From: Escherichia coli
GTDB taxonomy: Bacteria; Pseudomonadota; Gammaproteobacteria; Enterobacterales; Enterobacteriaceae
Strand: one strand, 5' to 3'
Assembly: GCF_044324875.1 (NCBI RefSeq)
Contig: NZ_CP172185.1
Length of the DNA stretch: 64,000 nt
Shown: positions 1 through 64,000 of the stretch, piece after piece
How positions within the stretch are numbered: position 1 is the first letter of the stretch
Layout of the letters: each line of letters begins with the position of its first letter
Translations under genes and position numbers: made by a program
The notes under the pieces: generated by a model
Seen by the model: the letters and a program-made list of their open reading frames with translations, nothing else
The model's database searches: none
What the model was told of the DNA's origin: nothing

Positions 1-316
1 GCCGGAAGCCGAAGAAATCATTGCCCGTCTGCGCAAAATGCAGTCCTTCGATGCCGATATTCCTAAGATTGCGCTGATGCCGCAAAGTACCAGCGATGTG
101 CTGACGTTGCTTGCTGCGACCCTGGAGATGCAGGAGCAGTATGCCGATCGTCCAATCATCACGATGTCAATGGCAAAAACTGGCGTAATTTCTCGTCTGG
201 CTGGTGAAGTATTTGGCTCGGCGGCAACTTTTGGTGCGGTAAAAAAAGCCTCTGCACCAGGGCAAATCTCGGTAAATGATTTGCGCACAGTATTAACTAT
301 TTTACATCAGGCATAA
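1..316 (+). CDS. aroD: 3-dehydroquinate dehydratase, 3' portion (gene starts upstream of window)
   Basis: In-frame translation from window start continues ...[26 protein letters not shown]...ILHQA; recognised as AroD C-terminus; conserved K-12 neighbourhood. Confidence 0.85.
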
Positions 317-460
317 GCAATAATATTTCGGCGGGAATATCCTCCCCCGCCGAACTAAAAAAATATATTTAACCGTATTTAATAAAAATATTTCGTGAGT
401 CTCTGTGCGCTAATTCTCCATCTGGCGTAGGGAAAATCACATCTGAATCAGGAATTAACA

Positions 461-2056
461 ATGAAACCTGTAAAACCACCTCGTATTAATGGACGAGTGC
501 CGGTCCTGTCGGCACAGGAAGCGGTGAATTATATTCCCGACGAAGCAACACTTTGTGTGTTAGGCGCTGGCGGCGGTATTCTGGAAGCCACCACGTTAAT
601 TACAGCTCTTGCTGATAAATATAAACAGACTCAAACGCCACGTAATTTATCGATTATTAGTCCGACAGGGCTTGGCGATCGCGCCGACCGTGGTATTAGT
701 CCGCTGGCGCAAGAAGGTCTGGTGAAATGGGCATTATGCGGTCACTGGGGACAATCGCCGCGTATTTCTGATCTCGCAGAACAAAATAAAATTATTGCTT
801 ATAACTATCCACAAGGTGTACTTACACAAACCTTACGCGCCGCCGCAGCCCACCAGCCTGGTATTATTAGTGATATTGGCATCGGGACATTTGTAGATCC
901 ACGCCAGCAAGGCGGCAAACTGAATGAAGTCACTAAAGAAGACCTGATTAAACTGGTCGAGTTTGATAACCAAGAATATCTCTATTACAAAGCGATTGCG
1001 CCAGATATCGCCTTCATTCGCGCTACCACCTGCGACAGCGAAGGCTACGCCACTTTTGAAGATGAGGTGATGTATCTCGACGCATTGGTTATTGCCCAGG
1101 CGGTGCACAATAACGGCGGTATTGTGATGATGCAGGTGCAGAAAATGGTTAAGAAAGCCACGCTGCATCCTAAATCTGTCCGTATTCCGGGTTATCTGGT
1201 GGATATTGTGGTGGTCGATCCGGATCAAACCCAACTGTATGGCGGTGCGCCGGTTAACCGCTTTATTTCTGGTGACTTCACCCTTGATGACAGCACCAAA
1301 CTTAGCCTGCCCCTAAACCAACGTAAATTAGTTGCACGGCGCGCATTATTCGAAATGCGTAAAGGCGCGGTGGGGAATGTCGGCGTCGGTATTGCTGACG
1401 GCATTGGCCTGGTCGCCCGGGAAGAAGGTTGTGCTGATGACTTTATTCTGACGGTAGAAACAGGTCCGATTGGCGGAATTACTTCACAGGGTATCGCCTT
1501 TGGCGCGAACGTGAATACCCGCGCCATTCTGGATATGACGTCCCAGTTTGATTTTTATCACGGTGGTGGTCTGGATGTTTGTTATTTGAGTTTTGCTGAA
1601 GTCGACCAGCACGGTAACGTCGGCGTGCATAAATTCAATGGCAAAATCATGGGCACCGGTGGATTTATTGATATCAGTGCCACTTCGAAGAAAATCGTTT
1701 TCTGCGGCACATTAACTGCGGGCAGTTTAAAAACAGAAATTACCGACGGCAAATTAAATATCGTCCAGGAAGGACGGGTGAAGAAATTTATTCGGGAACT
1801 ACCGGAAATTACTTTCAGCGGAAAAATCGCTCTCGAGCGAGGGCTGGATGTTCGTTATATCACTGAGCGCGCAGTATTCACGCTGAAAGAAGACGGCCTG
1901 CATTTAATCGAAATCGCCCCTGGCGTCGATTTACAAAAAGATATTCTCGACAAAATGGATTTCACCCCAGTGATTTCGCCAGAACTCAAACTGATGGACG
2001 AAAGATTATTTATCGATGCGGCGATGGGTTTTGTCCTGCCTGAAGCGGCTCATTAA
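461..2056 (+). CDS. ydiF: acetate/short-chain acyl-CoA transferase (fused alpha/beta)
   Basis: 531-aa ORF; CoA-transferase-like sequence; position between aroD and ydiO as in E. coli. Confidence 0.85.
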   Translation: MKPVKPPRINGRVPVLSAQEAVNYIPDEATLCVLGAGGGILEATTLITALADKYKQTQTPRNLSIISPTGLGDRADRGISPLAQEGLVKWALCGHWGQSPRISDLAEQNKIIAYNYPQGVLTQTLRAAAAHQPGIISDIGIGTFVDPRQQGGKLNEVTKEDLIKLVEFDNQEYLYYKAIAPDIAFIRATTCDSEGYATFEDEVMYLDALVIAQAVHNNGGIVMMQVQKMVKKATLHPKSVRIPGYLVDIVVVDPDQTQLYGGAPVNRFISGDFTLDDSTKLSLPLNQRKLVARRALFEMRKGAVGNVGVGIADGIGLVAREEGCADDFILTVETGPIGGITSQGIAFGANVNTRAILDMTSQFDFYHGGGLDVCYLSFAEVDQHGNVGVHKFNGKIMGTGGFIDISATSKKIVFCGTLTAGSLKTEITDGKLNIVQEGRVKKFIRELPEITFSGKIALERGLDVRYITERAVFTLKEDGLHLIEIAPGVDLQKDILDKMDFTPVISPELKLMDERLFIDAAMGFVLPEAAH

Positions 2057-2069
2057 CAGGAGTATCACG

Positions 2070-3212
2070 ATGGATTTTTCTTTAACTGAAGAACAAGAAC
2101 TGCTGCTGGCCAGTATTCGCGAACTGATTACGACTAACTTTCCGGAAGAGTATTTCCGCACCTGCGATCAAAACGGGACATACCCGCGTGAATTTATGCG
2201 GGCACTGGCGGATAACGGTATTTCCATGCTTGGCGTGCCGGAAGAATTTGGTGGTATCCCTGCGGATTACGTCACCCAAATGCTGGCGCTGATGGAAGTG
2301 TCAAAATGCGGTGCCCCGGCATTTTTGATCACCAACGGTCAATGTATTCACAGTATGCGCCGTTTCGGTTCTGCAGAGCAGCTACGTAAAACGGCGGAAA
2401 GCACCCTGGAAACGGGTGATCCCGCCTATGCCCTGGCATTGACGGAACCAGGCGCAGGCTCAGATAACAACAGCGCCACCACCACTTACACGCGTAAAAA
2501 CGGCAAGGTTTACATCAACGGCCAGAAAACCTTTATTACCGGTGCGAAAGAGTACCCGTATATGCTGGTGCTGGCGCGCGATCCGCAACCGACAGATCCC
2601 AAAAAAGCCTTCACCCTGTGGTGGGTCGACTCCAGTAAGCCCGGCATTAAGATTAACCCGCTGCATAAAATCGGCTGGCATATGCTCAGCACCTGCGAAG
2701 TCTATCTCGACAACGTGGAAGTTGAAGAGAGCGACATGGTGGGCGAAGAAGGAATGGGTTTCCTCAATGTGATGTATAACTTTGAGATGGAGCGCCTGAT
2801 CAACGCCGCGCGCAGCACCGGCTTTGCCGAGTGTGCCTTTGAAGATGCCGCCCGCTATGCCAACCAGCGTATCGCTTTTGGTAAACCCATTGGTCATAAC
2901 CAGATGATCCAGGAAAAACTGGCGCTGATGGCGATTAAGATCGACAACATGCGCAACATGGTGTTGAAAGTGGCATGGCAAGCCGATCAGCATCAGTCAC
3001 TGCGCACCAGCGCGGCGCTGGCAAAACTGTACTGCGCACGTACCGCAATGGAAGTTATTGATGATGCGATTCAAATCATGGGCGGTCTGGGCTATACCGA
3101 TGAGGCGCGCGTCTCTCGCTTCTGGCGTGATGTCCGTTGTGAACGTATCGGCGGCGGTACAGACGAAATTATGATTTACGTAGCGGGTCGGCAGATCCTG
3201 AAAGATTATTAG
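2070..3212 (+). CDS. ydiO: acyl-CoA dehydrogenase family protein
   Basis: ORF starting MDFSLTEEQELL at ATG 2070 preceded by AGGAG; acyl-CoA dehydrogenase-like; synteny. Confidence 0.85.
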   Translation: MDFSLTEEQELLLASIRELITTNFPEEYFRTCDQNGTYPREFMRALADNGISMLGVPEEFGGIPADYVTQMLALMEVSKCGAPAFLITNGQCIHSMRRFGSAEQLRKTAESTLETGDPAYALALTEPGAGSDNNSATTTYTRKNGKVYINGQKTFITGAKEYPYMLVLARDPQPTDPKKAFTLWWVDSSKPGIKINPLHKIGWHMLSTCEVYLDNVEVEESDMVGEEGMGFLNVMYNFEMERLINAARSTGFAECAFEDAARYANQRIAFGKPIGHNQMIQEKLALMAIKIDNMRNMVLKVAWQADQHQSLRTSAALAKLYCARTAMEVIDDAIQIMGGLGYTDEARVSRFWRDVRCERIGGGTDEIMIYVAGRQILKDY

Positions 3213-3263
3213 AACAAATAATCTGCAGGCGGCGCAGCTTCTTAACAAACTGCGCCGCCAGAT

Positions 3264-4175
3264 TTATCCAACAAGACTTACCGGTTGAGGAAATTCAGAT
3301 AAGATTTCTTGTTCCGCAAAACAGTTTTTAAATTGCCTGCGGTAATCGCTGGGCGAACAGCCGACATGGCGCAAAAACAGTTTGGCAAAGTGATCGACAT
3401 TTTCATAACCCACACGCCAGGAGATCTCTGCCTGTGATAATTCAGTATTAGTGAGTGACCATTTCGCTTCCGTCATACGCCGTTGAATAACATAGTTAAT
3501 AGGGGAAATGCGATACTCTTTGGTAAATTCATGGCAAATATAACTGACGCTGGCACGAAACTTTTTCGATAACTGCTCTAAAGTGATTTTTTCGCGATAG
3601 TTATTATTCAGATAGAAAAGAATATCTTTTATCAGAACATCTTTTTTAATATATCCCTGCTCCGAACGATAAGCATTTTTAAAGTTTTCGTAGTAAAGAA
3701 TTGCTAACGTATAGGCAAAGGCGTCCCATAACGAAGATGTTTGGCTATTTTTACTTTGCGGCAAAATCACACTTAGCTCATTAAATAAGGTTTTAATGAC
3801 TTCTTTTCCCTGCCCTGCGGCAATTACCGGGCAAGAATGCGGTTGCAGTAGCTGATTTTCCTCAGCCCCCTGAAACTGAAAGCCGTACAGCGCACAGGTA
3901 CACGTCGTTGCCGGATCGTTAACGTCAGAGGCCACCGCATGCAGCCTGCCACGTTCTATCACCACAATGTCATCGGCGTGCGCGACATATAACGAAGAAT
4001 CGATGGTAAACCTTGCTACCCCTTTCTTGACGTAAATCAACTCAGTTTCATTGTCATGAACGTGATGTCCGGACTCCCATTTTGGATCATCGCTAAATGC
4101 AAAACGTGAAAGCCGTGGCGTTTTACCGGCGACAAACAGCGTTTCGCTGGCGTTATCAAAACAGTGTTGATACAT
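3264..4175 (-). CDS. ydiP: AraC-family transcriptional regulator
   Basis: 303-aa ORF with C-terminal AraC-type HTH; convergent with ydiO. Confidence 0.8.
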   Translation of the reverse strand: MYQHCFDNASETLFVAGKTPRLSRFAFSDDPKWESGHHVHDNETELIYVKKGVARFTIDSSLYVAHADDIVVIERGRLHAVASDVNDPATTCTCALYGFQFQGAEENQLLQPHSCPVIAAGQGKEVIKTLFNELSVILPQSKNSQTSSLWDAFAYTLAILYYENFKNAYRSEQGYIKKDVLIKDILFYLNNNYREKITLEQLSKKFRASVSYICHEFTKEYRISPINYVIQRRMTEAKWSLTNTELSQAEISWRVGYENVDHFAKLFLRHVGCSPSDYRRQFKNCFAEQEILSEFPQPVSLVG

Positions 4176-4490
4176 GACAACCTCCCTATTCCATGAGCAA
4201 GCAAAAACAATATATGCCGGATAAAATACGGCGTGTATTGCGGTTATACAACCGCGTTTAGCGAGAGCTAAACAAGATTATTTACACTGAATGCAAGATT
4301 GTACGGTCATGGAATAACTATATTGCCGCAAATTGTACTTTTGTTTTAGCGATCGCATTTTTTTTGCAAGATTGTTGGCAAGGAAAACAGCTTGCTCCGT
4401 CGAAAACCCCGCACCGCTATCGCACACTATTTTCAGACCATTTTTACCTTCCATCGGAGATGGTTCCGTATGCGACTCACAGGAGAAATC

Positions 4491-5255
4491 ATGAAAATAA
4501 TAACCTGCTTTAAGCTGGTGCCTGAAGAACAGGACATTGTTGTCACTCCAGAATATACCCTGAATTTCGACAATGCCGACGCCAAAATCAGCCAGTTCGA
4601 TCTCAATGCCATTGAAGCTGCAAGCCAGATTGCAACAGATGACGATGAGATAGCCGCGCTGACCATTGGCGGCTCATTGTTGCAGAACTCGAAAGTGCGT
4701 AAAGACGTGCTATCCCGCGGGCCGCACAGCCTGTATTTGGTGCAGGATGCGCAACTTGAACATGCACTACCTCTCGATACCGCAAAAGCACTGGCGGCAG
4801 CAGTTGAAAAGATCGGCTTCGATTTACTGATCTTTGGTGAAGGTTCCGGCGACCTTTATGCCCAGCAGGTTGGCTTGCTGGTCGGAGAAATTCTGCAACT
4901 TCCGGTGATTAATGCAGTGAGTGCTATTCAGCGTCAGGGCAATACACTGGTGATTGAACGCACGCTTGAAGATGATGTTGAAGTTATTGAGCTCTCTGTT
5001 CCAGCCGTGCTCTGCGTCACCTCCGATATTAACATGCCACGCATTCCTTCGATGAAAGCCATTCTCGGCGCGGGTAAAAAACCGATAAATCAGTGGCAGG
5101 CAAGTGACATTGGCTGGAGCCAGAGCGCGCCACTTGCTGAACTGACCGGCATTCGCGTACCGCCGCAAACAGAACGTAAGCACATCATTCTCGATAACGA
5201 TTCGCCGGAGGCCATTGCCGAGCTGGCGGAACATCTGAAAAAAGCCCTGAACTGA
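4491..5255 (+). CDS. ydiQ: electron transfer flavoprotein beta subunit (FixA-like)
   Basis: Start MKIITCFKLVPEEQD at ATG 4491 with AGGAGA RBS; ETF-beta-like; synteny. Confidence 0.85.
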   Translation: MKIITCFKLVPEEQDIVVTPEYTLNFDNADAKISQFDLNAIEAASQIATDDDEIAALTIGGSLLQNSKVRKDVLSRGPHSLYLVQDAQLEHALPLDTAKALAAAVEKIGFDLLIFGEGSGDLYAQQVGLLVGEILQLPVINAVSAIQRQGNTLVIERTLEDDVEVIELSVPAVLCVTSDINMPRIPSMKAILGAGKKPINQWQASDIGWSQSAPLAELTGIRVPPQTERKHIILDNDSPEAIAELAEHLKKALN

Positions 5256-5274
5256 AGCCTACGGAGAAGAAACG

Positions 5275-6213
5275 ATGAGTCAATTAAACAGCGTCTGGGT
5301 CTTTAGCGATAATCCTGAACGTTATGCTGAACTGTTTGGCGGCGCTCAGCAATGGGGCCAACAGGTGTATGCCATTGTACAAAATACCGACCAGGCGCAG
5401 GCAGTTATGCCTTATGGTCCAAAATGTATTTATGTTCTTGAGCAAAATGATGCGCTGCAACGTACTGAAAATTACGCCGAAAGCATTGCTGCCCTGCTGA
5501 AAGATAAACATCCTTCTATGTTGCTGCTGGCCGCGACGAAACGCGGTAAAGCTCTGGCAGCACGGTTAAGTGTGCAACTGAATGCGGCGCTGGTGAACGA
5601 TGCCACTGCGGTGGATATTGTCGATGGTCACATTTGCGCCGAACACCGGATGTATGGCGGGTTAGCGTTCGCACAGGAAAAGATCAATAGCCCGCTGGCG
5701 ATCATTACCCTTGCGCCCGGTGTTCAGGAACCGTGCACCAGTGATACCTCTCATCAGTGCCCGACAGAAACGGTACCTTATGTTGCCCCGCGTCATGAAA
5801 TTCTCTGTCGCGAACGCCGTGCGAAAGCGGCAAGCAGCGTGGACCTGAGCAAAGCAAAACGTGTGGTTGGCGTCGGTCGTGGTCTGGCAGCGCAGGATGA
5901 CCTGAAAATGGTCCACGAACTGGCGGCGGTGCTGAATGCTGAAGTCGGCTGTTCACGTCCAATTGCCGAAGGCGAGAACTGGATGGAGCGTGAACGTTAT
6001 ATCGGTGTCTCCGGCGTGTTGCTGAAATCCGATCTCTACCTGACGCTGGGGATCTCCGGGCAGATCCAGCATATGGTTGGCGGCAACGGCGCAAAAGTGA
6101 TTGTCGCCATCAATAAAGATAAAAATGCGCCAATCTTCAACTATGCCGACTACGGTCTGGTGGGCGATATCTACAAAGTCGTCCCTGCCCTGATTAGCCA
6201 GTTGAGCCGCTAA
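5275..6213 (+). CDS. ydiR: electron transfer flavoprotein alpha subunit (FixB-like)
   Basis: 312-aa ORF, ETF-alpha-like; follows ydiQ. Confidence 0.85.
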   Translation: MSQLNSVWVFSDNPERYAELFGGAQQWGQQVYAIVQNTDQAQAVMPYGPKCIYVLEQNDALQRTENYAESIAALLKDKHPSMLLLAATKRGKALAARLSVQLNAALVNDATAVDIVDGHICAEHRMYGGLAFAQEKINSPLAIITLAPGVQEPCTSDTSHQCPTETVPYVAPRHEILCRERRAKAASSVDLSKAKRVVGVGRGLAAQDDLKMVHELAAVLNAEVGCSRPIAEGENWMERERYIGVSGVLLKSDLYLTLGISGQIQHMVGGNGAKVIVAINKDKNAPIFNYADYGLVGDIYKVVPALISQLSR

Positions 6214-6268
6214 TTCCCCTTTCAACCACATCTCCCGCTGTAAACGCAGCGGGAAGGGAGCATAACGC

Positions 6269-7558
6269 ATGTCGGATGACAAATTTGATGCCATTGTGGT
6301 CGGTGCGGGCGTTGCTGGTAGCGTTGCCGCACTGGTCATGGCGCGAGCCGGGCTGGATGTCCTGGTGATAGAACGCGGCGACAGTGCCGGATGTAAAAAC
6401 ATGACCGGCGGGCGTCTTTATGCCCACACACTTGAAGCGATTATTCCAGGCTTTGCAGCATCAGCGCCGGTAGAACGCAAGGTCACACGCGAGAAAATCT
6501 CCTTCTTAACCGAAGAGAGTGCCGTTACCCTCGATTTTCACCGCGAGCAACCAGATGTTCCGCAACACGCGTCTTATACCGTATTGCGTAATCGTCTGGA
6601 CCCGTGGTTGATGGATCAAGCCGAACAGGCTGGCGCGCAGTTTATCCCGGGCGTTCGTGTCGATGCGCTGGTTCGTGAAGGAAACAAGGTCACTGGCGTG
6701 CAGGCCGGGGATGATATTCTCGAAGCGAATGTGGTGATTCTGGCTGATGGCGTTAACTCGATGCTTGGCCGCTCGCTGGGAATGGTTCCCGCTTCCGATC
6801 CGCATCATTACGCTGTTGGTGTTAAAGAGGTTATTGGCCTCACACCAGAACAGATCAACGATCGCTTTAATGTTACGGGCGAGGAAGGTGCCGCCTGGCT
6901 GTTTGCCGGTTCCCCTTCGGACGGCCTGATGGGTGGCGGATTCCTCTATACCAACAATGATTCCGTATCGTTGGGGCTGGTTTGTGGATTGGGTGATATC
7001 GCCCATGCGCAAAAAAGTGTGCCGCAAATGCTGGAAGATTTTAAACAACACCCCGCCATTCGCCCGCTGATTAGCGGCGGCAAACTGCTTGAATACTCCG
7101 CGCATATGGTACCGGAAGGCGGTCTGGCGATGGTGCCGCAGCTGGTTAACGATGGCGTGATTATCGTTGGTGACGCCGCAGGCTTCTGCCTGAATTTGGG
7201 TTTTACGGTCCGCGGCATGGATTTAGCCATTGCATCGGCTCAGGCTGCCGCCACAACGGTGATCGCCGCCAAAGAACGCGCGGATTTCTCCGCCAGCAGT
7301 CTTGCGCAATACAAACGTGAGCTGGAACAAAGCTGCGTCATGCGTGATATGCAGCATTTTCGCAAGATCCCGGCGCTGATGGAAAATCCGCGCCTGTTTA
7401 GTCAGTATCCGCGCATGGTCGCCGACATCATGAACGATATGTTCACCATTGACGGCAAACCAAACCAGCCGGTACGCAAAATGATCATGGGACACGCGAA
7501 GAAAATTGGGCTGATCAACTTGCTGAAAGATGGCATTAAGGGAGCAACCGCGCTATGA
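6269..7558 (+). CDS. ydiS: FAD-dependent oxidoreductase (FixC-like)
   Basis: N-terminal FAD-binding motif DAIVVGAGVAGS; 429 aa; synteny. Confidence 0.85.
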   Translation: MSDDKFDAIVVGAGVAGSVAALVMARAGLDVLVIERGDSAGCKNMTGGRLYAHTLEAIIPGFAASAPVERKVTREKISFLTEESAVTLDFHREQPDVPQHASYTVLRNRLDPWLMDQAEQAGAQFIPGVRVDALVREGNKVTGVQAGDDILEANVVILADGVNSMLGRSLGMVPASDPHHYAVGVKEVIGLTPEQINDRFNVTGEEGAAWLFAGSPSDGLMGGGFLYTNNDSVSLGLVCGLGDIAHAQKSVPQMLEDFKQHPAIRPLISGGKLLEYSAHMVPEGGLAMVPQLVNDGVIIVGDAAGFCLNLGFTVRGMDLAIASAQAAATTVIAAKERADFSASSLAQYKRELEQSCVMRDMQHFRKIPALMENPRLFSQYPRMVADIMNDMFTIDGKPNQPVRKMIMGHAKKIGLINLLKDGIKGATAL

Positions 7559-7848
7559 GCCAGAACGCTACGGTTAACGTCGACATCAAATTAGGCGTCA
7601 ATAAATTCCATGTTGATGAGGGCCACCCGCATATCATTTTGGCGGCAAATCCCGATATCAATGAATTCCGTAAATTAATGAAAGCCTGCCCTGCCGGACT
7701 TTATAAGCAGGATGATGCCGGCAACATTCATTTTGATTCTGCCGGTTGTCTGGAGTGCGGCACCTGTCGGGTGCTGTGCGGTAACACTATTCTCGAACAG
7801 TGGCAATATCCCGCAGGCACCTTCGGTATTGATTTTCGCTACGGCTAA
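7555..7848 (+). CDS. ydiT: ferredoxin-like protein (FixX-like)
   Basis: 97-aa ORF with Cys cluster (CLECGTCRVLC); start overlaps ydiS stop. Confidence 0.85.
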   Translation: MSQNATVNVDIKLGVNKFHVDEGHPHIILAANPDINEFRKLMKACPAGLYKQDDAGNIHFDSAGCLECGTCRVLCGNTILEQWQYPAGTFGIDFRYG

Positions 7849-7904
7849 TCATGCATCCCACAGGCCCGCATCTCGGGCCTGATGCTCTGTTTCGAGAGTC
7901 CAAA

Positions 7905-9551
7905 ATGAAAGTGACATTAACGTTTAACGAACAACGTCGTGCGGCGTATCGTCAGCAAGGGCTATGGGGCGATGCTTCGCTGGCCGATTACTGGCAGCAG
8001 ACCGCTCGTGCGATGCCAGACAAAATTGCCGTGGTCGATAATCATGGTGCATCGTACACCTATAGCGCGCTCGATCACGCCGCGAGCTGTCTGGCAAACT
8101 GGATGTTAGCGAAGGGTATTGAATCAGGCGATCGCATCGCATTTCAACTGCCTGGCTGGTGTGAATTTACCGTTATCTATCTTGCCTGCCTGAAAATCGG
8201 TGCGGTTTCCGTGCCGCTGTTGCCTTCCTGGCGAGAAGCAGAACTGGTGTGGGTGCTCAATAAGTGTCAGGCAAAAATGTTCTTTGCACCGACGTTGTTT
8301 AAACAAACGCGTCCGGTAGATTTAATCTTGCCGCTGCAAAATCAGCTTCCACAACTACAACAAATTGTCGGCGTGGACAAACTGGCTCCCGCCACCTCTG
8401 CTCTCTCATTAAGTCAGATTATCGCCGACAATACTCCTCTGACCACGGCGATAACGGTCCACGGCGATGAATTAGCCGCGGTGCTGTTTACCTCCGGAAC
8501 CGAGGGTCTGCCAAAGGGCGTGATGCTAACGCATAACAATATTCTCGCCAGTGAGCGGGCTTATTGCGCGCGGTTGAATCTGACCTGGCAGGATGTCTTT
8601 ATGATGCCTGCGCCACTTGGTCATGCAACGGGCTTTCTGCATGGCGTAACGGCACCATTTTTAATTGGTGCTCGCAGCGTGTTGTTAGATATTTTCACTC
8701 CTGCTGCGTGTCTCGCGCTGCTTGAGCAGCAGCGTTGCACCTGTATGCTCGGCGCAACGCCGTTTGTCTATGATCTTTTGAATTTACTGGAGAAACAGCC
8801 CGCTGACCTTTCAGCGCTGCGTTTCTTTCTTTGCGGCGGTACCACAATCCCCAAAAAAGTGGCGCGTGAATGCCAGCAGCGCGGCATTAAATTATTAAGT
8901 GTTTATGGTTCCACAGAAAGTTCGCCGCACGCAGTGGTGAATCTCGATGATCCTTTGTCGCGCTTTATGCATACCGATGGTTACGCTGCCGCAGGAGTTG
9001 AGATTAAAGTGGTCGATGACGCACGCAAGACCTTACCGCCAGGTTGCGAAGGTGAAGAAGCCTCGCGTGGCCCCAATGTGTTTATGGGGTATTTTGATGA
9101 ACCTGAATTAACCGCCCGTGCGCTGGATGAAGAAGGCTGGTATTACAGCGGCGATCTCTGCCGCATGGATGAAGCTGGCTATATAAAAATAACCGGGCGC
9201 AAGAAAGATATTATTGTCCGCGGCGGCGAAAATATTAGCAGCCGTGAAGTAGAAGATATTTTATTGCAGCATCCTAAAATTCACGATGCCTGTGTGGTTG
9301 CGATGCCCGATGAACGTTTAGGTGAACGCTCATGCGCTTATGTCGTGCTGAAAGCCCCGCATCATTCATTATCGCTGGAAGACGTGGTGACTTTTTTTAG
9401 CCGTAAACGGGTCGCGAAATATAAATATCCTGAACATATCGTGGTAATCGAAAAACTACCTCGCACTGCCTCAGGTAAAATACAAAAGTTTTTGTTAAGG
9501 AAAGATATTATGCTGCGATTAACTCAGGATGTCTGTGAAGAGATTGAATAA
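7905..9551 (+). CDS. fadK: short-chain acyl-CoA synthetase
   Basis: AMP-binding motif TSGTEGLPKGV; start taken at MKVTLTF (ATG 7905) rather than the upstream in-frame ORF start at 7851. Confidence 0.8.
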   Translation: MKVTLTFNEQRRAAYRQQGLWGDASLADYWQQTARAMPDKIAVVDNHGASYTYSALDHAASCLANWMLAKGIESGDRIAFQLPGWCEFTVIYLACLKIGAVSVPLLPSWREAELVWVLNKCQAKMFFAPTLFKQTRPVDLILPLQNQLPQLQQIVGVDKLAPATSALSLSQIIADNTPLTTAITVHGDELAAVLFTSGTEGLPKGVMLTHNNILASERAYCARLNLTWQDVFMMPAPLGHATGFLHGVTAPFLIGARSVLLDIFTPAACLALLEQQRCTCMLGATPFVYDLLNLLEKQPADLSALRFFLCGGTTIPKKVARECQQRGIKLLSVYGSTESSPHAVVNLDDPLSRFMHTDGYAAAGVEIKVVDDARKTLPPGCEGEEASRGPNVFMGYFDEPELTARALDEEGWYYSGDLCRMDEAGYIKITGRKKDIIVRGGENISSREVEDILLQHPKIHDACVVAMPDERLGERSCAYVVLKAPHHSLSLEDVVTFFSRKRVAKYKYPEHIVVIEKLPRTASGKIQKFLLRKDIMLRLTQDVCEEIE

Positions 9552-9575
9552 GTTTCATCTTCGGGGATCACATAA

Positions 9576-9612
9576 ACCCGGCGACAAAACGCCGCCGGGT
9601 ATTTATTTTATT
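9576..9612 (+). terminator. hairpin (cccggcg/cgccggg) followed by T-rich run after fadK
   Basis: Inverted repeat plus tatttattttatttc seen in sequence between convergent fadK and ppsA. Confidence 0.4.
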
Positions 9613-11986
9613 TCTTCAGTTCAGCCAGGCTTAACCAGGTTTGCACCACGGTATCCGGGTTCAGAGACAGGCTATCGATCCCTTCTTCCATCAACCATGC
9701 GGCAAAGTCTTCGTGGTCGGACGGGCCCTGACCGCAAATCCCGACATATTTGCCCTGTTTCTTCGCGGCACGAATCGCCATCGACAGCAGTGCTTTCACC
9801 GCATCGTTGCGCTCATCGAACAGTTCAGACACCACGCCGGAGTCACGATCCAGACCGAGCGCCAGCTGTGTCATGTCGTTTGAGCCAATTGAGAAGCCGT
9901 CGAAATATTCGAGGAACTGCTCTGCCAGTAAGGCGTTGGACGGAATTTCACACATCATGATGATTTTCAGTCCGTTCTCACCACGTTTCAGCCCCTGACG
10001 CGCCAGTTCGTCAACCACCGCTTTCGCCTGATCTACGGTACGCACGAACGGGATCATGATCTCAACGTTGGTCAGCCCCATATCGTTGCGCACACGTTTC
10101 ACTGCTTCACACTCCAGCGCGAAGCAGTCGCGGAAGCTGTCGGAAACATAGCGGCCCGCGCCACGGAAGCCGAGCATCGGGTTCTCTTCATCTGGCTCGT
10201 AACGCTCACCACCGACCAGGTTGGCATATTCGTTCGATTTAAAATCAGAGAGACGGACAATGACGCGCTTCGGATAAAACGCGGCACCCAGCGTCGCGAT
10301 CCCTTCAGTCAGACGACCAACGTAAAATTCACGCGGAGAATCAAAACCTTTCATCATCTCGCGGATTTCGTTTTGCAACTGCGGTTCCTGATCGTCAAAC
10401 TCAAGCAGTGCGCGTGGGTGGACGCCAATCATACGGTTGATGATAAATTCCAGACGCGCAAGGCCGACGCCTTCGTTCGGCAGGCAGGCGAAGTCGAAAG
10501 CACGGTCCGGGTTACCGACGTTCATCATTACTTTCAACGGCAGATCCGGCATCGTTTCTACGCTGGAGCTTTTCACGCTAAATTCCAGCAACTCCGCATA
10601 GACATAACCGGTATCACCTTCGGCACAAGAAACAGTGACGTTCTCACCGTCTTTCATCCGTTCTGTTGCATCACCACAGCCCACTACCGCCGGAATGCCG
10701 AGTTCACGAGCGATGATCGCCGCGTGACAGGTACGCCCCCCACGGTTGGTGACGATGGCAGATGCCTTCTTCATGATCGGTTCCCAGTCCGGGTCGGTCA
10801 TGTCAGTAACCAGCACGTCGCCAGGTTCGATGCGGTTCATTTCGCTGATGTCATGGATGACTTTCACCGGACCCGCGCCGATGCGATGACCGATAGCACG
10901 GCCTTCGGCGATAATCTTACCCTGTGAATGCAGCGTATAACGCTCCATGACCTGACCGCGTGAGCGCACGGTTTCCGGACGCGCCTGCACAATGAACAGT
11001 TTGCCGGTGTGGCCATCTTTCGCCCACTCAATATCCATTGGGCGACCGTAGTGTTTCTCAATTTGTACGGCCTGTTTTGCCAGTTCCTGCACTTCTTCGT
11101 TGGTCAGCGAGAAGATGTCACGCTGTTCCTGCGGTACGTCTTCGATTTTAACCTGCTTGCCGTGCTCCTGGGTCGGCGCGTAAACCATGCGGATTTTTTT
11201 CGACCCCATGGTGCGGCGCACGATAGCCGGGCGATTCGCCGCCAGTGTCGGTTTGTGCACGTAAAACTCATCCGGGTTAACCGCACCCTGCACGACCATT
11301 TCACCAAGGCCCCATGCGGAAGTGATAAACACCACCTGGTCAAAGCCGGATTCGGTATCAATGGAGAACATCACGCCAGAAGATGCGAGGTCGGAGCGCA
11401 CCATCCGCTGAACACCGGCGGAGAGCGCCACGCCACGGTGATCGTAACCCTGGTGCACACGATAAGAGATGGCGCGATCGTTAAACAGAGAAGCAAATAC
11501 ATGTTTCACTGCCACGAGAACGGCGTCAAAACCCTGAACGTTGAGGAAAGTTTCCTGCTGACCGGCAAAAGAAGCGTCCGGCATATCTTCTGCAGTAGCG
11601 GAGGAACGCACCGCAAACGAGGCGTTTTCGTCATCGGCGGAAAGCTGTGCATAGGCTTCGCGGATGGCGTTTTCCAGCTCAGGCTGGAAGGGAGTGTCGA
11701 TAATCCACTGGCGGATTTGCGCGCCCGCTTTCGCAAGCTGGGTAACATCGTCAATATCCGTTTTATCCAGCAGTTCATAAATGCGCTGGTTTACGCCGCT
11801 TTGGTCCAGAAACTGGTTAAACGCGTCGGCGGTTGTGGCGAAACCATTCGGAACGGAAACACCCATTCCGGAAAGGTTAGTAATCATTTCACCCAGGGAG
11901 GCATTTTTGCCCCCAACCCTGTCTACATCATTCATGCCGAGTTGGTTATACCAAAGCACCAGCGGTGACGAGCCATTGTTGGACAT
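9608..11986 (-). CDS. ppsA: phosphoenolpyruvate synthase
   Basis: 792-aa ORF; PEP-utilising enzyme sequence recognised. Confidence 0.95.
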
Positions 11987-12317
11987 CGAACAATCCTTTT
12001 GTGATAAATGAACGGTTTGAGAAACACATTTCTGCGCATTTATCTTTGCATATTTAACCGGATGAAAAAAACGGTGAATCGTTCAAGCAAATATATTTTT
12101 TTACTTTTTAAGACTGATCCCAGCGTTGCGCAAATCTGCTCTCTTCGACAATTTCCACATAAACCATCGGTATAAACGAAACCATAAAAATGAAATGCTG
12201 TTTTCATAAAAAATAAAATTGAAGGTTCATTTATAAACCAGACATAACGTTCTACGCTTCTGTGCGTTTTTAATTTATGCTTTCATAGAATTATGTCTGC
12301 ATCACGGGAAGAACAAA

Positions 12318-13151
12318 ATGGATAATGCTGTTGATCGCCACGTTTTTTATATTTCTGATGGTACGGCAATAACTGCGGAGGTATTAGGACACGCAGTAAT
12401 GTCACAATTTCCCGTCACTATCAGCAGCATTACGCTGCCGTTTGTCGAAAATGAGAGCCGTGCACGGGCAGTGAAGGATCAGATTGACGCAATTTATCAC
12501 CAGACAGGTGTGCGCCCGCTGGTCTTCTACTCCATCGTGTTGCCGGAGATTCGCGCCATCATCTTGCAAAGTGAGGGCTTTTGCCAGGATATCGTTCAGG
12601 CGCTGGTTGCCCCGCTACAACAAGAGATGAAACTGGATCCAACGCCGATTGCTCATCGTACCCATGGCCTGAACCCTAATAACCTCAATAAATATGACGC
12701 GCGTATTGCGGCGATTGATTACACCCTCGCCCACGATGATGGCATTTCGTTGCGCAATCTGGACCAGGCTCAGGTGATCCTGCTCGGTGTTTCTCGCTGT
12801 GGTAAAACCCCCACCAGTCTGTATCTGGCAATGCAATTTGGTATCCGCGCGGCAAACTACCCCTTTATTGCCGACGATATGGATAATCTGGTGCTACCCG
12901 CGTCGCTCAAACCGCTTCAGCATAAATTGTTCGGCCTGACTATCGACCCGGAACGTCTGGCGGCGATTCGCGAGGAACGTCGGGAGAACAGTCGCTATGC
13001 CTCGCTTCGTCAGTGCAGGATGGAAGTCGCGGAAGTGGAAGCATTGTACCGTAAAAATCAGATCCCGTGGATTAACAGTACCAATTATTCGGTAGAAGAG
13101 ATTGCTACCAAGATCCTCGATATCATGGGCCTTAGCCGCCGAATGTACTAG
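12318..13151 (+). CDS. ppsR: PEP synthase regulatory protein (bifunctional kinase/pyrophosphorylase)
   Basis: 277-aa ORF with P-loop GVSRCGKT; divergent from ppsA. Confidence 0.9.
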
Positions 13152-13307
13152 AGAACTAGTGCATTAACTTGTTTTTTTGTTATCATGCTAACCACCCGGC
13201 GAGGTGTGACACACCTCGCACTTGAAATCAGCTGCGATTGGTTTATCGTGATGCGCATCACTTCCCGGTAGTCCTGCCGTAGAAGCAACAAATTTCTGAG
13301 ACTTGTA

Positions 13308-14354
13308 ATGAACAGAACTGACGAACTCCGTACTGCGCGTATTGAGAGCCTGGTAACGCCCGCCGAACTCGCGCTACGGTATCCCGTAACGCCTGGCGTC
13401 GCCACCCATGTCACCGACTCCCGCCGCAGAATTGAAAAAATACTGAATGGTGAAGATAAGCGACTGTTGGTCATTATTGGCCCCTGCTCGATCCACGATC
13501 TCACCGCTGCAATGGAGTACGCCACCCGTCTGCAGTCGCTGCGCAACCAGTACCAGTCACGGCTGGAAATCGTAATGCGCACCTATTTTGAAAAACCACG
13601 AACTGTTGTCGGCTGGAAAGGGCTAATCTCCGATCCGGATTTAAACGGCAGCTATCGGGTAAATCACGGTCTGGAGCTGGCGCGCAAATTACTTTTACAG
13701 GTAAATGAGCTGGGCGTCCCCACCGCGACTGAGTTCCTCGATATGGTGACCGGTCAGTTTATTGCTGATTTAATCAGTTGGGGCGCGATTGGCGCACGTA
13801 CTACCGAAAGTCAGATCCACCGTGAAATGGCTTCGGCACTCTCCTGTCCGGTAGGTTTTAAAAATGGTACCGATGGCAACACGCGGATTGCTGTGGATGC
13901 TATCCGCGCAGCCCGCGCCAGCCATATGTTCCTCTCGCCAGACAAAAATGGTCAGATGACCATCTATCAGACCAGCGGCAACCCGTATGGCCACATTATT
14001 ATGCGTGGCGGCAAAAAACCGAATTATCATGCCGATGATATCGCCGCAGCCTGCGATACGCTGCACGAATTTGATTTGCCTGAACATCTGGTGGTGGATT
14101 TCAGCCACGGTAACTGCCAGAAGCAGCACCGTCGCCAGTTAGAAGTTTGTGAGGATATTTGTCAGCAAATCCGCAATGGCTCTACGGCGATTGCTGGAAT
14201 TATGGCGGAAAGTTTCCTGCGCGAAGGAACGCAAAAAATCGTCGGCGGTCAGCCGCTCACTTACGGTCAATCCATTACCGACCCGTGTCTGGGCTGGGAA
14301 GATACAGAACGCCTGGTCGAAAAACTCGCCTCTGCGGTTGATACCCGCTTCTGA
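13308..14354 (+). CDS. aroH: DAHP synthase, Trp-sensitive
   Basis: 348-aa ORF recognised as class I DAHP synthase; synteny. Confidence 0.9.
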   Translation: MNRTDELRTARIESLVTPAELALRYPVTPGVATHVTDSRRRIEKILNGEDKRLLVIIGPCSIHDLTAAMEYATRLQSLRNQYQSRLEIVMRTYFEKPRTVVGWKGLISDPDLNGSYRVNHGLELARKLLLQVNELGVPTATEFLDMVTGQFIADLISWGAIGARTTESQIHREMASALSCPVGFKNGTDGNTRIAVDAIRAARASHMFLSPDKNGQMTIYQTSGNPYGHIIMRGGKKPNYHADDIAAACDTLHEFDLPEHLVVDFSHGNCQKQHRRQLEVCEDICQQIRNGSTAIAGIMAESFLREGTQKIVGGQPLTYGQSITDPCLGWEDTERLVEKLASAVDTRF

Positions 14355-14485
14355 ATGCGTGCCCATTCCTGACGGAATGGGCATTTCTGCGCAACTTGTT
14401 GTCTCCTCAACAAATTACTGCTTGCTCTGGTTCGCCATAATATTGATAATAAGAATCATTGTTATATCAATTATTATTAATTTTT

Positions 14486-14677
14486 ATGCGTTATACGGAT
14501 AGCAGAAAACTCACGCCTGAAACGGATGCCAATCACAAGACCGCTTCCCCGCAGCCCATCCGGCGAATTACCAGCCAGACACTGTTAGGTCCGGATGGCA
14601 AACTGATTATCGATCATGACGGGCAAGAATATCTGCTCCGTAAAACTCAGGCTGGCAAGCTGCTGTTGACCAAGTAG
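14486..14677 (+). CDS. ydiE: HemP-like small protein
   Basis: 63-aa ORF from ATG 14486 ([14 protein letters not shown]...); position after aroH. Confidence 0.65.
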
Positions 14678-14680
14678 CCT

Positions 14681-16156
<1,476 letters not shown>

Positions 16157-16179
16157 TTAAACACCAGCAAACAGGAGGG

Positions 16180-16893
16180 TTATCGCTGAACCAACGTCGT
16201 TATCTGATTTATGGGAACGGCAGGCCACAGGCATCCCTGGAGAGCATGGAAATCAAAGGGGGTAATCTGTGCCATTATTTCTAGCGTATCAATGCCCCCC
16301 GCGATGATGCAATTGCAACATGGGGAAATTTGCGCCTGGATCGCACGAATAAACGGTTCGAAGGAGCGATGCGTGATTTGTTGCTGAATAAAACTTTTAT
16401 CCAGCATGACGCGGGTGAAAAGACCATCAAAAACCGCTTTCATTGTGCTATTGCCTGCGCCCAAATTACCTAACACAAGGGGATACATTTGCGATAAGGA
16501 AAAAAGATCGCGATTATCTTTTCCTTCATCGAGATGCGGGTAATTCTCATTAATCAACAGTTCAATAAACGGATATTTTAATAGTTCGCCTGCGTAATTA
16601 TCCCTGTCTAATAATAAAGTAGCCACTTGTGGCGTTAAATTAAGCCAGGCAAAGAGTTTATGTTGAATAAAAAAGTGTTGGCATGATTTTAGTAATTCCA
16701 ACTGCTCTGAAAATAATTGCCAATGTTGCTCCTCGGTAAGTTGCGCTATAACCCGACTCGTCGGGATACGAACCGTACCATCTTCACTGGAGAAATGGGT
16801 AATTAACTCAACGCCGACAAGGTCTTGCTGGTTATCTCTTATCGGCAGGAAATAGCAATCAGAATGATAAAGATTCTCCAAAAAAATCTTCAT
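16180..16893 (-). CDS. ydiV: anti-FlhD4C2 factor, degenerate EAL-like protein
   Basis: 237-aa ORF; synteny between selO and nlpC. Confidence 0.8.
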   Translation of the reverse strand: MKIFLENLYHSDCYFLPIRDNQQDLVGVELITHFSSEDGTVRIPTSRVIAQLTEEQHWQLFSEQLELLKSCQHFFIQHKLFAWLNLTPQVATLLLDRDNYAGELLKYPFIELLINENYPHLDEGKDNRDLFSLSQMYPLVLGNLGAGNSTMKAVFDGLFTRVMLDKSFIQQQITHRSFEPFIRAIQAQISPCCNCIIAGGIDTLEIMAQITPFDFHALQGCLWPAVPINQITTLVQR

Positions 16894-17139
16894 GGTAACC
16901 GTCCCTCTCGAAGGATGTTTTTCAGTATCCGGCTAAAAGGGATGAGGCCATAAGACATAACAATTACAGAAGGAGTAACTTTCATTTGTTCCATGTTAAC
17001 CACTTTTTCAGGGGTCCTTTTTTTAGATTATCCTGATTATAAACGAATAATCCATTTACGGAATTTTTGTCTGCAAAATACTACCGTATTCTGGAGTAAA
17101 TTGACGGCGATGTATCATCGCCGTCAATTTTTCGACATA

Positions 17140-17604
17140 CTAGATTCGTCTCGCCTGCCAGAAATTTTTCTGCCAATAGACATTATCAAGTGAGGAACGC
17201 ATCACTCCCTTGCTGGTAGAGGCGTGGATAAATTGGTTGTTGGTATCGTAAATACCTACATGCAAACCATTTTGTCCGGAGCCCGTTTTGAAAAAGACCA
17301 GGTCACCTGGCAGCAACTCGTCTTTATCAATTTGCGTGCCGATAGAGGCTTGTTCTTTAGTTTCTCGGGGCAGCTGCAAATCGAAACGATCGCGCATCGT
17401 CACAACCACAAACCCCGAACAGTCCACACCGCGCCGCGTCATGCCACCATAACGATACGGCGTGCCATGCCAGCTCTGTAGCTGGTCGTTCAAACCGGCA
17501 ATAACGGTAATCGAATCAGAAAGTCTGGCATTTGGCGGCGGTGCTTTATGGTGGCTACACCCGGCCAGAAACAGTGCTGTGATCAAAATAAGGCAGAAAC
17601 GCAT
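17140..17604 (-). CDS. nlpC: NlpC/P60-family lipoprotein
   Basis: Lipobox ...FLAGC at N-terminus, NlpC/P60 Cys/His region; 154 aa. Confidence 0.85.
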   Translation of the reverse strand: MRFCLILITALFLAGCSHHKAPPPNARLSDSITVIAGLNDQLQSWHGTPYRYGGMTRRGVDCSGFVVVTMRDRFDLQLPRETKEQASIGTQIDKDELLPGDLVFFKTGSGQNGLHVGIYDTNNQFIHASTSKGVMRSSLDNVYWQKNFWQARRI

Positions 17605-17681
17605 TCCGTACGGTTCCTCTGTTTTTTATTCTTGCATTAATTTAGCGTCGTAATTACCCGATTTTCAAGATACTAATGAAA

Positions 17682-18431
17682 TCAGATGGTCGAAATCAGC
17701 ATTCTGTGACCTTCGATATCCAGACGGCGAAAATTCATCCCATAGGCCTGCGCCAGATTTGGCGGCGTGAGCACCTCTTCCCTGCGTCCACTGGCCAGCA
17801 TTTTTCCACCTTTTAGCAACCACGCCCGATGCGCATGACGCAATGTATGGTTGAGATCGTGACTGCTCATCACAATCGCCAGTCCTTGCTGACACAGCGC
17901 GCTCAGAATTTTGTCTAATGCACTTTGTTGCGCAACATCAAGACTGTTCATCGGCTCATCAAGAAGCAGCAATTGGCCTGCGGGATTGGCTTGTGGTGTG
18001 ATTTGCAGCACCACCGCAGCAAGACGTACGCGTTGCCATTCGCCGCCGGAAAGTTGATTGGTGCTACGTCCGAGTTTGTCATCAAGAGTCAGCGCCCCTG
18101 CGACATCATTCAGTAGTTCGGTACGCGTTTTATCGTGCTGATGCAGTGTCAGGTAGTGCCAGACCGGCATTGCAAACGGTGGCGTCTGTTGTTGTGAAAG
18201 ATAGGCGCGATGCAGCGCGAGTTTTGTTGCGGACCATGCTTCCAGTGGTTGCCCCGCGAACTGAATGCTTCCCTTACCGCTGGTCATTCCGGCCATTCGC
18301 GCCAGTAAGGTACTCTTACCCGCGCCATTCGGCCCCACCAGGTGCAGGATCTCCCCAGCCCGAACCTCGCCAGAAAGCGGCCCCAGGCGGGTAGACTCCG
18401 CAACATCCTGTAACTGCATCACAATAGACAT
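17682..18431 (-). CDS. btuD: vitamin B12 ABC transporter ATP-binding protein
   Basis: Walker [10 protein letters not shown] and ABC signature LSGGEWQR. Confidence 0.95.
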
Positions 18432-18982
18432 TATTTTGCCAACGCCAGTTTAATGCTTTCCATCACAATGGGATCTTCCGGCGTCATATCCGGGGAAAAA
18501 CGCTGGATGACCAATCCGTCCCTGCCAACTAAAAATTTCTCAAAATTCCATAAGATATCATCAGGGTACAGCGGTGCACGACCTTTGCTGACCATACGGG
18601 CATAGAATCCGCTCTCTTCCGGCGCGACTGCGGTCGGCGCTGCGGCAATCAATTTTTGATACAGCGGATGGCGTCCTTCACCATTAACTTCAATCTTACT
18701 GAACATCGGGAACGTCACCCCCCATGTAGTGGTGCAGTAAGTTTTAATCTCTTCATCGCTGCCCGGTTCTTGCTCCAGAAACTGGTTGCACGGGAATCCC
18801 AGCACCACAAAACCACGATCGGCCCAGGCTTTCTGAATATTCTCCAACTGCTCATATTGCGGCGTTAAGCCACACTTTGAGGCGACATTGACAATCAACA
18901 GCACATTACCGGCGTACTTCTCCAGCGTGGTCACTTCACCGTCGATATCTTTCACTACGGTCGTCAGAATGGAATCTTGCAT
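18431..18982 (-). CDS. btuE: glutathione peroxidase-like protein
   Basis: 183-aa ORF, GPx-like; between btuD and btuC. Confidence 0.9.
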
Positions 18983-19044
18983 CGTTTCTCCTGGGTGTGG
19001 TCAGTAAAAATCTTAGCTTTTAATCATAGACCGTCTTTTTGCGG

Positions 19045-20025
19045 CTAACGTCCTGCTTTTAACAATAACCAGATAAACACCGGCGCACCCAACGTTGCGG
19101 TGACCACGCCAATAGGCAGCTCTGCGGCAGCTAATGCCAGGCGCGCTACAACATCGGCCAGCAGCAATGCGCTCGCCCCTGCCAGCGCGCAGCCGGGAAG
19201 TAATACGCGATGATCGGTCAAACCACATAACCGGAGAATATGTGGGATCACCAGACCAATAAAGCCGATAGCACCCGCCAACGCCACACTGACGCCAACC
19301 ATCCAGCCGGTCGCTGCCACCAGCACATTGCGCCAGAACCACAGGGGTAAACCCAGTTGCCGCGCCGAGATCTCGCCAAGTGCTAACATATTCATCGGCC
19401 TGGACTGACAACAGATCCACAACAACACGGGGATCAATGCCAGCATCAGCCAGCTTTGCCGCCAGTCTACGCCGCCAAAACCGCCCATCATCCAGTACAT
19501 CAGCTGACGTAAATCAACAGAGGTGGAAAAGTAGATAGCCCACGTCATTAGTGCGCTACAGATAATCCCTAATGCAACGCCAGCCAGCAATAACCGACTG
19601 GTCGAAAGATGACGACGGGCGAAACGTAAGAGTATTAAAGTGATGATAAGCGCGCCAGCAATCGCACACAGCCCCAGCGCCCAGTTGGGGAGTTGCCCTT
19701 GCCCAAGCAATACAGCGGCGATAAGCCCCACGCCTGCGCCATTAGAGACGCCAAGTAGTCCAGGTTCTGCCAGAGGATTTTCAAATAACGCCTGCATTAC
19801 AGCGCCGGATATAGCCAACGCCGCACCAACCAGCAATACAGCCAGCGTACGTGGCAGGCGAATCTGCCAGACGAACAGTTCGCCTCGAGGAGAAAACCAG
19901 TCACCTGGCGAGATCCATTGTTCACCGGCGCAAAGGCTTAAGAGAAGCGCCAGCAGCATCAAAACTGACAGGCATAATAACCAGCGAATATTTTGTCGCT
20001 GTTGTTGGCGGGCAAGTGTCAGCAT
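19045..20025 (-). CDS. btuC: vitamin B12 ABC transporter permease
   Basis: 326-aa highly hydrophobic ORF; FecCD-type permease; synteny. Confidence 0.95.
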
Positions 20026-20086
20026 GGTATCCGTTCTGCTGAAGTGTCATGGCGTTGATTTTACGGTGACTCTTCGACAGTGAAAA

Positions 20087-20108
20087 GAAAAAAGGCCGCA
20101 GAGCGGCC
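20087..20108. repeat. attL core, direct repeat gaaaaaaggccgcagagcggcc
   Basis: Identical 22-mer at 57761-57782; seen in sequence. Confidence 0.7.
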
Positions 20109-20200
20109 ATAATTGCAATCAAAAATCAATAATTTAAATACTTATCAATCACTTAAGAACACATTAAAATACAAGCAACCACGCAAAACGACGTGAATGT

Positions 20201-20218
20201 GGTCACTTTGTGGATCAT
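20201..20218. repeat. 18-bp repeat ggtcactttgtggatcat inside prophage left arm (possible integrase arm-type site)
   Basis: 17/18 match to 57705-57722 in same orientation; functional role is inference. Confidence 0.3.
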
Positions 20219-20631
20219 TCGTCCCCTTCTTTCTCTTTGTTCTGTTGAACGCTAATTGCGACACACGTAGCAATCAAATCTTTACATTTCTCCATATCTT
20301 CTGTCTTGCGCAACTTGATGCTTGCCACCGATTGTGGATTATCCGCTGTGGCACAATGCATTGTTATTTCAATGTCGTTTCGATGAAAGAGTCCCATAAT
20401 AGCTTTTGCAACCTCCGTCCCTTTTTCCGCGATATCAAAGATCAAAGCAAGTTTATACAAAATATCACCAGAAAAACACTCAACCCTGCTAAGACCAACA
20501 TCACATAATGAAAAATATTGCTCAACGTCCCCCTGGAGTTCGGGAGCACACACAATATCTATTTTTCCGTACTGGCCTGAATAAAAGTCACTATTAACTG
20601 TTTTTTTCACAACATCCTCCTTCTTCAGCAA
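20215..20631 (-). CDS. hypothetical acidic protein at prophage left end (C-terminal region paralogous to ORF 56096-56311)
   Basis: 138-aa ORF overlapping 3' end of int; FHRNDIEITMHC...IKLRKTEDMEKCKDLI resembles FRRNDIEIELHF...VKLRHARDVQACQCLI. Confidence 0.55.
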   Translation of the reverse strand: MLKKEDVVKKTVNSDFYSGQYGKIDIVCAPELQGDVEQYFSLCDVGLSRVECFSGDILYKLALIFDIAEKGTEVAKAIMGLFHRNDIEITMHCATADNPQSVASIKLRKTEDMEKCKDLIATCVAISVQQNKEKEGDE

Positions 20632-21595
20632 TTGGATTAAACCTCACCGCATCCTGCAAATAATCCGGTGCAAGATGGGCATAAATCATCGTTGTCTGAA
20701 TCTTTGCGTGCCCCAGAATTTTCTGGAGCGTCAGAATATTGCCGCCGTTCATCATGAAATGACTGGCGAAAGTGTGGCGCAGCGCGTGAACGGCCTGCCC
20801 GTCAGGAATGGAAGGGGCAACCGCTTTTATCGAATCGCGCACCAGTGAATAATCCAGCGCCGGAAATACCAGCTTTCCGCCCCGTTTTTTAATTTTGTCA
20901 AACAGGCTTTCAGAAATTGGAACAGTCCGGTTTTTACTGTTTTTGGTTCTGGAAAATGTGATCCGGGAATGCAGAACGCGGCGCTGTTCAAGTGCCACCA
21001 CCTCACCCCATCGCGCCCCGGTAGATAAAAGAATTTCAGTAGCTAGCCGTTCGTCGGGATGCTCTACCAGAACGTCAAGCAGCTGGAGGCACTCCTGCCT
21101 GTTCAGATACCCCATTTCGCGCTCGCTGACCTTCATCCCTTTCAGTCCGCTAACAGGGTTATCATTCTGGAAGTGACCGGATGAGATGAGTGCGGAAAAC
21201 ATCGCGCTAAGCGCACCAACCTCGCGGTTTATGGTACTTGGCTGAATCCCCTCCTCCGCTCTTGCCACGCGTAATTCCGTTAACGTGGTGGCGTTGACGT
21301 TGTTAACACGCGGATCCCCCATCGCTTCACACACGCGCTGTAATTTGAGGCGTGTGTTCCACCCCGATTTCATCAGTTGCCCGTGAAACTTCCACCATAA
21401 TTCGATAAGTTCGGACAACGAACGGCGATCGGTCGGCGCACTGTTCCATGCGTTATTTTGGTGTTGAGCTAAAACCCAGCGTTCGAACTGGATAGCCTCC
21501 GACTTTGTTTTGAACTTTTTACGAATGCGTTTACCTTTGCGCCCATCAGGACGCATATCAACCATGTAGCCACCAGGGATTGATTTTATGCTCAT
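20594..21595 (-). CDS. int: tyrosine-type site-specific integrase (P2 Int-like)
   Basis: Translation MSIKSIPGGYMVDMRPDGRKGKR...; C-terminal ...HALRHTFASHFMMNGGNILTLQKILGH...YAHL catalytic region; start chosen at ATG 21595 inside longer ORF. Confidence 0.9.
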   Translation of the reverse strand: MSIKSIPGGYMVDMRPDGRKGKRIRKKFKTKSEAIQFERWVLAQHQNNAWNSAPTDRRSLSELIELWWKFHGQLMKSGWNTRLKLQRVCEAMGDPRVNNVNATTLTELRVARAEEGIQPSTINREVGALSAMFSALISSGHFQNDNPVSGLKGMKVSEREMGYLNRQECLQLLDVLVEHPDERLATEILLSTGARWGEVVALEQRRVLHSRITFSRTKNSKNRTVPISESLFDKIKKRGGKLVFPALDYSLVRDSIKAVAPSIPDGQAVHALRHTFASHFMMNGGNILTLQKILGHAKIQTTMIYAHLAPDYLQDAVRFNPIAEEGGCCEKNS

Positions 21596-21644
21596 TGGCA
21601 TACCCCCAGCGTCACAAGCCCACCGTGCCCCCAGCGTTCCATAA

Positions 21645-21953
21645 TCAGCCGTGCAGTGTGCCAGTCTTGCGGACTTTTTGAGAAGGTGATGTGCTTTCTG
21701 GCCCATCAGGGGAGAGAGTCGGGCTGATCTGCCCAGCAGCCTCGTTTGTTTTTCCCGTCATGAGCCAATTCATGTACTTAAAAAAACGAGGATGATTAAC
21801 AATCTTGACGAGAGCTTCGCCGCCGACATTCTCAATCCGACCTGTCTCATAACGGCGTAGAGTACCGATAGGTACATCAATCAGTTCACAAAACTCTTCA
21901 CGCGTTAACCCTTCCGACTCACGAATTACTCTGATTTTTTCACCAATAAACAT
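21645..21953 (-). CDS. immunity repressor (P2 C-like HTH protein)
   Basis: 102-aa HTH protein upstream of int and divergent from early operon; recalled resemblance to P2 C. Confidence 0.7.
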   Translation of the reverse strand: MFIGEKIRVIRESEGLTREEFCELIDVPIGTLRRYETGRIENVGGEALVKIVNHPRFFKYMNWLMTGKTNEAAGQISPTLSPDGPESTSPSQKVRKTGTLHG

Positions 21954-21992
21954 TGACAGTGTTCCTATCAGTACAGTATTCTTGATTTCAAG

Positions 21993-22010
21993 GTGTACTT
22001 ATAAGTACAC
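21993..22010. promoter_or_regulatory. perfect 18-bp palindrome GTGTACTTATAAGTACAC in the repressor/early divergent intergenic region (putative operator)
   Basis: Seen in sequence; flanked by a second inverted repeat gtattcttg...caagaatac. Confidence 0.5.
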
Positions 22011-22050
22011 AAGAATACAAATAGCCACAGACTGGAAAGGTTACCACATC

Positions 22051-22329
22051 ATGACAAAAGTCTTGAACACATACGGGGAGACGGACTTCAACAAGCTGGC
22101 GGCAATGTACCCCTACCGTGATGAGCATGGACTGCCAGTTCTTGAGGAAAGCCTTGAGGACTACGCCAAACGAACCAATCAAGCCCTGAACACTGTTAAA
22201 AAACAGGTCGACAGAGCGCAGATCCCTATAAATCAGCATAAAAAAGGCGGGAAACGCACAGTAAATCTCTACGCAATTTTTCTGAAAACCATCATAAACG
22301 CAGAGAAATATGTACTCATGACGAAATAA
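22051..22329 (+). CDS. first early gene, Cox/Apl-position small protein (function uncertain)
   Basis: 92-aa ORF from ATG 22051 divergent from repressor; positional analogy only, no recognised similarity to P2 Cox. Confidence 0.4.
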   Translation: MTKVLNTYGETDFNKLAAMYPYRDEHGLPVLEESLEDYAKRTNQALNTVKKQVDRAQIPINQHKKGGKRTVNLYAIFLKTIINAEKYVLMTK

Positions 22330-22359
22330 CTATTTTCCGCAAATAACGAGGGCAACAAC

Positions 22360-22575
22360 ATGACCCCAAGACAAAAATTAACTACCAGCAATAATGATGT
22401 ATTAATCTGTTCAAATAAACACGTAGTGGCTGCAACAAAGGTCGGCTCATTAATCACTATTCACTTTGCTAATTTCAGCCTGGAGATACAGACCAATAAC
22501 GAGGGAGAAGCCGCAGCATACATGAATGTATTGAAAAACTCCCTGCGAGAAAAAAGAAACACCGAGGTGCAATAA
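22360..22575 (+). CDS. hypothetical early protein
   Basis: 71-aa ORF in early operon. Confidence 0.45.
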   Translation: MTPRQKLTTSNNDVLICSNKHVVAATKVGSLITIHFANFSLEIQTNNEGEAAAYMNVLKNSLREKRNTEVQ

Positions 22576-22883
22576 TGCGAAAACATTATTCACAACCATA
22601 TATCCGTAACAGTGCGCCACGCAGCAATAACCGCTGGAGCCTGCGCGAAACACACGCAACACCGGGCGGTCACGTTGTAAAACAAACTGGCGAACACACC
22701 TGGCTGATTGAGCAGGCTGGACTCGTGATCCACAGATGTAACCGCAATCCGTTTACCGGAAACCGCATCTTTGCGCTGAGCAGCGGCGACAACCAGTTCG
22801 GGCAGGATTTCACGCTACACGAAGCCCTGCGAACTGCCGACCGCTTAATTGCGGGGCGCAGCTTTCAGCACCCGGATTATTAA
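22575..22883 (+). CDS. hypothetical early protein
   Basis: 102-aa ORF, start overlaps previous stop. Confidence 0.45.
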   Translation: MRKHYSQPYIRNSAPRSNNRWSLRETHATPGGHVVKQTGEHTWLIEQAGLVIHRCNRNPFTGNRIFALSSGDNQFGQDFTLHEALRTADRLIAGRSFQHPDY

Positions 22884-22922
22884 AAGTCGGCTTAATAAGC
22901 CGTGAACCAGTCTTAATAAGAC

Positions 22923-23180
22923 ATGAGAGGCGATAAGATGAAAAGAGCCTACAAAGAAATCGCTAACGACATACTTCAGAATTATCACCTAACCCTTGCA
23001 AACGAGGGTGTCGCCTATGATGAGCAATCGTTCCGCGCAATGCAGGGTGGGATTCTTGGGCTGTATATCGCCGCCACAGCCAGCGGCGACCTCGAAGCGC
23101 TGGCAGAATTAAAGGTTATCTATCCGAAAGAACTTGGCGAAGACCTGATTAAACCCTATCTCATTGAGGAGCTGGCATGA
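22923..23180 (+). CDS. hypothetical early protein
   Basis: 85-aa ORF (alternative start MKRAYKEI at 22938). Confidence 0.45.
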   Translation: MRGDKMKRAYKEIANDILQNYHLTLANEGVAYDEQSFRAMQGGILGLYIAATASGDLEALAELKVIYPKELGEDLIKPYLIEELA

Positions 23181-23302
23181 ATATTCTTATCTCGTGGTTA
23201 ATTCTCATCCTCGCCATTATTTGCGCGGTGGGAATCATGCGAATTATTAACGGCATTAAAACCATCGAATCATTATTTACTGGCGACAAGCGCCATAAAT
23301 AA
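23177..23302 (+). CDS. small hydrophobic membrane peptide (41 aa)
   Basis: ATG 23177 overlaps previous stop (ATGA); MNILISWLILILAIICAVGIMRIINGIK...; below the 60-aa ORF track threshold. Confidence 0.35.
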   Translation: MNILISWLILILAIICAVGIMRIINGIKTIESLFTGDKRHK

Positions 23303-23382
23303 ATAACCGGAAATTACCAGAAAGCAAGAAAACATCCGCAACGGCGGAGGGATTCCCTTACGCCTGAAATAAGGAGCAGCGA

Positions 23383-23598
23383 ATGAGTAAACCACTAACC
23401 AGCATTGAGCGAAAAATTGTTTTTATGAATGTGGCAGGCGTGCAGTTCGAAGTGGATAAGCAGGTCATCGTCTCCGAAACGAGATGCCCGGCAGCAGGTG
23501 AGCAATGCACCTACCTGACACTGGCAGACGGCACGCAAATAACCGCCGTCACCGACACCATTCGCGAGCTTGTGATTATCAGAGGGGTTAAACGATGA
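23383..23598 (+). CDS. hypothetical early protein
   Basis: 71-aa ORF with AGGAG RBS upstream. Confidence 0.5.
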   Translation: MSKPLTSIERKIVFMNVAGVQFEVDKQVIVSETRCPAAGEQCTYLTLADGTQITAVTDTIRELVIIRGVKR

Positions 23599-23807
23599 CC
23601 AGCAAATACACCACCAACGCACGCAAGCCAGGCAAGGAGGCACGTCATCACATTGCCGTTCTGCGCAATCTCATCATGTGCGAAATCGACGACTTTGTGG
23701 CGGGACTGGGCCAGCCGGGCGAGCCAGCAACACCGGGCGAAATACACAAAGAACTACGCCGCCGCATAGAAAGCGCGGTGGATTACGTCATGAACCCGAA
23801 CGACTGA
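23595..23807 (+). CDS. hypothetical early protein
   Basis: 70-aa ORF, start overlaps previous stop. Confidence 0.5.
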   Translation: MTSKYTTNARKPGKEARHHIAVLRNLIMCEIDDFVAGLGQPGEPATPGEIHKELRRRIESAVDYVMNPND

Positions 23808-23847
23808 CCAGAACGCGAGCGCGCGCCGGATGACGCACGCATAACGC

Positions 23848-24333
23848 TTAGCGGGAAGCGCCAACCGTAAGGCTGGCAATGATTTTTTCGGAGAGTGAGA
23901 GAGATTCGCGATGATTAAGACCAAGAGCAGCACAAGCTTTATTGCGCGCCGGGTTGTCCATGCATTCAAGCACCGGAGAGTCCTGCTTCTCAATTTCCAC
24001 CAGTCGCGCCAGCAACACCTCCGTGCTGAGACCGTCGCTTTCAGTAATCAGGACGTTATAGCGATGAGCCTGTTCTTTTGCAGCCTGAGCGCGTCGCCCA
24101 AATTTCCAGGCGATATTGCAGCCACTAAGCACAGCCACGATACCACCCAGCAACCAACTGAAATTGCTGTCTGCAAACACAGTAGCCCCAGACGTAAGGA
24201 TGACAGCATTAATCACCGTATCCATACGGCGGTTAAACACCTCCGAAATATGTTCAAGCCAGTAACTGTTCCAGAGACGAAACATGACCTCGTGTCGCCG
24301 TTCGGCATGATTTTCAGTTGGTTGTCTGTTCAT
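23848..24333 (-). CDS. hypothetical membrane protein with a two-helix hydrophobic hairpin, opposite strand to early operon
   Basis: 161-aa ORF; hydrophobic stretch INAVILTSGATVFADSNFSWLLGGIVAVLSGCNIAW. Confidence 0.5.
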   Translation of the reverse strand: MNRQPTENHAERRHEVMFRLWNSYWLEHISEVFNRRMDTVINAVILTSGATVFADSNFSWLLGGIVAVLSGCNIAWKFGRRAQAAKEQAHRYNVLITESDGLSTEVLLARLVEIEKQDSPVLECMDNPARNKACAALGLNHRESLSLSEKIIASLTVGASR

Positions 24334-24576
24334 TGCGGTTTAACCCTCCTCATCATCTCGCCCCTGCCCTTTTTCAGGCGCGGGAGCCGGTTGCCGTGGC
24401 ACATGAAATTTATCGCTATCAGACATTTATTTTTTCCCGTGTGTTGTTGAACAAAGTGCCCGCACAGTTTTGACGGAACGGCGGGCGCTTCAAGCGTAAC
24501 ACACCCTTCTTTTCCGGTTGAAGGCGAAAAAAACCGGACAGCTACCCGACACAAACCAGACCAGCGGAGAACTGCC

Positions 24577-25131
24577 ATGTACGCACTTAAACCTATGGGG
24601 ATACCAGGCAAAGCCCCGGCGCATGTGAAAGCCTGGACACAGCAGGAAGATGATTTGCTGATCACCCTGTACCCGCAGCACACAGCACGAGATATCGCCG
24701 GGCGTCTGGGGCGCAGCCACGAAGGCGTGAAGAGCCGCATTTGTCGTCTGCGTGAACAGGGCAGGATTGGCATCAAGCAGCAAAGACTAAGCGATGAGAT
24801 GATCGCCACGCTCATCAGGAACCGCCACACCAGGTCCCTCAAGGAACTGGCACACATGGCGAAAGTTTCGACACGCACGGTAACCAACCGATTGAGGGCG
24901 CTGGGCTACAGCCTGATCAAATGCGGGGATCTGCATAAAAACACCGTCTACAGCGACCGCATCGTTGAGATTATCAGACAGTTACACGACGAGCAGGGCC
25001 TGACGTTCAGGGAAATCGCACAGCGCCTTAGCCACGAACTACAGCCGAACCCTACCCCGACACTGGCTCAACGTCTCTACTGGCGGTGCACAGCATCCGA
25101 CGCCGTATTCCGTGAACTGTTACCAGATTGA
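24577..25131 (+). CDS. putative DNA-binding protein with three HTH-like repeats
   Basis: 184-aa ORF with three similar ~35-aa segments rich in R/K after short helices. Confidence 0.5.
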   Translation: MYALKPMGIPGKAPAHVKAWTQQEDDLLITLYPQHTARDIAGRLGRSHEGVKSRICRLREQGRIGIKQQRLSDEMIATLIRNRHTRSLKELAHMAKVSTRTVTNRLRALGYSLIKCGDLHKNTVYSDRIVEIIRQLHDEQGLTFREIAQRLSHELQPNPTPTLAQRLYWRCTASDAVFRELLPD

Positions 25132-25454
25132 GCAATCACCATGTACACACAAAAAAACCGCTTGCAACAACAAACCGGAACAGGGTACGCTTCCCCCGCA
25201 CCTCATAAAGCGGGTGCCGGGTTTCGCAGCCTGCTGACTAGCAAAGCGCACAACCGCGCCAGCGGTTTTTTTGTGCGTACTGTATTGCCACGTCTTTTTC
25301 GCATCAGAATTATGGTGGGGCGTACGGGGCCGACTTCGGTCGGGCCGGTTTCTTCGTTTGCCGGTGTTGAGAACCCCGTACGTCTCGCCACCCCGAGATT
25401 CTCAACTCTGGTTGGTGAGTATCCAAAAACTCACAAACGAAGAGGCCAAACACC

Positions 25455-25673
25455 ATGGCAAACCGCAAACAGCGCCGCGCTATCGCTGCGCAGCGTCACA
25501 TCCAGACCGAAATCAACCGCAGACTCTTCCGCGCCCACAACATCGCGCGAATCATGCACGCCAACATGCTGCATGAACGCAGTAACGCGTTATCAAACCT
25601 CTATTCCGCTTCCGTTTTCAGCTATCTGGCGGACGACCTGCGCGAGCTGCAAGACCTCATTAACCAGCACTGA
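25455..25673 (+). CDS. hypothetical early protein
   Basis: 72-aa basic ORF. Confidence 0.45.
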   Translation: MANRKQRRAIAAQRHIQTEINRRLFRAHNIARIMHANMLHERSNALSNLYSASVFSYLADDLRELQDLINQH

Positions 25674-25745
25674 TAAACAACCCGAAGCCATCCTGCGCCC
25701 GTTCGCGGGAGGCTTCCGCACATCTGTAGTCGGGAGGATTGCGCC

Positions 25746-26114
25746 ATGATTCTGGCTGACGATTTTCTGGAGTACCTGAACAACACCGAGCGCGACCTGT
25801 ACGCGCGCGTTCTCACCCGTTACGAGAAATACAAACTTTCGCTGCCAGAACATCAACTCCGCGAAGGCGATATCGACATTGAAGGGCGCTACATCGTCAG
25901 GCACCTCATAGCGGGCTACGGCATCTGGCGTGTCACCGGACGTGAGCATTCATTGCTGACCATCTGCCAGAGTCCGTCCGGCGTGATAACGGAGATCGTC
26001 GCTGATAGTCTGCGACTCACCCATCACAGCGCCACCCCGGAAGAAACGCTGGCAGAAACCCAGCGTCTGTGTCGCGTCATTGCCAACGCCGCCCTCCGCG
26101 CAGACAGGAGGTAA
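25746..26114 (+). CDS. hypothetical early protein
   Basis: 122-aa ORF immediately upstream of gpA. Confidence 0.5.
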   Translation: MILADDFLEYLNNTERDLYARVLTRYEKYKLSLPEHQLREGDIDIEGRYIVRHLIAGYGIWRVTGREHSLLTICQSPSGVITEIVADSLRLTHHSATPEETLAETQRLCRVIANAALRADRR

Positions 26115-26117
26115 GCG

Positions 26118-28292
26118 ATGGAGTTCGTCAGAGACTGGCAAAAACCGCGCCCCGCTATCGGGCGCGAAGGCTTACCCGTACCTGAAACCGCACTGGATAC
26201 CATCCTGAAGTGTTACCGCGCGGACGAAGAGCGCGCCCTGAACGCTGAAGAGCAGGGTCATCCGCTTGCGGGCACAACCATCGGTAACGCGATCGACAAG
26301 TGGGAAGGCGCACAGGAGCGCCAGGAAGAGGCCATCACGCTCACACAGGAAGCGAAGAGACGCCCACCCACCCTCATTGAGGAAACCCTCAAAGAGCTGG
26401 ACACCCTGCCAAAGTGGTTGAGGCTGCCACTGATTAAGTACCTGAACTTCTTAAGGCGCAAACAGGAGGACGAACAGCAGAAAGGCAAGCGCGGCAAGGA
26501 CACCCGCAAATATGAGCGCTTCCTGAAAAACGGCATCCCCGCACGTCTTCGCCGTATTCGTGAGATTAACGCTCGCTTTGCACCGTTAAGTTTTCAGGCC
26601 GCTGCCATGCGCGAGAGTCTGGAAGAGTTAATCACACTGCCGAACCTGAGCCGTGAACGCATCCAGAAAATAGCCGTACTGCTTGCCAGCGCCGTTAAAA
26701 TGCATCTTGCCGACGCAATGGACAAGGCCCGCGAAATAACAGGGAACGACAAAGACGACAACCTGAACAACTGGCTGATTGCCTACCAGTATATTGGTCG
26801 CCGTGTCCTGAAGCTGGGGATCACCCCACCATACTGGAGCGCCCTTGAACTCCGTCCCGACCGCAGAAGCCCCCCGGACCTGACACTGGTACCGGGCGCT
26901 GTTTTGCGCCTGAACGACGCCGAATGGTGGAATAAAAAACTTCGCCAGATGCACGACGTCTGGCGTGAGGAACTTTTACGTGCAGCGGGCCTTGTATCCC
27001 GCCAGACCTCCATTTATGTGAGCCGGGAAGCGCTGGCAGACTTCCGCGAGAAACAGGCCCGTACCCGCGATTTTCTCAAAGCGCACGACGTGGAGAACGA
27101 AGACGGCGAACGCATCAGCCTGGAAGATATCTACTACGCCAGTACATCCAACCCGCATAACCGCCGCAACGAGATGATGGCGTGCGTCAAGGGAATGGAG
27201 CTTATCGCACAGGAACGTGGCGACGTGGCCTTCTTCGTCACGGTCACAGCCCCGTCTCGTTTTCACAGCGTCACCGACGCCGGTACCCTTAACCCGAAAT
27301 ACAAAGGCACAACAGTAAAAGACGCCAGCGACTATCTGGTTTATAACTTCTTCGCCTCCGCCCGCAAACTCATCAAAAAAGAGAAGCGGGGCTGGTACGG
27401 CATTCGCACCGTGGAGCCTCACCACGACGGCACGCCCCACTGGCACATGCTGGTATTCACAAGCCCCGAGAACGAAGCGCGCATCACGGAAATCATGTGC
27501 AATGCCGCCATCCGTGAAGACCGTGCAGAGCTGGGCGACGACATTACCCCGCGCTTCAAGTGCGAGAAGATAGACCCCGAAAAAGGTACGCCAACCAGCT
27601 ACATCGCCACCTACATCGGCAAAGGCATTGACGCCGCCGCATTCGGCGACACGGATCCCAAAACAGGCAAACCGCCCGTTGACCACGAAAGCGGAAAACC
27701 TATGGCGGACACCGTGGAAAACGCCGTCGCCTGGGCACGCCTGCATCGCATTCGCCAGTTCCAGTTCTTTGGCCTTCCCTCACGTCAGGTGTGGCGCGAG
27801 TTCCGCCGCCTTGCCGGACAAATGGCACGCAACCCGAAGGGGCCGCAGGCACTGACCAACCCCAAAGCCGACGCCCTCCTTGTTGCAGCCGATACGGGGT
27901 GTTTTGCCAGCTACATCATGCATCAGGGCGGTGTGCTCATTCCCCGCAGTGAATATCTGGCCCGCACGGCCTACGTCACCGCAGAAGAGCCGAACAACTA
28001 CGGCGAGTTCCCCGACCGTATTTACGGTGTACGGATGCCGGAACTGGGCGATGAGTTCACGTTATGTACCCACCCGGAAGAGTGGAAAATCGTCAGAAAG
28101 GAACCGGAACCAGACAACCGCACGGGCGAGGGTTTTGACCTTCAGGGCGACCCCGTCGCCCCTTGGACTCGTGGCAATAACTGTCACCCTGACGAAAAAA
28201 ACAACCAACAACAGCACACAAACAGAACAGTCAGAGTGGGCAAAACTGCCCCCCTTACCCCCATCGTCGGACGGTTTTGTGAGCTGGTTTAA
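26118..28292 (+). CDS. replication initiation endonuclease (P2 gpA-like rolling-circle Rep)
   Basis: 724-aa ORF with HxH metal motif (PHWHMLVF) and downstream Tyr-containing ...YIATYIGKG...; P2 gene order. Confidence 0.85.
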   Translation: MEFVRDWQKPRPAIGREGLPVPETALDTILKCYRADEERALNAEEQGHPLAGTTIGNAIDKWEGAQERQEEAITLTQEAKRRPPTLIEETLKELDTLPKWLRLPLIKYLNFLRRKQEDEQQKGKRGKDTRKYERFLKNGIPARLRRIREINARFAPLSFQAAAMRESLEELITLPNLSRERIQKIAVLLASAVKMHLADAMDKAREITGNDKDDNLNNWLIAYQYIGRRVLKLGITPPYWSALELRPDRRSPPDLTLVPGAVLRLNDAEWWNKKLRQMHDVWREELLRAAGLVSRQTSIYVSREALADFREKQARTRDFLKAHDVENEDGERISLEDIYYASTSNPHNRRNEMMACVKGMELIAQERGDVAFFVTVTAPSRFHSVTDAGTLNPKYKGTTVKDASDYLVYNFFASARKLIKKEKRGWYGIRTVEPHHDGTPHWHMLVFTSPENEARITEIMCNAAIREDRAELGDDITPRFKCEKIDPEKGTPTSYIATYIGKGIDAAAFGDTDPKTGKPPVDHESGKPMADTVENAVAWARLHRIRQFQFFGLPSRQVWREFRRLAGQMARNPKGPQALTNPKADALLVAADTGCFASYIMHQGGVLIPRSEYLARTAYVTAEEPNNYGEFPDRIYGVRMPELGDEFTLCTHPEEWKIVRKEPEPDNRTGEGFDLQGDPVAPWTRGNNCHPDEKNNQQQHTNRTVRVGKTAPLTPIVGRFCELV

Positions 28293-28329
28293 GTCGCTTA
28301 AGAGGCCGGACAGGAAAAAACTACAAAGA

Positions 28330-28608
28330 TTGCTCAAAAAACGCACCGAAGAGAGTCGCCAGAACGCCAGCGGCGGCACCGACACACCCACCGACACCAT
28401 TAACCTGGGCGTTGTGCTGCCGGAACTGCCGGAAATCGTGCAAGTCCGCCGCGATCTGGAAGCGCTGGGCGCGGACTTCCCCGAAGCAATGGCCCATTCC
28501 GTCTTTATGGGTGCCCGCGTTCGTCTGGGTGACGGTCGCACCGTTCACCGCGACGAGCAGACCGGGCGCATCACCGTCACCAGTCTGCAACCGGAGGCGA
28601 AACCATGA
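28330..28608 (+). CDS. small ORF after gpA (possible TTG start; alternatively ATG 28489)
   Basis: Open frame from gpA stop to 28608, stop overlaps next gene start; start codon unresolved. Confidence 0.3.
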   Translation: MLKKRTEESRQNASGGTDTPTDTINLGVVLPELPEIVQVRRDLEALGADFPEAMAHSVFMGARVRLGDGRTVHRDEQTGRITVTSLQPEAKP

Positions 28609-29015
28609 ACCGTTATCATTGTGTACTGCCGCGCCACTACTTCGGTCAGATTATGCGCTCGCGTATTCCGGCGGTCACGCTGCGAAACCTGAGCACGGTA
28701 CCGCAGCCGGGCGATGAGCTGGAAATCGCCGTAGCAGGCCCTGACCGTTCAGCCAGCTGCGTGACCGCCGACGTGCTGAACGCCGTGCCCGTAGGTGGTG
28801 ACTGGCTGGTTGCCATCCGCTTCCGCCAAGACCCGTTCGCACCTGAACCGCTCACCCCCGCAGGCCGCATCATGCAGAACTGGCGGGATGAAGGCGCGAA
28901 GGCGAACTGCGAAAAACTGATTAACAGGATTGCCACGACAAACCGACATGCCGCGCTGGCGCGCCGGATATACCCCGCAAAATCAACACAACCAACAGGA
29001 GTAAAAGGCCCATGA
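28605..29015 (+). CDS. hypothetical protein (accessory island gene 1)
   Basis: 136-aa ORF, translationally coupled (ATGA overlaps). Confidence 0.55.
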   Translation: MNRYHCVLPRHYFGQIMRSRIPAVTLRNLSTVPQPGDELEIAVAGPDRSASCVTADVLNAVPVGGDWLVAIRFRQDPFAPEPLTPAGRIMQNWRDEGAKANCEKLINRIATTNRHAALARRIYPAKSTQPTGVKGP

Positions 29016-29278
29016 AAAGAATCGCCGGAACTGACTACCAGGAGCTGCTTAAAGCGGTGGAAAACTACCGTTCAGCGCTGGTGTGGTGTGAGATTAAGCC
29101 CTGTGACCCGGGAGCAGTTAAGGATTGCAACCGGGCGCGTGAGGACATTCAGCGCGTAATTGGCTACCGCTATGTAGCAGCCATTATTGACCTTGTGAAT
29201 GAACTGGAGGAAGCAAAAGAGCGCATCGCAGAACTGGAAACCCAGAATAACCCCAACCAGCAGGAGCAGAAGCCATGA
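29012..29278 (+). CDS. hypothetical protein (accessory island gene 2)
   Basis: 88-aa ORF, overlapping start/stop. Confidence 0.5.
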   Translation: MKRIAGTDYQELLKAVENYRSALVWCEIKPCDPGAVKDCNRAREDIQRVIGYRYVAAIIDLVNELEEAKERIAELETQNNPNQQEQKP

Positions 29279-29856
29279 AAAAAAGAGACCTTAAAAAACA
29301 CCTCCGTAGTCAGATTGAATATTTTGAAGATAAGGCTGCAAAAACAGGGCTTTCCGGTAAAGAGAACATGAACTTCAGGGCACACCTCCTGACGTGGAGA
29401 ATACTTAATATCACGAGAGATGGACTTGAGCCGCTAGCCTACCTGATGGAAGATGGCGAGACCCTCATACAGGATCCCAATGTGGAAATGGAGAAGAAAG
29501 AGATGGACCTGCCGATAATCGGGCTGTTTGAGATCCCTGAACTAATAGGACGTTATGAACACGAAAACCGCCAGCTTGCCGCCTTTTTATCCGTGACAAT
29601 CGAACGACTGGAAGCCGTGAAACACGATATTCCGTTCGGTTTTGATGAGCGCACCGAGGGTGATTTGCTCAGCTTTCAGATTGCCCTGAACGTGCTCACC
29701 GCAGAGCCTTCTGCGTGGCTACGCCCGGAACGGCACCACAACACGTTCGCATTTACCGTAATTCCCTACGATGCCGCACAGGAAGAGGATAACTTCGAGA
29801 CCAGGCTTGTTCCCCTGTATCAGATTGCGGATTTCTATACGTTGATTCGCTGGTAA
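29275..29856 (+). CDS. hypothetical protein (accessory island gene 3)
   Basis: 193-aa ORF, overlapping start; followed by terminator. Confidence 0.55.
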   Translation: MKKRDLKKHLRSQIEYFEDKAAKTGLSGKENMNFRAHLLTWRILNITRDGLEPLAYLMEDGETLIQDPNVEMEKKEMDLPIIGLFEIPELIGRYEHENRQLAAFLSVTIERLEAVKHDIPFGFDERTEGDLLSFQIALNVLTAEPSAWLRPERHHNTFAFTVIPYDAAQEEDNFETRLVPLYQIADFYTLIRW

Positions 29857-29870
29857 TCCCCCACAGTAAA

Positions 29871-29895
29871 ACAGCCCGACCGGGCTGTTTTTTTA
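29871..29895 (+). terminator. intrinsic terminator (acagcccgaccgggctgt + T7)
   Basis: Seen in sequence after the 29275-29856 ORF. Confidence 0.6.
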
Positions 29896-29951
29896 TCTGA
29901 TATTTTTGATAACGTTGACCGGCTCATTAGCAAAAAAGCAAAGAGGAAAAC

Positions 29952-30338
29952 ATGAAAGCCCGTATCGGGATCATCCCGGAAAAAGCCCTGCGCCAGCACC
30001 TGATTGATATTGCCAGAGGGAAGCGAAAACCACAGCCCGACGAGCCAAAGGTATGGTTTTCATCCATCAATGCGGCAGGCCAGACGCTGAGCAATGAAAA
30101 TATCGCCCTTCTGCGTCTTATGAATGAGGAGAAGCCGCAGACCATGACCGCACTTGCGGAGTTATCCGGCAGAAAACTGAGCAACCTGTCTGTAACCCTG
30201 AAAATGCTGAGCAGCTACGGTTTTGTCAGTCTGGAAAAGAAAGGGAATACTGTACACCCGAAAGCACTTTTTACCGATTTTGAAATCATCGTTGATCCGT
30301 CCGTGGGTTCAGTACATCGCGCCACCGCCCGGCCCTGA
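29952..30338 (+). CDS. hypothetical protein, possible winged-helix DNA-binding
   Basis: 128-aa ORF with RBS GAGGAAAA; segment ...MTALAELSGRKLSNLSVTLKML... looks HTH-like. Confidence 0.45.
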   Translation: MKARIGIIPEKALRQHLIDIARGKRKPQPDEPKVWFSSINAAGQTLSNENIALLRLMNEEKPQTMTALAELSGRKLSNLSVTLKMLSSYGFVSLEKKGNTVHPKALFTDFEIIVDPSVGSVHRATARP

Positions 30339-30348
30339 AGTGCGCAAT

Positions 30349-30370
30349 AAACAGCCCCGTTCGGGGCTGT
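30349..30370. terminator. hairpin cagccccgttcggggctg between convergent genes
   Basis: Seen in sequence between 29952-30338 (+) and 30374-30748 (-). Confidence 0.45.
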
Positions 30371-30373
30371 TAT

Positions 30374-30748
30374 TTATTCCAGAATCAGCTGTTCAGGTGT
30401 GCAGCCGTACAGTCTGGCAAGGCGCTCAATATTTGCCCTGCGCGGGCGTTCCGTTCTTTCGAATTCGGACACGGTAGCCTGCCTGATACCCAGCGCATCC
30501 GCCACCTGCTTTTGCGTCATTCCGCGATAGATTCGCCACGCCGCCTGCATTGTGCAGCCACGCTCCGAGAGAATGTTAACCACCTCGTTGGGATACAGCG
30601 TATCAGGCGATGCACACGGTTCGTTCTGGACGTCCTCGTAGAGTTCGTCAAGGTCGCTGTCTCCTGCCAGTTTTTCAAACAACGCCACTGGCAGAATGAC
30701 GGACACCCTGTTACCCGCACCGTCAGTAATAAACTGAATCTGACTCAT
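30374..30748 (-). CDS. XRE-family HTH protein, putative antitoxin/regulator
   Basis: 124-aa ORF; C-terminal ...MTQKQVADALGIRQATVSEFERTERPRRANIERLARLYGCTPEQL typical XRE HTH; strong RBS CAGGAGGGG. Confidence 0.6.
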   Translation of the reverse strand: MSQIQFITDGAGNRVSVILPVALFEKLAGDSDLDELYEDVQNEPCASPDTLYPNEVVNILSERGCTMQAAWRIYRGMTQKQVADALGIRQATVSEFERTERPRRANIERLARLYGCTPEQLILE

Positions 30749-30794
30749 TTACCCCTCCTGCTAAACATCGGTTTATTTTTTAATTTGCTGCCGG

Positions 30795-30821
30795 TGATAA
30801 AAAACGGCGGGTCGCCCCGCC
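30795..30821 (-). terminator. hairpin ggcggg-gcga-cccgcc + T6 immediately after the RelE-like stop
   Basis: Seen in sequence (reverse complement of 30795-30821). Confidence 0.45.
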
Positions 30822-31094
30822 TTAGTATGTTGTCGAGGTTCTCCGCTGAATACGGAGGATCCTGATAACCACTATCTGCCCTCCCTCAATCGTGAACCTG
30901 ACACGGTAATGATTTACCCTGAGTCTGTACTCCCCGCCCGAGTCAGTGAGCTTTTTAATATCCAGATTCTGGAACTTCGGATAGCCATAAAGCGCGTTAA
31001 CTTTCTCGCGTAAGGATTTCTGATCCCTCGCTGGCAAAACCCGTAAATCTTTGATTGCCCGAGGGGTCCACATGATTTCAGTCGTCATAAACAC
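30822..31094 (-). CDS. RelE/ParE-superfamily toxin-like protein
   Basis: 90-aa ORF; ...KKLTDSGGEYRLRVNHYRVRFTIEGGQIVVIRI... matches the RelE/ParE pattern (KxL..G...YRLRVGDYRV.Y). Confidence 0.6.
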   Translation of the reverse strand: MFMTTEIMWTPRAIKDLRVLPARDQKSLREKVNALYGYPKFQNLDIKKLTDSGGEYRLRVNHYRVRFTIEGGQIVVIRILRIQRRTSTTY

Positions 31095-31677
31095 ACCGGA
31101 AGCAAATTATTAAAGAGCCGTGCCCGCTGGCACACCTTAAATATAGGTTTTAACCCCTATATTGTCAAACAAAATCCCTATATCATGAAGTAAAAAAGCA
31201 CCTCCCGCGACCTCCCTTTCCGGTGCACGAAAGTGCACAAATTTGCACAATTTTTTTGAACGACTTTTTGCCCTTCCGGCCCGTGTGGCGTCTGGATCCG
31301 TCGGGGATCCGTGCGTGCACGAAAAAAGGCCTTTTTCTGCGCGCAGGTGACGGGGGAACAGCCCGCGTTTCAGGGGGTAAATAGCATTCCCTGAACGATG
31401 TTGCAGTGACACAACAGAATGGCTGTATTTCTCACGCTGAGCGTGAAAAAGACGTAAGGGCTTTTGATTTGATGGGGTGAAAGATAAGGCCGTCAAAATC
31501 GCACTGAGGCAGCGAGAATATGTCGTCAGAGTTGCGGGGTTGCGTAAGCATCCGCCCGGCGATGATGGCTACAGGGCTGGAGATGTTGTGAAATTATCTG
31601 AAGGAATAACCAGCTTGCAGGAGAACCCGGGCAAAGTCAGAATAGCGGCAGGCATCAACTCAAAAGAGGATAATGTC

Positions 31678-32181
31678 ATGAGCCACTTTAATGATTTATG
31701 CCAGATCAATCGTGAAGCTGAAGAAAAACGCGCTGAGGCAGCTCAAATTTTGCGGGATGAAGCGGCAAGGCTGATTGATTTCTATGAAGAATGGCTGGGG
31801 CTTCCATCCATGTACTGGGAAGACGATGATGGCGACCTGCACCGCTACGTGGAGACAGGCTTGCCATGTAAGACAGCGGCGGATTTTAGTCCTCTTTCAG
31901 TCCACAATATCGCATCTGCACCAGACAATATTTTCCGCATGGCCGTGCGAACCTGGGTTAAGTCATCTGACAGCAGCTACCCGGTAAGCGTGGTTATTGC
32001 ACTTGAATTATATTCAGTAGATGCGGAACGGGTGTCTCTGAGAGTCCGGGTGGAAGACGATATTTCTGTTCGCGTATTTATCAATAAACCCAGCGAAGAA
32101 GCCTGGGGCGATGTTGTTATGCACATGAAAAAGCACATCGCTAATCACCTGAAAAAGCGAGCGCCATCAGCACTTCGTTAA
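31678..32181 (+). CDS. hypothetical protein adjacent to portal gene
   Basis: 168-aa ORF from ATG 31678 with RBS AAGAGGA (in-frame GTG 31477 would give 234 aa); followed by hairpin. Confidence 0.5.
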   Translation: MSHFNDLCQINREAEEKRAEAAQILRDEAARLIDFYEEWLGLPSMYWEDDDGDLHRYVETGLPCKTAADFSPLSVHNIASAPDNIFRMAVRTWVKSSDSSYPVSVVIALELYSVDAERVSLRVRVEDDISVRVFINKPSEEAWGDVVMHMKKHIANHLKKRAPSALR

Positions 32182-32197
32182 GCAGAGCTGGAGAGTC

Positions 32198-32221
32198 GGG
32201 GCATAAATTTTTTATGCCCCG
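32198..32221. terminator. palindromic hairpin ggggcataaattttttatgcccc between convergent ORF and portal gene
   Basis: Seen in sequence. Confidence 0.5.
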
Positions 32222-32247
32222 GCGAAGCAGCAGACAAGCGAAGCGCG

Positions 32248-33303
32248 TCAGGATATGGGCTGGGTGTCTAACAGTGCGTAAGGGTTAAAACGGATCACCT
32301 CTTCGCCCAGCCAGTCGTTGACGTGTTTCATTGCTTCCATGACGGGCATCAGTTCGTTAATGGCAAACACACGGGCTGCCTTCTCCACATCCCCGAATGA
32401 CCCCTTCTCACCCGGCATGGCCCCCATCAGCTGCGGCGGTACACGGTGCACGGACAGCACATCATCACGCGATGCAGCCTTGACGTTCATGAACTCATCC
32501 TTTGCGGTGATTTGCTGAAACGGCAAAATCTGTACGCCATCCTTACCACCTCCCGCCGCGTGGATGAGCAGATTTTTAAACGCCCCGCCACCACGCGCGC
32601 TTTGCAGTGTTTCCCGCAGTTTTTCCATGCTTTCACGGTCAACCTGCGCCGCACCGATGTAGACAATACAGCCCGCGTGTGAGCCGTTATCGTAGTAGAG
32701 CTTGCGGAAGATATCGGCGGAATGTGACAGGCTGGCAGACAGCAGGCCGCCCAGGTAATCCGGCATCCCGTAAATCTCCTGGTTGATATCAGGATTCATC
32801 AGGTGGCATATCGTCCCCTCACGAAAGCGGTACTCTTCCTGTCCTTCCTGTATATACCACCATGATTTCATATCGCTGCCACGTCGCATGTATTTCGCCA
32901 GCGCCCGGCGCAGGGCCAGCGGTTCGCCAAGCATGTTGCGCCGCAGCTCAAGACAGGCATTACCGAACACAAACCAGTCCATCGCCACCCCGGCGAACTC
33001 CTGGCGGGACAGCAGAGGATGTGGAATATAGCAGCCCAGCAGCACATTACGTTTGAAGCTGAGCGCCGACTGGTGCCAGGACGTCTGGCGGGCAGCCCGT
33101 GCCAGTCCGTACCAGTCAACGGGCGTTTCAAACCACCGCCCGTTGTCGGCGCAGTACATGCTGTCCAGCAGGTCGGCCCCTGACAGCCGGTAAGGTCCTT
33201 CAAACGTGAAGGCACTCAGTGTCGGGTCGCTTCGCAGGGAATCCGCAAGGCTGCCCTGCGCTGCGCGGGCGTTCGTACGTCGTTGTTTATTTTTTCTGCT
33301 CAT
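32248..33303 (-). CDS. portal protein (P2 gpQ-like)
   Basis: 351-aa ORF; position and orientation as P2 Q, overlapping terminase gene. Confidence 0.85.
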   Translation of the reverse strand: MSRKNKQRRTNARAAQGSLADSLRSDPTLSAFTFEGPYRLSGADLLDSMYCADNGRWFETPVDWYGLARAARQTSWHQSALSFKRNVLLGCYIPHPLLSRQEFAGVAMDWFVFGNACLELRRNMLGEPLALRRALAKYMRRGSDMKSWWYIQEGQEEYRFREGTICHLMNPDINQEIYGMPDYLGGLLSASLSHSADIFRKLYYDNGSHAGCIVYIGAAQVDRESMEKLRETLQSARGGGAFKNLLIHAAGGGKDGVQILPFQQITAKDEFMNVKAASRDDVLSVHRVPPQLMGAMPGEKGSFGDVEKAARVFAINELMPVMEAMKHVNDWLGEEVIRFNPYALLDTQPIS

Positions 33304-35054
33304 CAGAACTCCGTAACACTGAAGGGGGCGGCATCATGTTCACCGCCGACAGGTTCGTTGATAACGGCCAGCATGGTGGCCCATGCAAGATCGCCATGGC
33401 TTACGCCTCTTGCGCGATCTGTTTCGTAGGTGATAAATCCGGCCTGCGTTTTTGTTTTGCGTACCGCGTTAAAGGCGCTCACCAGTTCGCGCTCGCTGCG
33501 GTCGTACTCCCACCGCCCGGCGCGCATGAGCTGCAGCATCTTCAGAACCAGCGTGCGCTTTGATGACAGGGTGAAGGTGTAGGGAATGGCTGCCGGAAAA
33601 AAGCGCTTCACAATCTGATACACCGCATCCCCGTGACCGCCGGTTACGTCAATACCGATATGCTCAACGTTATAGCGAAAGGTGAACTCTTCAATCACCT
33701 TCGCCTGCGCCTCAAACTCCAGCCCCTGCACCCGCCGCGTCTCCACGGTGCGAAAACGCCCGCCCGGTACGGCTGGCGGCACCACCACGACAACCGCCCC
33801 GCTGTCACCGTTCCCGCTACTGCCGTTGGCGTCGTACCCAATCCACACAGGGCGGTTCCCCATCGGACGCGGTGCAAACGGCTTCCAGTCCGGCCACTCG
33901 TCGTATCCGTCAACACCGCAGCCAATCAGGATATTCAGGTTAAATGCCGATTCCCCTTCGCGAGCAAATTCACACATGTAGAGATTGCGGAACTCGTCTT
34001 CAGTGTTATTGCGCCGGATTTTGTCAATGTTGGTTAACGTCCATCCCTGACTGACCACATCTTCCAGCGTCACAATTTGCCGCCAGATATAGTCAGGACA
34101 GATAAGGCCGTTATGAAGCGCATTCCAGCTCACATCAAAATGCTGACGTTTATGAGTACGAAGCCCTTCATTCCAGTGATCGCCGTTCCAGTATGCATAC
34201 GCCTCATGTGTTTCACTTGATGGCGTGGAAAAATAGGTACACCGCAAACCATCCAGCGTTGCCATAGCAGCAGCCACCTTGCGCAGCTCTGCGAAACGCC
34301 CCGTCCAGAAAAACTCATCAAAATACAGATTCCCTGTGTACGCTTGCGCGGTGGCCGCAGAAGTGCCGAGAAAATGCAGCTCTGCACCGTTGGAGAGGAT
34401 GACTTTATCGCCCCCTTTCAGTTCCACATCAACTTCAGATGCAGCCTTCTGAATAATGCTTTTAAACTGGAGCGCCTGACGACGAGACGCAGACAAAAAA
34501 ATCTGGTTACGCTGGTAAGGTTGTGCCACATCGTCACGCAGCGCCATCAGCAGCGCTTCCTGCGCAAAATACCAGGTCGCCCCAATCTGGCGGGATTTCA
34601 GGATCATCCTGTCAGTAATTCCGGCACGCTCACAGGCACCGATAGCATCAAGCCATTTGCGCTGGTGTCCGGCCAGCCTGTCGGTAATTTTTTCCCGCAG
34701 CGCCGCGATCTGTTCCGGCGTGAAATGATTTTTGCGTTTTTTCGCCCGGCCTTTCTTTCCTGTTGCCGTCTCATCCGGCAGACCGTCATGCAGCTTTTTA
34801 AGCTGACGGGTCAGCAAATCAATTTCCTTAAAGTCCCCGCCTGTTTTATTCTGTTTTTCCGTGAGCTGAATGAGTCGCGCATCCATGGACTGCGTGACAC
34901 GCTGAACCGGGGGCGTCTCATCCCACTGGTCGCGTTTTTTCCACGAATGGATCGTGTTCTGGTTGATACCCATAAGGCGGGAAATTTCCGCAACAGGGTA
35001 ACCCTGCCAGTACAGCTGGCGTGCCCGCTGGCGAACAAATGTATCCTGAATCAT
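33303..35054 (-). CDS. terminase large (ATPase) subunit (P2 gpP-like)
   Basis: 583-aa ORF downstream of shared divergent late promoter region; P2 order. Confidence 0.85.
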   Translation of the reverse strand: MIQDTFVRQRARQLYWQGYPVAEISRLMGINQNTIHSWKKRDQWDETPPVQRVTQSMDARLIQLTEKQNKTGGDFKEIDLLTRQLKKLHDGLPDETATGKKGRAKKRKNHFTPEQIAALREKITDRLAGHQRKWLDAIGACERAGITDRMILKSRQIGATWYFAQEALLMALRDDVAQPYQRNQIFLSASRRQALQFKSIIQKAASEVDVELKGGDKVILSNGAELHFLGTSAATAQAYTGNLYFDEFFWTGRFAELRKVAAAMATLDGLRCTYFSTPSSETHEAYAYWNGDHWNEGLRTHKRQHFDVSWNALHNGLICPDYIWRQIVTLEDVVSQGWTLTNIDKIRRNNTEDEFRNLYMCEFAREGESAFNLNILIGCGVDGYDEWPDWKPFAPRPMGNRPVWIGYDANGSSGNGDSGAVVVVVPPAVPGGRFRTVETRRVQGLEFEAQAKVIEEFTFRYNVEHIGIDVTGGHGDAVYQIVKRFFPAAIPYTFTLSSKRTLVLKMLQLMRAGRWEYDRSERELVSAFNAVRKTKTQAGFITYETDRARGVSHGDLAWATMLAVINEPVGGEHDAAPFSVTEF

Positions 35055-35116
35055 TTCTCCCCCTCATGTGATTCAGGCAGTTTACTCACCCCTTACAGGC
35101 CTCCTGCCATGCCCGG

Positions 35117-35140
35117 TGTTGTCGGCATTCGCTTACAACA
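35117..35140. promoter_or_regulatory. dyad TGTTGT-N12-ACAACA in the divergent terminase/scaffold late promoter region (Ogr/Delta-type activator site)
   Basis: Dyad seen in sequence; matches known TGT-N12-ACA architecture of P2 late promoters. Confidence 0.45.
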
Positions 35141-35208
35141 AACGCACTTTGTCTGTCCCTGCCCCGTTTTGCCATCATGAGACAAACGATCATCACGAGG
35201 GCCCGACA

Positions 35209-36045
35209 ATGCCTGAACAGAAAAAAACATCCCGTAAAACATTCCGCGTGGCCGTTTCCGGTCCCACCGCAGACGGTCGCGAAATCAGCGCCGCAGATTT
35301 GCGCGCGGCGGCCAGTAACTTCAACCCTGAGATTTACGGCGCACGCGTGAACGTGGAGCACTGGCTTTCACCGGTTCCGTCCAGTGAATTTTCCGCCATG
35401 GGTGATGTGACGGCACTGAGCACAGAAGAAATCACCGAAGGTCCGCTGGTCGGTCGTACTGCGCTGTATGCGAAAATCGAACCCACCGACCGCATGAAAA
35501 ATCTGGTCTCCCGGGGTAAGAAAATTTACTCCAGTATTGAGCTGGCACGAAATTTCACCCCTACGGGCACCCCGTATCTTATTGGCCTTGCCATGACAGA
35601 CACCCCGGCAAGCATCGGCACGGAGCGTCTTCAGTTCGCCCTGCAGCAGCGCCGTTCGGTCATGACCTTCAATAATCAGCAGACGGAAGCACCGATGTTC
35701 TCTGACGCCATTGAGGCTGAAGTGATCGAACTGACGGAGCGCCGCAGCGAGGAAGGTGCGCAGTGGTTTAACCGCGTGATGAACATGATTGGGCGAGGAC
35801 GCAGGGCTGACGACACCCGGTTCTCCCGCATTCATGACGCCGTTGAGGGGATAGCCTCATCGCATGCCGACCTTCTCGACCGCTTCAGTGCACTGGAATC
35901 GCGCCATCAGGCAGACAGACAGAAAGTCGCCACCCTGTCCACTGAGCTGGCAGAGCTGAAAAACAGACTGCGCGGACTGGACGCTGATCAGCAAAGTCGT
36001 TTTACGGCAACCGGCGGGCAGTCCAGACAACTGGCTGACTACTGA
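35209..36045 (+). CDS. capsid scaffolding protein (P2 gpO-like)
   Basis: Start MPEQKKTSRKTFRVAVSGPTADGREISA... at ATG 35209; P2 order. Confidence 0.8.
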   Translation: MPEQKKTSRKTFRVAVSGPTADGREISAADLRAAASNFNPEIYGARVNVEHWLSPVPSSEFSAMGDVTALSTEEITEGPLVGRTALYAKIEPTDRMKNLVSRGKKIYSSIELARNFTPTGTPYLIGLAMTDTPASIGTERLQFALQQRRSVMTFNNQQTEAPMFSDAIEAEVIELTERRSEEGAQWFNRVMNMIGRGRRADDTRFSRIHDAVEGIASSHADLLDRFSALESRHQADRQKVATLSTELAELKNRLRGLDADQQSRFTATGGQSRQLADY

Positions 36046-36073
36046 CAGAAATAACCACAAGAGGTGATAACCG

Positions 36074-37213
36074 ATGAATCTGATCATGAGCGATGCCGCG
36101 CGGGCCGAGCTTTTTGCTTACCAGGCACAACAGGCGGAGATGAATAACATCACGATATCTGCGCTCTCCTCCCGCTTTTCGGTACAGCCGGCAGTGCAGC
36201 AGAGATTTGAAAACGCATCAAAGGAAAGCCATGATTTTCTTCAGAAAGCCAACAGCATTGGTGTGACAGAGCAGAAAGGTGAAAAGGTACTCCTGGACAC
36301 CACCGGGCCGGTTGCGCGCACGAACAGCAGTTATGACGGTACAAATCGTCGTAACCCGCTGAATGTGGTGGACATGAAAGCGCGACGCTATGAGTGCGAG
36401 CAGGTGAACTACGACACCTTCATCTCCTACCCTCAGCTTGACATGTGGGCCGGACACCCTGACTTCCAGCTGCGTGTGAGTCGCCAGATTGCCAGACAGG
36501 TGGCACTTGATCGCATCATGACAGGTTTTAACGGTACGCACCATGCGGAAGTCTCGGATATAAAAAAACACCCGCGACTTGAGGACGTCAATAAGGGGTG
36601 GCTGCAGGATATCAGGGACCAGGCCCCGCAACGCGTCATGAAAGACGTGATGCTGACTGCGCGCAATATGGACAATTCGGTGGCATACACAGGCAGATAC
36701 GCCAATCCCGATGCACTGGTCCAGGATGCACGCTCATCCCTGCTTGACGAATGGCACAAGGACGCAGACGACCTCGTTGTCATCATGGGGCGAAACCTCT
36801 TTAACTCCCTGCGCCTGCCGGTCCTGAACAGTATCAGCATGCAGAATGCGAATGCCGAACTGCTTGCCGGACAGCTCATTGTGTCAACGCGGACCATTGG
36901 CGGCCTTGATGTGTACCTTGCGCCATTTTTCCCGGCTCAGTCAATGCTCATCACCTCATTCAGCAACCTGTCGGTTTACTGGCAGAAGGGGTCCATGCGT
37001 CGTCTCATGAAGGATGAGCCCGAATACAACCGTATCGCCATCTATCAGTCCGTTAACGACTGCTATGTGGTTGAGGACCATGGTAAGTGCGCACTGATTG
37101 AGAATATCAGCTTTGCCGAATATGACCATGACGCGCCGGACTGGTACCGGGACGCCACAAAAGCACTGTCAGCGCAGGCTGAAGACAGGGATGCAGGGGA
37201 AGAGGAGGATTAA
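36074..37213 (+). CDS. major capsid protein (P2 gpN-like)
   Basis: 379-aa ORF with GAGGTGA RBS; P2 order. Confidence 0.85.
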   Translation: MNLIMSDAARAELFAYQAQQAEMNNITISALSSRFSVQPAVQQRFENASKESHDFLQKANSIGVTEQKGEKVLLDTTGPVARTNSSYDGTNRRNPLNVVDMKARRYECEQVNYDTFISYPQLDMWAGHPDFQLRVSRQIARQVALDRIMTGFNGTHHAEVSDIKKHPRLEDVNKGWLQDIRDQAPQRVMKDVMLTARNMDNSVAYTGRYANPDALVQDARSSLLDEWHKDADDLVVIMGRNLFNSLRLPVLNSISMQNANAELLAGQLIVSTRTIGGLDVYLAPFFPAQSMLITSFSNLSVYWQKGSMRRLMKDEPEYNRIAIYQSVNDCYVVEDHGKCALIENISFAEYDHDAPDWYRDATKALSAQAEDRDAGEEED

Positions 37214-37215
37214 CC

Positions 37216-37998
37216 ATGCTGACACCGGCACAGGCTCATTTCCAGCGCGTGATGGCTTTACGGGCAGGAACGGCAGCAGAAAACGAGGATATCGTGGCCC
37301 GCACGGCTCATGAGCAGGTCCTTCACCGTCTGCGCCTGGCACAGCAACGCATAAAGGGCGTCCAGGCAAAAGCGGCAAAGGCCGCGCTCAAGCGTGAAAT
37401 GCTGCCGGGTTTTGCAGGCTGGATAGACGGCACGCTGGAAGCCGACGGCGGACAGCAGGATGAGGTGATAGCCACACTCATGGTGTGGGCCGTGGACTGT
37501 GGCGACCTGGCGCTTGCACTGCGCATCGGGGATTATGTGGTTCGCCACAACCTCACGATGCCTGACAACTTCGGGCGTACGGCAGCCACGGTACTGACCG
37601 AGGAAATCTGCAACCCTGTTCTGACACAGGCCGGAACGGATGCACACGCCGATTTGTCCGGCTACATCGAACCGCTGGACACCCTCTGGCAAATTGTCGC
37701 GAACCGGGACATGCCCGATGAGGTCCGCGCCAAGCTGTGCAAGGCATGCGCCTTTGCCCGTCGTGGCCTGACCGATGCCGACAGCATGGCGGTGAGTCTG
37801 AAGCTGTTCCGTGAGGCAATGCACCTTAACCCGAATGCGGGGGTAAAACGTGAGATTGCCACGCTTTCACGGGCCCTGAAAAAGGCCGGACAGGATGAAG
37901 CCGCTGCCGCACAGGAGCCTGCGGCACAGAAAGATACAACCAGAGAACAGACCACGACGCCGAAGGCGAAAGCGAAAGCGAAGGCGAAACGTGGTTAA
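37216..37998 (+). CDS. terminase endonuclease/small subunit (P2 gpM-like)
   Basis: 260-aa ORF with C-terminal KAKAKAKAK tail; P2 order. Confidence 0.8.
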   Translation: MLTPAQAHFQRVMALRAGTAAENEDIVARTAHEQVLHRLRLAQQRIKGVQAKAAKAALKREMLPGFAGWIDGTLEADGGQQDEVIATLMVWAVDCGDLALALRIGDYVVRHNLTMPDNFGRTAATVLTEEICNPVLTQAGTDAHADLSGYIEPLDTLWQIVANRDMPDEVRAKLCKACAFARRGLTDADSMAVSLKLFREAMHLNPNAGVKREIATLSRALKKAGQDEAAAAQEPAAQKDTTREQTTTPKAKAKAKAKRG

Positions 37999-38100
37999 CG
38001 GCTGACCCCGTCAGAAGGCGGCGTGCCGGGCGTTCCGGTTACGGTTTTCCGTTCCCCTTACACCCGGCACCCACCGCTTTTTTTTCTGAAGGAGCGATTT

Positions 38101-38595
38101 ATGAGCATGGTCGCAAGACCGGAAGCCGCCCCTGCGCGGGACGACATCACCGACACCGACGACGGCGACGCCACCATCACCGCCGGGGCATTCTGGCCGG
38201 AGATTGTGCTGCGGGAGCTGCGCCTTGCAGTACGCCTGCCGGGCCGCATCACCTCCACACGTCTGGCGCACGTTGCCACGGGAGCCGTGGCTCACGTCAC
38301 GCGGGAGCTGGAAGAGTGGCAGCAGGCGCAAATCGCCGCAGGATTCAGCACGCTGACAGACGTACCTGCCGCCACCATCAACGGTGAGAGCGTCAACGCC
38401 TGGCATTACCGGCACGCCGTCTACAGCGCCACCCGTGCCCTGATTCTGGAACGCTGGCGGGATGTGGACACCACCGACAAGGGGGACCGCAGGGCTGACG
38501 CACTGGATGAGCAGGTGGAGGACCTGTGGCGCGACGTGCGCTGGGCGATTTCCGATATTCTCGGCTTTCCCCGTCTTTTTGTGGAGCTTGTGTGA
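38101..38595 (+). CDS. head completion/stabilisation protein (P2 gpL-like)
   Basis: ATG 38101 with AAGGAG RBS; P2 order. Confidence 0.75.
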   Translation: MSMVARPEAAPARDDITDTDDGDATITAGAFWPEIVLRELRLAVRLPGRITSTRLAHVATGAVAHVTRELEEWQQAQIAAGFSTLTDVPAATINGESVNAWHYRHAVYSATRALILERWRDVDTTDKGDRRADALDEQVEDLWRDVRWAISDILGFPRLFVELV

Positions 38596-38792
38596 TGAAA
38601 GTGAGGGCACTTCAGGGGGACACCGTCGATTTACTCTGTTTCCGGCACTACGGCACCACGCAGGGGGTGACCGCACAGGTACTTGATGCCAATCCCGGGC
38701 TCTGCCGCCAGGTAATTCTGGAAGCGGGACAGGAGGTGGAGATGCCGGAGCCGGAAAGGAAACAGCAACGCGAAAAGGTAAAGCTATGGTGA
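38595..38792 (+). CDS. tail protein X (P2 gpX-like)
   Basis: 65-aa MKVRALQGDTVDLLCFRHYG... recalled as gpX-like; ATGA overlap. Confidence 0.7.
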   Translation: MKVRALQGDTVDLLCFRHYGTTQGVTAQVLDANPGLCRQVILEAGQEVEMPEPERKQQREKVKLW

Positions 38793-39076
38793 CGGGATTT
38801 TTTCAGCGCGTCAGTGACTGGATCACCTTCTGGGCGTCAGTGACGGCAACAACCATTGGTGTTATGACCATCAGCGAAAAAATTGCGCTGGCCGGGCTGC
38901 TTCTGGGGTCACTTTCCGCCATCCATGCCTGGCGCCACCGCAGGCGTACGGAGCAGGCAATGAAGCGCCGCAATGACCTTATCGCCCGCATCCTGGCACG
39001 TTCAGAAAACCGCGAGCTTCACGACGGTGAGAGACGGGCACTGGACAGCGTGAGACAGGACGGAGAAGAGCGGTGA
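38786..39076 (+). CDS. holin
   Basis: 96-aa ORF with two hydrophobic segments and charged C-terminus directly upstream of endolysin. Confidence 0.6.
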   Translation: MVTGFFQRVSDWITFWASVTATTIGVMTISEKIALAGLLLGSLSAIHAWRHRRRTEQAMKRRNDLIARILARSENRELHDGERRALDSVRQDGEER

Positions 39077-39618
39077 AACTGCCGGTAAAACGTTATGCGG
39101 TGGCGGCCATTGTGGCGCTGGGCGTCTCCATGGCACCCGGTGAACTGAGAACCTCACGGGAAGCACAGATAAAAATCGCCACCCGGGAAGAGTGCCGGGC
39201 GACACCGTACCGTGATATTGCAGGAGTAATGACCGTGGGATGTGGTTCAACAGGGGGCGTGGAGAACCGGGTTTACGGAGAAAAGGAGGTGGCCCGCCGC
39301 TGGGTGAATGACCTGCGGCACGCGGAAAACTGTATCAACCAGAACTTCAGCGGTGCCGCCATGCCCCAGTCCGCCTTTGAGGCGATGACCGACGCGGCGT
39401 TCAACGTCGGCTGTACCGGCCTGATGTGGTACCGGGACAGGAGCGGCAACCGGCAGCGCACCACCATCTGGAAGCACGCACAGGCGCACCGCTGGGTGGC
39501 GATGTGCGGGAGACTGACCGATTTTGTCAACAGTGGCGGACGCCGCTCACAGGGGCTGGTTAACCGCCGGGAGGAGTTCAGACAGTGGTGTCTTCGCGAC
39601 ACGGGAGGCAGCACATGA
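39073..39618 (+). CDS. SAR-type endolysin (T4-lysozyme-like, GH24)
   Basis: N-terminal hydrophobic signal-anchor YAVAAIVALGVSMAPG then E...D...T region (TREECRATPYRDIAGVMTVGCG). Confidence 0.75.
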   Translation: MKLPVKRYAVAAIVALGVSMAPGELRTSREAQIKIATREECRATPYRDIAGVMTVGCGSTGGVENRVYGEKEVARRWVNDLRHAENCINQNFSGAAMPQSAFEAMTDAAFNVGCTGLMWYRDRSGNRQRTTIWKHAQAHRWVAMCGRLTDFVNSGGRRSQGLVNRREEFRQWCLRDTGGST

Positions 39619-40022
39619 GACCGGTTTACGCCGTGATTGTTGCCCTCATGGTGACCGCCCTGACGGCAGTGGCCATGTGGCAGTCATACCGGCTGGGGCG
39701 TGCCGGTGAGGCACGTGACGCCGCAGAGCAGCAGCTGGGCGAATACAGCCGGGCGCTGCGTGAGTCCTCCGCCGTTATCAGCGATGCCTCCGCCGTACTG
39801 CATGAGGTGATGACGCAGCGACAGAAAAGGGCACAGGAAGGAGAAGTCAGACGTGAACAGCTTCGCGAAATTGCTGCGACGGATGAGTGCGCCGGCACTC
39901 TTCCTGACCACCGTTTTACTGACCGGCTGCGCGAACACACGGAACGCGCCACTGCCCGCGCCCTCCTTCCGGTTCATTCCGGCGGGACTGACGACGGGAA
40001 CACGGCCCCCGCCCTTCCCTGA
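39615..40022 (+). CDS. i-spanin (Rz/LysB-like)
   Basis: N-terminal TM (VYAVIVALMVTALTAVAMW) followed by charged helical region. Confidence 0.55.
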   Translation: MRPVYAVIVALMVTALTAVAMWQSYRLGRAGEARDAAEQQLGEYSRALRESSAVISDASAVLHEVMTQRQKRAQEGEVRREQLREIAATDECAGTLPDHRFTDRLREHTERATARALLPVHSGGTDDGNTAPALP

Positions 40023-40167
40023 ACACCCCACATGGGGAAATATCGGGATATGGAGCGACAGCCTCCTGGATGCACTGGAAACCTGCAACGCAGACAAACA
40101 GGCCATTGAGGCGCTGGAGCGCCGGAGACTCAACCGACAGAACGGAGGGGGACATGCTGAAAAGTAA
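39883..40167 (+). CDS. o-spanin lipoprotein (Rz1/LysC-like), overlapping i-spanin in another frame
   Basis: Lipobox LFLTTVLLTGC, Pro-rich; embedded in spanin gene. Confidence 0.5.
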   Translation: MSAPALFLTTVLLTGCANTRNAPLPAPSFRFIPAGLTTGTRPPPFPEHPTWGNIGIWSDSLLDALETCNADKQAIEALERRRLNRQNGGGHAEK

Positions 40168-40618
40168 ATCCCTGAGCACACACATGAGTACAGCGTGCCG
40201 GTGGTGCAGGGCCAACCCGGAAAAGTTCACCGTGTTCATTGAACGTGGCGGGATAGAGACCACCGGCGAGACGCCGACGTTCGTGTACAACTACCGGCTC
40301 GTGATGTTCGTCATGGACTACACGGGCGACCTGGACGACCTGACGCTTCCACTGATTGTCTGGCTGGCAGAGAACCAGCCGCAGTTGCTGCTTAATCCTG
40401 AGCGCAACGGCGATATTCAGTTCACGGCGGCCATTAACGACGACGACAGTGCGGACGTGCTTTTTGAGCTGCCGCTGCGCGAGCGCGTGCGCGTCACCCG
40501 CAGGGATGACGGCACCCTCACAACGGAACATCTGCCGGAGCCGAAATCGCGCATCCCGCAGGACGGCGACTGGTCGCACATTCTGGAGGATGTGACGTGG
40601 GAGGTGACCGGTGACTGA
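40154..40618 (+). CDS. tail completion protein (P2 gpR-like)
   Basis: ATG 40154 (MLKSKSL...); P2 order. Confidence 0.7.
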   Translation: MLKSKSLSTHMSTACRWCRANPEKFTVFIERGGIETTGETPTFVYNYRLVMFVMDYTGDLDDLTLPLIVWLAENQPQLLLNPERNGDIQFTAAINDDDSADVLFELPLRERVRVTRRDDGTLTTEHLPEPKSRIPQDGDWSHILEDVTWEVTGD

Positions 40619-41252
40619 CAGGGCTTTCACTGAACTGGACCGCACAATGCGGACCATCAGCAGCGGACTTTCCCCGCAGGCACTGAGCCGCATTGCCGGA
40701 CAGCTTGCCAGAGAGGTTCGCCGCAGCCAGCAACAGCGTATGCGCGCACAGAAAGCGCCGGACGGTACACAGTGGGAGCCGCGCAGACGGCGCATCAGCC
40801 GCCTGCAGCAGCGTATCCGCTTCATCCGGAACAACGAAACCCGCACGCTGAAAAACTGGCATCACGACGTGAGCAGACACGGACGCACCATCACCGGCTG
40901 GGATGAGGATAAGGGAGGCCTGCGCACCTTCTACCGGGAGGATATCACCCGTTATATTGAAATCAGCACCCGCCGCATCAGCCGCAACGCCACAAAGACC
41001 GTACCGATGTTTGCGAAGCTGCGCACGGCACGCTACCTGAAAGCCAGAGGCGATGCGGGCGGTCTGACCGTCGGTTATGACGGCGTGGCGGCACGCATTG
41101 CCCGCGTTCACCAGTTCGGGGAGCGCGACCGGGTGGCCGCAGGGGTGTATACGGATTATCCGGCCCGTGAACTTCTTGGAATAACACCGGCAGATGAACG
41201 GCTGATTGCCGACAGGCTACTGAACCGCATTGCGGGAGAAATATCATCATGA
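40611..41252 (+). CDS. virion morphogenesis/tail completion protein (gpS position)
   Basis: 213-aa ORF overlapping neighbours; positional. Confidence 0.6.
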   Translation: MTDRAFTELDRTMRTISSGLSPQALSRIAGQLAREVRRSQQQRMRAQKAPDGTQWEPRRRRISRLQQRIRFIRNNETRTLKNWHHDVSRHGRTITGWDEDKGGLRTFYREDITRYIEISTRRISRNATKTVPMFAKLRTARYLKARGDAGGLTVGYDGVAARIARVHQFGERDRVAAGVYTDYPARELLGITPADERLIADRLLNRIAGEISS

Positions 41253-41830
41253 ACGCGGAGCTTATGCGCCTTATCAGCAACATTATCAGAACCGGCGTGA
41301 TTTTCGACGTGAACCCGCAGACCTGGGAGGTCCGGGTGCGCAGTGGCGGACTGGAGACAGGCTGGCTTCGCTGGAGCACCGCGCGGGCGGGCGCGTTCAG
41401 TGTCTGGGTGCCGCCAGCCACCGGTGAACAGGTGGCGTTCGTCTGTATCGGTGGTAATCCCGAAACCGCGATAATCATCGGCAGCCTCTGGAGCGATGAT
41501 ATCCCGGCACCGGGCAGCACACTGAAGGAAATCATCATGACAGCACCGGACGGTGCGGTATTCCGCTACGATGCAGACGCCGGTGCACTGGAGGTTAAGG
41601 GGATTAAAACAGCCAGCATTCAGGCCGACACGCGCATCACCCTGGACACGCCGGAGGTGGTGTGTACCCGCAAACTTATCACCGCCACCCTGGAGGTGCA
41701 GAACGGCGGCGAGATGCGCGGCAGCATATCCCACAGCGGCGGCAGCCTGACATCCAACGGTATCACCGTTCATACGCACACCCACGGTGGCGTCAGGACG
41801 GGCCCGGGCACCACGGGAGGCCCGCAATGA
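41249..41830 (+). CDS. baseplate assembly protein V (spike)
   Basis: 193-aa ORF; P2 order. Confidence 0.8.
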   Translation: MNAELMRLISNIIRTGVIFDVNPQTWEVRVRSGGLETGWLRWSTARAGAFSVWVPPATGEQVAFVCIGGNPETAIIIGSLWSDDIPAPGSTLKEIIMTAPDGAVFRYDADAGALEVKGIKTASIQADTRITLDTPEVVCTRKLITATLEVQNGGEMRGSISHSGGSLTSNGITVHTHTHGGVRTGPGTTGGPQ

Positions 41831-42177
41831 CCGCTGTTTACAGGGGGATGAACCCGCAGGGAACCGGCACGCTGAGCGACAGCGAACACCTGAAAAACAG
41901 CGTGCGGGATATCCTGACCACACCGCCAGGCAGCCGGGTGATGCGCCGCGAATACGGCAGCCTGTTACCGGACCTCATCGACGAGCCCATGAACGACACC
42001 ACGCGTTTACAGTGCATGAGCGCCACGGTGACTGCGCTGGCGCGCCATGAACCCCGTATAGCACTGCAGAACGTCGATGTGAACTGGCGGGCTGGCGGAC
42101 GCGCCGTGGTGACGTTATCCGGCATCATCACCGAAACCATGCAGAACATCACATTCAGTATCACCCTGAGGGAGTAA
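41827..42177 (+). CDS. baseplate protein W (GPW/gp25 family)
   Basis: ATG 41827 overlapping V stop; 116 aa. Confidence 0.8.
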   Translation: MTAVYRGMNPQGTGTLSDSEHLKNSVRDILTTPPGSRVMRREYGSLLPDLIDEPMNDTTRLQCMSATVTALARHEPRIALQNVDVNWRAGGRAVVTLSGIITETMQNITFSITLRE

Positions 42178-42180
42178 ATC

Positions 42181-43077
42181 ATGCCTTCCGTTGACCTGTC
42201 ACAGTTACCGGAACCGGCCATCATCGCGCAGCCGGATTTTGAGTCCATCCTGGCAGACATTAAAACCATGATGGTGAGCTCCTTCCCGGAAGAATACCGC
42301 GCCGCCGTCACCCGTGCCCTTACTCTGGAATCCGAGCCATTGAACATCATTTCCCAGGCCATGGCCTTTCGTGAAATGCTGCTTCGCCAGCGCATCAATG
42401 AAGCCGCCCGCGCCTGCATGCTCAGCCACAGCCGGGGCAGTGACCTGGACAATCTGGCCGCCAACAACAACACCCGCCGCCTGGTCATTCATCCGGCCAC
42501 TGATACCACGGAAGCAGTGATGGAAAGCGACACATCGCTGCGTCTGCGTGCCCAGTCAGCCTGGGACGGCCTGAGTGTGGCCGGACCGTCCGGCGCGTAT
42601 GAGTATTTTGCCCGGAGCGCAAGCGGTCTTGTCCGTGATGCGCGCGCCATCAGCCCGTCACCGGCCACAGTCACCGTCTCCATCCTGTCAGCAGACGGTG
42701 ACGGCACCGCCGGTGAGGCGTTACTGAACACGGTGCGCACCGCCCTGAATGCCGAGAACGTGCGCCCGGTTGCCGACCGCCTGACTGTGCAGAGTGCTAC
42801 CATCGTGAACTGGGTAATGGAAGCGAAGCTGTATTTTTATCCAGGGCCGGAGTCTGAACCCATGCTTGCGGCCGCTGACGCCGCTTTCCGTGCATGGCTG
42901 GCAGACCAGGGCCGTATCGGTCAGGACGTGGCCCTGTCAGCCATCACTGCAGCGCTGCATGTTCACGGTGTCCAGCGCGTTGAGGTCATAAAACCCACGC
43001 AGAACATCACCATCAGTGACACTCAGGCAGCCAGATGTACCACATTCAGCATCAGCGAAGGAGGACGCAATGAGTGA
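42181..43077 (+). CDS. baseplate protein J
   Basis: 298-aa ORF; P2 order. Confidence 0.85.
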   Translation: MPSVDLSQLPEPAIIAQPDFESILADIKTMMVSSFPEEYRAAVTRALTLESEPLNIISQAMAFREMLLRQRINEAARACMLSHSRGSDLDNLAANNNTRRLVIHPATDTTEAVMESDTSLRLRAQSAWDGLSVAGPSGAYEYFARSASGLVRDARAISPSPATVTVSILSADGDGTAGEALLNTVRTALNAENVRPVADRLTVQSATIVNWVMEAKLYFYPGPESEPMLAAADAAFRAWLADQGRIGQDVALSAITAALHVHGVQRVEVIKPTQNITISDTQAARCTTFSISEGGRNE

Positions 43078-43798
43078 CAGGAAAAAAACAGACAGCGCAC
43101 AGCACAGTACATCACTGCTTCCACCGTCCGCAGGGCCATTCATGCGCGCCACAGAGGCGACAGGAGTACGCATCAGTGCCATACCGGTGGACGCCGACAC
43201 CCTGTGGTCGCCGGACCGCTGCCCTGCTCACCTCCTGCCCTACCTTGCATGGGCATGTTCCGTTGACCGCTGGGACCGCAACTGGCCGGAAGAGACCAGA
43301 CGACAGGTGATTGGCCAGTCCTGGAAGGTACACCGCCAGAAAGGAACGGTCAGCGCACTGAGGGAAACAGCCGCAGCATTCGGTTATGAGATGACCATCA
43401 GTGAATGGTGGGAGCATGGAGGGCAGCCGGGCACCTTTACTGTGACCATCGGGGCAGACACTCAGGGCATCGGCCCTGAAACATGGCTGGAGATGGAGGA
43501 TCTGCTCAATGATGCACGTCCGGTTTCACGTCATATGACGGGGCTTTATGCCGCCCTGCGTTCTGGCGTGACGGTTTACTGCGCTGCGGGAGCAGGCTGT
43601 GATGAGCTTGTAACCATTCACCAGAAAGCTCGCGCCTCCCTGGCGGGCCAGGTGACCATCATCGCAGCAGGAGACACACACACAACCGACAGTGTGACCG
43701 TACTGCCGGGGGTTCCGTCAGGTATGTACGGGGAGATCTGTATCCGTACCGGCGCAGGTATATTCGTGAGTGAGATTGTGGAGGTTATCACCTTATGA
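43070..43798 (+). CDS. baseplate/tail protein I
   Basis: ATG 43070 with GAAGGAGG RBS, overlapping J stop. Confidence 0.75.
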   Translation: MSDRKKTDSAQHSTSLLPPSAGPFMRATEATGVRISAIPVDADTLWSPDRCPAHLLPYLAWACSVDRWDRNWPEETRRQVIGQSWKVHRQKGTVSALRETAAAFGYEMTISEWWEHGGQPGTFTVTIGADTQGIGPETWLEMEDLLNDARPVSRHMTGLYAALRSGVTVYCAAGAGCDELVTIHQKARASLAGQVTIIAAGDTHTTDSVTVLPGVPSGMYGEICIRTGAGIFVSEIVEVITL

Positions 43799-44910
43799 AC
43801 ACCGATTTTTATTCCGTTCTGACGGATGCCGGGCTGAAAAAACTGGCGGCAGCCGCAGCATCAGGGAATCAGATGAAAATCACCCATATGGCTGTAGGCG
43901 ACGGAAACGGAAAAGCCGTAACACCCGGCAGGGCCGACACCAGGCTTGTCAGGGAAAAATACCGTGCGCCACTGAACAGTCTGGAAGAAGACACAGAGAG
44001 ACCGGGGCATGTTATCGCAGAAATGGTGATACCTGAAAAACAGGGAGGGTGGTGGATCAGAGAATTCGGATTATTCGACGAAGACGGCGGAATGATTGTT
44101 ACAGGCAAATTTCCTGACACATGGAAGCCTGCACCTGGTCAGGGTGGAGCACGACTGATATCAGTGAAAGTGGTTGTGGCAGTATCACATACAGAAAACA
44201 TTGTGCTGAAAGTGGATCCTTCTGTTGTCATGGCAACCCGGGAATGGGTGAACACAAAAGCAGAGCAGTTAAAGAAAGAGCTCAGACAACCTGATGCAAC
44301 CACCAAAACAAAAGGCATTGTTCAGCTTAGCAGTGACATCAACAGCACCTCTGAAACGCAGGCTGCCACCCCCGGAGCGGTAAAAGCCGTGAATGATCGT
44401 GTGGACGGAAAACAGGACGCGGATCCCACGCTCACATCTCTGTCCGGGAAAAATGCACAGCAACTGAGGCAGCTTCTGGGGCTGGGCACGCTTGCCACCC
44501 TGAACAGGGGCACCGGTTCAGGGAATGTGCCGGACATGAGTCACTTTGCGAGTAAAAAAGCAGACTACGGTTACCAGTGTTTTCCTGGCGGCATAATGAT
44601 CCAGTGGCTGCGGATCCCCTCAGACCACACAGGAAGAGCTGTCAGTCAGGAAGCCCGGGTGGCACTAAGCGGCGTGCGACTGTTTTCAGTGGAGGGTAAC
44701 TGGAACGGTAATAACATGATTAAGACCCTGGCAAACTACCAGTGGCCGAGAGTTTTCGGGGCAATTTATGCGACCGTTGCAACCAGGAATCACGGATCTG
44801 CATGGCGAGTATATCCGGTGTCCGCGAACAAGGATGTGCGTGTCGTATCCATTGCCTGGGCGGGAGAAGGTACAGATGACACTTATGTGGTTGGGGTGGG
44901 AAGAGTATGA
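43795..44910 (+). CDS. tail fibre protein (gpH-like, short)
   Basis: 371-aa ORF after baseplate I; conserved N-terminal fibre anchor region then divergent C-terminus. Confidence 0.7.
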   Translation: MNTDFYSVLTDAGLKKLAAAAASGNQMKITHMAVGDGNGKAVTPGRADTRLVREKYRAPLNSLEEDTERPGHVIAEMVIPEKQGGWWIREFGLFDEDGGMIVTGKFPDTWKPAPGQGGARLISVKVVVAVSHTENIVLKVDPSVVMATREWVNTKAEQLKKELRQPDATTKTKGIVQLSSDINSTSETQAATPGAVKAVNDRVDGKQDADPTLTSLSGKNAQQLRQLLGLGTLATLNRGTGSGNVPDMSHFASKKADYGYQCFPGGIMIQWLRIPSDHTGRAVSQEARVALSGVRLFSVEGNWNGNNMIKTLANYQWPRVFGAIYATVATRNHGSAWRVYPVSANKDVRVVSIAWAGEGTDDTYVVGVGRV

Positions 44911-45353
44911 AAATGATGTGGTCGCCGTCTGTGGGCGGTTTTTTTGGTGAAGACAGCAGCCATATACCGGAAGATGCGGTGGAGGTTGATGAATCGATGT
45001 GGAGCAGGATGATGGAGGGACAACTTGAGGGAAAAATTATCGTTAACGGCCCTGACGACCTGCCTGTTCTGGAAGAGCGTCCGGGACCGGGGCCAGAAGA
45101 ATACCGGCATCAGGCTCGCCTTGAGCTTGCTGACCTTCGCCGACAGGGGCTGGAACACATAGAGTCGATGCGCTGGCGTGACAAAGCGGTCATGAACAGG
45201 CTGGGAGAAGAGGAGAAGCAGGAGTATAACGCCTGGCTTGACTGGCTCGACGCGCTTGACAGTACGGACATATCAGGGGCACCGGATGTGGTGTGGCCGG
45301 TGATGCCCGTCACGGTGGTTCCTGAACATCCTCAGAAAAAATTGCCGGAGTGA
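44907..45353 (+). CDS. tail fibre assembly protein (gpG/Tfa-like)
   Basis: 148-aa ORF overlapping H stop; positional. Confidence 0.6.
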   Translation: MKMMWSPSVGGFFGEDSSHIPEDAVEVDESMWSRMMEGQLEGKIIVNGPDDLPVLEERPGPGPEEYRHQARLELADLRRQGLEHIESMRWRDKAVMNRLGEEEKQEYNAWLDWLDALDSTDISGAPDVVWPVMPVTVVPEHPQKKLPE

Positions 45354-45360
45354 ACAGCCT

Positions 45361-45386
45361 CCGGCCTGAGACTGCACTCAGGCCGG
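45361..45386. terminator. GC-rich hairpin ccggcctgag-actgca-ctcaggccgg between convergent G and U
   Basis: Seen in sequence. Confidence 0.4.
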
Positions 45387-45394
45387 AAATTCTG

Positions 45395-45841
45395 TTATCT
45401 GCCAGCATTGCGGATGATACCCGAAAGCATATCAGACACCGACGGCATCATTCGCTCCCGCAAATCCTCATCACAGCGTTCCATACTGACAGTGAACTCA
45501 ATTTTTTTGGCCTTACCGTGGCGGTCAAGTTCGCTTCGCGTTGTGCGGACAGCCGTTATCACATACATGCCGTATATCTGCCCCACACCGTCAATCAGCG
45601 GCCATGGGCGGCCAGTGTAAGCCTGCGTCGTTAAAAGGCTGAGGGAAACCTCACCGCCGGTAATTTCGGGATAAAGCACACCGGACAACGTGATCTGGTC
45701 GTCACCCGCCCCGATATACTGCCAGCTGGCCGAACGATTGATGCGTTCATTTTTAACGTGGCGCCAGGTTTTATTATGTTGCAGTTGTTGATGAGGCAGC
45801 GTACGCAACTCAAAAACAAACATGCCGTAAATCATCATCAT
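45395..45841 (-). CDS. tail protein U
   Basis: 148-aa ORF immediately downstream of tape measure gene on minus strand. Confidence 0.75.
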   Translation of the reverse strand: MMMIYGMFVFELRTLPHQQLQHNKTWRHVKNERINRSASWQYIGAGDDQITLSGVLYPEITGGEVSLSLLTTQAYTGRPWPLIDGVGQIYGMYVITAVRTTRSELDRHGKAKKIEFTVSMERCDEDLRERMMPSVSDMLSGIIRNAGR

Positions 45842-45852
45842 GCGAGGTACTC

Positions 45853-48800
45853 CTAATCTCTGTCACGGAAACTACCGACTGTCTGGCGGATACGGCGTTC
45901 CATTTCCGCACGGACGGCATCACCCACCATTTTTGCCAGTTCGCGCGGGTTTTGCGTGTGAACATCATGCAGGTGAATATGCAGTTCGCCAGTTAATCCC
46001 CATGGTGCCGGATCACTCTGACGCGGTCGGGGCGATGCGGGGGATATGGGCTGGCGCACAGCCTCAACCACCGGACGGGATGTTGCCGTTACGACGGGTG
46101 TCATTACCGGCGCAATATTGCCGGACACTACCGGTTTAATTACCGGGGAGAGCGTCGGTATAACATCGCCAGCCATAACCGGTTTGATCGCTGGCGAAAT
46201 AACCGGAGCAACAGACTCAGCCATGACGGAACTGACAGGCTGAGGCGCTCTCACTATGCCAGCATCGATAACCAGCATGAGCTCGCGTACTGCCTCAAGG
46301 ACAGGACGGGATATTGCCGCCATCACTGGTGTCATTAGCGGGGAGAACGTCGGCATGACATCGTGAGTCATAACCGGTTTGATCACCGGCGAAACCACCG
46401 GCGTAATATTACCGGACAGTACCGGACGGACGACCGGAGGAATAACCGGCACATTATTCACGGACACCACCGGCTTCACGACCGGCGACACGTTCGCCGT
46501 GGTGGATATCAGCGGCGAAACACTGACAGGCGGTGGCGCTGGCAGCGGTGGCAACGAAGGCACACTGACCGACGGCACCTGCGGCAGTCTGACAGGTGGC
46601 TCACTGACACTACCCGGTAACAGGGAAGCTGCGCGGTTAAAGCGTTCCTCCTTCCACTCACCACGAACGGCCAGCGCTTCCGGCAGGTTTTTAAAGATAA
46701 TATCGCCGGGACCAGTGCGTTTTTTCGCCTGTTTCGCCTCATCCAGCAGGCCACCGGTGTTATCGACGATTTTATTCAGGCGACGCATGGTGCCGGTATT
46801 CTCCCCCGTCAGCGGAGCAGTTGCTGCAGGTGCAGGTACTGGCGGCTTTTTGTCTTTGTCATTTTGCGGCGGATTAATGACATTAACATCCGCCAGGAGC
46901 ATGGCGGCTTTCTCGTTCAGCAGCTCCTTCTGCTTCAGCTCTTCCGCCTTTTTCCGGGCGCGCTCAACCGCCGACGGAATCAGCCCGAGTTTTTCCAGCA
47001 CCCGGGTTAATGAGTCAATCAGCAGCGTAACCGGACCGGTCACCAGATTGCTGATAAACTCCCCGACCTTCTGCCCGAACGTCCGCCCGGCTTCCGTGCA
47101 CTTGTCCAGCTCATCCTTTGTTGTGCTTACCGGCGCGAACAAATCCACGAACCACTGCCACACACGCCCGATTGTCTGCCCGACATACTCAAACAATGGT
47201 CCCAGTGGTGCCACAGCCTCGCGCAGTGGCGTAAGCCCCTGCCACAGGCCGGACAAGAACCCGCCCACGACAGCCTTCAGCTGGTCCCAGTGCCGCCAGA
47301 TAAGCACTGCCGCACCGACCAGTGTCGCCACCACAAGGCCCACCGGACTTAACAGAAAACCCAGCGCCCCGCCAAGTGCGCCCACCGCACCACTCACCAT
47401 CCCCCACAGTGCGGGCAGACCTGACAGTCTGAGCGCCAGTATTCCGATACCGCGCCCCAGTGAAATCAGTGCGCCGCCAGGTGAAGTGAACGCAGCCAGC
47501 AGACCACCACGCAGCGCGCCAAGTCCCGCCTGCACACCACGAAGCCGCCCCGCAACTACGCCCAGCAGTGCAGCAAACCGTCCGGCACCGGAGGTGATAC
47601 CGACAAACAGCACGCGCCAGCCACCGATACCGCCCAGCGGACCACCGAGTACGCCGCGCAGCTGCGTCAGTAACGGCAGCGCACGACCGAGGCCGGATGT
47701 GCCGGTCAGCAGGGCAAACCCAAGACGCAGTTTTGCCAGCGGCCCCATCAACACACCAGTGGCAAGTGACAGCGCCCCCATGGCCGCAACCGCAGCCAGC
47801 AGTGCACCACCGGCAATCAGCAGTTGTTTTGTCAGTTCAGGGTGCGCCTGGGCCAGCGCGGTGACTTTCGCAATAACCCGGGTGAACGACTGCGTGACAG
47901 AACGCAGCGGCCCGTCAACGAGGTCAGCGACACGGATACGCAGCCCTTCCCATGCGCTGTTCAGTGATTTCAGGTCGCCGTCCAGGTTGTCCGCCATGAT
48001 TCTGGCGTTTTCTTCCAGTTCGCCGTTCGCTGCCTGAATCTCACGCGTCAGGCGCGGCAGGTTTTTTTCGCCTGCCTGTTCAACCAGGCTCATCAGGGAG
48101 ACATACGCCTCCTGCCCGGCAATATCTGAAAAGAACGAGACTTTTGCCGCGTTACCGTATTTACGGGTGGCCTGATACAGCTCATACAGGATATCTTCCA
48201 TCGGGCGCATGTTCCCGTAAGCATCCTGCGTTTCCACGCCCAGCTGTTTCAGCGCCTTTGCTGCCGCTTTAGGCGGGTTCACAAGGCGGGACAGACTGGA
48301 GCGCAGCGCCGTACCAGCATCACTGCCACGTATCCCCATCGACCCAAGCAACCCGGTCATGGCTGCGGTCTGTTCAAGAGACAGACCGAGTGAGGCGGCG
48401 ACCGGTCCCGTATATTTCATCGTCTCACCAAGCCCGCGCAGGTCGGTATTGGTGCGGGTGAACGTTGCGGCCAGCGTGTCACCCACGCGGTTCATCTGGT
48501 CGGCAGACAACCCGAACTGCGTAAGGATATTTGAGCTGATATCGGCCGTCTGACCGAGGTCCATGCCGCTGGCCGTTGCCAGATTCAGCACGCCGGGAAG
48601 AGCCGCCTGTATCGCCTGCGGCGTGAACCCCGCCATGGCAAGGAACGCCTGACCGCTGGCAGCATCACCTGCGGTAAACTGCGTTTCGGAGCCGAGTTTA
48701 AGCGCCTGTTCGCGCAGCGCCTTAAACTGCGGACTGTTTTTGTCAATACGGGTCAGCGCCTGGACGCGCGACATCTCCTTACCAAAACTGACCGCCGGTT

Positions 48801-49395
48801 GCAGGAAACGCCCGGCCGCATAGCCACCTGCCGCTGCCGTGCCGACTGCCGTAAATCCACCCGCTTTCAGTTTTCCCGCCATCTCCTGAGCGCGGAAATA
48901 TTGCTGGCGTGCCTGCGTGACGCGTGCCAGAGTCTGCCGTTCACGTTCCAGCTGTTCGTTGTATTGCTGTGTTCGCCGTATGGCCTGTTGAATGGTGTTG
49001 TCACTGCCGGAAAGCGCAATACCGTGACGCCGCAGCTCACCACCCAGTTCGCGCATTCGCTGAACTTCACGCGCACGGACCTCATTGAGACGCTCAAGTT
49101 TGAGGCTCAAATCGTTCATCAGCTTTTTCTGTTTGTCAGACAGCACGGTTCCGGCGCGCTGAATTTGCTGAAGTGCGCTTAACTGGCGTTGTGCCCGGGC
49201 AATGCCGTTTCCGGCCTTGTTTGCAGCCTCGCGGGCGCGATCAAATGAACGGGCGTGGCGTTCCAGGTTTTTGATCGCACCCTGCGTTCTCTGTATGGAG
49301 TCGCCAAGCTGGCCCATCATGCGACGGGCGTTTTCGGTGGGACGGGTCAGCCTGTCAACAGCGCTGAAGGCGACCCGTATATCAAGCGTTTTCAT
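45853..49395 (-). CDS. tail tape measure protein (gpT-like), start taken at MKTLDIR
   Basis: Very long Ala/Gly-rich ORF with Pro/Val-rich repeats near C-terminus; ORF track start at 49431 is a GTG. Confidence 0.85.
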   Translation of the reverse strand: MKTLDIRVAFSAVDRLTRPTENARRMMGQLGDSIQRTQGAIKNLERHARSFDRAREAANKAGNGIARAQRQLSALQQIQRAGTVLSDKQKKLMNDLSLKLERLNEVRAREVQRMRELGGELRRHGIALSGSDNTIQQAIRRTQQYNEQLERERQTLARVTQARQQYFRAQEMAGKLKAGGFTAVGTAAAGGYAAGRFLQPAVSFGKEMSRVQALTRIDKNSPQFKALREQALKLGSETQFTAGDAASGQAFLAMAGFTPQAIQAALPGVLNLATASGMDLGQTADISSNILTQFGLSADQMNRVGDTLAATFTRTNTDLRGLGETMKYTGPVAASLGLSLEQTAAMTGLLGSMGIRGSDAGTALRSSLSRLVNPPKAAAKALKQLGVETQDAYGNMRPMEDILYELYQATRKYGNAAKVSFFSDIAGQEAYVSLMSLVEQAGEKNLPRLTREIQAANGELEENARIMADNLDGDLKSLNSAWEGLRIRVADLVDGPLRSVTQSFTRVIAKVTALAQAHPELTKQLLIAGGALLAAVAAMGALSLATGVLMGPLAKLRLGFALLTGTSGLGRALPLLTQLRGVLGGPLGGIGGWRVLFVGITSGAGRFAALLGVVAGRLRGVQAGLGALRGGLLAAFTSPGGALISLGRGIGILALRLSGLPALWGMVSGAVGALGGALGFLLSPVGLVVATLVGAAVLIWRHWDQLKAVVGGFLSGLWQGLTPLREAVAPLGPLFEYVGQTIGRVWQWFVDLFAPVSTTKDELDKCTEAGRTFGQKVGEFISNLVTGPVTLLIDSLTRVLEKLGLIPSAVERARKKAEELKQKELLNEKAAMLLADVNVINPPQNDKDKKPPVPAPAATAPLTGENTGTMRRLNKIVDNTGGLLDEAKQAKKRTGPGDIIFKNLPEALAVRGEWKEERFNRAASLLPGSVSEPPVRLPQVPSVSVPSLPPLPAPPPVSVSPLISTTANVSPVVKPVVSVNNVPVIPPVVRPVLSGNITPVVSPVIKPVMTHDVMPTFSPLMTPVMAAISRPVLEAVRELMLVIDAGIVRAPQPVSSVMAESVAPVISPAIKPVMAGDVIPTLSPVIKPVVSGNIAPVMTPVVTATSRPVVEAVRQPISPASPRPRQSDPAPWGLTGELHIHLHDVHTQNPRELAKMVGDAVRAEMERRIRQTVGSFRDRD

Positions 49396-49908
49396 GCTCT
49401 GCGTTCCCGCTGCGAAGGGCCGCCCGCTCACGCCAGGCGACCACCTCGCCGGGATCCATCAGGAAGATTTCAGCGGGAGACCAGTTGAAAATAACGGCGA
49501 TATCCGCCACAAAGTCTTCAATATGCTCAAAGGGCACGACGGTTATCAGCCTGCCGTCGCCGCCACGCTCTTCCCGCCAGAGTCCTGACCGGCCAAAAAA
49601 TTAACCGCCACCCCGCACAGCTGAATAAAATCAGCGGACCCCATGCGCTTAAGCAGAACCTCGTCCAGTCGCGGCGAAGTGACGCGCGGGAGTAACTCAA
49701 ACATCGCGTCCGTTTTCATGTTCAGCACGTCAAGCAGTGACAGCCCGCGCAGTGAACCGGCCTGCTGTACAGCAGGCGTGATTTCCACATACGTGATTTT
49801 TTTGTTACCGAGCACAAGGGGCGTTTTCAGCGTCACGCCGCGCTCACTGGTCACGTCCGCCGCATCAGCACCGTCAGTAACAGGGGCAACAACCGGATTT
49901 TCTTTCAT
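49382..49908 (-). CDS. tail assembly chaperone E' (E+E' product via programmed -1 frameshift)
   Basis: Slippery heptamer T TTT TTG (minus strand; plus-strand CAAAAAA at 49594-49600); -1 frame stays open to 49382, overlapping tape measure start. Confidence 0.5.
49546..49908 (-). CDS. tail assembly chaperone E
   Basis: 120-aa ORF between tube and tape measure genes; ends shortly after slippery TTTTTTG. Confidence 0.75.
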   Translation of the reverse strand: MKENPVVAPVTDGADAADVTSERGVTLKTPLVLGNKKITYVEITPAVQQAGSLRGLSLLDVLNMKTDAMFELLPRVTSPRLDEVLLKRMGSADFIQLCGVAVNFLAGQDSGGKSVAATAG

Positions 49909-49958
49909 GCATAAAACCTCAAATCAGGGGGCGACGCCGCGCGCCGCCGTGGAAAACA

Positions 49959-50477
49959 TTAACCACCAAGACCAATCGCCGAGCGCACGCGGTCCGGGAA
50001 GACGCTTTTGCCGTCCTTGCGTTCGATGTGGTTCAGTAAATCAATCTCCAGCACCGGACGGTCGTTAATGCTGAGTTTGTAGTAGGTACTTTTGACCGCA
50101 TAGGTGTGAGACGTGACCTCACCCTGTTTGGCCTCCCCGGTATCAATTTCCGTCACGCGACCGCGAAGCTCAATCTCGTACAGGTCACTCTGTTCTTCAT
50201 CGTTGTAGTACTCACCGACAAAGCGCAGCAGCGTACCGTCAATCGTTCCGCCGTACTTGAGGAACAGTTCGCGGGTCGGCCCGCCCATGGTGAAACTCGC
50301 ATCCAGCGCGCCGTCATCCAGGCCAAGGTCGATATTTACTGCACCGGCCATACCACCACCGCGATAGGCTTCCGTTTTACGGGTCAGTTTGGGGGGCGTG
50401 AAGCCGGTCACCCTGCCAATCTGGTTCACCCCGTCAGTAAACAGCGTGAACACCCTGAGATTTTTTGGTACGGCCAT
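49959..50477 (-). CDS. tail tube protein (FII)
   Basis: 172-aa ORF, start overlaps sheath gene stop. Confidence 0.85.
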   Translation of the reverse strand: MAVPKNLRVFTLFTDGVNQIGRVTGFTPPKLTRKTEAYRGGGMAGAVNIDLGLDDGALDASFTMGGPTRELFLKYGGTIDGTLLRFVGEYYNDEEQSDLYEIELRGRVTEIDTGEAKQGEVTSHTYAVKSTYYKLSINDRPVLEIDLLNHIERKDGKSVFPDRVRSAIGLGG

Positions 50478-50805
50478 TAAGCACCTCCAAGCGTCGCAAA
50501 TGCAGGACCAAAGAATTCATCAGTAAACGTCTGGTAAAGTTCCATATCCTCAAGCGGCGGAACGGGCGTGTACTTGTAGCGGATACGCACGCGTCCCTGA
50601 CGAAGTTCCGTGGTGCTGTTATCCACCACGTCATACCAGCACTCCGCACCAACGAGACGTCCTGACGTAACCAGCGCATCCAGTTTTGCGCGAATTGCGC
50701 TTAACACGTCTTTCACATTAGCAGGGGTCAGCGGGGCATCAATCGTTTCAAACTGCGCTTCCGCAACAGAATCAGCCAGCACCTGATGCAAAATGGCATC
50801 TGAAT
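50477..50805 (-). pseudogene. tail sheath (FI) C-terminal fragment, separated from N-terminal part by an IS
   Basis: Frame ...AIDSDAILHQVLADSVAEAQF...RIRYKYTPVPPLEDMELYQTFTDEFFGPAFATLGGA ends where tube gene starts; 5' boundary approximate. Confidence 0.6.
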
Positions 50806-50988
50806 CGATCGCAGTTTGGCATTCGAATCGATCATGATTTGGCATCCATCTCCGATCACAGTTTGGCATCACAATCGATCACGATTTGGCATGCTTCCGA
50901 TCATTGATTGGCATCCTGCCAGTCACTCCGGGAATTAACTCTTTTCACCACAGTCTCCATTGCCGTGTTTAAACCAGTGGAGACGTCA

Positions 50989-52554
50989 ATGTCCAGAAAG
51001 AGAAAATCCAGGAGCACTATGGAAACCTGTTTTAAGATCCTTCAGCTCAAGTTCGACAAGAAGCTGACTAACCGTTGTATCGGACTGACGTTACACATCA
51101 GCGCCTCAACCGTTTTTGAGGTTCTTGCCCGCTTCAAAGCCTCTTCTCTGTCATGGCCATTACCTGCTGATATATCCCATGACACGCTGGAGAAACTCAT
51201 TTTTCCGCCCAAAGACACCTTTGCATCAGAGCTTGTAATGCCTGACATGTTGTACTTCGATACGGAAATGAGAAAACCAGGTGTGACGCGGCAACTGTTG
51301 TGGATGGAATACAAGGCACAGGCGGGTAACAAAGCGATGGGATACTCGCACTTCTGCCGTTGCTACCGGGAGTGGAAAAAAACGCGACGTCTCTCCATGC
51401 GCCAGGAGCATCGTGCCGGCGAAAAGCTTTTTATCGACTTCTGTGGTCCTACGGTTCCTGTTATTAATCCGGACACCGGTGAGATACGCCGCGTGGCAAT
51501 CTTCGTGGCCGTAATGGGGGCGTCCAACTATACCTACGTTGAAGCGTGCGAAGGTCAGGACATGATGTCATGGTTAAATGCCCACAGCCGTTGCCTGACC
51601 TTCCTGGGCGGCGTACCGAAGCTGCTCATCCCCGATAACCTCAGAAGCGCAGTGAAAAAGGCCGATCGATATGAGCCTGTCATCAACGACAGTTATCAGG
51701 CACTGGCTGAGCACTATGGCACGGTTATCATCCCGGCCCGACCACGCAAACCTAAAGATAAACCAAAAGCAGAAAACGGCGTCCTCATCGTTGAACGATG
51801 GCTTCTTGCCCGCATCCGTAATGAAACCTTCCACACGCTCAGGGCGCTGAATGCGCGCCTTAGGGAGTTACTGACAGACATGAATAACCGGCCAATGAAG
51901 GGGTACGGCAATCAAACCCGTGCAGAACGCTTCCGCATACTGGATGCGCCAGCACTCTCTCCGCTGCCTCTGGCACCTTATGAATACACGGAATACAAAG
52001 CTGTGAAGGTTGGCCCTGACTACCACGTTGAATATGCCCGTCACTGGTACTCCGTTCCACACGAACTGGTCGGTCAGCGTCTGTCACTGAAGGCGGGGCA
52101 GTCGGTGGTACAGCTCTGGCACAAGGGGCAGTGTGTGGCGCAACATCCGCGCAGCACACATGAATATAAACACACAACCAATCCGCTTCACATGCCAGAG
52201 CGCCACCGGCAGCACGGGACATGGACACCGGAACGCCTGATCGAGCAGGGAAAACGTACGGGCCCGTCCACAGGCCGGGTGGTTGAATCCATGCTGAAGG
52301 CAAAACCCCATCCGGAACTGGCTTATCGTGCAGTTCTGGGGCTGCTGGCACTTCAGAAAAAATACGGCCCGGAACGGCTGGAAAAGGCCTGTTACGTTGC
52401 CCTGCACTATAACGCCCCTGACAGACGCTTTATCGACAATCTGCTGCGTCACCATCGGGAGAACCTGGAGCTTCCATTATCCCGCCAGGGCGAACAACAT
52501 CCGGCATATGCTTCAGAGCATGAAAACCTGCGTGGTCCGGGCTACTACCACTGA
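50989..52554 (+). CDS. istA: IS21-family transposase IstA
   Basis: N-terminal HTH, DDE-type central region; start taken at MSRKRKSRS (ATG 50989). Confidence 0.85.
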   Translation: MSRKRKSRSTMETCFKILQLKFDKKLTNRCIGLTLHISASTVFEVLARFKASSLSWPLPADISHDTLEKLIFPPKDTFASELVMPDMLYFDTEMRKPGVTRQLLWMEYKAQAGNKAMGYSHFCRCYREWKKTRRLSMRQEHRAGEKLFIDFCGPTVPVINPDTGEIRRVAIFVAVMGASNYTYVEACEGQDMMSWLNAHSRCLTFLGGVPKLLIPDNLRSAVKKADRYEPVINDSYQALAEHYGTVIIPARPRKPKDKPKAENGVLIVERWLLARIRNETFHTLRALNARLRELLTDMNNRPMKGYGNQTRAERFRILDAPALSPLPLAPYEYTEYKAVKVGPDYHVEYARHWYSVPHELVGQRLSLKAGQSVVQLWHKGQCVAQHPRSTHEYKHTTNPLHMPERHRQHGTWTPERLIEQGKRTGPSTGRVVESMLKAKPHPELAYRAVLGLLALQKKYGPERLEKACYVALHYNAPDRRFIDNLLRHHRENLELPLSRQGEQHPAYASEHENLRGPGYYH

Positions 52555-52570
52555 CAGAAGGAACAACAGT

Positions 52571-53326
52571 ATGAGTGATAACCTGTTAAACAAACTGACC
52601 CAACTGAAACTCCCGGCGATGGCCGGGAGCCTGATACGGCAGCGGGAAACGCCTCAGACCTACGACGAACTGTCGTTCGAGGAAAGGCTGACGCTGCTGG
52701 TTGATGACGAGCTTCTGAGCAGGGAAAACAGCCGTGTGGCACGGTTGAGAAAAAATGCCGGCCTGAAATACCAGGCAACACCGGAAGGGCTGCGCTATCC
52801 GGCCTCAAGAGGTCTGCGGGCTGAACAGATGAGAGAACTGCTGAACGGCCACTACATAACCCACAGGAAAAACCTGCTGATAACCGGTCCGACAGGATGT
52901 GGCAAGAGCTGGATAGCCAATGCGCTGGGCGAACAGGCATGTCGACAGAAACACAGCGTCCGGTACTGTAGAACCGGGCGATTACTGGAACAACTGGCTC
53001 AGGGACGTGTTGATGGCAGCTGGCTGAAATATCTGAAACAGTTGCAAAAAATACAGGTTCTAATCCTGGACGATCTGGGGCTGGAACAGTTAAGTAACGC
53101 CCAGTGTAATGACCTTCTGGAGCTCATAGAGGATCGTTACGGACAAAGCAGCACGATAGTGGTAAGCCAGTTCCCGGTAGATAAATGGCATGGTCTGATG
53201 GAGAACCCAACAACAGCAGATGCCATCCTGGACAGACTGGTACATAACTCACACCGAGTGGTCCTTCAGGGAGAGTCACTGAGGAAAAATCCCCCGGTAG
53301 TGGAAAGCAGCGAAAAAACGCGTTAA
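52571..53326 (+). CDS. istB: IS21-family helper ATPase IstB
   Basis: Start MSDNLLNKLTQLKLP; Walker A GPTGCGKS, Walker B ILDDLG. Confidence 0.9.
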   Translation: MSDNLLNKLTQLKLPAMAGSLIRQRETPQTYDELSFEERLTLLVDDELLSRENSRVARLRKNAGLKYQATPEGLRYPASRGLRAEQMRELLNGHYITHRKNLLITGPTGCGKSWIANALGEQACRQKHSVRYCRTGRLLEQLAQGRVDGSWLKYLKQLQKIQVLILDDLGLEQLSNAQCNDLLELIEDRYGQSSTIVVSQFPVDKWHGLMENPTTADAILDRLVHNSHRVVLQGESLRKNPPVVESSEKTR

Positions 53327-53409
53327 AAAGCGGTAGAAAAAGTTAAGTTCCCGGTTGATCGAATGGATGCGAATCGCTGATCGGACTTCGATGCCAATCC
53401 GTGATCGAA

Positions 53410-54406
53410 TAGAGCGGAATACGCACACCTGAGCGGTTCGCGTGTACACCTCAAAGATATACGCCTTCGTTTCCGGCGTACGGTTGCCCCAGAAGCGGAA
53501 ACCGTTACGGCGAATGATGGTGGTGATTTCCTTGTTGTTGAGATTGTTGGCATCGCTGTCTTCGGACTGAAGGGACCAGAACACCGGGCTGGAAATACCC
53601 AGCACATTTCTTACCGGCACGTTGGACAGCGATTTATGCCAGCCCTGTTCGTGGTCAATACGTGCACGTAAACCGCAGGCGTACGCCGCAGCCGGGAAGA
53701 CCTCATTAGCGCCGGATTTCGGGTTATGGGCGATGAAGTCAGGCCAGAGCAGCATAAGTTCGCGCTCGTTAAATCTGGCGCGGTAGCTGATTGCATCAGC
53801 GGGCTTCTTGCAGTTGTGACAGCCCGCGTAGACAAATGCGCGAAGTTTTTCTGCAATTACACACAGGGATTTTGTGACAGCTTCAGTATCCAGTCCGGGC
53901 GCTGCGATGATGCGCGGACGGTAACCGATGGCATCATCCTGTTCAGCTATCAGAAGTGCATACATACCGGTATAATTACCGTCGCCATCCGTGCCACCAA
54001 TGACATACTGGTCCTGCGTTTTGTGTGGGTATACAGGATGTGCATCTTCAGACTCATCAATACCAAAAAATGCCCTGTCTTCAGGATCCAGATGACCGAA
54101 TGATGTAACTCCTGTATCCGGGGCGCCCTGAGAACTGGCATCAGGAACGCGCACCACAATCACCTTCGTGCTCACCTGGTCGGCGACAGCCTTAAGCGAT
54201 TTGTAAAGCGTCCCCTTTGTGCCGGCCTTACCCAGCACATCACTGACGCGGGTCAGCAGTGTGGGTTTGTTCAGCGGGAACAGAGTTTCATCCGCGTCAT
54301 CTGCCGTAGCCACAATACCAATAACACTGGAATCCACATCATTAATGGCGGTGGCAAGGCCGGTACTTTCCCTTACGCGCGCACCATGAAAGCGTGTTTC
54401 ACTCAT
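53410..54406 (-). pseudogene. tail sheath (FI) N-terminal fragment interrupted by IS
   Basis: Start MSETRFHGARV at ATG 54406; frame runs into IS right end where translation becomes IS-derived. Confidence 0.65.
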
Positions 54407-54490
54407 ATGTTTCACCCTTGTCTGGCTGGTTGATTTTGCGTAATCATTACCCACGATGCCGCCGGTATCATCTCCTGCCCGTTCTCACCG

Positions 54491-54506
54491 TTCGCTTACA
54501 ACAAAC
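54491..54506. promoter_or_regulatory. late-promoter-like motif TTCGCTTACAACAAAC upstream of D (same 16-mer as at 35128-35143)
   Basis: Exact 16-mer shared with the scaffold-gene promoter region. Confidence 0.3.
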
Positions 54507-54566
54507 AGCCGTTCACCACGGTCGCACGCCGTGAAAACATGACGGGACACACCACGAGGGCAGACC

Positions 54567-55658
54567 ATGACCGACCTGTTAATCAACGTTCCGTCACCGG
54601 ATATCGAAATCACCATCAACAACAACAGACTCCGTAACGTCACGGAGCGGCTCATGACGCTGTCACTGACCGACAACCGGGGCTTTGAGGCGGACCGCGT
54701 CACCCTGACCATTGACGACGCGGACGGGCAGCTTCAGCTGCCACAGCGCGGCGCACGCCTGAACGTGATGATTGGCTGGCGCGGGGAGGCGCTGGTTAAC
54801 AAGGGTGTCTACATCGTTGATGAAGTGACGTGGGAAGGCCCGCCGGACAAACTGACCATCACCGCCAGCAGCGCCGATTTTCGCGAAGAGTTCAACGTGA
54901 AGCGTGAAGTCTCCTGGCACGACGTGACGGTAAAACAGGTTGTGTCAGCCATCGCGCACCGCTACGGCCTGAAAGCACAGATAAGCGATATCCTCATGGA
55001 TATCGAAATTGACCACGCAGACCAGACCGAAGAGAGCGATATATCCTTCCTGACCCGCATGGCTGAAATGCTGGGTGCGATTGCCACCGTAAAAAACGGC
55101 AGCCTGTTATTCATTCTGCCGGGTGGCGGAACCGGGCCGGACGGAAAAGCCCTGCCTTCGTTCGCCATTACCCGCAGCAGCGGCGACAGTCACCGCTTTC
55201 GCATTGCTGACCGTGATGCGTATACGGGGGTCCGGGCGCACTGGCTCGATCTGAAGTTCGGGCAAAAGAAAAAAGTGAACGTGAAGCGACGCAGGGAAGC
55301 CGGGAAACAGAAACAGGAGAAGAGCAGCAGCCGGGAAGGTGATTACATGGAGGGCGCGGAAGGGAACGTCTACGTTCTGCGCAGGACTTACCAGAATGAA
55401 GAAACCGCACGACGTGCAGCAGCTGCAAAGTGGCAGGAACTACAGCGGGGCGCGGCATCATTCTCCATCACGCTGGCGCGCGGTCGTGCCGACCTGTACC
55501 CTGAAATGCACGGCAGGGTAACAGGTTTTAAAAGCGAGGTGGACAATCAGGACTGGATTATTGCCAGGGTGGAGCACAGCATAGATGAAAGCGGCTTCAC
55601 CACACAACTGGAGCTGGAAGCGAAAATCCCCGAATGGATAGCAGATTCAGGCGGATAA
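54567..55658 (+). CDS. late control/tail protein D
   Basis: 363-aa ORF directly upstream of ogr-like gene, as in P2. Confidence 0.85.
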   Translation: MTDLLINVPSPDIEITINNNRLRNVTERLMTLSLTDNRGFEADRVTLTIDDADGQLQLPQRGARLNVMIGWRGEALVNKGVYIVDEVTWEGPPDKLTITASSADFREEFNVKREVSWHDVTVKQVVSAIAHRYGLKAQISDILMDIEIDHADQTEESDISFLTRMAEMLGAIATVKNGSLLFILPGGGTGPDGKALPSFAITRSSGDSHRFRIADRDAYTGVRAHWLDLKFGQKKKVNVKRRREAGKQKQEKSSSREGDYMEGAEGNVYVLRRTYQNEETARRAAAAKWQELQRGAASFSITLARGRADLYPEMHGRVTGFKSEVDNQDWIIARVEHSIDESGFTTQLELEAKIPEWIADSGG

Positions 55659-55701
55659 AATTAAAATGAGCCATCTCCACTCAGCCAGATAAGGAGAAGC
55701 C

Positions 55702-55953
55702 ATGTTCCGTTGTCCCCTGTGCGGTGCATCCGCACGTATCCGCACCAGTCGCAATGAAAATGATTCAGGCACAGTTCGCCTGAAGTACTACCAGTGCAAT
55801 AACCTCGAATGCGGGATCGGCTTTACCACACTGGAGGGTTTTAACAAATTCACATCAAAACGCGCCCCGTCGCCGCAGGGTACAGAGCGGATACCGTGGG
55901 AAGATTTTCCGGGATCTCACAGGGGGAATGCTCAGATGAATCTTGATATTTAA
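55702..55953 (+). CDS. ogr: Ogr/Delta-family zinc-finger late transcription activator
   Basis: MFRCPLCG...YYQCNNLECG Cys4 arrangement; position after D. Confidence 0.8.
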   Translation: MFRCPLCGASARIRTSRNENDSGTVRLKYYQCNNLECGIGFTTLEGFNKFTSKRAPSPQGTERIPWEDFPGSHRGNAQMNLDI

Positions 55954-55965
55954 GAACAATAATCA

Positions 55966-56097
55966 GGTTGAGAGGACATCATAAGGCAAGTAGATTAACG
56001 GCAGATACTTTCCCGCAACCACGGGCAAGTATTTAATTATCCATGATGAAATATGACCTAAATTGTTTTTTGCCCGCCGGAAAGCGGGCATTTTTTT
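55966..56097 (+). repeat. repeat unit 1 (GGTTGAG...GTAGATTAAC...hairpin+T-run), candidate small RNA
   Basis: Shares 5' GGTTGAG, GTAGATTAAC core, TTATCCATGAT and terminal gcccgccNNNNNNgggc+T7 with units 2/3. Confidence 0.3.
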
Positions 56098-56311
56098 ATT
56101 CTTTTGTGGTTATGGGGTCATCAGGAACCACGTGCAGATTATATTTTTGTTTTTTTGGCGTTCCTCCGGCAGCAACGAGTTCATCAATAAGACACTGACA
56201 CGCCTGAACATCCCGGGCATGTCTTAGTTTCACCTTTATTGATTTAACCTTATCCTCACCGGAGGAGAAATGCAGTTCAATCTCAATATCGTTTCTTCGG
56301 AACAATCTCAT
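56096..56311 (-). CDS. hypothetical small protein, paralogous to C-terminal half of ORF 20215-20631
   Basis: 71-aa ORF with RBS AGGGGGG; similarity noted by eye. Confidence 0.5.
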   Translation of the reverse strand: MRLFRRNDIEIELHFSSGEDKVKSIKVKLRHARDVQACQCLIDELVAAGGTPKKQKYNLHVVPDDPITTKE

Positions 56312-56580
56312 ACGCCCCCCTGAATATATCAGAAATGCTAGTATCGAAAAATGAGAAAACAGTTAGACAGGAGAAACATATTAACACAAATCATTTATAC
56401 CTATAGATGAAATTATAATTTCATTCATGAATATGATAGATAACTATATTGTGAACAAAATGAAAAATGGCTAAATTAAAAATGGGCATGGAGGAATGCC
56501 TCGTAATCAGTAATACATGATCCATACTTCCTTGTTTTGCCCGCCGGAAAGCGGGCATTTTTTTGGCGGTTACCATCGCC

Positions 56581-56765
56581 TCACCTTCCTGGTTCACACA
56601 AAGCAACCCTGATTTTCCATGAAAACTTCAGGGTTGAGCCAAAAGCACAAAGACAGTAGATTAACCAAGGGTACCCGCCACCTGCCAACAGGAACGGTAT
56701 CCAGTACGTATTAATGACTGACAATTCACATTGCTGTTTTGCCCGCCAGAAGGTGGGCATTTTTT
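56581..56765 (+). repeat. repeat unit 2 (~203-bp period) ending in intrinsic terminator, candidate small RNA
   Basis: Near-identical to unit 3 with scattered substitutions; terminator stem 56740-56757 + T-run. Confidence 0.35.
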
Positions 56766-56783
56766 TGGCAGTTATCATGGACG

Positions 56784-56968
56784 CACCTTCATGACACATA
56801 TTAAGCAGACCTGATTTTTCCATGAAAAATTCATGGTTGAGACAAAAGCACAAAAACAGTAGATTAACCACGGGTGCCTGCCACCTGACAACAGGAAGGG
56901 GTGTCCATTATCCATGATATACAAACGAAAAGTCTTGTCTTTTGCCCGCCGTTGCGCGGGCTTTTTTT
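56784..56968 (+). repeat. repeat unit 3 ending in intrinsic terminator, candidate small RNA
   Basis: As unit 2; terminator stem 56943-56960 + T8 overlaps hicB stop. Confidence 0.35.
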
Positions 56969-57366
56969 TATCCAAGAACCCTGTCTGCAGCAACACGCGC
57001 CAGAAATCCAGAGCGGCTACCGTATTCAGGATGAGACTCAACGAACTGATCAATGCGACGAATAAGCAGAGATGGCAGGGTAACATTGATTTTTTCCGAT
57101 TTCCCCATCAGGCGGGACACATCCACCTCAACGAGCGCCCACACTGCATCACTGTATTCAGGATCTGATTGCCATTCATCAAGATTTGTAGCGACAGGGA
57201 TAGACTCACCAGATTCAACCAGTAATTCTACGTGTGCCTCAATGGCTTCACGGGCACTGTCTACCGCATCCTGAAAACTATCACCGCCAGAAAAACAGCC
57301 GGGCAGATCTGGGACGCGAACACCAAAAGATGAATCCCCCCGGTCAATAGCGATTGCATATAACAT
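56968..57366 (-). CDS. hicB: HicB-family antitoxin
   Basis: MLYAIAIDRGDSSFGVRVPDLPGCFSGGDSFQDAVDSAREAIEAH... typical HicB N-domain; C-terminal RHH-like tail. Confidence 0.8.
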   Translation of the reverse strand: MLYAIAIDRGDSSFGVRVPDLPGCFSGGDSFQDAVDSAREAIEAHVELLVESGESIPVATNLDEWQSDPEYSDAVWALVEVDVSRLMGKSEKINVTLPSLLIRRIDQFVESHPEYGSRSGFLARVAADRVLG

Positions 57367-57388
57367 TGAGACCTCCAGAAGGTGGGGC

Positions 57389-57568
57389 TTACAGCCCCGC
57401 CTGTTTCTTAATACTTTTTAAAGTTGGTAAAGGTATATCTTTTTGAGGGTGTTTTACCGTTACCAGCCCCTTCTTTGTCGGATGTTTGAATTGATGATGA
57501 CTCCCCTTAACCCTAACAAGATACCATCCATCCGCCTCTATCATTGCTATTGCACTTTTGCTATCCAT
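57389..57568 (-). CDS. hicA: HicA-family toxin (59 aa; absent from ORF track)
   Basis: Manual translation of minus strand: MDSKSAIAMIEADGWYLVRVKGSHHQFKHPTKKGLVTVKHPQKDIPLPTLKSIKKQAGL; 20 bp upstream of hicB. Confidence 0.75.
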   Translation of the reverse strand: MDSKSAIAMIEADGWYLVRVKGSHHQFKHPTKKGLVTVKHPQKDIPLPTLKSIKKQAGL

Positions 57569-57704
57569 CCCCCCGTACTCCGTCTTTCGTTGTTGGAGTT
57601 ATTATAACCCCAACAACTAGTCAAAGCAAGGGTTCGGAGTTATTAGAGTTATAGAATAATTGACTGCCTCCCCAAAACTGCGGCAAGAAAAAACCACTGA
57701 CCAC

Positions 57705-57722
57705 GGTCAATTTGTGGATCAT
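57705..57722. repeat. 18-bp repeat ggtcaatttgtggatcat inside prophage right arm
   Basis: 17/18 match to 20201-20218. Confidence 0.3.
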
Positions 57723-57760
57723 GAATTAATTTTTATTTATAAATCAATGCATTATACAAA

Positions 57761-57782
57761 GAAAAAAGGCCGCAGAGCGGCC
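57761..57782. repeat. attR core gaaaaaaggccgcagagcggcc (part of ihfA terminator hairpin)
   Basis: Identical to 20087-20108; followed by T-run, i.e. intact terminator after ihfA. Confidence 0.7.
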
Positions 57783-57799
57783 TTTTTAGTTAGATCAGA

Positions 57800-58099
57800 T
57801 TACTCGTCTTTGGGCGAAGCGTTTTCGACCCGGCTTTTTAACTTCTGCCCGGGTCTGAAGGTCACCACGCGCCGTGCTGTAATGGGAATATCCTCGCCCG
57901 TTTTCGGGTTACGTCCCGGGCGTTGATTCTTATCACGCAGATCGAAGTTACCAAAACCAGAGAGTTTCACCTGTTCGCCGTTTTCCAGAGCGCGACGGAT
58001 CTCTTCGAAAAACAGTTCAACCAGTTCTTTGGCATCCCGCTTGCTAAGCCCAAGCTTATCAAACAGATATTCTGACATTTCAGCTTTTGTAAGCGCCAT
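57800..58099 (-). CDS. ihfA: integration host factor alpha subunit
   Basis: 99-aa [57 protein letters not shown]... Confidence 0.95.
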
Positions 58100-58103
58100 A
58101 GGT

Positions 58104-60494
<2,391 letters not shown>

Positions 60495-60505
60495 CTATTC
60501 CTGCC

Positions 60506-61531
<1,026 letters not shown>

Positions 61532-61550
61532 TTAATTTTTTCAAAACGCG

Positions 61551-61580
61551 CATACAAAAAAAGCCTCCACTGGGAGGCTT
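61551..61580 (-). terminator. pheST attenuator terminator hairpin (aagcctcccagtggaggctt + T-run on minus strand)
   Basis: Seen in sequence between pheM leader and pheS. Confidence 0.6.
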
Positions 61581-61627
61581 TCAGGCGCTGTTTTCCGTTT
61601 CTCTTCTCACGCGCTAGCCTCCTGGAG

Positions 61628-61672
61628 TCAGGTGCTAAAGTAAAAAAAGAAGCGGAAAATAGCAGCATTCAT
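61628..61672 (-). CDS. pheM: pheST operon leader peptide (Phe-rich, 14 aa)
   Basis: Minus-strand ATG AAT GCT GCT ATT TTC CGC TTC TTT TTT TAC TTT AGC ACC TGA = [14 protein letters not shown]. Confidence 0.8.
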
Positions 61673-61794
61673 TGCTTGCGTTACCTTTTGGTACTTTTCA
61701 AAAGACCTTTATTGAAAAGGCTACGGCGATAAAAGTCAATGTTTTGATGGCGTTGAAACGAAAAGAGGGAGACTAGCTCCCTCTTTCAACTGGC

Positions 61795-62178
<384 letters not shown>

Positions 62179-62204
62179 TTAAAAAGTTAAAAAACGTTAA
62201 CGGC

Positions 62205-62426
<222 letters not shown>

Positions 62427-62498
62427 TTAATAAACGAAACAAAGGCGAACAAAGCCTGTGAAGCCCGAAGGCTCCACAGACAGTGCTACTTGAAGGCC

Positions 62499-63044
<546 letters not shown>

Positions 63045-64000
63045 TTATTCCTCCAATTGTTTAAGACTGCGGCTGCGAATCTCTTGTTGCAGCTTCTCGA
63101 TCACTTCATTTACGTCCATGCTTCCCAGGTCTTTACCACGGCGGGTGCGAACGGCAACTTTGCCTGATTCCACCTCTTTATCACCACAGACCAGCATATA
63201 CGGGACGCGACGCAAAGTGTGCTCGCGGATTTTAAAGCCAATCTTCTCATTTCTCAAGTCTGCTTTAACACGAATGCCCGCATTTGATAGTTTTTGCGTC
63301 AATTCGTTAACGTATTCAGACTGTGAATCGGTAATATTCATGATAACAACCTGAACCGGCGCAAGCCAGGTCGGGAAGAAACCAGCGAATTCTTCGGTCA
63401 GGATACCGATGAAACGTTCCATCGACCCCAGAATTGCGCGGTGAATCATAACCGGTACCTTACGCTCGTTGTCTTCGCCCACATAGGAGGCGCTCAGACG
63501 AGACGGCAAGGAGAAGTCCAGCTGTACTGTACCGCACTGCCATGCACGATCGAGGCAGTCATACAGGGTAAATTCAATTTTCGGACCGTAGAAAGCGCCT
63601 TCACCCAGTTGATATTCAAACGGGATGTTGTTTTCTTCCAGCGCAACCGCCAGGTCCGCCTCAGCACGATCCCACATTTCGTCGCTGCCAATACGTTTTT
63701 CAGGACGAGTGGAGAGTTTGACGACGATCTTCTCGAAGCCAAAAGTGCTGTACATATCATAGACTAAACGGATACATCCGTTAACTTCATCGCGAATTTG
63801 TTCTTCAGTACAGAAGATATGCGCGTCATCCTGGGTAAAACCACGTACACGCATCAGGCCATGCAGCGAACCTGACGGCTCGTTACGGTGGCAGCTACCA
63901 AACTCGGCCATACGCAGCGGCAAATCGCGATAAGACTTCAGCCCCTGGTTGAAAATTTGTACGTGACCCGGGCAGTTCATCGGCTTAATGCAGTATTCAC
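63045..64000 (-). CDS. thrS: threonine-tRNA ligase, 3' portion (gene continues past window end)
   Basis: C-terminal class II aaRS/anticodon-binding region; frame open to window edge. Confidence 0.9.

Follow-up and report, generated by a model that had tools for sequence, protein, structure and literature searches.

The Escherichia coli DNA analysed here (a stretch of 64,000 nucleotides, termed the window) carries a prophage of the P2 family (Peduoviridae), in which the tail genes FI-FII-E-T-U lie on the opposite strand to the baseplate and fibre genes V-G and to the late control gene D. We propose, with a probability of roughly 85%, that the FI-U segment was inverted once in an ancestor, that the resulting layout has been inherited in a fixed form together with a putative two-node Ogr control of the late genes, and that this particular copy carries an insertion sequence (IS) in addition. 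The layout itself is already known.

Prophage and tail genes in the window

The prophage occupies about 20084–57782, beside the host gene ihfA (57800–58099, minus strand). A repeat search identified the 25-bp direct repeat AAAGAAAAAAGGCCGCAGAGCGGCC at both ends: the attL copy (20084–20108) marks the left end beside the integrase gene (20594–21706), whose product matched tyrosine recombinases, and the attR copy (57758–57782) is located directly downstream of ihfA. PHROG matches revealed a P2-type morphogenetic module, and the PGAP names in a nearly identical prophage that is free of the IS (the IS-free twin) agreed with them. The genes are ordered as Q-P divergent from O-N-M-L, followed by the lysis genes, R-S, V-W-J-I-H-G, and the sheath/tube/E/T/U/D genes. 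An Ogr/Delta-type activator system was recognized from the ogr gene and from two dyads, which are located at 35117–35140 and 54480–54503. In an NCBIfam scan, no family was assigned to the cargo ORFs at 28.6–32.2 kb or to a HicAB-like pair.

A preliminary description of this DNA had placed FI-FII-E-T-U on the minus strand and the fibre genes, D, and ogr on the plus strand, and the ORFs and their PHROG matches confirmed this assignment. On the plus strand, the tail fibre gene H (43795–44910; 371 aa; phrog_6202 and other tail-fibre families) is followed by G (44907–45353; phrog_188), which encodes a tail fibre assembly protein and closes the O-to-G late transcription unit. The genes at 45395–54406 are all on the minus strand. 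The final gene of this block is that of the tail protein U (45395–45841; phrog_76, E 1.5e-67), and it is preceded by the intact tape measure gene T (45853–49431; 1192 aa; phrog_28), the E' frameshift extension ORF (49382–49537; GpE family, as annotated by PGAP in the IS-free twin), the tail assembly chaperone gene E (49546–49908; phrog_103) with a TTTTTTG slippery site close to its end, the tail tube gene FII (49959–50477; phrog_55; 'major tail tube protein' according to PGAP in the twin), and the sheath gene FI. D (54567–55658; phrog_52, E 2e-152), encoding a late control D/baseplate hub protein, and ogr (55702–55953; phrog_603 and PGAP name), encoding an Ogr/Delta-like zinc-finger late activator, are again on the plus strand. 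The four cysteines of the ogr product are arranged as C4-X2-C7-X24-C32-X4-C37, with the X24 spacing differing from the X22 quoted for P2.

G and U are therefore convergent, separated by a gap of 41 bp (45354–45394), and FI and D are divergent, separated by a gap of 160 bp (54407–54566). Overlapping convergent terminator-like hairpins were identified at the G/U gap (45344–45387). The hairpin of the plus strand (45360–45387) has an 11-bp stem and a weak T tail, and that of the minus strand (45365–45344) is followed by AATTTTTTCT. Another terminator-like hairpin (56071–56090, plus strand), followed by TTTTTTTATT, is present downstream of ogr.

FI is split by an IS of the IS21 family (ISSso4-like; 50787–53425, plus strand; 2,639 bp), which had been overlooked in the preliminary description. 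Its boundaries were determined by alignment to the IS-free twin. The N-terminal fragment of FI (53426–54406; ~325 of 427 codons) matched phrog_23 positions 12–377, and its true ATG, at 54406, is the one that PGAP annotates in the twin; the C-terminal fragment (50477–50786), identified by the same alignment and by a match to phrog_23 positions 374–475, comprises approximately the last 102 codons and the stop. The element contains istA within 50908–52554 and istB ending at 53326, has TGC...GCA ends, and is flanked by a 7-bp target duplication, CACCTGA, at 50780–50786 and 53426–53432. With a score of 284 bits, the match to the model NF033546 exceeded the cut-off of 160. Copies of 100% identity, annotated by PGAP as 'IS21 family transposase' and 'ISSso4 family helper ATPase IstB', were found in many other E. 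coli genomes. Like other members of the family, the element combines istA and istB with a length of 2.6 kb, TG...CA ends, multiple terminal repeats, and a 7-bp duplication; nothing about it is unusual, and only its target, the sheath gene, is notable. Because the IS is present, the minus-strand block measures 9,012 bp; its native length is 6,366 bp (~6.4 kb). The ~9.2 kb proposed earlier as the size of an inversion was thus inflated. As FI opens the minus-strand operon, the IS, which is present in this copy only, would eliminate the sheath and have a polar effect on FII-U, and the prophage is probably tail-defective.

Activator sites and predicted promoter geometry

The preliminary description had also reported that a late-promoter motif reappears upstream of D. 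The 16-mer TTCGCTTACAACAAAC was indeed found in exactly two copies in the window, at 35128 in the P/O intergenic region and at 54491 in the FI/D intergenic region, and an exact repeat of this length within 64 kb is beyond chance expectation. The first copy is contained in a perfect dyad, TGTTGT-N12-ACAACA (35117–35140), flanked by P (terminase; minus strand, ATG at 35054) and O (scaffold; plus strand, ATG at 35209). This dyad is predicted to be the shared Ogr activator site of the divergent promoters pP and pO. The second copy is contained in the dyad CGTTCT-N12-ACAACA (54480–54503; centre 54491.5), whose left half-site matches the ideal TGTTGT at four of six positions, and which is the predicted single Ogr activator site common to the divergent promoters pF and pD. 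The late promoters of P2 are Ogr-dependent and share a TGT-N12-ACA consensus (PMC3931495).

In the pP/pO node of P2, the equivalent of p12/pV in 186, one dyad lies midway between divergent late operons. The site centre is at 3071.5 and the mapped starts are at 3016 and 3127, so that the starts are ~111 bp apart and the centre is at −55.5 for both. In the 186 record, p12 and pV share a single annotated B-binding site, and the P2 record likewise gives one site for its divergent pair. The starts in the FI/D gap were accordingly predicted at ±55.5 from the dyad centre, which placed pF at ~54436 and pD at ~54547, with the −10-like hexamers AATGAT and AAACAT, respectively, at −12 to −7. This geometry matches that of the P2 node, and the FI/D region shares its exact 16-mer with the P/O node of the same prophage. 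Unlike the P2 pP/pO node, the FI/D node is a prediction for this clade.

In an alignment of the FI/D region from eight genomes, the conserved columns comprised the dyad, both −10 blocks, and a GC-rich spacer. The distance from the dyad centre to the ATG of D was 68.5–76.5 nt in all eight genomes, and that to the ATG of FI was 81.5–88.5 nt in seven; the FI start of the eighth, ST16-OXA48phi5.4, is uncertain. The pP/pO type is defined by a single partial dyad centred ~−55 from both divergent starts, a weak −10, and no −35; the FI/D dyad, its spacing, and the −10-like hexamers fit this type and are conserved, with both starts being predicted positions. The earlier suggestion that the repeated motif would allow independent expression of D thus gained comparative support from the geometry and the eight-genome conservation, and such expression is predicted from the sequence. 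A consensus sigma-70 scan gave no match in the FI/D gap, as is expected for activator-dependent late promoters. In a search of the window, no third activator site equivalent to that of pV was detected. This is consistent with the overlap of S and V in the clade, which leaves no separate pV.

It could be considered that the layout is typical of the lineage but that D has a separate or constitutive promoter of its own, the dyad being used by pF only. The weakness of the pD −10 candidates (AAACAT in the window and GATCCT in phiT5282H) would agree with such an arrangement, as would the lack of a sigma-70 consensus promoter in the gap, although late P2 promoters need not match that consensus. However, the 160-bp gap contains a single dyad, the distance from this dyad to D equals that from the P/O site to O in the eight genomes, and conservation extends to the plus-strand block CGCGCGC-ATG-AACCAT on the downstream side of this dyad. 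Furthermore, P2, 186, and Smp131 are earlier examples of two divergent promoters being served by one site. We therefore regard a separate promoter for D as unlikely.

Strand layout in related phages

The preliminary description had given these genes as co-directional in P2, and the P2 record does annotate one F operon, 'FI, FII, E, E', T, U, D', in the same direction as V-G. The co-directional layout was also found in 186, Fels-2, and phiCTX. The strand layout of the window, on the other hand, is common to P88 and other Xuanwuvirus phages, e.g. 520873, 500465-2, and P884B11, and was also found in 3LV2017 (Reginaelenavirus), phiT5282H (Novemvirus), ST16-OXA48phi5.4 (Reipivirus), SEN4/5 (Senquatrovirus), and Serratia phage KSP20. 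Reference phages of five ICTV Peduoviridae genera carry this layout, and a tblastn orientation table agreed, giving one orientation for every clade member examined. The preliminary description had left the choice between an inversion or assembly error and a lineage-specific arrangement, and had named a common occurrence in reference P2-family genomes as evidence against the former. Such an occurrence was found in P88, the other genera, and KSP20; the lineage-specific arrangement was upheld, and a recent local inversion or misassembly was not.

As a query, the FI/D junction was collinear in 41 of 60 phage records among the matches listed and in 29 of 5,426 complete E. coli genomes. With a U+D fusion as the query, U and D were adjacent in 384 of the 511 GenBank phage records having a D homologue and apart in ~48, and these ~48 records contained the closest D proteins (57–78% identity). 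A neighbour-joining tree was constructed from FI+FII+D of 11 genomes with rooted bootstrap replicates. The inverted-layout clade was recovered in 100% of 1,000 bootstraps, with the window as sister to P88. Since the inverted-layout phages are monophyletic, one old inversion explains them. The distribution among the outgroups suggests that the co-directional layout is ancestral.

P88 and the other Xuanwuvirus phages share with the window an identical gene order, i.e. V-W-J-I-H-G (plus), U-T-E'-E-FII-FI (minus), D (plus), and ogr (plus), proteins of 72–86% identity, and the architecture of the FI/D intergenic region including the CGTTCT-N12-ACAACA dyad. In contrast, G and U of P88 are separated by an invertible fibre segment and an invertase gene, and those of the window by only the 41-bp gap; the DNA similarity is low (~73–78% over limited stretches); T of the window is 257 aa longer, with a Pro/Val-rich insert of ~185 aa relative to P88 T; and FI is interrupted by the IS in the window. 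Megablast of the 14-kb tail region only gave 9% coverage at ~77% identity with Xuanwuvirus, the ICTV genus criterion being a nucleotide identity of ~70% or more over the full genome, and blastn of the FI/D junction only gave ~73% identity over 92%. The P2 F operon (pF-FI-FII-E-E'-T-U-D, then ogr) resembles the block of the window in gene content, internal gene order, and the E/E' frameshift, and P2 likewise has an Ogr-type activator and sites of the TGT-N12-ACA type. However, the P2 block is co-directional with V-G and ends with D, whereas in the window FI-U is inverted, with the whole block between D and U. In addition, P2 has a separate pV, which the clade of the window lacks, and the identity of P2 P, N, J, U, T, FII, FI, and D with the window proteins was only 33–55% (tblastn).

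A recent, strain-specific inversion of ~9.2 kb, with the G/U and FI/D junctions as its endpoints, would explain why the layout is unlike that of P2, 186, Fels-2, and phiCTX. This is very improbable, as the layout is identical in the IS-free twin, an E. coli prophage of 99.8% identity at a different chromosomal site, and is also present in the 29 complete E. coli genomes and the reference phages of five genera. Moreover, both junctions hold conserved, functional-looking signals, namely the terminators and the promoter node. In a search for inverted repeats, which the preliminary description had proposed as a check on the breakpoints, no pair with arms near 45354–45394 and 54407–54566 linked the two junctions, and the pairs listed were short chance matches in genes or IS ends.

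We give just as little credence to a programmed segment flipped by an invertase of the Gin/Cin/Hin type, as in tail-fibre segments. In relatives such as P88, the fibre genes and U do flank a DNA invertase gene. No explicit description of an inverted tail block was found in the searchable literature, and the nearest mention was a preprint that notes, for the G/FI hotspot of P2, invertases together with 'inversion of adjacent region genes'. However, tblastn with the P88 and Fels-2 invertases detected no homologue in the window (best E-value 2.7), no inverted crossover sites were found around the block, and the clade members examined all have the single orientation. That an invertase may have caused the original inversion is speculation. 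Finally, an assembly error that reversed a contig segment is the least credible reading, since nothing specific indicates it beyond the fact that the IS copy within the block could in principle mislead short-read assemblers, whereas the junction sequences are base-for-base the same in independent complete genomes and isolated phage genomes and the IS sits inside FI with a clean 7-bp duplication, at neither junction.

Proposed origin of the second Ogr node

Here, we propose a model based on the ancestral inversion. The segment pF-FI-FII-E/E'-T-U would have been inverted once in the common ancestor of the sub-clade, with D and ogr keeping their orientation, and this inversion would have brought the Ogr-dependent activator site of pF beside D. 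The FI/D site is a partial dyad of the TGT-N12-ACA class, and its position halfway between FI and D would allow it to serve two divergent promoters ~110 bp apart, as the P/O site does in P2 and 186. Two bidirectional Ogr nodes would then drive all late genes, one transcribing P-Q and O-to-G and the other FI-to-U and D(-ogr), and the overlapping G/U hairpins would terminate both of the long convergent units. The geometry and its conservation are the basis for inferring where transcription starts, that pD depends on Ogr, and that both promoters share the site. We consider the odds to be even that a second bidirectional Ogr node arose through the ancient inversion, in which one FI/D dyad drives both sheath-to-U and D(-ogr), so that two sites run the late programme. 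The late programme of P2 uses three site regions for four promoters, compared with the two activator sites proposed in this clade. No description of two-node Ogr control in this clade was found in the searchable literature.

The significance of the layout beyond correct annotation is slight. In the P2-like prophages of this clade, the strand switch is no reason to report a rearrangement or misassembly, and synteny-based prophage callers built on the P2 order must accommodate the inverted block. The IS21 insertion marks this copy as probably defective, which is relevant to predicting its inducibility. For a second bidirectional Ogr promoter with a single site, the FI/D gap is a good candidate; if it is one, it would offer an easy test of how well a dyad activator site tolerates operon inversion. 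If the model is true, the placement of D beside the dyad-symmetric pF site would be what made the inversion viable.

Tail-gene orientation and an IS21 element in FI

The window contains a P2-family prophage, and a repeat search placed a 25-bp direct repeat at both of its ends (20084-20108 on the left and 57758-57782 on the right; core AAAGAAAAAAGGCCGCAGAGCGGCC). The left end carries a tyrosine integrase, and the right end lies immediately 3' of ihfA in the host chromosome, beyond which are pheS and pheT. This right host flank was found in 5,425 of 5,426 complete E. coli genomes, and four complete E. coli genomes have the prophage at the same ihfA site. The core repeat resembles the terminator hairpin 3' of ihfA. 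The closest twin, an IS-free prophage of E. coli 24A16CRGN010 with 99.8% identity, adjoins copA at a different chromosomal site. Hence, near-identical phages use at least two attachment sites.

Genes were identified from the ORF listing and PHROG searches of the window. H (43795-44910) and G (44907-45353) lie on the plus strand, as do D (54567-55658) and ogr (55702-55953). Between them, U (45395-45841), the tape measure gene T (45853-49431), E' (49382-49537), E (49546-49908), the tube gene FII (49959-50477), and the interrupted sheath gene FI lie on the minus strand. The start codon of FI, an ATG at 54406, was taken from the PGAP annotation of the IS-free twin; the intergenic gaps are therefore 45354-45394 (G/U) and 54407-54566 (FI/D), matching those in the preliminary description. 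The FI-to-U block is thus on the strand opposite to the fibre genes and D/ogr, as had been proposed. The co-directional order described for P2 was also borne out: in the P2 record, "FI, FII, E, E', T, U, D" are annotated as one F operon running in the same direction as V-G.

The block had been estimated at about 9.2 kb, a size that overlooked an IS in FI. Compared by alignment with the 24A16CRGN010 prophage, the window carries 2,639 additional bp (50787-53425) with the 7-bp sequence CACCTGA duplicated on either side (50780-53432 in all). The insert encodes IstB and IstA, the latter scoring 284 bits with NCBIfam NF033546, for which the cut-off is 160. Many E. coli chromosomes and plasmids carry 100% identical copies, named IS21 family or ISSso4 family by PGAP. 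Without the insert, the native block, counted between the stop codon of U and the start codon of FI, measures 6,366 bp. FI is broken at about codon 325 of 427, and FII-U is probably silenced through polarity too, since the genes of the IS are oriented opposite to the operon. This prophage copy is probably tail-defective.

The T protein has 1192 aa, versus 935 aa in phage P88. The additional ~185 aa (residues about 932-1116), near the C-terminus, are Pro/Val-rich and loosely repetitive (PVV/PVI/KPV motifs). PGAP calls the identical T ORF of the twin a C-terminally incomplete pseudogene; the frame is open in both genomes. The Ogr homologue has cysteines spaced C-X2-C-X24-C-X4-C, compared with C-X2-C-X22-C-X4-C quoted for P2 Ogr.

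Distribution and origin of the inverted layout

The arrangement is already present in reference genomes. P88 (Xuanwuvirus) encodes V-W-J-I-H-G and D on the same strand, with U-T-E'-E-FII-FI between them on the opposite one. The same layout is annotated in Klebsiella phages 3LV2017 (Reginaelenavirus) and ST16-OXA48phi5.4 (Reipivirus), Enterobacter phage phiT5282H (Novemvirus), Salmonella phage SEN5 (Senquatrovirus), and a fragment of Serratia phage KSP20, whereas the block is co-directional in P2, 186, Fels-2, and phiCTX. By the refutation test set in the preliminary description itself, a new inversion or an assembly artefact is therefore refuted, and the other reading offered, a lineage-specific arrangement, holds. 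No paper spelling out this tail arrangement was found in the searchable library.

A blastn query of the FI-5'/D-5' junction matched 149 phage records, with 41 of the 60 matches listed spanning the junction on one strand; among 5,426 complete E. coli genomes, 29 matched it collinearly. A tblastn query made by artificially fusing U and D hit 511 phage records; U and D were adjacent as in P2 in 384 and separate in about 48. Among the matches listed, records with U apart had the D closest to that of the window (57-78% identity versus at most 51% for P2-type phages). A separate tblastn orientation table agreed with this result.

Neighbour joining on concatenated FI, FII, and D from 11 genomes (847 ungapped columns, phiCTX as root) placed the inverted-block phages in one clade, supported by 100% of 1,000 bootstrap replicates. 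The co-directional state is most likely ancestral, because U-D adjacency reaches very distant relatives (Burkholderia, Ralstonia, Mannheimia, and Xanthomonas phages, 26-44% identity by the fusion query). One old inversion is the parsimonious explanation. There is no sign of a recent or switchable event: no inverted repeats pairing the G/U and FI/D junctions and no invertase homologue were found in the window, and the block had the same orientation in every clade member examined.

Hotspots and cargo

The 41-bp G/U gap (45354-45394) is the counterpart of the P2 Z/fun hotspot and is empty in the window, whereas P88 carries an invertible fibre segment and an invertase there (25416-27564), and ST16-OXA48phi5.4 a DUF262 protein and a hypothetical protein (28611-30514). 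It is speculative whether such an invertase, present at this hotspot in some relatives, was the cause of the original inversion.

The region between ogr and attR (55960-57760) has a low GC content of about 44%. It holds, on the minus strand, a HicA-like ORF (57389-57568) and a HicB-like ORF (56968-57366; HicB family antitoxin by PGAP in matching genomes). Short reading frames at 56421-57086 repeat a similar peptide (AKKMP.F.RAKQ), suggesting repeated DNA. The copA-site twin departs from the window sequence beyond 56969. The counterpart of the P2 old/tin hotspot, 28600-32200, is bordered by the replication gene (26118-28292) on one side and portal Q (32248-33303) on the other. Six ORFs of 119-234 aa, on both strands, occupy it; they had no NCBIfam match and are possible accessory or defence cargo.

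A proposed shared activator site between FI and D

The late-promoter 16-mer said to recur upstream of D indeed occurs exactly twice, at 35128 (P/O gap) and 54491 (FI/D gap). Both copies sit inside dyads of the TGT-N12-ACA type, the consensus of the Ogr-dependent P2 late promoters (PMC3931495): TGTTGT-N12-ACAACA at 35117-35140 and CGTTCT-N12-ACAACA at 54480-54503. A site search found no further good activator dyad elsewhere in the prophage.

At P2 pP/pO, the annotated dyad is centred at 3071.5 and the mapped starts, 3016 and 3127, are each 55.5 nt away; in phage 186, just one B-binding site is annotated for the divergent promoters p12 and pV. Applying the P2 geometry to the FI/D dyad (centre 54491.5) predicted starts at ~54436 and ~54547. 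AATGAT and AAACAT, which span -12 to -7 of these starts, are comparable to the hexamers that P2 has in this position (GAAACT, TAGCCT, and GAAAAT). When eight clade members were aligned, invariant columns fell in four elements: the -10 block of the predicted FI promoter, the two half-sites, the GC-rich spacer, and the stretch just before the -10 of the predicted D promoter. The dyad centre lies 68.5-76.5 nt from the D ATG in all eight genomes. Its distance to the ATG of FI is 81.5-88.5 nt in seven of them; where FI begins in ST16-OXA48phi5.4 is uncertain. Because the geometry is that of the P2 divergent pair, and the elements and spacing are conserved, we propose that this single dyad would drive both FI-U and D.

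S and V (40647-41830) overlap and the P2-style orf30/pV interval is absent, so the clade would have no pV. From O to G (35209-45353), the genes seem to make up a single unit of about 10 kb. Likely terminators are the hairpins that overlap in the G/U interval (45344-45387) and, 3' of ogr, one followed by a T-run (56071-56090). As in P2, ogr may have kept a promoter of its own, to judge from a TAAAAT pair at the stop codon of D. The late genes of the clade would run from two bidirectional nodes, and the bidirectional FI/D promoter model is a small, testable addition.

Follow-up and report, generated by a model that had tools for sequence, protein, structure and literature searches.

Tape measure proteins (TMPs) are the textbook molecular ruler, and the ruler rule rests on an α-helical tape. 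What, then, does a Pro/Val-rich repeat do in such a protein? The question is raised by a gene in a 64,000-nucleotide stretch of Escherichia coli DNA (contig NZ_CP172185.1), hereafter the window, where an initial annotation had described an unusually long TMP with two internal repeats of ~60 aa. The gene and its main parts upstream of the repeat are:

45853–49395, minus strand: TMP gene (P2 gpT homologue), 1180 aa plus stop, from the MKTLD methionine (ORF list)
48115–48714, minus strand: PhageMin_Tail domain, aa 228–427 (Pfam)
47206–47838, minus strand: Gly/Ala/Leu-rich hydrophobic region, aa ~520–730 (composition profile, alignment)

The open reading frame itself (45853–49431, minus strand) also offers an alternative upstream GTG at 49431, which would give 1192 aa. 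That the gene encodes a tape measure protein, as first annotated, was borne out by the PhageMin_Tail match (Pfam PF10145, residues 228–427, E = 3e-58, 197.3 bits, gathering threshold 33.2) and by its position in a P2-type tail operon. The TMP of phage P88 proved collinear with it from the first to the last residue, with 67% identity over the alignable parts and two large indel sites only, and a whole-gene dN/dS of 0.17 indicated purifying selection. The gene is intact and of the P2 gpT type; its exact 1180-aa product is already public under the name 'phage tail tape measure protein [E. coli]'. The RefSeq pipeline treats these intact TMP genes as pseudogenes with a truncated C-terminus, and the repeat goes unannotated.

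The surrounding genes identified the virus and the state of this particular copy:

45395–45841, minus strand: gpU tail protein gene, directly downstream of the TMP gene (Pfam Phage_P2_GpU, E = 6.5e-41)
49546–49908, minus strand: gpE tail-assembly chaperone gene, directly upstream of the TMP gene (ORF, annotation of a 99.5%-identical prophage)
49959–50477: tube gene of the P2-type tail operon
50477–50872 and 53276–54454: fragments of the sheath gene FI (Pfam Phage_sheath_1, Phage_sheath_1C)
50787–53425, plus strand: IS21-family element in the tail sheath gene FI, with IstA at 50908–52554 and IstB within 52328–53326
54567–55658: gpD gene (Phage_GPD)

The order E/E′–T–U–D places the TMP gene between the chaperone genes and gpU/gpD, as in the P2-type tail operon, and the E′ extension overlaps the TMP start according to the reference annotation of the 99.5%-identical prophage. 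The host virus is a P2-like Peduoviridae prophage of E. coli whose nearest isolates belong to Xuanwuvirus, such as P88. The insertion was recognised as an IS21-family element by its Pfam matches (IstB_IS21, rve/Mu-transpos_C_2) and its terminal multi-repeats. Alignment with an intact prophage lost collinearity at this element, where an overlap of 7 bp would fit a target-site duplication, and all four complete genomes with the same right flank lacked it at that site. As the sheath gene is split by it, the prophage copy in the window probably cannot build contractile tails. NZ_CM148325 was considered as the origin of the window and rejected: the two have nothing but the prophage in common (99.5%), which lies at different chromosomal sites, and the window has one IS more.

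With 1180 aa, the TMP exceeds those of all isolated relatives (P2 815, P88 935, phiT5282H 988 aa), so that the description as unusually long holds for the whole protein; of the 245 residues that it has beyond P88, however, only ~160 lie in the Pro/Val linker region. Another ~87 fall into the hydrophobic region, the second length-variable site, which also differs from that of strain F374 by a 7-aa indel. Measured from the GEW to the HxHLH motif, the linker spans 48–69 aa in most lineages, 104–107 aa in one lineage, 147 aa in an allele with a single repeat block and 224 aa in the window. Neither motif was found in the C-terminus of P2 gpT, and the linker definition is therefore valid only for the P88-like clade. 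The repeat expands a linker that joins two conserved motifs and lies directly upstream of the conserved C-terminal helix:

46654–46713, minus strand: conserved motif GPGDIIFKNLPEALAVRGEW, aa 895–914, at the upstream edge of the hypervariable linker ((nearly) invariant columns in a 20-sequence alignment)
46489–46623, minus strand: Pro-rich lead-in LLPGSVSEPPVRLPQVPSVSVPSLPPLPAPPPVSVSPLISTTANV, aa 925–969, missing in P88 and phiT5282H
46282–46488, minus strand: repeat block 1, aa 970–1038, composed of A1 (46441–46488), A2 (46393–46440), B1 (46345–46392) and the terminal T1 (46282–46344, SPLMTPVMAAISRPVLEAVRE)
46198–46281, minus strand: inter-block spacer LMLVIDAGIVRAPQPVSSVMAESVAPVI, aa 1039–1066
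46051–46197, minus strand: repeat block 2, aa 1067–1115, composed of B2 (46150–46197), A3 (46102–46149) and the terminal T2 (46051–46101, TPVVTATSRPVVEAVRQ)
45856–46050, minus strand: conserved C-terminal domain, aa 1116–1180, including GELHIHLH and the terminal helix, kept in all relatives aligned

The repeat proper covers residues 970–1115 (46051–46488 in the window) and is built from Pro/Val-rich units of 16 aa, which form two blocks at offsets of 65 and 77 aa. Two types of unit could be discerned, A, SPV[VI]KPVVS[GV]N[IN]xPV[IVM], and B, SP[VA]IKPVM[TA][HG]DV[MI]PT[FL]. Block 1 reads A-A-B-T and block 2 B-A-T, where T ends in SRPVxEAVR. In a self dot-plot, the best ungapped 20-aa diagonals lay at offsets 65, 77, 81, 97, 113 and 16 and scored 66–75, above the shuffle maxima of 42 for the whole protein and 56 for the Pro/Val region alone. 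Smith–Waterman alignment between the protein repeat halves scored 162 against 42.5 ± 7.5 for shuffles (maximum 72). At the DNA level, direct repeats connected 46130–46245 with 46325–46440 (72% identity, spacing 195) and 46046–46110 with 46277–46341 (78% identity, spacing 231), with a 48-nt sub-period. Tandem Repeats Finder reported just weak 12-nt arrays in the gene, since the repeat is too diverged (72–78%) and hierarchical for it, and it took find_repeats and protein dot-plots to reveal it. The internal repeats first placed at 46000–46600 are hence real, with correct coordinates and peptide strings; as for the proposed ~60-aa period, the two blocks stand, while each turned out to be made of 16-aa units. 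Elsewhere in the TMP no significant internal repeats were found, the hydrophobic region reaching z ≈ 1.

Comparison of near-identical E. coli prophages revealed an in-frame allelic series in which the block number is one (–231 nt), two or three (+195 nt) and the proteins measure 1103, 1173/1180 and 1238 aa, respectively, with near-identical flanks. Among the carriers are NRZ14408 and DG341-1 (one block), F374 and 24A16CRGN010 (two) and Br_112_kylling (three). In the three-block allele, known from a single complete genome as assembled, the extra 195 nt are an exact copy, and in the one-block allele the junction of the 231-nt deletion fuses block 1 to block 2. Both breakpoints could be assigned to short identities on the gene strand:

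46174–46189, minus strand: 16-nt perfect direct repeat GATCAAACCGGTTATG, block 2 copy, crossover site of the +195-nt three-block allele
46369–46384, minus strand: second copy of GATCAAACCGGTTATG, in block 1
46073–46088, minus strand: microhomology CGGCAA-N-ATCCCGTCC, T2 copy, which forms the junction of the –231-nt one-block allele together with 46304–46319
46304–46319, minus strand: partner microhomology CGGCAA-N-ATCCCGTCC, in T1

Because the breakpoints lie at 6–16-nt microhomologies inside the repeats, the locus is a genuine repeat-mediated hotspot, as the initial annotation had suspected. The proteins gpU (WP_000979935.1) and gpE′ (WP_001115715.1) were identical alongside the one-, two- and three-block alleles, indicating that no compensating change occurred in these neighbours.

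Short-read assemblies break at the repeat, and many database entries are partial; a junction of B2 type followed by T1 opens five draft-assembly contigs. Such breaks, the five contigs beginning at the same repeat position and the long antisense ORF (552 aa, plus strand, 46379–48037) would fit an explanation of the variation as an assembly error, as the target of a diversity-generating retroelement or as a sign of a plus-strand gene. We consider this extremely improbable, as many independent complete genomes, and one IMG/VR contig, carry one or other of the one- and two-block alleles, and most substitutions that distinguish the alleles are silent when read in the TMP frame. The IMG/VR scan, performed with the 16-nt DNA pattern, returned this one true locus (a two-block allele) besides eight chance matches. 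The retroelement candidate was rejected: the prophage annotation holds no reverse transcriptase and there is no adenine bias between the blocks, whose 25 differences involve all bases (with A at 6 and 5 sites).

The age of the blocks could be estimated from their divergence. Block 1 and block 2 differ at dS ≈ 0.38, while the repeat region differs between alleles at dS ≈ 0.02, which makes the one-block allele a deletion derivative. The two-block arrangement is an old duplication rather than a fresh expansion; what happened recently, in other strains, was a deletion and one more duplication. The inter-block pN/pS of about 0.5, although it derives from very few sites, suggests that the repeat peptide is itself weakly constrained. 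This value would be compatible with a functionless repeat in a tolerant, disordered linker, the copy changes being mutational noise in often-defective prophages. The linker is, moreover, hypervariable in length and sequence across lineages, and several carriers are degraded: the TMPs of strains 135, LH10-b-1 and F11 are frameshifted or truncated. Given these TMP lesions and the IS-split sheath gene in the window, part of the variation could indeed be neutral. As an account of the whole repeat, we nevertheless regard neutrality as rather unlikely: the whole-gene dN/dS is 0.17, P and V positions are kept across five 16-aa units whose synonymous sites differ by 17–66%, and any polypeptide in a ~4-nm lumen takes up length. 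All alleles are also in frame, although this is expected from unit lengths that are multiples of three.

Pro and Val make up 20% and 21% of the repeat segment, compared with 3.6% and 5.9% of the rest of the protein. Prolines follow each other at a spacing of 3–7 residues, and the longest Pro-free run inside the units is 7 aa; the longest of all is a 19-residue stretch between the blocks, which begins inside T1 (aa 1032) and extends into the spacer. An AlphaFold2 model of the C-terminal 312 aa (mean pLDDT 50, computed as a monomer, while TMPs are trimers or hexamers) predicted the repeat as coil with a pLDDT of ~40. The only helix of the linker was placed at aa ~1025–1044 (157–176 of the model), running from T1 into the spacer, and the terminal helix at aa ~1150–1173 was predicted with confidence (pLDDT 80–88); strands were not predicted in these 312 aa. 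Taken together, the 20% Pro, the short Pro-free runs and the modelled coil show that the repeat segment cannot be α-helical. A triple-stranded β-helix of the T4 gp5C type (8-residue VxGxxxxx) was rejected as well, as the offset-8 score of 36 stayed below the shuffle maximum of 56 and the model is free of strands. PDB sequence searches yielded no match to the C-terminal region of the TMP; matches to the protein were limited to 9g8s_w (N-terminal half, query residues 19–604) and weak ones in the hydrophobic region.

For a non-helical segment, the standard rule of 1.5 Å per residue is not directly applicable. This bears on a classical ruler extension, the tail-length reading raised in the initial annotation: the repeats would be ordinary tape at ~0.15 nm per residue, and the alleles would differ by ~10–12 nm of tail per block. 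TMP deletions and duplications alter tail length (PMC5099701; PMC3271669), and in lambda and TP901-1 the change is proportional, including deletions in non-repeat or hydrophobic parts (PMC5099701). Among P2-like Burkholderia phages, longer TMPs accompany longer tails (842, 920 and 1075 aa with 140, 150 and 160 nm; PMC3091744), and every indel observed here is in frame. A continuous α-helix is, however, impossible with a proline every 3–7 residues and a predicted coil. The slope in P2-like phages amounts to only ~0.09 nm per aa (20 nm per 233 aa; PMC3091744), so that not every residue counts equally, and ~127 terminal residues of TP901-1 are not counted in length (PMC5099701), while the present linker ends ~35–65 residues before the C-terminus. 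We therefore think it unlikely that the repeats act as a classical ruler. The tail length of P88 is not given in the paper describing this phage (PMC5285337).

Database searches for relatives of the repeat retrieved no homologue outside this E. coli prophage lineage. A homology search with the C-terminal 286 aa found only three clusters with the repeat, all of them partial E. coli proteins, and a tblastn search of 50,697 phage records with the repeat found no match. An exhaustive HMMER search of 1.84 billion representatives, started from the 194-aa repeat region, produced 7 matches, none below 1e-10, which were unrelated low-complexity PV arrays, e.g., KPVADPVV in surface proteins. That these PV-type linker repeats are the sole similarities could point to a post-ejection spacer: once the TMP has left the tube after contraction, the Pro/Val region would form a semi-rigid, extended rod across the periplasm, from the membrane-inserting hydrophobic region to the C-terminal end, with a block number tuned to the host envelope. 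TonB with its Pro-rich rod and surface proteins whose PV-rich linkers cross the cell wall would be comparable. The hydrophobic region does lie upstream of the repeat, and TMPs are thought to help form an inner-membrane conduit (PMC9022992). Yet the PV matches are compositional and not homologous (E ≥ 6e-7, 25–39% identity), and relatives with a linker of 48–69 aa infect the same species; a post-ejection rod appears very doubtful to us.

Overall, we consider it likely that the repeat is an expandable, non-helical Pro/Val spacer module next to the C-terminal anchor of a gpT-type TMP, variable by recombination. The C-terminal domain is presumed to be that anchor, attaching to the baseplate hub or spike, by analogy with diffocin, a contractile system in which the TMP is a trimer inside the lumen, held on the spike by its C-terminal helices (PMC10996793). 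Such a module may have arisen when a short ancestral motif, of which P88 keeps only ...ITPVVPAPLPPALVPVVAASSRPVAEAIR... here, was tandemly duplicated over and over, giving first 16-aa units and then two blocks of 65–77 aa. Slipped-strand or short-homology recombination between units would then have generated the in-frame one-, two- and three-block alleles, a process that is probably ongoing, as the units keep short perfect DNA identities from which recombination keeps generating block-number alleles. Situated in the tube or baseplate lumen directly above the anchor, the module would change the effective length of the ruler, and block number may alter tail length. Each block might shift the tail by at least about one tube ring, and the rule of 0.15 nm per residue need not hold; the estimates per block range from ~3–6 nm (compact) through ~10–12 nm (helix-like density) to ~20–24 nm (fully extended).

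A more specific version, according to which the units form a non-helical tape with a pitch of its own (up to ~0.3 nm per residue if polyproline-II-like) or a periplasm-spanning rod after ejection, so that recombination retunes the length of tail or conduit, seems quite unlikely to us. If it were true, the phage would be retuned to different E. coli envelopes in quantised steps of 65–77 aa (~3–6 tube rings). The natural series of one, two and three blocks of a non-helical segment beside a baseplate anchor provides a ready-made experiment on which parts of a contractile-tail TMP count and with what pitch. The pseudogene flags in RefSeq and the breaks in short-read assemblies hide the lineage from protein databases and from calls of prophage completeness.

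Finally, we compared the TMP with known systems. With P2 gpT and other Peduoviridae TMPs (P88/Xuanwuvirus, phiT5282H/Novemvirus) it shares the position FII–E/E′–T–U–D, the PhageMin_Tail domain, the hydrophobic centre and the C-terminal motifs GPGDIxFKNLP...GEW and GEIHVHLH...GSFxDxD, but its linker comprises 224 aa of Pro/Val 16-aa repeats instead of 53–69 aa. Pro-rich spacers such as the Glu-Pro/Lys-Pro rod of TonB and the wall-spanning KPVADPVV repeats of Gram-positives resemble it in their high, regular Pro content and low complexity, and like them the repeat likely adopts an extended, polyproline-II-like spacer conformation. There is no homology, and unit length, residue pattern and the context of a phage tail lumen differ; membership in the TonB-type rods was rejected, as the prolines stand 3–7 residues apart without X-Pro dipeptide arrays, which leaves a functional analogy only. 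The diffocin TMP CD1366, resolved at full length (PMC10996793), is likewise lumenal, with a predicted globular PhageMin_Tail-like region, TM-like helices and C-terminal helices on the spike, and serves as a model for the site of the C-terminal helix. Unlike the window TMP, it consists to ~75% of coiled coil from end to end, and its C-terminal helix is not preceded by a Pro-rich segment.

A parallel in behaviour is offered by the 11/18-aa TMP repeats of siphophages (TP901-1, lactococcal p2, mycobacteriophages; PMC3271669, PMC5099701), which are also internal tandem repeats of variable copy number among related phages. They have been proposed as 'natural facilitators of duplication/deletion' that would ease tail-length adaptation (PMC3271669; PMC5099701). 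The repeat in the window differs from this class in its period of 16 aa (offsets 16, 32, 65, 81, 97 and 113) without a conserved aromatic residue, where the class has Trp/Phe markers, and in its Pro-rich, non-helical units (coil in AlphaFold2 at low confidence), where the class is helical. It occupies a short linker beside the C-terminal anchor of a contractile-tail virus, whereas the class resides in the central ruler. Internal repeats and length polymorphism are already known in TMPs, and in that respect the finding is an ordinary one; variation in the number of Pro/Val blocks is an unusual version of this known theme.

Direct repeats in the gene of the tape measure protein (TMP) proved to be real, and the self-comparison of the protein scored above shuffles. 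Two pairs were found, with a 48-nt sub-period within them:

46130-46245 and 46325-46440, direct repeat pair, 72% identity, spacing 195 nt
46046-46110 and 46277-46341, direct repeat pair, 78% identity, spacing 231 nt

Smith-Waterman comparison of the protein halves gave 162 versus 42.5±7.5 for shuffles (maximum 72), and the self dot-plot proposed in the initial annotation revealed significant off-diagonals, all within residues 966-1115, at offsets of 16, 32, 65, 77, 81, 97 and 113. Shuffle maxima were 42 for the whole protein and 56 for the Pro/Val region alone; since the top 20-aa windows (66-75) exceeded the latter, the repeat signal lies above a composition effect. The repeat is hierarchical, with 16-aa units of two types (A and B) and a terminal segment T, which closes with SRPVxEAVR:

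unit A, SPV[VI]KPVVS[GV]N[IN]xPV[IVM]
unit B, SP[VA]IKPVM[TA][HG]DV[MI]PT[FL]
block 1, aa 970-1038, A-A-B-T
block 2, aa 1067-1115, B-A-T

Block 1 is preceded by a 45-aa Pro-rich lead-in and followed by a 28-aa spacer that leads to block 2. A search for internal repeats in the hydrophobic region of the TMP yielded none of significance.

The repeat occupies the 3' part of the TMP ORF, whose product has the 1180 residues originally assigned to it if translation begins at 49395, with the conserved MKTLD. Its identity as a tape measure was corroborated by a PhageMin_Tail domain (residues 228-427, E=3e-58, Pfam) and a P2-type tail operon:

45395-45841, gpU (Phage_P2_GpU)
45853-49431, minus strand, TMP ORF
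49546-49908, gpE
49959-50477, tube protein
50477-50872 and 53276-54454, fragments of the sheath gene FI flanking an insertion
54567-55658, gpD (Phage_GPD), farther off in the operon

The protein thus genuinely belongs to the tape measures of the P2 gpT/PhageMin_Tail family, and an identical 1180-aa protein is present in public databases under that label. The window is E. coli chromosome, passing from a ppsA-ydi flank through the prophage to pheST-thrS. With dN/dS at 0.17, the TMP gene as a whole evolves under purifying selection. In all genomes examined, RefSeq/PGAP treated the intact ORF as a pseudogene of 592-732 aa labelled 'incomplete; missing C-terminus', namely at 21348-23543 of L007, a locus with a near-identical prophage, and at the related loci L003, L004, L005 and L006; the repeat-bearing 3' third (equivalent to 45853-47200) was left without annotation. 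The plus strand opposite the gene holds a 552-aa ORF (46379-48037), whose abundant T/G/S repeats mirror the Pro/Val codons. Allelic substitutions are mainly synonymous when read in the TMP frame, so this ORF most likely arises as a side effect of codon composition.

The TMP is indeed longer than its relatives, as had been claimed: the nearest isolated phages, P88-like Xuanwuvirus (Peduoviridae), carry TMPs of 935 aa (67% identity), and P2 gpT has 815 aa. The repeat region accounts for this excess only in part (~160 residues, plus ~87 elsewhere). The alignment with P88 and phiT5282H runs end to end, its collinearity broken at just two sites. The ~160 extra residues lie between two conserved elements, the GPGDIxFKNLPxALAVRGEW motif and the C-terminal domain SRPVxEAxR...GEIHVHLH...GSFxDxD. 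The second site is a Gly/Ala/Leu-rich hydrophobic region (47206-47838, aa ~520-730), ~87 aa longer than in P88; phiT5282H holds part of this extra length, and a 7-aa indel there separates 1180- from 1173-aa alleles. The linker, taken as the distance from GEW to HxHLH, measures 48-69 aa in most lineages, 104-107 aa in one other, 147 aa in the one-block allele and 224 aa in the two-block window. At the homologous position P88 has only ...ITPVVPAPLPPALVPVVAASSRPVAEAIR..., which looks like the seed for unit duplication. These differences might also be explained as neutral variation in a tolerant linker, and other carriers of the repeat have frameshifted or truncated TMPs.

The TMP 3' region was present in 27 of 5,426 complete E. 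coli genomes, some of which hold two or three copies, and fell into three classes by length and sequence:

two-block allele, 8 genomes, 1173 or 1180 aa
one-block allele, 18 genomes (eight records of equal chromosome size are probably one clone), 1103 aa (-231 nt)
three-block allele, 1 genome (strain Br_112_kylling), 1238 aa (+195 nt)

Indels aside, aligning the C-terminal 900 nt of the alleles revealed only a handful of SNPs, and gpU and gpE' are identical across all three. The added 195 nt of the three-block allele duplicate existing sequence exactly, with the perfect 16-nt repeat GATCAAACCGGTTATG (46174-46189 and 46369-46384) at the boundaries, while the 231-nt deletion fuses block 1 with block 2 at a CGGCAA/ATCCCGTCC microhomology. 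As dS is ≈0.38 between the blocks and ≈0.02 between alleles in the repeat region, the one-block form must have arisen by deletion from a two-block parent and is not the ancestor; by their divergence, the two blocks are old. A fourth junction, B2-type sequence (the B unit of block 2) followed by T1 (the T of block 1), suggests a further duplication with another crossover point. It stands at the start of five independent draft-assembly contigs; short-read assemblies therefore break at the repeat, and many database proteins of the TMP cluster are partial for this reason. An artefact was weighed as a source of the variation and is improbable, as the one- and two-block alleles recur across independent complete genomes. 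Breakpoints lie at the 16-nt repeat or microhomology. The suspicion of a repeat-mediated hotspot was thus confirmed, and the module is a proven recombination hotspot. A DGR origin was excluded (neither reverse transcriptase nor adenine bias). Compared with the one-block 1103-aa allele of L005, dS along the TMP gene is lowest at aa 531-730 and 1131-1180 (0) and highest at aa 221-430 (0.83), demonstrating a recombination mosaic rather than a uniformly diverged orthologue.

Relative to the prophage of strain 24A16CRGN010 (99.5% identity), the window carries a 2,639-bp insertion (50787-53425) that interrupts FI, the tail sheath gene. Its IstA- and IstB-like products and IS21-type terminal CGATCAnnnTTTGGCAT multi-repeats identify it as an IS21-family element; a 7-bp overlap is consistent with target-site duplication, and the element is missing from four of four complete genomes sharing the right flank. 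Since the element splits the sheath gene, this prophage copy is probably unable to make contractile tails, regardless of TMP length. Further features of the neighbourhood were noted. The gpI/H area comprises ORFs at 43016-43798 and 43795-44910; the 260-aa gpI ORF has a Tail_P2_I domain just at residues 35-170 and was called incomplete by PGAP in the matching genome. Tail-fibre gene H encodes 371 aa, versus 812 aa (L008) in related prophages with the same TMP, indicating that the fibre module was swapped, together with a different gpU (148 vs 162 aa); in L003-L006 the locus edge truncates the fibre genes, which span ~2.2 kb in the full records. A HicB-like antitoxin gene (56968-57366, minus strand) lies where similarity to the 24A16CRGN010 prophage stops (beyond ~56970). 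Members of this prophage family sit at two or more chromosomal sites, glsA-copA (24A16CRGN010) and ydi-pheT/thrS (window, F374, Br_112_kylling, TUM9803). In the near-identical prophage, the annotated accessory cargo (L007 4100-5236; early region, window ~29950-31090) comprises a toxin of the RelE family, its HTH partner and an HVO_A0114-family DNA-binding protein.

Residues 933-1128 contain 20% Pro and 21% Val, compared to 3.6% and 5.9% in the remainder of the TMP. Pro-free runs inside units reach 7 residues at most, and the sole long one (19 aa) starts where T1 ends and continues into the spacer between the blocks. Judged directly from this sequence, the segment cannot be a continuous alpha-helix, in agreement with a weak AlphaFold2 model of the last 312 residues (20-sequence alignment), in which the repeats are coil (pLDDT ~40), a helix is predicted at the T1/spacer junction and a terminal helix (residues about 1150-1173) is confident (pLDDT 80-88). 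We found no solved structure spanning the repeat region. Nor did the repeat have a detectable homologue elsewhere: an exhaustive HMMER search of 1.84 billion representatives gave no repeat match below 1e-10, just unrelated PV-type low-complexity linkers; none of 50,697 phage records matched, and IMG/VR held one contig with the two-block allele.

TMPs occupy the tube lumen and determine tail length, and in lambda deletions and duplications of the TMP are said, after Katsura and Hendrix, to alter tail length roughly proportionally. The same was described for TP901-1 (PMC5099701), and repeats have been put forward as natural facilitators of such changes (PMC5099701; PMC3271669). The repeat could accordingly be read as a proportional ruler. 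Among P2-like phages of Burkholderia, TMPs of 842, 920 and 1075 aa accompany tails of 140, 150 and 160 nm, respectively (PMC3091744); as each added residue then corresponds to just ~0.09 nm, residues count unequally towards tail length. The diffocin TMP, the only one whose full length has been resolved in a contractile system, forms a trimeric coiled coil with C-terminal helices anchored on the spike and N-termini reaching the collar (PMC10996793). By analogy, the terminal helix of our TMP may be the anchor, placing the Pro/Val linker in the lumen of the hub and first tube rings, where polypeptide of any kind would take up length. A block of 65-77 aa would account for an estimated ~3-6 nm when squeezed into a space 2.5-3.5 nm wide, ~10-12 nm when packed as densely as a helix or ~20-24 nm when fully extended. 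Alternatively, the repeat could form a periplasm-spanning rod following ejection. In our reading the module acts as an expandable spacer, each block of which might plausibly change tail length by one ring or more.

Our search of open-access full text turned up no Pro/Val-rich repeat module described for any TMP. The worth of the module derives mainly from its natural one-, two- and three-block series in a contractile-tailed phage, which allows a direct test of what residues of a TMP count and what pitch applies. Like the 11/18-aa aromatic repeat class, the TMP repeat varies in copy number, but it differs in period, chemistry and secondary structure and thus falls outside that class.

What the first reader, a model, noticed from the sequence alone, without database searches (positions are those of the whole stretch)
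49382..49908. Programmed -1 frameshift site for the E/E' tail assembly chaperone pair
The E frame stops at 49546, but a slippery TTTTTTG heptamer (plus-strand CAAAAAA at 49594-49600) lies near its end and the -1 frame stays open for another ~50 codons to a stop overlapping the tape measure start. This is the conserved chaperone frameshift seen in P2 E/E' and lambda G/GT.
Basis: partly seen in the sequence, partly recalled or inferred. Interest (0 to 1): 0.3.

Follow-up and report, generated by a model that had tools for sequence, protein, structure and literature searches.

The report
P2-type tail chaperone frameshift site
This is an ordinary, well-understood phage feature: a slippery TTTTTTG in a P2-like prophage of E. 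coli where some ribosomes slip back one base, so one gene yields a short and a long tail-assembly chaperone. In this strain an insertion sequence has broken the same tail operon upstream.

Summary

- **Layout (minus strand).** A 120-codon E-like ORF runs 49908→49546. It carries an in-phase T_TTT_TTG heptamer at 49600→49594. The -1 frame opens exactly there and runs 70 codons to TGA 49384-49382, overlapping the tape-measure ATG at 49395 by 14 nt.
- **Homology.** The -1 product matches Pfam PF06528 (Phage_P2_GpE; 48 bits, cutoff 23) and P2 E' (49% identity). The zero-frame product aligns with P2 E (35% identity, E 2e-14). The heptamer sits in the same alignment column and codon phase as P2's annotated frameshift site.
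- **Comparative evidence.** In 64 distinct related sequences, third-codon-position variability switches from the E frame to the -1 frame exactly at the heptamer. All 88 analysed sequences (86 related loci, P2 and the window) keep the E-to-E' -1 relation. Each has TTTTTTG, the overlapping AAATTTT, or both.
- **Stimulators.** No conserved stimulatory RNA structure was found.
- **Context.** The site lies in a Xuanwuvirus-like (P88-like) Peduoviridae prophage in an E. coli chromosome.
An ISSso4-like IS21 element (50787-53425) splits the tail sheath gene upstream. The site is intact, but the tail operon is probably disabled here.

Known mechanism, new unannotated instance, low interest.

The parts
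49546..49908 (-). Gene E homologue: zero-frame tail assembly chaperone, 120 aa, ATG 49908, stop TGA 49548-49546
   Evidence: ORF list and translation. BLASTP to P2 gpE gives 35% identity over 88 aa, E 2e-14. It matches phrog_103 'tail protein', E 4e-31. There is no direct Pfam PF10109 hit; relatives 72-76% identical (fusion proteins) hit PF10109 below threshold at 15-21 bits.
49594..49600 (-). Slippery heptamer T_TTT_TTG (plus-strand CAAAAAA), in X_XXY_YYZ phase of the E frame (AAT TTT TTG)
   Evidence: Phase computed. P2 has the same heptamer in the same phase (GGT TTT TTG), and the P2 record annotates its frameshift there. The heptamer aligns at the FL/FL column of the protein alignment. It is the only in-phase heptamer in the overlap.
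49601..49603 (-). TAA stop in the -1 frame directly 5' of the heptamer; upstream limit of the E' reading frame
   Evidence: Frame translations and overlap analysis. In P88-like relatives the homologous codon is GTA rather than GTT. That leaves the -1 frame open further upstream and creates a second heptamer, A_AAT_TTT.
49546..49593 (-). E/E' overlap zone: 15 E sense codons plus the E stop; both frames open
   Evidence: Variable sites concentrate on position 3 of the -1 frame (10/15, against 4/15 and 3/15 at positions 1 and 2). Selection therefore acts mainly on the -1 (E') frame already here. The -1 peptide LWREER is conserved in this subfamily.
49382..49594 (-). E' extension read in the -1 frame from the heptamer's last base (G 49594) to TGA 49384-49382: 70 codons. 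The E+E' fusion is join(49908..49594, 49594..49382), 175 aa
   Evidence: Translation. Pfam PF06528 Phage_P2_GpE gives 48.1 bits, E 7.9e-13. It matches phrog_1756, E 1e-32. BLASTP to P2 E' gives 49% identity, E 3e-16. tblastn matches 305 phage records, whose listed genera are hosts of P2-like phages.
49382..49537 (-). 51-codon GTG-started ORF that public annotation calls a separate 'GpE family phage tail protein'; here read as the distal part of E'
   Evidence: PGAP annotation in 99.6-99.9% identical E. coli loci. The -1-frame coding signal starts upstream of this GTG.
45853..49395 (-). Tape measure gene (T homologue), 1180 aa from ATG 49395; its start overlaps the E' stop by 14 nt
   Evidence: Pfam PF10145 PhageMin_Tail, E 3e-58. 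Related records show the same 14-nt overlap. GTG 49431 is an alternative upstream start in the same frame.
49959..50477 (-). Tail tube gene (FII homologue), 172 aa, immediately upstream of E
   Evidence: Pfam PF04985 Phage_tube, E 1.7e-44.
45395..45841 (-). gpU homologue downstream of the tape measure gene
   Evidence: Pfam PF06995 Phage_P2_GpU, E 6.7e-41.
50787..53425 (+). ISSso4-like IS21-family insertion sequence (istA, istB) with a 7-bp target duplication CACCTGA. It splits the tail sheath gene upstream of tube-E-E'-T-U
   Evidence: BLAST of intact relatives against the window. Target duplication found, and the sheath ORF is restored in silico. Copies 100% identical are annotated istA/istB elsewhere in E. 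coli. Sheath Pfam domains lie on both fragments.

Best explanation
This is the programmed -1 ribosomal frameshift site of the E/E' tail assembly chaperone genes of a P2-family (Peduoviridae, Xuanwuvirus/P88-like) prophage in an E. coli chromosome.

Most ribosomes translate E to its stop and make a 120-aa protein. A minority slip back one base while decoding T_TTT_TTG, with tRNA-Phe on TTT in the P site and tRNA-Leu on TTG in the A site. They continue in the -1 frame and make a 175-aa E+E' fusion (predicted junction ...AVNFL-GRSGLW...). Its stop overlaps the tape-measure start.

By homology with P2 E and E+E', and by analogy with lambda G/GT, the shared E part is expected to bind the tape measure. 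The E' domain is expected to link it to tail-tube polymerisation. The ratio of the two products would be set by slip efficiency.

Shown here: the anatomy, homology of both frames to P2 E and E', identity and position of the heptamer, and purifying selection switching to the -1 frame at the heptamer. Inferred: that slippage actually occurs, its efficiency (probably low, since no stimulator was found), and the chaperone roles.

In this strain the operon is interrupted upstream by an IS21-family element. The site is intact but probably idle.
For: - **Anatomy:**
- **-1 product:** Pfam PF06528 at 48 bits against a cutoff of 23; 49% identical to P2 E'.
- **E part:** homologous to P2 gpE, E 2e-14. 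P2 gpE is itself a PF10109 tail-assembly-chaperone member.
- **Full fusion:** aligns to P2 E+E' across the junction, E 1e-27.
- **P2 record:** annotates a -1 frameshift at the same heptamer and phase.
- **Literature:** PMC3931495 summarises Christie et al. 2002. P2 E' lacks a ribosome-binding site, extends back into E in the -1 frame, and is reached through the T6G sequence. The arrangement is conserved among P2-like phages.
- **Relatives:** all 88 analysed sequences (86 related loci, P2 and the window) keep the E-to-E' -1 relation and at least one in-phase heptamer at the homologous place.
- **Codon-position variability:** 77% at E-frame position 3 upstream of the heptamer; 67% (overlap) and 46% (E'-only) at -1-frame position 3 downstream.
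- **Context:** tube, tape measure, gpU, sheath, gpD, P2-type capsid, terminase, gpA and integrase are all present.
Against: - No protein or ribosome data exist for this locus.
- The E part does not reach the Pfam PF10109 threshold directly.
- No downstream RNA structure or upstream SD-like stimulator is supported (single-sequence fold z = -0.79; alignment fold has a positive covariation term and broken pairs).
- U_UUU_UUG is not among the most efficient E. coli motifs listed in PMC4066793, so efficiency may be low.
- The internal GTG at 49537 has an SD-like match (-5.7 kcal/mol) little weaker than the one before E (-6.3). Separate initiation cannot be excluded on that criterion.
- The sheath gene upstream is split by an IS, so expression in this strain is doubtful.
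Confidence: 0.93

Rival explanations
1. There is no frameshift. The 51-codon ORF starting at GTG 49537 is translated on its own as a small 'GpE family' protein, as NCBI's pipeline annotates it in near-identical E. coli prophages.
For: PGAP lists separate CDSs (363 nt and 156 nt) and no joined CDS in the 99.6-99.9% identical loci. P88 and Chuche are annotated the same way. The 20 nt before the GTG pair with the anti-SD at -5.7 kcal/mol, close to the E start's -6.3.
Against: - The -1-frame coding signature and the conserved -1 peptide LWREER begin at the heptamer, 57 nt upstream of the GTG.
- The changes seen there (CGG to CGC, GAG to GAA) are synonymous in the -1 frame and non-synonymous in the E frame.
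- The SD-like match is poorly spaced, about 11 nt from the GTG, and 17% of all positions score as well.
- In P2, the homologous E' lacks a ribosome-binding site and is made by frameshifting (PMC3931495 citing Christie 2002; P2 record).
- Every relative keeps an in-phase slippery heptamer.
Confidence: 0.04
2. The two products arise from RNA polymerase slippage on the T6 run, which would give mRNAs with one base more or fewer, rather than from ribosomal slippage.
For: The site is a homopolymeric run of six T. Transcriptional slippage is a known alternative route to frame changes (PMC5009743).
Against: - From established knowledge, productive transcriptional slippage in bacteria generally needs longer runs, about 8-9 or more A/T.
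- About half the relatives have AAATTTTATG, where the T run is only four but the X_XXY_YYZ heptamer A_AAT_TTT is kept. That pattern fits tRNA re-pairing rather than run length.
Confidence: 0.02
3. The signal is a recent relic in this strain. It is intact, but it no longer contributes to tail assembly because the operon is broken. This qualifies the present-day function and does not compete with the identification.
For: A 2639-bp IS21-family element with a 7-bp target duplication splits the sheath gene, the first gene of the sheath-tube-E-T-U block. Related loci carry an intact 427-aa sheath. None of 5,426 complete E. coli genomes has this junction.
Against: The E/E' region is 99.6-99.9% identical to copies in prophages with an intact sheath and has no lesions. 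Read-through or outward transcription from the IS could still express the downstream genes. Precise excision would restore the sheath ORF.
Confidence: 0.6

Closest known systems
Bacteriophage P2 genes E and E+E' (FETUD tail operon; Christie et al. 2002, J Bacteriol 184:6522)
   Same: - Homologous proteins in both frames: 35% identity (E) and 49% identity (E').
- Identical T_TTT_TTG heptamer in the same codon phase and alignment column.
- -1 direction.
- Position between the tube (FII) and tape measure (T) genes.
- The E' stop overlaps the T start.
   Different: - E is longer: 120 against 91 aa, with an 18-residue N-terminal extension.
- The slip site lies 15 codons before the E stop, against 6 in P2.
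- The E' linker is 10 residues longer and carries a subfamily-specific LWREER motif.
- The -1 frame opens exactly at the heptamer, against 9 nt upstream in P2.
- The E part falls below Pfam PF10109 detection.
Xuanwuvirus (P88-like) phages and prophages: P88, 500465-2, Chuche, Shae_phiSM
   Same: These are the closest relatives, with 77-79% nucleotide identity over the E/E' region. They have the same gene order, including the divergently oriented D/ogr, and the same E-to-E' -1 arrangement.
   Different: They have GTA AAT TTT TTG (two overlapping heptamers, A_AAT_TTT and T_TTT_TTG) or GTA AAT TTT ATG (A_AAT_TTT only). The window lineage has GTT AAT TTT TTG, which keeps only the P2-type heptamer and places a -1-frame TAA directly before it.
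Phage lambda G/GT tail assembly chaperones (Levin, Hendrix & Casjens 1993; Xu, Hendrix & Duda 2004, 2013, 2014)
   Same: Same logic and position. A -1 slip occurs near the end of the gene between the major tail tube gene and the tape measure gene, giving a short and a long chaperone. The G:GT ratio of about 30:1 matters for assembly (PMC5009743; lambda record).
   Different: There is no detectable sequence similarity (best BLASTP E 9.5). The heptamer differs (G_GGA_AAG). The T extension is much longer (GT 279 aa). Lambda has a non-contractile tail.
Stenotrophomonas phage Smp131 and Xanthomonas P2-like prophages (T7G / T7C sites)
   Same: [quoted passage not shown]
   Different: Different run length and last base (T7G, T7C). 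Distant hosts. Not compared at sequence level here.

Membership tests
P2-type E/E' programmed -1 frameshift (Peduoviridae tail assembly chaperones) | Two overlapping ORFs between the tail tube gene and the tape measure gene, the second in the -1 frame | tested here: met
   Tube PF04985, tape measure PF10145 and gpU PF06995 flank the pair. Frames computed.
P2-type E/E' programmed -1 frameshift (Peduoviridae tail assembly chaperones) | In-phase X_XXY_YYZ slippery heptamer (T6G in P2) inside the overlap, near the 3' end of E | tested here: met
   T_TTT_TTG at 49600-49594, phase 2. It is the only in-phase heptamer in the overlap. It is identical to P2's heptamer and aligned with it.
P2-type E/E' programmed -1 frameshift (Peduoviridae tail assembly chaperones) | -1 frame product belongs to the GpE/E' family (Pfam PF06528) | tested here: met
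   48.1 bits against a cutoff of 23, E 7.9e-13. 49% identity to P2 E'. All 8 aligned fusion proteins hit PF06528.
P2-type E/E' programmed -1 frameshift (Peduoviridae tail assembly chaperones) | Zero-frame product homologous to P2 gpE | tested here: met
   BLASTP 35% identity over 88 aa, E 2e-14, ending at the shared FL of the slip site.
Pfam PF10109 Phage_TAC_7 (tail assembly chaperones E, 41, 14) | Protein scores above the family's gathering threshold (25 bits) | tested here: not met
   The window's E gives no hit even at E up to 10. Close relatives score 15.5-20.6 bits over the full profile. P2 gpE scores 47.8 bits. The window's E is a divergent branch linked only through P2 gpE and these sub-threshold relatives.
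P2-type E/E' programmed -1 frameshift (Peduoviridae tail assembly chaperones) | E' frame under purifying selection from the slip site onward, not only from an internal start | tested here: met
   Variable sites sit at position 3 of the -1 frame in 10/15 overlap codons and 25/54 E'-only codons. Upstream of the heptamer they sit at E-frame position 3 in 63/82 codons.
P2-type E/E' programmed -1 frameshift (Peduoviridae tail assembly chaperones) | E' has no ribosome-binding site or start of its own | tested here: inconclusive
   GTG 49537 exists and has a weak, poorly spaced SD-like match (-5.7 kcal/mol). 17% of positions score as well, and the E start scores -6.3.
P2-type E/E' programmed -1 frameshift (Peduoviridae tail assembly chaperones) | Both E and the E+E' fusion are actually made, and both are needed for tail assembly | not testable with these tools
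   This needs protein detection and genetics. Only the P2 precedent is available (PMC3931495).
Lambda G/GT family | Sequence homology to lambda gpG / gpGT | tested here: not met
   BLASTP of E+E' against reconstructed lambda GT: best E 9.5. The two are functional analogues only.
Stimulated -1 PRF (dnaX / IS3 type) | Conserved downstream hairpin or pseudoknot, or upstream SD-like stimulator | tested here: not met
   Single-sequence fold z = -0.79. The alignment fold has a covariation term of +1.55, with many pairs broken in the window's own sequence. The G-rich stretch upstream is not conserved in relatives.

The most novel reading that the evidence does not exclude
In this group of Xuanwuvirus-like prophages the slip site itself turns over. 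Relatives carry A_AAT_TTT_TTG (two overlapping heptamers) or A_AAT_TTT_ATG (only the upstream one, a motif class reported as efficient in E. coli). The window lineage has a single zero-frame-synonymous GTA-to-GTT change. That change destroys the upstream heptamer and places a -1-frame TAA against the remaining P2-type T_TTT_TTG. If the three configurations give different E:E+E' ratios, they would be a natural allelic series for how much frameshifting contractile-tail assembly tolerates.
Probability: 0.25. Interest if true: 0.3.

Novelty: new member of a known kind. Interest (0 to 1): 0.1.

Why it matters
The main value is for annotation. Public records of this prophage lineage, and of P88-like phages, list a 'hypothetical' or 'tail' protein plus a separate 51-aa 'GpE family' protein. 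They should list E and a ribosomal-slippage E+E' fusion. Recognising the site gives the correct proteome (120 aa and 175 aa) and marks the tail module as P2-type.

The variation in heptamer among relatives is a small natural experiment on slip-site choice. The IS insertion shows that this copy of the prophage is probably tail-defective. Nothing here changes current understanding of frameshifting or tail assembly.

Tried and rejected
- **NCBIfam:** scan of E, E' and the fusion gave no hits.
- **PDB sequence and profile searches:** no relative with a solved structure. The only hit was a chance match to lactate dehydrogenase, E 0.34.
- **AlphaFold2:** prediction of the 175-aa fusion with an 8-sequence alignment gave mean pLDDT 43.9 and pTM 0.25. 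That is too poor to use, so no fold search was run.
- **Downstream stimulatory RNA structure:** not supported, by single-sequence fold or by alignment fold.
- **Shine-Dalgarno scoring:** did not discriminate frameshift from internal initiation.
- **Plasmid collection:** no match.
- **Christie et al. 2002:** not held in the library under its DOI or PMC id. Its content is cited second-hand from PMC3931495.
- **First viral-contig scan:** a single-protein query gave only 2 loci. The alignment-based scan gave 80.
- **Other in-phase heptamers with long -1 extensions:** the pattern scan flagged 41800-41809, 57848-57854, 53312-53318 and 39268-39274. The first runs into the overlapping downstream gene (GPW/gp25 homologue by synteny with L004). 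The third lies at the IS/sheath junction. The other two were not followed up. None has homology support.
- **Heavy protein-database searches:** deliberately not run, because the identification was already decisive.
Full report
**1. Observation**

All features below are on the minus strand.

- The region reads ...GTG GCG GTT AAT TTT TTG GCC GGT CAG ... GCA GGC TGA.
- The ORF from ATG 49908 to TGA 49548-49546 encodes 120 aa.
- Plus-strand CAAAAAA at 49594-49600 is minus-strand TTTTTTG. It is in the X_XXY_YYZ phase of that ORF (offset 308 from the ATG, 308 mod 3 = 2) and lies 15 codons before the stop.
- In the -1 frame a TAA (49603-49601) sits directly before the heptamer. The frame then stays open for 70 codons to TGA 49384-49382.
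- The tape-measure ATG at 49395 overlaps this end by 14 nt. Annotated relatives show the same overlap.

The bare pattern is not rare. Six sites in 5 of 187 ORFs of at least 80 aa in the window show an in-phase XXXYYYZ in the last 30 codons with a -1 extension of at least 40 codons. TTTTTTG occurs 29 times on the two strands. The case therefore rests on homology and comparative evidence.

**2. What it is**

Protein-level evidence:

- The 70-aa -1 product matches Pfam PF06528 (Phage_P2_GpE) at 48.1 bits against a cutoff of 23, E 7.9e-13.
- It also matches PHROG tail families phrog_1756 and phrog_6416.
- It is 49% identical to P2 E' over 41 aa, E 3e-16.
- By tblastn it finds 305 phage records, whose listed organisms (Klebsiella, Burkholderia, Escherichia, Yersinia, Salmonella, Peduovirus) are the hosts and genera of P2-like phages.
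- The zero-frame protein is 35% identical to P2 gpE over 88 aa, E 2e-14. That alignment ends at the shared Phe-Leu encoded by the heptamer.
- The conceptual 175-aa fusion aligns with P2 E+E' across the junction, E 1e-27.
- The P2 record annotates a -1 translational frameshift at GGT TTT TTG, the same heptamer in the same phase.

Neighbouring genes are P2-type: tube (PF04985), tape measure (PF10145), gpU (PF06995), sheath, gpD, P2 capsid, terminase, portal, gpA and integrase.

The element is a prophage spanning roughly 20.6-57 kb of the window, in an E. coli chromosome next to ihfA and pheST. Its closest phages are Xuanwuvirus (P88-like) members at 77-79% nucleotide identity. Copies covering at least 80% of the 701-nt query, at 95% identity or more, occur in 29 of 5,426 complete E. 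coli genomes.

**3. Comparative test**

I analysed 88 sequences: 86 related loci (phage records, E. coli chromosomes, IMG/VR contigs), P2 itself and the window.

- The E' frame is -1 relative to the 3' part of E in all of them. Two loci (L009, L010) have extra indels earlier in E.
- Each has an in-phase heptamer at the homologous place.
- Three configurations occur. GTT/GGT-type T_TTT_TTG is found in the window lineage and P2. GTA AAT TTT TTG carries two overlapping heptamers (about 38 loci). GTA AAT TTT ATG carries A_AAT_TTT only (about 41 loci).

I then aligned 64 distinct sequences of the region and scored which codon positions vary.

| Segment | Frame | Variable at pos 1 | pos 2 | pos 3 |
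|---|---|---|---|---|
| Upstream of heptamer | E frame | 35% | 24% | 77% |
| Overlap (after heptamer, E frame still open) | -1 frame | 27% | 20% | 67% |
| E'-only segment | -1 frame | 23% | 11% | 46% |

The differences seen in the conserved GACTCTGGCGGGAAGA block are synonymous in the -1 frame (Arg CGG to CGC, Glu GAG to GAA) and non-synonymous in the E frame. The -1 frame is therefore translated from the heptamer onward, not merely from the GTG at 49537 that public annotation uses.

**4. Mechanism**

Shown:

- An in-phase P2-type heptamer.
- A -1 frame that can be entered only there, because TAA lies immediately upstream and the E stop lies 48 nt downstream.
- Homology of both products to P2 E and E'.
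- Selection on the -1 frame starting at the site.

Inferred from the P2 and lambda precedents:

- A fraction of ribosomes with tRNA-Phe (TTT) in the P site and tRNA-Leu (TTG) in the A site re-pair one base back.
- This gives E (120 aa) and E+E' (175 aa, junction ...NFL-GRSGLW...).
- Both act as tail assembly chaperones on the tape measure.
- Their ratio is fixed by slip efficiency. For lambda, G:GT is about 30:1 (PMC5009743).

No stimulator was found:

- The fold of the downstream 111 nt is unremarkable (z = -0.79).
- The alignment fold has a positive covariation term, and its pairs are broken in the window's own sequence.
- No conserved SD-like element lies upstream.

PMC4066793 lists H_HH.U_UU.Y motifs, which include A_AAU_UUU, among the most efficient in E. 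coli, but not U_UUU_UUG. Low-level shifting is therefore the expectation for this locus.

**5. Rivals**

- **Independent initiation at GTG 49537.** This is what PGAP annotates. It is contradicted by the upstream -1-frame coding signal and by the P2 precedent. The SD test was inconclusive.
- **Transcriptional slippage.** This is unlikely for a T6 run. It also fits poorly with relatives that keep a heptamer but only four Ts.
- **Idle in this strain.** This is a qualifier rather than a rival. An ISSso4-like IS21 element (50787-53425, 7-bp duplication CACCTGA) splits the sheath gene upstream. Removing it in silico restores the 427-aa sheath found intact in relatives. No complete E. coli genome in the collection has this junction.

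**6. Comparison and membership**

The site meets the sequence-testable defining features of the P2 E/E' frameshift. Two exceptions are reported as such:

- The E part does not reach Pfam PF10109 directly. Relatives score 15-21 bits and P2 gpE scores 47.8 bits.
- The absence of a separate E' start could not be settled.

It works like lambda G/GT but is not a sequence relative of it.

**7. Verdict**

This is a correct call of a textbook recoding signal, in a prophage lineage where public annotation does not join the frames. It is a new member of a known kind and of low interest. The modest points of note are the heptamer turnover among relatives and the IS-disrupted operon.

Noticed in passing
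window 50787-53425 (+); target duplications 50780-50786 and 53426-53432: A 2639-bp ISSso4-like IS21-family element (istA, istB; ends TG...CA; 7-bp duplication CACCTGA) is inserted in the tail sheath gene. The sheath N-terminal part is about 53433-54406 and the C-terminal part 50477-50786, both on the minus strand. In-silico excision restores the ORF. The junction is absent from 5,426 complete E. coli genomes, while 100% identical IS copies occur elsewhere.
   Followed up: yes
window 45853-49395 (-); L004 9570-13127: The tape measure ORF is intact (1180 aa) and much longer than in P2 or P88. Its C-terminal half has a proline/valine-rich, loosely repetitive character, although no tandem DNA repeat was found. 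PGAP marks the homologous gene as an incomplete pseudogene in near-identical E. coli loci, even though the ORF is uninterrupted in L004. This is probably an annotation artefact.
   Followed up: partly
related loci L002-L087, region homologous to window 49594-49603: The slip site varies among relatives: AAATTTTTTG (two overlapping in-phase heptamers), AAATTTTATG (A_AAT_TTT only), and TAATTTTTTG in the window lineage (T_TTT_TTG only, with a -1-frame TAA created by a synonymous GTA-to-GTT change).
   Followed up: partly
L009 1-700 and L010 1150-1900: Two IMG/VR relatives have an extra frame change inside the E gene. The N-terminal and C-terminal parts of E lie in different frames. These are either decaying prophages or assembly errors. 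The E-to-E' -1 relation is still kept.
   Followed up: partly
window 43359-45417: The tail fibre and fibre-assembly genes (371 aa and 148 aa, plus strand) are not shared with the otherwise 98% identical locus L004, which has a 670-aa fibre. The host-range module appears to have been exchanged.
   Followed up: no
window 49395-49431 (-): The tape measure frame is also open from GTG 49431, 12 codons upstream of the ATG used in annotated relatives. That GTG has a stronger SD-like match (GAGGTGG, -8.1 kcal/mol) than the ATG (-4.3). The true start is uncertain.
   Followed up: partly
window about 57000-57700: A HicA/HicB toxin-antitoxin pair lies between the prophage end and ihfA/pheST, according to the annotation of matching E. 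coli chromosomes. It is present in only some genomes.
   Followed up: no

Follow-up and report, generated by a model that had tools for sequence, protein, structure and literature searches.

The tail sheath gene of a prophage carried in the 64-kb stretch of Escherichia coli DNA analyzed here (hereafter the window) is a disrupted gene, a single pseudogene from which the full-length reading frame is absent. According to our analysis, the insertion sequence ISSso4, or a near-identical variant of it, very probably transposed into this resident P88-like prophage at codon 327/328 of the sheath gene, generating a 7-bp duplication.

Disruption of the tail sheath gene

A sequence-only reading of the same DNA had proposed that an insertion sequence splits the sheath gene. 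Our results support this proposal, as the frames on both sides of the element join into one sheath protein of 427 aa, identical at 425 of the 427 positions to WP_097743695.1, the product of the intact gene in a sister prophage. No intact sheath frame was recovered, and both flanks align to one and the same sheath. The fragments and the repeats that border the insertion are as follows.

53426-54406, minus strand: sheath 5' fragment, codons 1-327 (tblastn, residues 1-327, 99.4% identity)
50477-50786, minus strand: sheath 3' fragment, codons 326-427 plus the stop codon (residues 326-427, 98% identity)
50780-50786, no strand: target-site duplication CACCTGA, left copy (perfect 7-bp direct repeat)
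53426-53432, no strand: target-site duplication CACCTGA, right copy (perfect 7-bp direct repeat)

The single 427-aa ORF was obtained in silico by deleting the IS together with one copy of the duplication. In the interrupted gene, the 5' frame reads 49 codons into the IS, which lies in the orientation opposite to the sheath gene, and ends at a stop at 53276-53278, giving a fusion product of 376 aa; a look-up of this exact protein in the public gene-position index found no record. The 3' fragment consists of 102 codons (50785-50480) followed by a stop at 50477-50479 and lacks a start codon of its own. A minus-strand ORF that begins with a GTG at 50872, within the left end of the IS, runs in frame into this fragment, and it is formally possible that some C-terminal sheath polypeptide is made from it.

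Pfam analysis of the restored sheath identified Gp18_domIII_N (28-87), Phage_sheath_1 (159-310), and Phage_sheath_1C (314-408), while no NCBIfam family matched the restored protein. The first two domains are in the 5' fragment and nearly all of Phage_sheath_1C is in the 3' fragment, the break, which follows residue 327, falling at the beginning of the conserved C-terminal domain.

The empty site is found in the sister prophage L002, where the uninterrupted sequence reads CAGCCAGCACCTGAGCGG and CACCTGA is present in a single copy. Comparison by blastn aligned positions 6650-12000 of L002 with 45417-50786 of the window, and positions 11994-15538 with 53426-56969, so that the two alignments overlap by exactly 7 bp. 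The junctions, which the earlier reading had left open to within 10 bp on either side, can now be placed to the base. Duplications of 4, 5, 5, 6, 6, 7, 7, and 7 bp flank eight further copies of this IS, and the range given by ISfinder for IS21-family duplications is 4-8 bp. A duplication of 5 bp at the present site was also considered but ruled out, since the termini are fixed by the eight other copies and the repeats that directly abut them are 7 bp long.

The inserted element

The two sheath fragments are separated by a complete IS21-family element of 2,639 bp (50787-53425, plus strand) with TG...CA ends, whose termini are TGCAAAATGG at the 5' side and GGAATACGCA at the 3' side. An istA/istB element of about 2.6 kb on the plus strand had been predicted at this place, with coordinates that proved correct to within about 20 bp.

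50787-50915, plus strand: left terminal inverted-repeat region, six GGCAT-type units (one terminal partial and five full)
51019-52554, plus strand: istA, DDE transposase, 511 aa from the PGAP start (NF033546 and Pfam)
52571-53326, plus strand: istB, AAA+ helper ATPase, 251 aa (NF038214 and Pfam)
53340-53425, minus strand: right terminal inverted-repeat region, units inverted relative to the left end

IstA scored 284.6 bits against NF033546 (cut-off 160) and contains the Pfam domains rve and Mu-transpos_C_2; an alternative ATG at 50989 gives a protein of 521 aa. IstB scored 257.8 bits against NF038214 (cut-off 200) and matched Pfam IstB_IS21 at 1.2e-60. Assignment of the element to the IS21 family therefore stands, on the basis of istA followed by istB on the plus strand, family-profile scores above their cut-offs, TG...CA termini, multi-repeat ends, and a short duplication.

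The full units of the left end follow the pattern GATC-N4-WTTKGCAT and are spaced by 22-24 bp, the copies matching the exact motif being 23, 24, 23, and 22 bp apart. At the right end we recognized two clear units (53391-53406 and 53367-53382), a degenerate third one, and a diverged terminal unit. The motif GATCNNNNWTTKGCAT has six matches in the window, all of them at the ends of the IS (five on the plus strand at the left, one on the minus strand at the right), whereas 0.06 matches are expected by chance and six were reached in none of 100 shuffles; with one mismatch tolerated, the right end yields another copy. This agrees with the earlier description of a motif present in several copies and in inverted orientation at the two ends. 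Ends of the IS21 type are known to consist of terminal inverted repeats in which two or more direct repeat units are spaced by about 23 bp (PMC10122671), and the units described here are presumed to be binding sites for IstA.

ISSso4 is an ISfinder name, and the element was originally described from Shigella sonnei. Positions 1-2639 of our element are 100% identical to many copies on E. coli chromosomes and plasmids, and these alignments end exactly at the termini. Such identical copies occupy many unrelated chromosomal and plasmid sites, up to 23 places in one genome, and both ORFs are intact in the present copy. The istA DNA is identical to that of the copy encoding WP_045147483.1, and the IstB accession, WP_001282653.1, is common to the 100%-identical copies and to a copy on the E. 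coli plasmid pCT (NC_014477, 41986-44624). The pCT copy, which is named ISSso4 in the literature (PMC6361801), is also 2,639 bp long and has the same termini and repeat-unit ends, but it lies at another insertion site and differs by 7 mismatches (99.7% nucleotide identity). PGAP labels the IstB found here as an IS21-like element ISSso4 family helper ATPase. By these two proxies, namely identity to the pCT copy and the PGAP label, the element probably corresponds to ISSso4 or a near-identical variant, although it is formally possible that ISfinder lists it as an isoform with a different name. The element is already well known, and its jump into a prophage gene is an ordinary event.

Probable consequences for the prophage

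The interrupted gene belongs to a prophage inserted between btuC and ihfA of E. coli and collinear with prophages of strains F374 and Ch1, the chromosome resuming at about 57737-57758. From its sequence relationships, this prophage is P88-like (Xuanwuvirus, Peduoviridae) and of the P2 family in the broad sense only. Its head, lysis, and baseplate genes are of P2 type, and the sheath is found in the expected context, with the tube, E/E', tape measure, and gpU genes of a P2-type late region.

20084-57782, no strand: P88-like prophage (25-bp direct repeat, 20084-20108 / 57758-57782)
49959-50477, minus strand: tail tube gene (major tail tube protein in the annotation of relatives)
49385-49908, minus strand: tail chaperone E/E', downstream of the sheath on the same strand
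45853-49431, minus strand: tape measure, downstream of the sheath on the same strand
45395-45841, minus strand: gpU-like tail protein, downstream of the sheath on the same strand

The tube gene, the first of the genes that polarity would probably affect, has an ATG that overlaps the stop codon of the sheath (TAATG). When ORFs from variable regions close to the prophage hotspots were scanned with PADLOC and PHROG, only generic HTH/regulator matches or none were obtained.

The prophage is probably tail-defective, because almost all of the C-terminal domain, which forms the contacts between subunits in solved sheaths, is missing from the truncated product (Pfam 314-408, with the break after residue 327). 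The C-terminus and C-terminal domain of sheath proteins have a role in the inter-subunit "handshake" and in ring stacking (PMC10457771). Deprived of the domain through which subunits and rings are joined by beta-sheet contacts, the truncated sheath would not be expected to polymerize around the tube, and induction would yield at best DNA-filled heads devoid of functional contractile tails.

The insertion may also act on the genes located downstream. The inserted 2.6 kb, read antisense to istA and istB, would stand between the promoter and the tube, E/E', tape measure, and U genes and would be left untranslated past its first 49 codons. The expression of these tail genes is therefore probably reduced, through loss of translational coupling combined with transcriptional polarity. 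A sigma-70 scan of positions 49800-54700 returned no promoter site, and the late-promoter motif TGT-N12-ACA was not found upstream of the sheath, that is, between the sheath and the D genes (it has 8 matches in the window, a total below chance expectation). As no promoter was found near the sheath, the operon structure is deduced from gene order alone. Within the IS, 10 terminator-like hairpins were counted on the minus strand, where 5.4 +/- 2.1 are expected, but their matches to the consensus are weak and we set them aside as evidence for polarity.

It is possible, if somewhat doubtful, that the prophage was inactive beforehand or is inactivated through another lesion too, in which case the IS would be one of several hits to a prophage in decay and not the reason for its defectiveness. 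In the gpA-like replication endonuclease gene, a run of seven A is present at 28195-28201, where all nine close relatives have six A and an intact annotated gene, and the resulting +1 frameshift leaves an ORF of 724 aa instead of 829 aa. However, the only recognized domain (Phage_GPA, 182-506) ends about 190 residues before the frameshift, which may therefore be tolerated, and an extra base in a homopolymer could be a sequencing error. Moreover, all of the roughly 45 other prophage genes that we compared have intact, full-length counterparts with 96-100% identity. The sheath is thus perhaps not the sole defect, and the endonuclease frameshift may be a second lesion.

We consider it improbable that the insertion has little functional effect because sheath or whole tails are supplied in trans by a related prophage, so that the element would spread as heads with borrowed tails. 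Heads and tails of P2-type phages do assemble independently, and several genomes containing this type of prophage have 2-3 sheath-like loci each. On the other hand, no second tail gene cluster is present within the window, the likely polarity would hit five tail genes together, and the possible gpA lesion would hinder replication as well.

Even lower is the probability that we give to the prophage persisting as a head-only element by tail piracy, or to selection having favoured the IS for disarming lytic killing. If the former were true, filled capsids would be completed by the tails of a co-resident Peduoviridae prophage as the result of a single IS hit; if the latter, lytic killing would be disarmed while the toxin-antitoxin and accessory genes are kept. 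As for an assembly artefact that misplaced a repeated IS into the sheath gene, a known risk since such multicopy repeats often cause misassembly, it is hardly credible, because a perfect 7-bp duplication abutting complete IS termini, together with exact restoration of the ORF once the IS and one repeat copy are removed, is the signature of real transposition, and a misjoin would not make a target duplication.

Returning to transposition into the resident prophage, a 300-bp junction query was covered to at least 80% in none of the 5,426 complete E. coli genomes searched, so that the source strain and its lineage are absent from this set. Judged from this comparison, the insertion is strain-specific, and it is probably recent, because other copies match the IS at 100% identity and the junction occurs in no complete E. 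coli genome searched. The flanks of the junction are 99% E. coli.

These results are mainly of value for annotation. One IS-disrupted sheath pseudogene should be recorded here rather than two hypothetical proteins, with the prophage marked as probably non-infectious, and the insertion can serve as a strain-specific marker. The case is a further example of ISSso4 in prophage structural genes and opens no new biological question.

Relation to known systems

Escherichia phage P88 and other temperate phages of the genus Xuanwuvirus show the same one-strand order of tail genes (sheath, tube, E/E', tape measure, and U), with gpD divergent. The P88 sheath is 77.5% identical to the one described here and shorter (394 aa versus 427 aa), and the present prophage differs further in its interrupted sheath gene and in its tail-fibre module.

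The sheath of the R-type pyocin, PA0622 (PDB 3J9Q), is homologous over residues 130-417 (E = 4.9e-42), although its identity to our sheath is much lower and it is a component of a tailocin, not a phage protein. When mapped on PA0622, the break is located around residue 289 of 386, upstream of its C-terminal domain, and the 3' sheath fragment aligns from about residue 289 to 379.

The prototypes IS21 and IS5376, studied by biochemistry and cryo-EM (PMC10122671, PMC11208146), share with our element the istA-istB operon, a terminal CA, and a short target duplication. For IS5376, the duplication was 5 bp in 10 of 10 insertions sequenced in vitro (PMC10122671), compared to 4-7 bp among the copies of the IS described here and 7 bp at the sheath site. 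The ends of the prototypes, like those of our element, contain direct repeat units about 23 bp apart, and the prototype units bind IstA. However, the prototypes have two repeats per end (L1/L2 and R1/R2), whereas the element in the sheath gene has six at the left end and two to three at the right end.

The interrupted sheath gene

Two sheath-like ORFs on the minus strand, with two plus-strand ORFs between them, were listed in the 48.5-56.5 kb region:

53276-54454, minus strand: sheath-like ORF, N-terminal side
50477-50872, minus strand: sheath-like ORF, C-terminal side
50908-52554, plus strand: ORF between the sheath-like ORFs
52328-53326, plus strand: second ORF between the sheath-like ORFs

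A sequence-only reading of this stretch had claimed that an IS21-family element splits the sheath gene and had proposed aligning the flanks to an intact sheath. In the junction sequences, the plus-strand block starts with TGCAAAATGGCAT at 50787 and ends with GGAATACGCA at 53425, and both ends are directly adjoined by the heptamer CACCTGA (50780-50786 and 53426-53432), a 7-bp duplication. With 50477-50786 joined directly to 53433-54406, the minus strand has one continuous ORF of 427 codons. This restored sheath differs from the intact WP_097743695.1 of L002, the sister prophage in E. coli Ch1, by two residues only (H227Y and R266T), which bears out the split.

The uninterrupted target site in L002 is CAGCCAGCACCTGAGCGG. 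Using blastn, L002 6650-12000 aligned with window positions 45417-50786, and L002 11994-15538 with 53426-56969. Since these two alignments share exactly the 7 bp that are duplicated, the insertion bears the mark of a genuine transposition event and not of a misassembly.

The host prophage

The window is E. coli chromosome; the flanks share about 99% identity with E. coli genomes. A 25-bp att-like direct repeat (AAAGAAAAAAGGCCGCAGAGCGGCC; 20084-20108 and 57758-57782) marks both ends of the prophage, which sits between btuC and ihfA and is collinear with those of strains F374 (L003) and Ch1. Escherichia phage P88, a Xuanwuvirus in the family Peduoviridae, has a sheath 77.5% identical to the restored sheath. 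Its layout is also that of the prophage: the genes for sheath, tube, E/E', tape measure and U share one strand, and gpD is divergent. On these two grounds, the assignment to the "P2 family" made in the sequence-only reading is correct in a broad sense.

Several other features of this prophage were observed. A HicA/HicB toxin-antitoxin pair (56971-57568, minus strand) lies just inside the right end. The tail-fibre and fibre-assembly module (43359-45417) is unlike that of the closest prophages (2.06 kb versus 3.29 kb), and the fibre matches theirs at about 42% identity in its N-terminal part only, a difference that suggests exchange of a host-range module. Between the replication genes and the portal lies a variable spot (29031-29890) in which relatives hold a DUF6516 gene. 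Here the spot carries a 193-aa ORF (29275-29856, plus strand) with no match in PADLOC and PHROG scans, and it is next to a RelE/HTH pair (30374-31088). The tape-measure ORF (45853-49431, minus strand) encodes 1,192 aa versus 935 aa in P88 and includes a long Pro/Val-rich repetitive part with PVxSPVIKPV-type units. PGAP labels the relatives' orthologue an incomplete pseudogene; the L003 ORF is nonetheless intact (1,185 aa), and the label is probably an annotation artefact.

In a gene-by-gene tblastn search of the window with the L003 proteins, nearly all conserved genes had an intact full-length counterpart (96-100% identity). The one exception is the gpA-like replication endonuclease (26118-28608), whose alignment is split between two frames (residues 1-715 and 693-829). 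L003 has A6 where the window has an A7 run (28195-28201); the extra base causes a +1 frameshift and shortens the ORF from 829 to 724 aa, with its end at 28292. The nine close relatives among complete E. coli genomes all have A6, without the extra base, and their genes are annotated as intact. The frameshift may be a real second lesion or an error in sequencing a homopolymer. Its effect on the endonuclease is uncertain, as the Phage_GPA domain (182-506) ends well upstream of it.

Predicted consequences for the tail

The break follows residue 327 of the restored sheath, within the Pfam domain Phage_sheath_1C (residues 314-408), and corresponds to about residue 289 of 386 in the R-pyocin sheath PA0622, a solved structure that matches at E = 4.9e-42. 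Subunits of contractile sheaths with known structure are joined by a "handshake" between the C-terminus of one and the N-terminus of its neighbour; the sheet formed in this way augments the C-terminal domain of an adjacent-ring subunit and so holds the rings together (PMC10457771). The interrupted gene would encode residues 1-327 followed by 49 residues from the element. Because this product would be devoid of the ring-linking C-terminal domain, we infer that it should not polymerise. The sequence-only reading's view that the prophage is probably tail-defective is thus supported.

The element is antisense to the sheath gene, whose stop codon is overlapped by the ATG of the tube gene (TAATG); next on that strand come E/E', tape measure and U. 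Translational coupling from sheath to tube would be lost, and upstream there would now be 2.6 kb read antisense to istA/istB and translated for its first 49 codons only. Expression of tube, E/E', tape measure and U should thus fall. As a sigma-70 scan of 49800-54700 and a search of the window for a TGT-N12-ACA motif did not find the sheath promoter, this prediction is drawn from gene order alone.

Identity, spread and ends of the element

IstA matches NCBIfam NF033546 (284.6 bits, cut-off 160) and contains Pfam rve and Mu-transpos_C_2 domains, and IstB matches NF038214 (257.8 bits, cut-off 200) and Pfam IstB_IS21 (1.2e-60). The whole element (positions 1-2639) is 100% identical to copies in E. 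coli chromosomes and plasmids; places that match 80% or more of its length occur in 297 records among complete E. coli genomes, with up to 23 places per genome. PGAP labels istA of matching copies an IS21 family transposase and istB an IS21-like element ISSso4 family helper ATPase. ISSso4 has been reported on plasmid pCT (PMC6361801), whose copy is 99.7% identical over the full length. The name ISSso4 is thus taken from proxies, the PGAP label and the pCT copy, rather than from the ISfinder reference.

None of 5,426 complete E. coli genomes covers at least 80% of a 300-bp query spanning the sheath-element junction, and the fusion protein has no record in the public gene index. Together with the identity of the element to other copies and the near identity of the restored sheath to intact ones, these comparisons point to a recent and strain-specific insertion.

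Other strains have identical or near-identical copies inside phage terminase genes, and further loci are hit as well: in E. coli 3R, a dynamin-family gene contains an identical copy. The loci listed for these cases are L009 (E. coli E2, NZ_CP104509.1 2010950-2013708), L001 (E. coli 3R) and H84. Judging from these copies, prophage genes are ordinary targets, and disruption of their structural genes by ISSso4-type elements is recurrent.

The GATC...TTTGGCAT motif noticed at the ends is confirmed: the 64 kb contain six copies of GATCNNNNWTTKGCAT, versus 0.06 expected by chance, five of them on the plus strand (50807-50914) and one on the minus strand (53391-53406), and allowing one mismatch adds a second right-end copy (53367-53382). 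The left-end copies are spaced by 23, 24, 23 and 22 bp. Repeat units lie about 35/36 and 59 nt from the terminus at both ends, and the left end has three more. ISSso4-type ends are asymmetric, with six units on the left (50787-50915) versus two to three on the right (53340-53425). These ends agree with published IS21 ends, which carry multiple direct repeats 23 bp apart, bound by IstA, and a terminal CA (PMC10122671).

Eight other copies have target duplications of 4, 5, 5, 6, 6, 7, 7 and 7 bp, so the 7 bp found here fit the range of the element. The insertion sequence, its mechanism and the kind of target gene are all known, and the loss of function is predictable. In its target duplications the element differs from IS5376: each of ten IS5376 insertions sequenced in vitro had 5 bp, whereas nine independent ISSso4-type copies gave 4-7 bp.

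Follow-up and report, generated by a model that had tools for sequence, protein, structure and literature searches.

Candidate small RNA genes arrayed between ogr and hicB in a P2/P88-like prophage of Escherichia coli

The four cassettes between ogr and hicB

The interval under study lies at the ogr–attR end of a P2/P88-like prophage of E. coli, within a 64-kb stretch of DNA that was analyzed as a whole and is referred to here as the window. The limits of the prophage are set by attL (20084–20108) and by an identical 25-mer, the attR core formed by the ihfA terminator (57758–57782). To the left of the array is ogr (55702–55953, plus strand), which encodes the Ogr/Delta zinc-finger late activator and was assigned from the RefSeq annotation of an identical locus and a match to NCBIfam PRK09678 below the cut-off. 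To the right are hicB (56968–57366) and hicA (57389–57568), annotated by RefSeq on the minus strand, which together form a type II toxin-antitoxin pair in convergent orientation to the array; the pair serves as context and does not belong to the repeat family. Between ogr and hicB we found four cassettes: u1 (55968–56098), t4 (56449–56565), u2 (56634–56767), and u3 (56837–56970). Only u2 and u3 are arranged head to tail, with a period of 202 to 203 nt and 80 to 89% identity, and u1 is split from t4 by a minus-strand gene for a 71-aa protein (ORF71, WP_001236182.1, 56096–56311; RefSeq annotation). The initial annotation had described three tandem units of about 200 bp, the first of them shorter. 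The repeats are real, as is the period for u2 and u3, but the cassettes number four and the tandem arrangement is limited to two of them; moreover, u1, measured from −35 hexamer to terminator, matches the others in length and lacks only the inter-unit spacer. The block running from GGTTGAG to AGTAGATTAAC, noted at the outset, is indeed present at 55966, 56632, and 56835 and defines a single repeat family with 74% identity to u1.

All four cassettes end in near-identical intrinsic terminators on the plus strand, of the form TTTTGCCCGCC-loop-GGGC(A/T)T7-8, located at 56063–56099 (u1), 56530–56566 (t4), 56732–56768 (u2), and 56935–56971 (u3) and grouped as repeat family D1. The terminators originally assigned to u1, u2, and u3 were thus confirmed, and t4 ends likewise. 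A fourth terminator, previously placed at 56537–56562, is also real, but it is part of the complete cassette t4, which has a promoter-like site of its own. The 5′ arm of the terminator stem showed no difference in any pair compared, and the loops were variable. Seven terminator-like sites were found in 2.1 kb, compared with 2.1 ± 1.4 in shuffled sequences, and four of the seven make up the array. In each of the four cassettes, a UUUU stretch is followed by a GCCCGCC hairpin and a tail of seven or eight U residues, the composition expected of an Hfq 3′ module. Between the ogr stop codon and the u1 terminator, the terminator scan found no other terminator; the u1 terminator is the first after ogr and therefore probably ends the D-ogr transcript as well.

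Promoter-like sites with a 17-nt spacer lie on the plus strand at the start of every cassette. Those of u1 (TTGAGA-17-TAGATT, 55968–55996, 9 of 12 matches) and u3 (TTGAGA-17-TAGATT, 56837–56865) were returned by a promoter scan, that of u2 (TTGAGC-17-TAGATT, 56634–56662) by a regular expression and the alignment, and that of t4 (TTGTGA-17-TAAATT, 56449–56477) was read from the sequence. Single promoter matches were not enriched, with three found and 3.8 expected from shuffled sequences. The hexamers of u1 match those of u2 and u3, and its spacer differs from that of u2 at 8 of 17 positions (counted by eye on the alignment). Five distinct t4-type copies with differing spacers preserve the t4 hexamers and the 17 nt between them, and the copy at position 5673 of the related locus L002 differs from its sibling at nine of the 30 positions from −35 to −10, eight in the spacer and one in a hexamer by a hand count on the alignment. 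Because the spacers have diverged and the hexamers, like the distance between them, have been retained, the block comprising GGTTGAG, a CA-rich core, and TAGATT is best read as a predicted sigma-70-type promoter, TTGAGN-17-TAGATT. The CA-rich core had been proposed as an sRNA seed or sponge; it sits between the −35 and −10 hexamers and is therefore most likely not transcribed. The u1 promoter-like site begins 15 nt past the ogr stop codon.

Two palindromes accompany these sites. A perfect one, ATGAAATTATAATTTCAT (56407–56424), was read from the sequence in the divergent promoter region of ORF71 and t4 and overlaps a minus-strand TATAAT found by the minus-strand promoter scan. The other, CCCTGATTTTCCATGAAAACTTCAGGG (56607–56633), is an imperfect 27-bp palindrome and candidate operator just upstream of the u2 −35 hexamer; its counterpart ahead of u3 lies at about 56810–56836, and it is highly conserved in six of six u2/u3-type copies. 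We take it to be unlike the TGT-N12-ACA element of P2 late promoters, and its use as a phage-wide operator was rejected, as it has no other occurrence in the window. As for ORF71, the protein is paralogous to the C-terminal half of orf138, an att-proximal gene (20215–20631, minus strand; PHROG 14142) that adjoins attP and has the same orientation relative to a terminator hairpin. ORF71 had no match in Pfam, PADLOC, or NCBIfam, and a structure model of its full-length paralogue orf138 (pLDDT 68) gave only generic ferredoxin-like (PII) matches (best E value 4e-3, TM score of approximately 0.4).

Predicted transcripts and the differences between copies

The RNAs predicted from the four cassettes are 82 to 99 nt long, short of the 180 nt foreseen as an upper size by the initial annotation, and follow a common plan: a 5′ stem-loop, an accessible A/U-rich linker with UAUC(C/A)AUGA, a UUUU stretch, and a strong terminator. 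The linker, of about 35 to 40 nt, opens with UAUC(C/A)AUGA and then splits into three or four "seed" types. The u1 RNA (about 96 nt, 56002–56098, plus strand like the others) would comprise a 5′ stem-loop at 56003–56034, a linker with UUAUCCAUGAU, and a terminator hairpin at 56071–56090 followed by T7; its predicted fold has an energy of −27.7 kcal/mol (z −3.3), it scores 85.9 bits with the covariance model, and its sequence is 100% identical across all related loci. The u2 RNA (about 99 nt, 56669–56767; 90.3 bits) has a 5′ stem-loop, a linker with GUAUUAAUGAC, and a terminator hairpin at 56740–56759 with T7, and the u3 RNA (about 99 nt, 56872–56970; 100.6 bits) has a 5′ stem-loop, a linker with UUAUCCAUGAU, and a terminator hairpin at 56944–56961 with T8. 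For t4 (about 82 nt, 56484–56565), the fold consists of a 5′ hairpin GGGCAU-GGAGGA-AUGCC, a linker, and a terminator hairpin at 56538–56557 with T7.

A covariance model built from u-type RNAs only recovered t4 over its full length (56484–56565, 38.2 bits, E value 1.8e-5), and over the 64 kb it matched the u-type cassettes and t4 and nothing more. Each distinct u-type copy, folded alone, gave the 5′ hairpin, an unpaired linker, and the terminator, and the linker motif had a mean unpaired probability of 0.54 to 0.83 in the copies in which its pattern was found (13 of 14 distinct copies). Across 14 distinct sequences, which are few and closely related and whose alignment was fitted to the model, 93.6% of the cells were paired and seven pairs were changed on both sides. 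The covariation score of this model-fitted alignment was 0.231, compared with 0.106 in shuffled alignments (reached in 0 of 500) and at most 0.04 with slid partners. The folding and covariation check suggested by the initial annotation thus returned one architecture throughout, and the 5′ helix of this small and closely related set of sequences showed compensatory changes.

Substitutions between u2 and u3, earlier described as scattered, are in fact uneven: 21 of 37 positions differ in the linker and 12 of 39 in the spacer, compared with 2 of 30 in the −35 to −10 block and 0 of 8 in the 5′ arm of the terminator stem. Between u3 and its orthologue in L002, we counted 10 differences in the 66 nt of spacer and palindrome and none in the 105 nt that extend from the −35 hexamer to the end of the linker, and the terminator loop differs at three of six positions. 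Given the narrow distribution of the family, recent duplication and gene conversion alone could account for part of this conservation.

Distribution, known RNA families, and possible targets

The family is carried by 30 of 5426 complete E. coli genomes (0.55%) in one prophage lineage only and was inside a prophage at every locus examined. The possibility, raised with the initial annotation, that the units are a known repetitive intergenic element was not borne out: REP/BIME, ERIC, and similar elements have many dispersed core-genome copies in most strains, and the cassettes are confined to prophages. Phage and plasmid collections gave no match to the family, two exact-pattern scans of one genome per species (100,044 species) returned nothing, and a search of E. 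coli genomes outside these prophages found no copy of the cassette terminator. A metagenome scan yielded five contigs, all of the same E. coli element, and viral scans yielded three real loci, the remaining matches being due to chance or to the terminator only.

Sister prophages carry up to eight cassettes with hok/sok interleaved and with promoter and terminator kept; L002 has eight covariance-model matches, compared with four in 1 kb here. ORF71 copies are interleaved in the L002 array as well, and two of the three are truncated or degenerate. The sister arrays lack hicBA and have a different right-hand neighborhood, with the cassettes kept. This phage is integrated at the ihfA terminator, and the sister phages are integrated at the serS and zapB terminators. 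The alignment shows mosaic units in which spacer and linker types have recombined, and each of the three or four distinct linker types is conserved across prophage variants.

No Rfam family, including AgvB, AsxR, RyhB, Sok, Sib, IstR, OrzO, C4, IsrK, and STnc100, reached its gathering score in 55900–57050. Permissive searches gave at best 20 to 24 bits against thresholds of 55 to 70 (AgvB, 20 against 56; RyhB, 21 against 55). Membership of a known family was rejected, as all of these matches were sub-threshold and terminator-driven; those to AgvB and RyhB arise because the cassettes share their 3′ module of a U-rich stretch, a GC hairpin, and poly-U. The weak AgvB matches, together with ACAACA loops, prompted us to consider an anti-GcvB sponge, since GcvB is what the known prophage sponge AgvB targets. 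When the RNAs were paired with the R1 region of GcvB, the duplex energies were no better than those of shuffled sequences, and this test of the sponge idea was negative. Among the 64 kb of the window, no significant partner for the linkers was found, the best matches being reached by 5 to 78% of shuffles. The top match paired the u1 linker with 24274–24288 on the minus strand (15 bp including two G-U pairs, −31 kcal/mol), and its ungapped score was reached by 11% of shuffles. In the literature searched, sRNAs between ogr and att of P2-like phages are nowhere described.

Interpretation and rival explanations

Judged by their anatomy, the cassettes appear to make up a family of regulatory small RNAs that are carried by phages and have not been described before. 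With moderate confidence, we read the interval as four paralogous, independently transcribed small noncoding RNA genes carried as prophage cargo and predicted to encode sibling sRNAs of the Hfq type that act in trans. Each cassette would have a sigma-70-type promoter (TTGAGN or TTGTGA, 17 nt, TAGATT or TAAATT), a transcript of about 82 to 99 nt, and a strong Rho-independent terminator, with the UUUU stretch, GC-rich hairpin, and tail of 7 to 8 U residues serving as a classical Hfq-binding 3′ module. As far as gene models go, the array has the layout of sibling sRNAs, with two or more homologous neighbors that are each provided with a promoter and a terminator. Such base-pairing siblings most likely act in trans, and we infer that the linker, with its CAU (anti-AUG), may base-pair with mRNAs of the host or of competing elements at their translation-initiation regions. 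The conserved palindrome at about −50 in u2 and u3 may place transcription under a dimeric DNA-binding factor, and u1 would also lie within the 3′ UTR of ogr.

A decaying segmental duplication is an unlikely, though not negligible, explanation of the same layout. Here a module of ORF71, t4, and u would have been duplicated in tandem, leaving at most one functional copy and neutral remnants that are alike through recent duplication or gene conversion. The mosaic units, the decayed second and third ORF71 copies in L002, and the very young and narrow family, found in 30 genomes, agree with it. Yet no cassette at any locus has lost its hexamers, their 17-nt spacing, its terminator, or the ability to fold a 5′ hairpin, although the protein gene of the same module decays; the differences spare the promoter and the RNA body and fall in the spacer and terminator loop; and the several linker types are each kept across prophage variants. 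A little less probable is a role in cis, in which the cassettes fire against minus-strand read-through from hicBA to ORF71 and stop plus-strand read-through from D-ogr. Transcriptional interference and RNase III cleavage would then shield ihfA and the end of the prophage, and the RNAs would have no targets in trans. The stop codon of ORF71 does lie inside the T-tail of the u1 terminator and that of hicB overlaps the u3 T-tail, the terminator scan gave no good minus-strand terminator after hicB and only a weak one at 56500–56485, and the u1 terminator comes first after ogr. An insulator of this kind does not explain why cassettes are kept in sister arrays without hicBA and with another right-hand neighborhood, and an array of terminators would require neither promoters, conserved 5′ hairpins, nor a conserved single-stranded motif.

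It seems quite improbable that t4, the u RNAs, or both are RNA antitoxins that neutralize ORF71 in a type I-like manner, as divergent sRNAs do in tisB/istR and zorO/orzO, or neutralize a neighboring hok or hicA. t4 and ORF71 diverge from a common AT-rich region with a palindrome, the array sits amid toxin-antitoxin loci, hicAB in this prophage and hok/sok in its sister phages and in phage P88, and RNA genes persisting by decayed ORF71 copies would fit orphan antitoxins. In type I systems, however, the RNA lies next to a toxin ORF and is antisense to its mRNA over about 18 nt or more, whereas complementarity of the RNAs to the ORF71 mRNA was at chance (the best, that of t4, covers 10 nt and was reached by 8% of shuffles). 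Furthermore, no conserved hydrophobic small ORF was found; ORF71 is no small hydrophobic peptide but a charged protein, and structure modeling gives its full-length homologues a ferredoxin-like fold of a generic kind; no cassettes were found next to its distant homologues; and the window has cassettes and no hok. Highly improbable, too, is that the cassettes are DNA-level sites, either relics of former att sites or host terminators captured by a terminator-integrating phage, or protein-binding repeats of the attP arm. The use of the ihfA, serS, and zapB terminators for integration, and the fact that ORF71 is a partial copy of an attP-adjacent gene and is oriented like it with respect to a terminator hairpin, would suit such sites. 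The restriction of the cassette terminator to these prophages led us to reject a host terminator or att relic; that terminator is also unlike the ihfA and serS cores, the array is outside the att-proximal arms, and the conservation of promoter and 5′ hairpin would be left unexplained. Against the capture of a chromosomal sRNA gene, u-type sequence was absent from the broader searches. Barely credible, finally, is that small proteins are the true products, encoded by 31-aa plus-strand ORFs (56619–56714 and 56822–56917), by ORFs opening at the linker ATG, or by minus-strand hydrophobic ORFs (PWLIYC(L/F)CAF...). An ATG at one alignment column opens an ORF in six of six u2/u3-type units, the linker ATG is invariant in u-type copies, and the hydrophobic stretch is encoded opposite the promoter, but the 31-aa ORF starts upstream of the −35 hexamer and is missing from u1; a 1-nt deletion shortens it to 21 aa in one copy, and it runs to at least 49 aa in two others. 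Linker ORFs pass the terminator in three different frames, and copies of the minus-strand ORF do not begin at a common start and differ by frameshifts. The initial annotation was right that the 31-aa ORFs lack a Shine-Dalgarno sequence but not that they are the only ones, as there are others, minus-strand ORFs of 96 and 103 aa among them, of which none is conserved from copy to copy. Coding candidates on either strand were rejected, and no ORF combined a conserved start, frame, and length with a ribosome-binding site. Together with a promoter-like site and a terminator per cassette and the same RNA architecture throughout, this absence of a coding signal supports in silico the early preference for RNA over protein.

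Returning to the sibling sRNA reading, we also entertain, as a doubtful extension of it, that the cassettes form a recombining "library" with a constant scaffold (5′ hairpin, UAUCMAUGA, Hfq module) and exchangeable linker "seeds," used as RNA weapons against competing phages and mobile elements or for host reprogramming, with ORF71 perhaps a partner in a new RNA-protein toxin-antitoxin or defense module among hok/sok and hicAB. Such a library would number four to eight sRNAs per prophage and, where a genome holds two such prophages, probably around a dozen or more in all. If expressed, the cassettes would constitute an uncatalogued sRNA family that has no Rfam model and is annotated in none of the 30 genomes. 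Their tandem array would be very dense, sister prophages packing as many as eight genes into about 2.8 kb. They would be cargo of P2/P88-like phages beside toxin-antitoxin loci, would add a P2-type case to prophage-borne riboregulation, so far mostly lambdoid, and would offer a natural system in which duplication and recombination diversify sibling sRNAs that share a scaffold and differ in their linkers. In poultry- and human-associated E. coli, 1 to 3 kb of "unannotated" prophage DNA is thereby flagged as probable genes.

Among known systems, tandem sibling sRNAs are represented by OmrA/OmrB of E. coli, PrrF1/PrrF2 of Pseudomonas, and LhrC1-4 of Listeria (reviewed in PMC4211561). These, too, are adjacent homologous sRNA genes with their own promoters and terminators, sharing 3′ and structural modules with partly diverged seed segments, but they belong to the core genome and have known regulators and targets, whereas the cassettes are prophage cargo, number four to eight in each prophage, occur in 0.55% of E. 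coli genomes, and are known from their sequence. Prophage-encoded Hfq-binding sRNAs of E. coli and Salmonella include the anti-sRNAs AgvB/AsxR as well as PasA-D, DicF, IsrK, and STnc100 (preprint 10.64898/2026.05.13.724894), short RNAs that likewise end in a U-rich stretch, a GC hairpin, and poly-U. The pas copies, however, are dispersed (the closest pasA pair is 22 kb apart) and come from lambdoid Stx phages, whereas the cassettes are in tandem in a P2/P88-like phage and, unlike AgvB, have no excess complementarity to GcvB. Type I RNA antitoxins (Sok, IstR-1, OrzO, Sib) and type III ToxI resemble the cassettes as small RNAs in toxin-antitoxin-rich phage cargo with a repetitive organization, and t4 is divergent from a small protein gene; yet no hydrophobic toxin ORF adjoins the array, and the Sok, Sib, IstR, and OrzO models give no match. 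ToxI consists of repeats of about 36 nt in one transcript upstream of an endoribonuclease toxin gene, whereas the cassettes are 200-bp promoter-terminator units with a period of 202 to 203 nt, a terminator per unit, and no plus-strand protein gene downstream. In 3′-UTR sRNAs with an internal promoter, of the DapZ and MicL type, the promoter usually lies inside the upstream coding sequence. Only u1 resembles these, with its terminator in common with the D-ogr transcript and its promoter-like site 15 nt past the ogr stop, and it differs from them in that this site is outside the ogr coding sequence.

A cassette array in the ogr-att interval of a P2-like prophage

Within the E. coli chromosome, the window carries a prophage of ~37.7 kb flanked by an identical 25-mer, AAAGAAAAAAGGCCGCAGAGCGGCC (20084-20108 and 57758-57782), the att core. 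Since this 25-mer is the ihfA terminator and stands at both ends, the phage integrates into the ihfA terminator. The ends of sister prophages adjoin serS (loci L002 and L003) and zapB (L004), and these prophages apparently likewise occupy the terminators of those genes. The element includes int (20594-21706, minus strand), a replication gene (26118-28292) and a right end of tail genes, D and ogr (55702-55953). Its nearest sequenced relatives are P88-like Peduoviridae (Xuanwuvirus), with only ~74% nucleotide identity over sheath-D-ogr. In P88 and Chuche, a hok/sok locus directly follows ogr and other cargo precedes att, so in this group of phages the ogr-att interval serves as a site for cargo.

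Downstream of ogr, the repeat finder returned four copies of TTTTGCCCGCC-loop-GGGC(A/T)T7-8, three of GGTTGAG-N16-AGTAGATTAAC and two head-to-tail units of 202-203 nt with 80-89% identity, and a terminator scan placed all four hairpins on the plus strand. The repeat feature is real and non-random. The initial annotation had described three tandem ~200-bp units between ogr and hicB; its repeats and terminators were recovered, but not its layout. The order is u1 (55966-56098), the minus-strand ORF71 (56096-56311; RefSeq WP_001236182.1, 71 aa), an AT-rich divergent promoter region, a complete fourth cassette, t4 (56449-56565), and then u2 and u3, followed by the convergent minus-strand hicB-hicA (56968-57568). 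Between ORF71 and t4, a perfect palindrome, ATGAAATTATAATTTCAT (56407-56424), overlaps a minus-strand TATAAT and may act as an operator for the divergent ORF71/t4 promoters.

Promoter-like blocks and predicted RNAs

A promoter scan identified TTGAGA-17-TAGATT at u1 and u3, and equivalent sites are present in u2 (TTGAGC-17-TAGATT) and t4 (TTGTGA-17-TAAATT). Across a seven-unit alignment, both hexamers and their spacing were invariant or nearly so and the 17-nt spacer was variable: 8 of 17 spacer positions differ between u1 and u2 (counted by eye from the alignment), and in the unit at L002:5673 the 30-position -35 to -10 block has 9 differences from its sibling, eight in the spacer and one in a hexamer (our own count). 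The same pattern of kept hexamers and varying spacers was seen in five distinct t4-type copies. Because hexamers and spacing are kept while spacers diverge, the block evolves like a promoter and not like a seed. The AAAAGCACAAAGACAG core, first taken for a possible sRNA seed or sponge, lies in the spacer region of this block, most likely upstream of the transcription start and hence untranscribed. In addition, u2 and u3 share a conserved 27-bp palindrome centered near -50 and unique within the window, which suggests that their transcription may be regulated.

With starts placed 6-7 nt after the -10 hexamer, the predicted RNAs are ~96 nt (u1), ~82 nt (t4), ~99 nt (u2) and ~99 nt (u3). In single-sequence folds, each u-type RNA forms a 5' stem-loop, a mostly unpaired linker of ~35-40 nt and the terminator; folding z-scores of the four predicted RNAs against shuffles were -3.3, -2.2, -2.2 and -0.8. 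At the start of the linker stands a common motif, UAUC(C/A)AUGA in u-types and UUAUCAAU or UAAUCAGU in t4-types, with a mean unpaired probability of 0.54-0.83. Beyond it, the linkers fall into types, namely u1, u2-like (...GACAGACAACUCACAUUG), u3-like (...AUACAAACGAAAAGUCUUG) and t4 variants, each conserved across prophage variants. The predicted 3' end consists of a UUUU stretch, a GC hairpin and 7-8 terminal U. A U stretch followed by a GC hairpin and a U tail is the typical 3' module of Hfq-binding sRNAs.

A narrowly distributed family with probable structural constraint

A covariance model made from seven u-type RNAs found exactly four members in the 64 kb, including t4 at full length (38 bits, E 1.8e-5), and eight in the sister prophage L002, but none in P88 or Chuche. 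The folding and covariation check proposed in the initial annotation came out in its favor. All u-type copies shared the 5' hairpin in independent single-sequence folds. In the alignment of 14 distinct sequences, pairing holds in 93.6% of cells, and both sides have changed in seven pairs, six of them within the 5' helix. The covariation score, from an alignment fitted to the model and composed of few, related sequences, was 0.231, compared with 0.106 for shuffles (0/500) and no more than 0.04 for slid partners. Compared with its L002 orthologue, u3 has 10 differences in the 66 nt of spacer and palindrome, and the 105-nt segment running from the -35 hexamer to the end of the linker is identical; the terminator differs at 3 of 6 loop positions and at none in the 5' arm of its stem. 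Terminator-driven matches to the model (~30 bits) were also obtained in unrelated viral contigs (L033 1250-1330, L037 195-273, L050 11091-11170, L036 1807-1894 and L051 6104-6188), where a near-identical terminator is preceded by AACAAGGAAC; these could belong to a different sRNA-like phage element.

Among 5426 complete E. coli genomes, the array was located in 30, and searches with a single unit, or even with the 36-nt terminator, picked out those 30 and no others. At all loci examined, these sequences lie inside this prophage lineage, in prophages at ihfA, serS or zapB; some genomes hold two such prophages and thereby up to 13 terminator copies. No matches were found in 50,697 phage records and 72,556 plasmids, two exact-pattern scans covering 100,044 species, each by a representative genome, were likewise empty, and the only matches in metagenome (five) and viral (three) contigs are all the same element. 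The Rfam search that had been suggested as a check recognized no family for the cassettes, and the literature searched contained nothing about sRNAs in this part of P2-like phages. The prophage Pas sRNAs, in contrast to the present array, are dispersed and come from lambdoid phages. The cassettes are a new, very narrowly distributed family of predicted RNAs, of an already known kind, prophage-borne sibling sRNAs.

Competing readings and genomic neighbors

The best-supported reading is that the cassettes are four sibling Hfq-type sRNA genes, predicted to be prophage-expressed. The proposed small-RNA array stands in kind, as a prediction, but not in anatomy, there being four cassettes with a promoter-like block as their core. 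As no other terminator follows ogr, u1 would additionally provide the D-ogr transcript with its 3' end. Neutral duplication remnants, a cis-antisense or insulator function, RNA antitoxins, small proteins and att relics were weighed as rivals, but each leaves unexplained at least one of promoter conservation, 5'-hairpin conservation and conservation across different right-hand neighborhoods. As coding genes the cassettes were rejected, because their ORFs vary in length, frame, start or presence between copies. The start codons of the 31-aa plus-strand ORFs precede the -35 hexamer and lack a Shine-Dalgarno sequence; u1 has no such ORF, one copy retains only 21 aa of it, and in two further copies the frame stays open for 49 aa or more. 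ORFs beginning at the linker ATG run through the terminator in a frame that differs between u1, u2/u3 and t4, and a hydrophobic minus-strand frame, PWLIYC(L/F)CAF..., is the reverse complement of the promoter, lacks a shared start and is frame-shifted among copies. With ORFs on neither strand conserved, the earlier preference for RNA over protein is supported in silico.

A GcvB-sponge function failed the complementarity test, and complementarity of the cassette RNAs to sequences within the window was not above chance. The best in-window match pairs the u1 linker with 24274-24288 (minus strand), inside the ORF at 23848-24333 (PHROG 6315), over 15 bp including 2 G-U; its ungapped score was reached by 11% of shuffles, and the match is probably due to chance.

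In L002, the order from ogr to serS is u1, ORF71, t4, u, hok/sok, truncated ORF71, t4, u, degenerate ORF71, t4, u, u and degenerate hok, from which the repeated module is ORF71 + t4 + u(+u). The RNA cassettes there are intact, and two of the three ORF71 copies are decaying. Interleaved with the cassettes are a hok/sok-type locus (5806-6310; hok 6030-6170) that shares ~90% identity with the P88 locus and another copy (7826-8300) that appears degenerate. ORF71 matches the C-terminal half of PHROG 14142, of which orf138 (20215-20631, minus strand, 138 aa), between int and attL, is a full-length member; ORF71 is 38% identical to orf138 residues 79-134. ORF71 had no match in Pfam, PADLOC or NCBIfam, and the orf138 structure model (pLDDT 68) gave weak, generic ferredoxin-like (PII) matches only. 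In P2/P4-like elements, distant ORF71 homologues are located close to the element ends with no cassettes alongside, so the ORF71-RNA link is specific to this lineage.

Other features were noted elsewhere in the window. An STnc540 Rfam match (57703-57858, minus strand, 43.1 bits) extends across the 3' end of ihfA and the attR junction, and its distal part is therefore phage-supplied sequence. Amid the otherwise plus-strand early region, two minus-strand genes at 23848-24887, the PHROG 6315 member and a 185-aa ORF with no PHROG match, are possible cargo in the interval between int and the replication gene. Gathering-level Rfam matches to isrK (25198-25272, plus strand, 64.7 bits) and C4 antisense RNA (25308-25395, plus strand, 79.2 bits), in a region overlapping a mechanical ORF (25141-25749), together form an RNA immunity module of the P1/P7 type within the early region of this P2/P88-like prophage.
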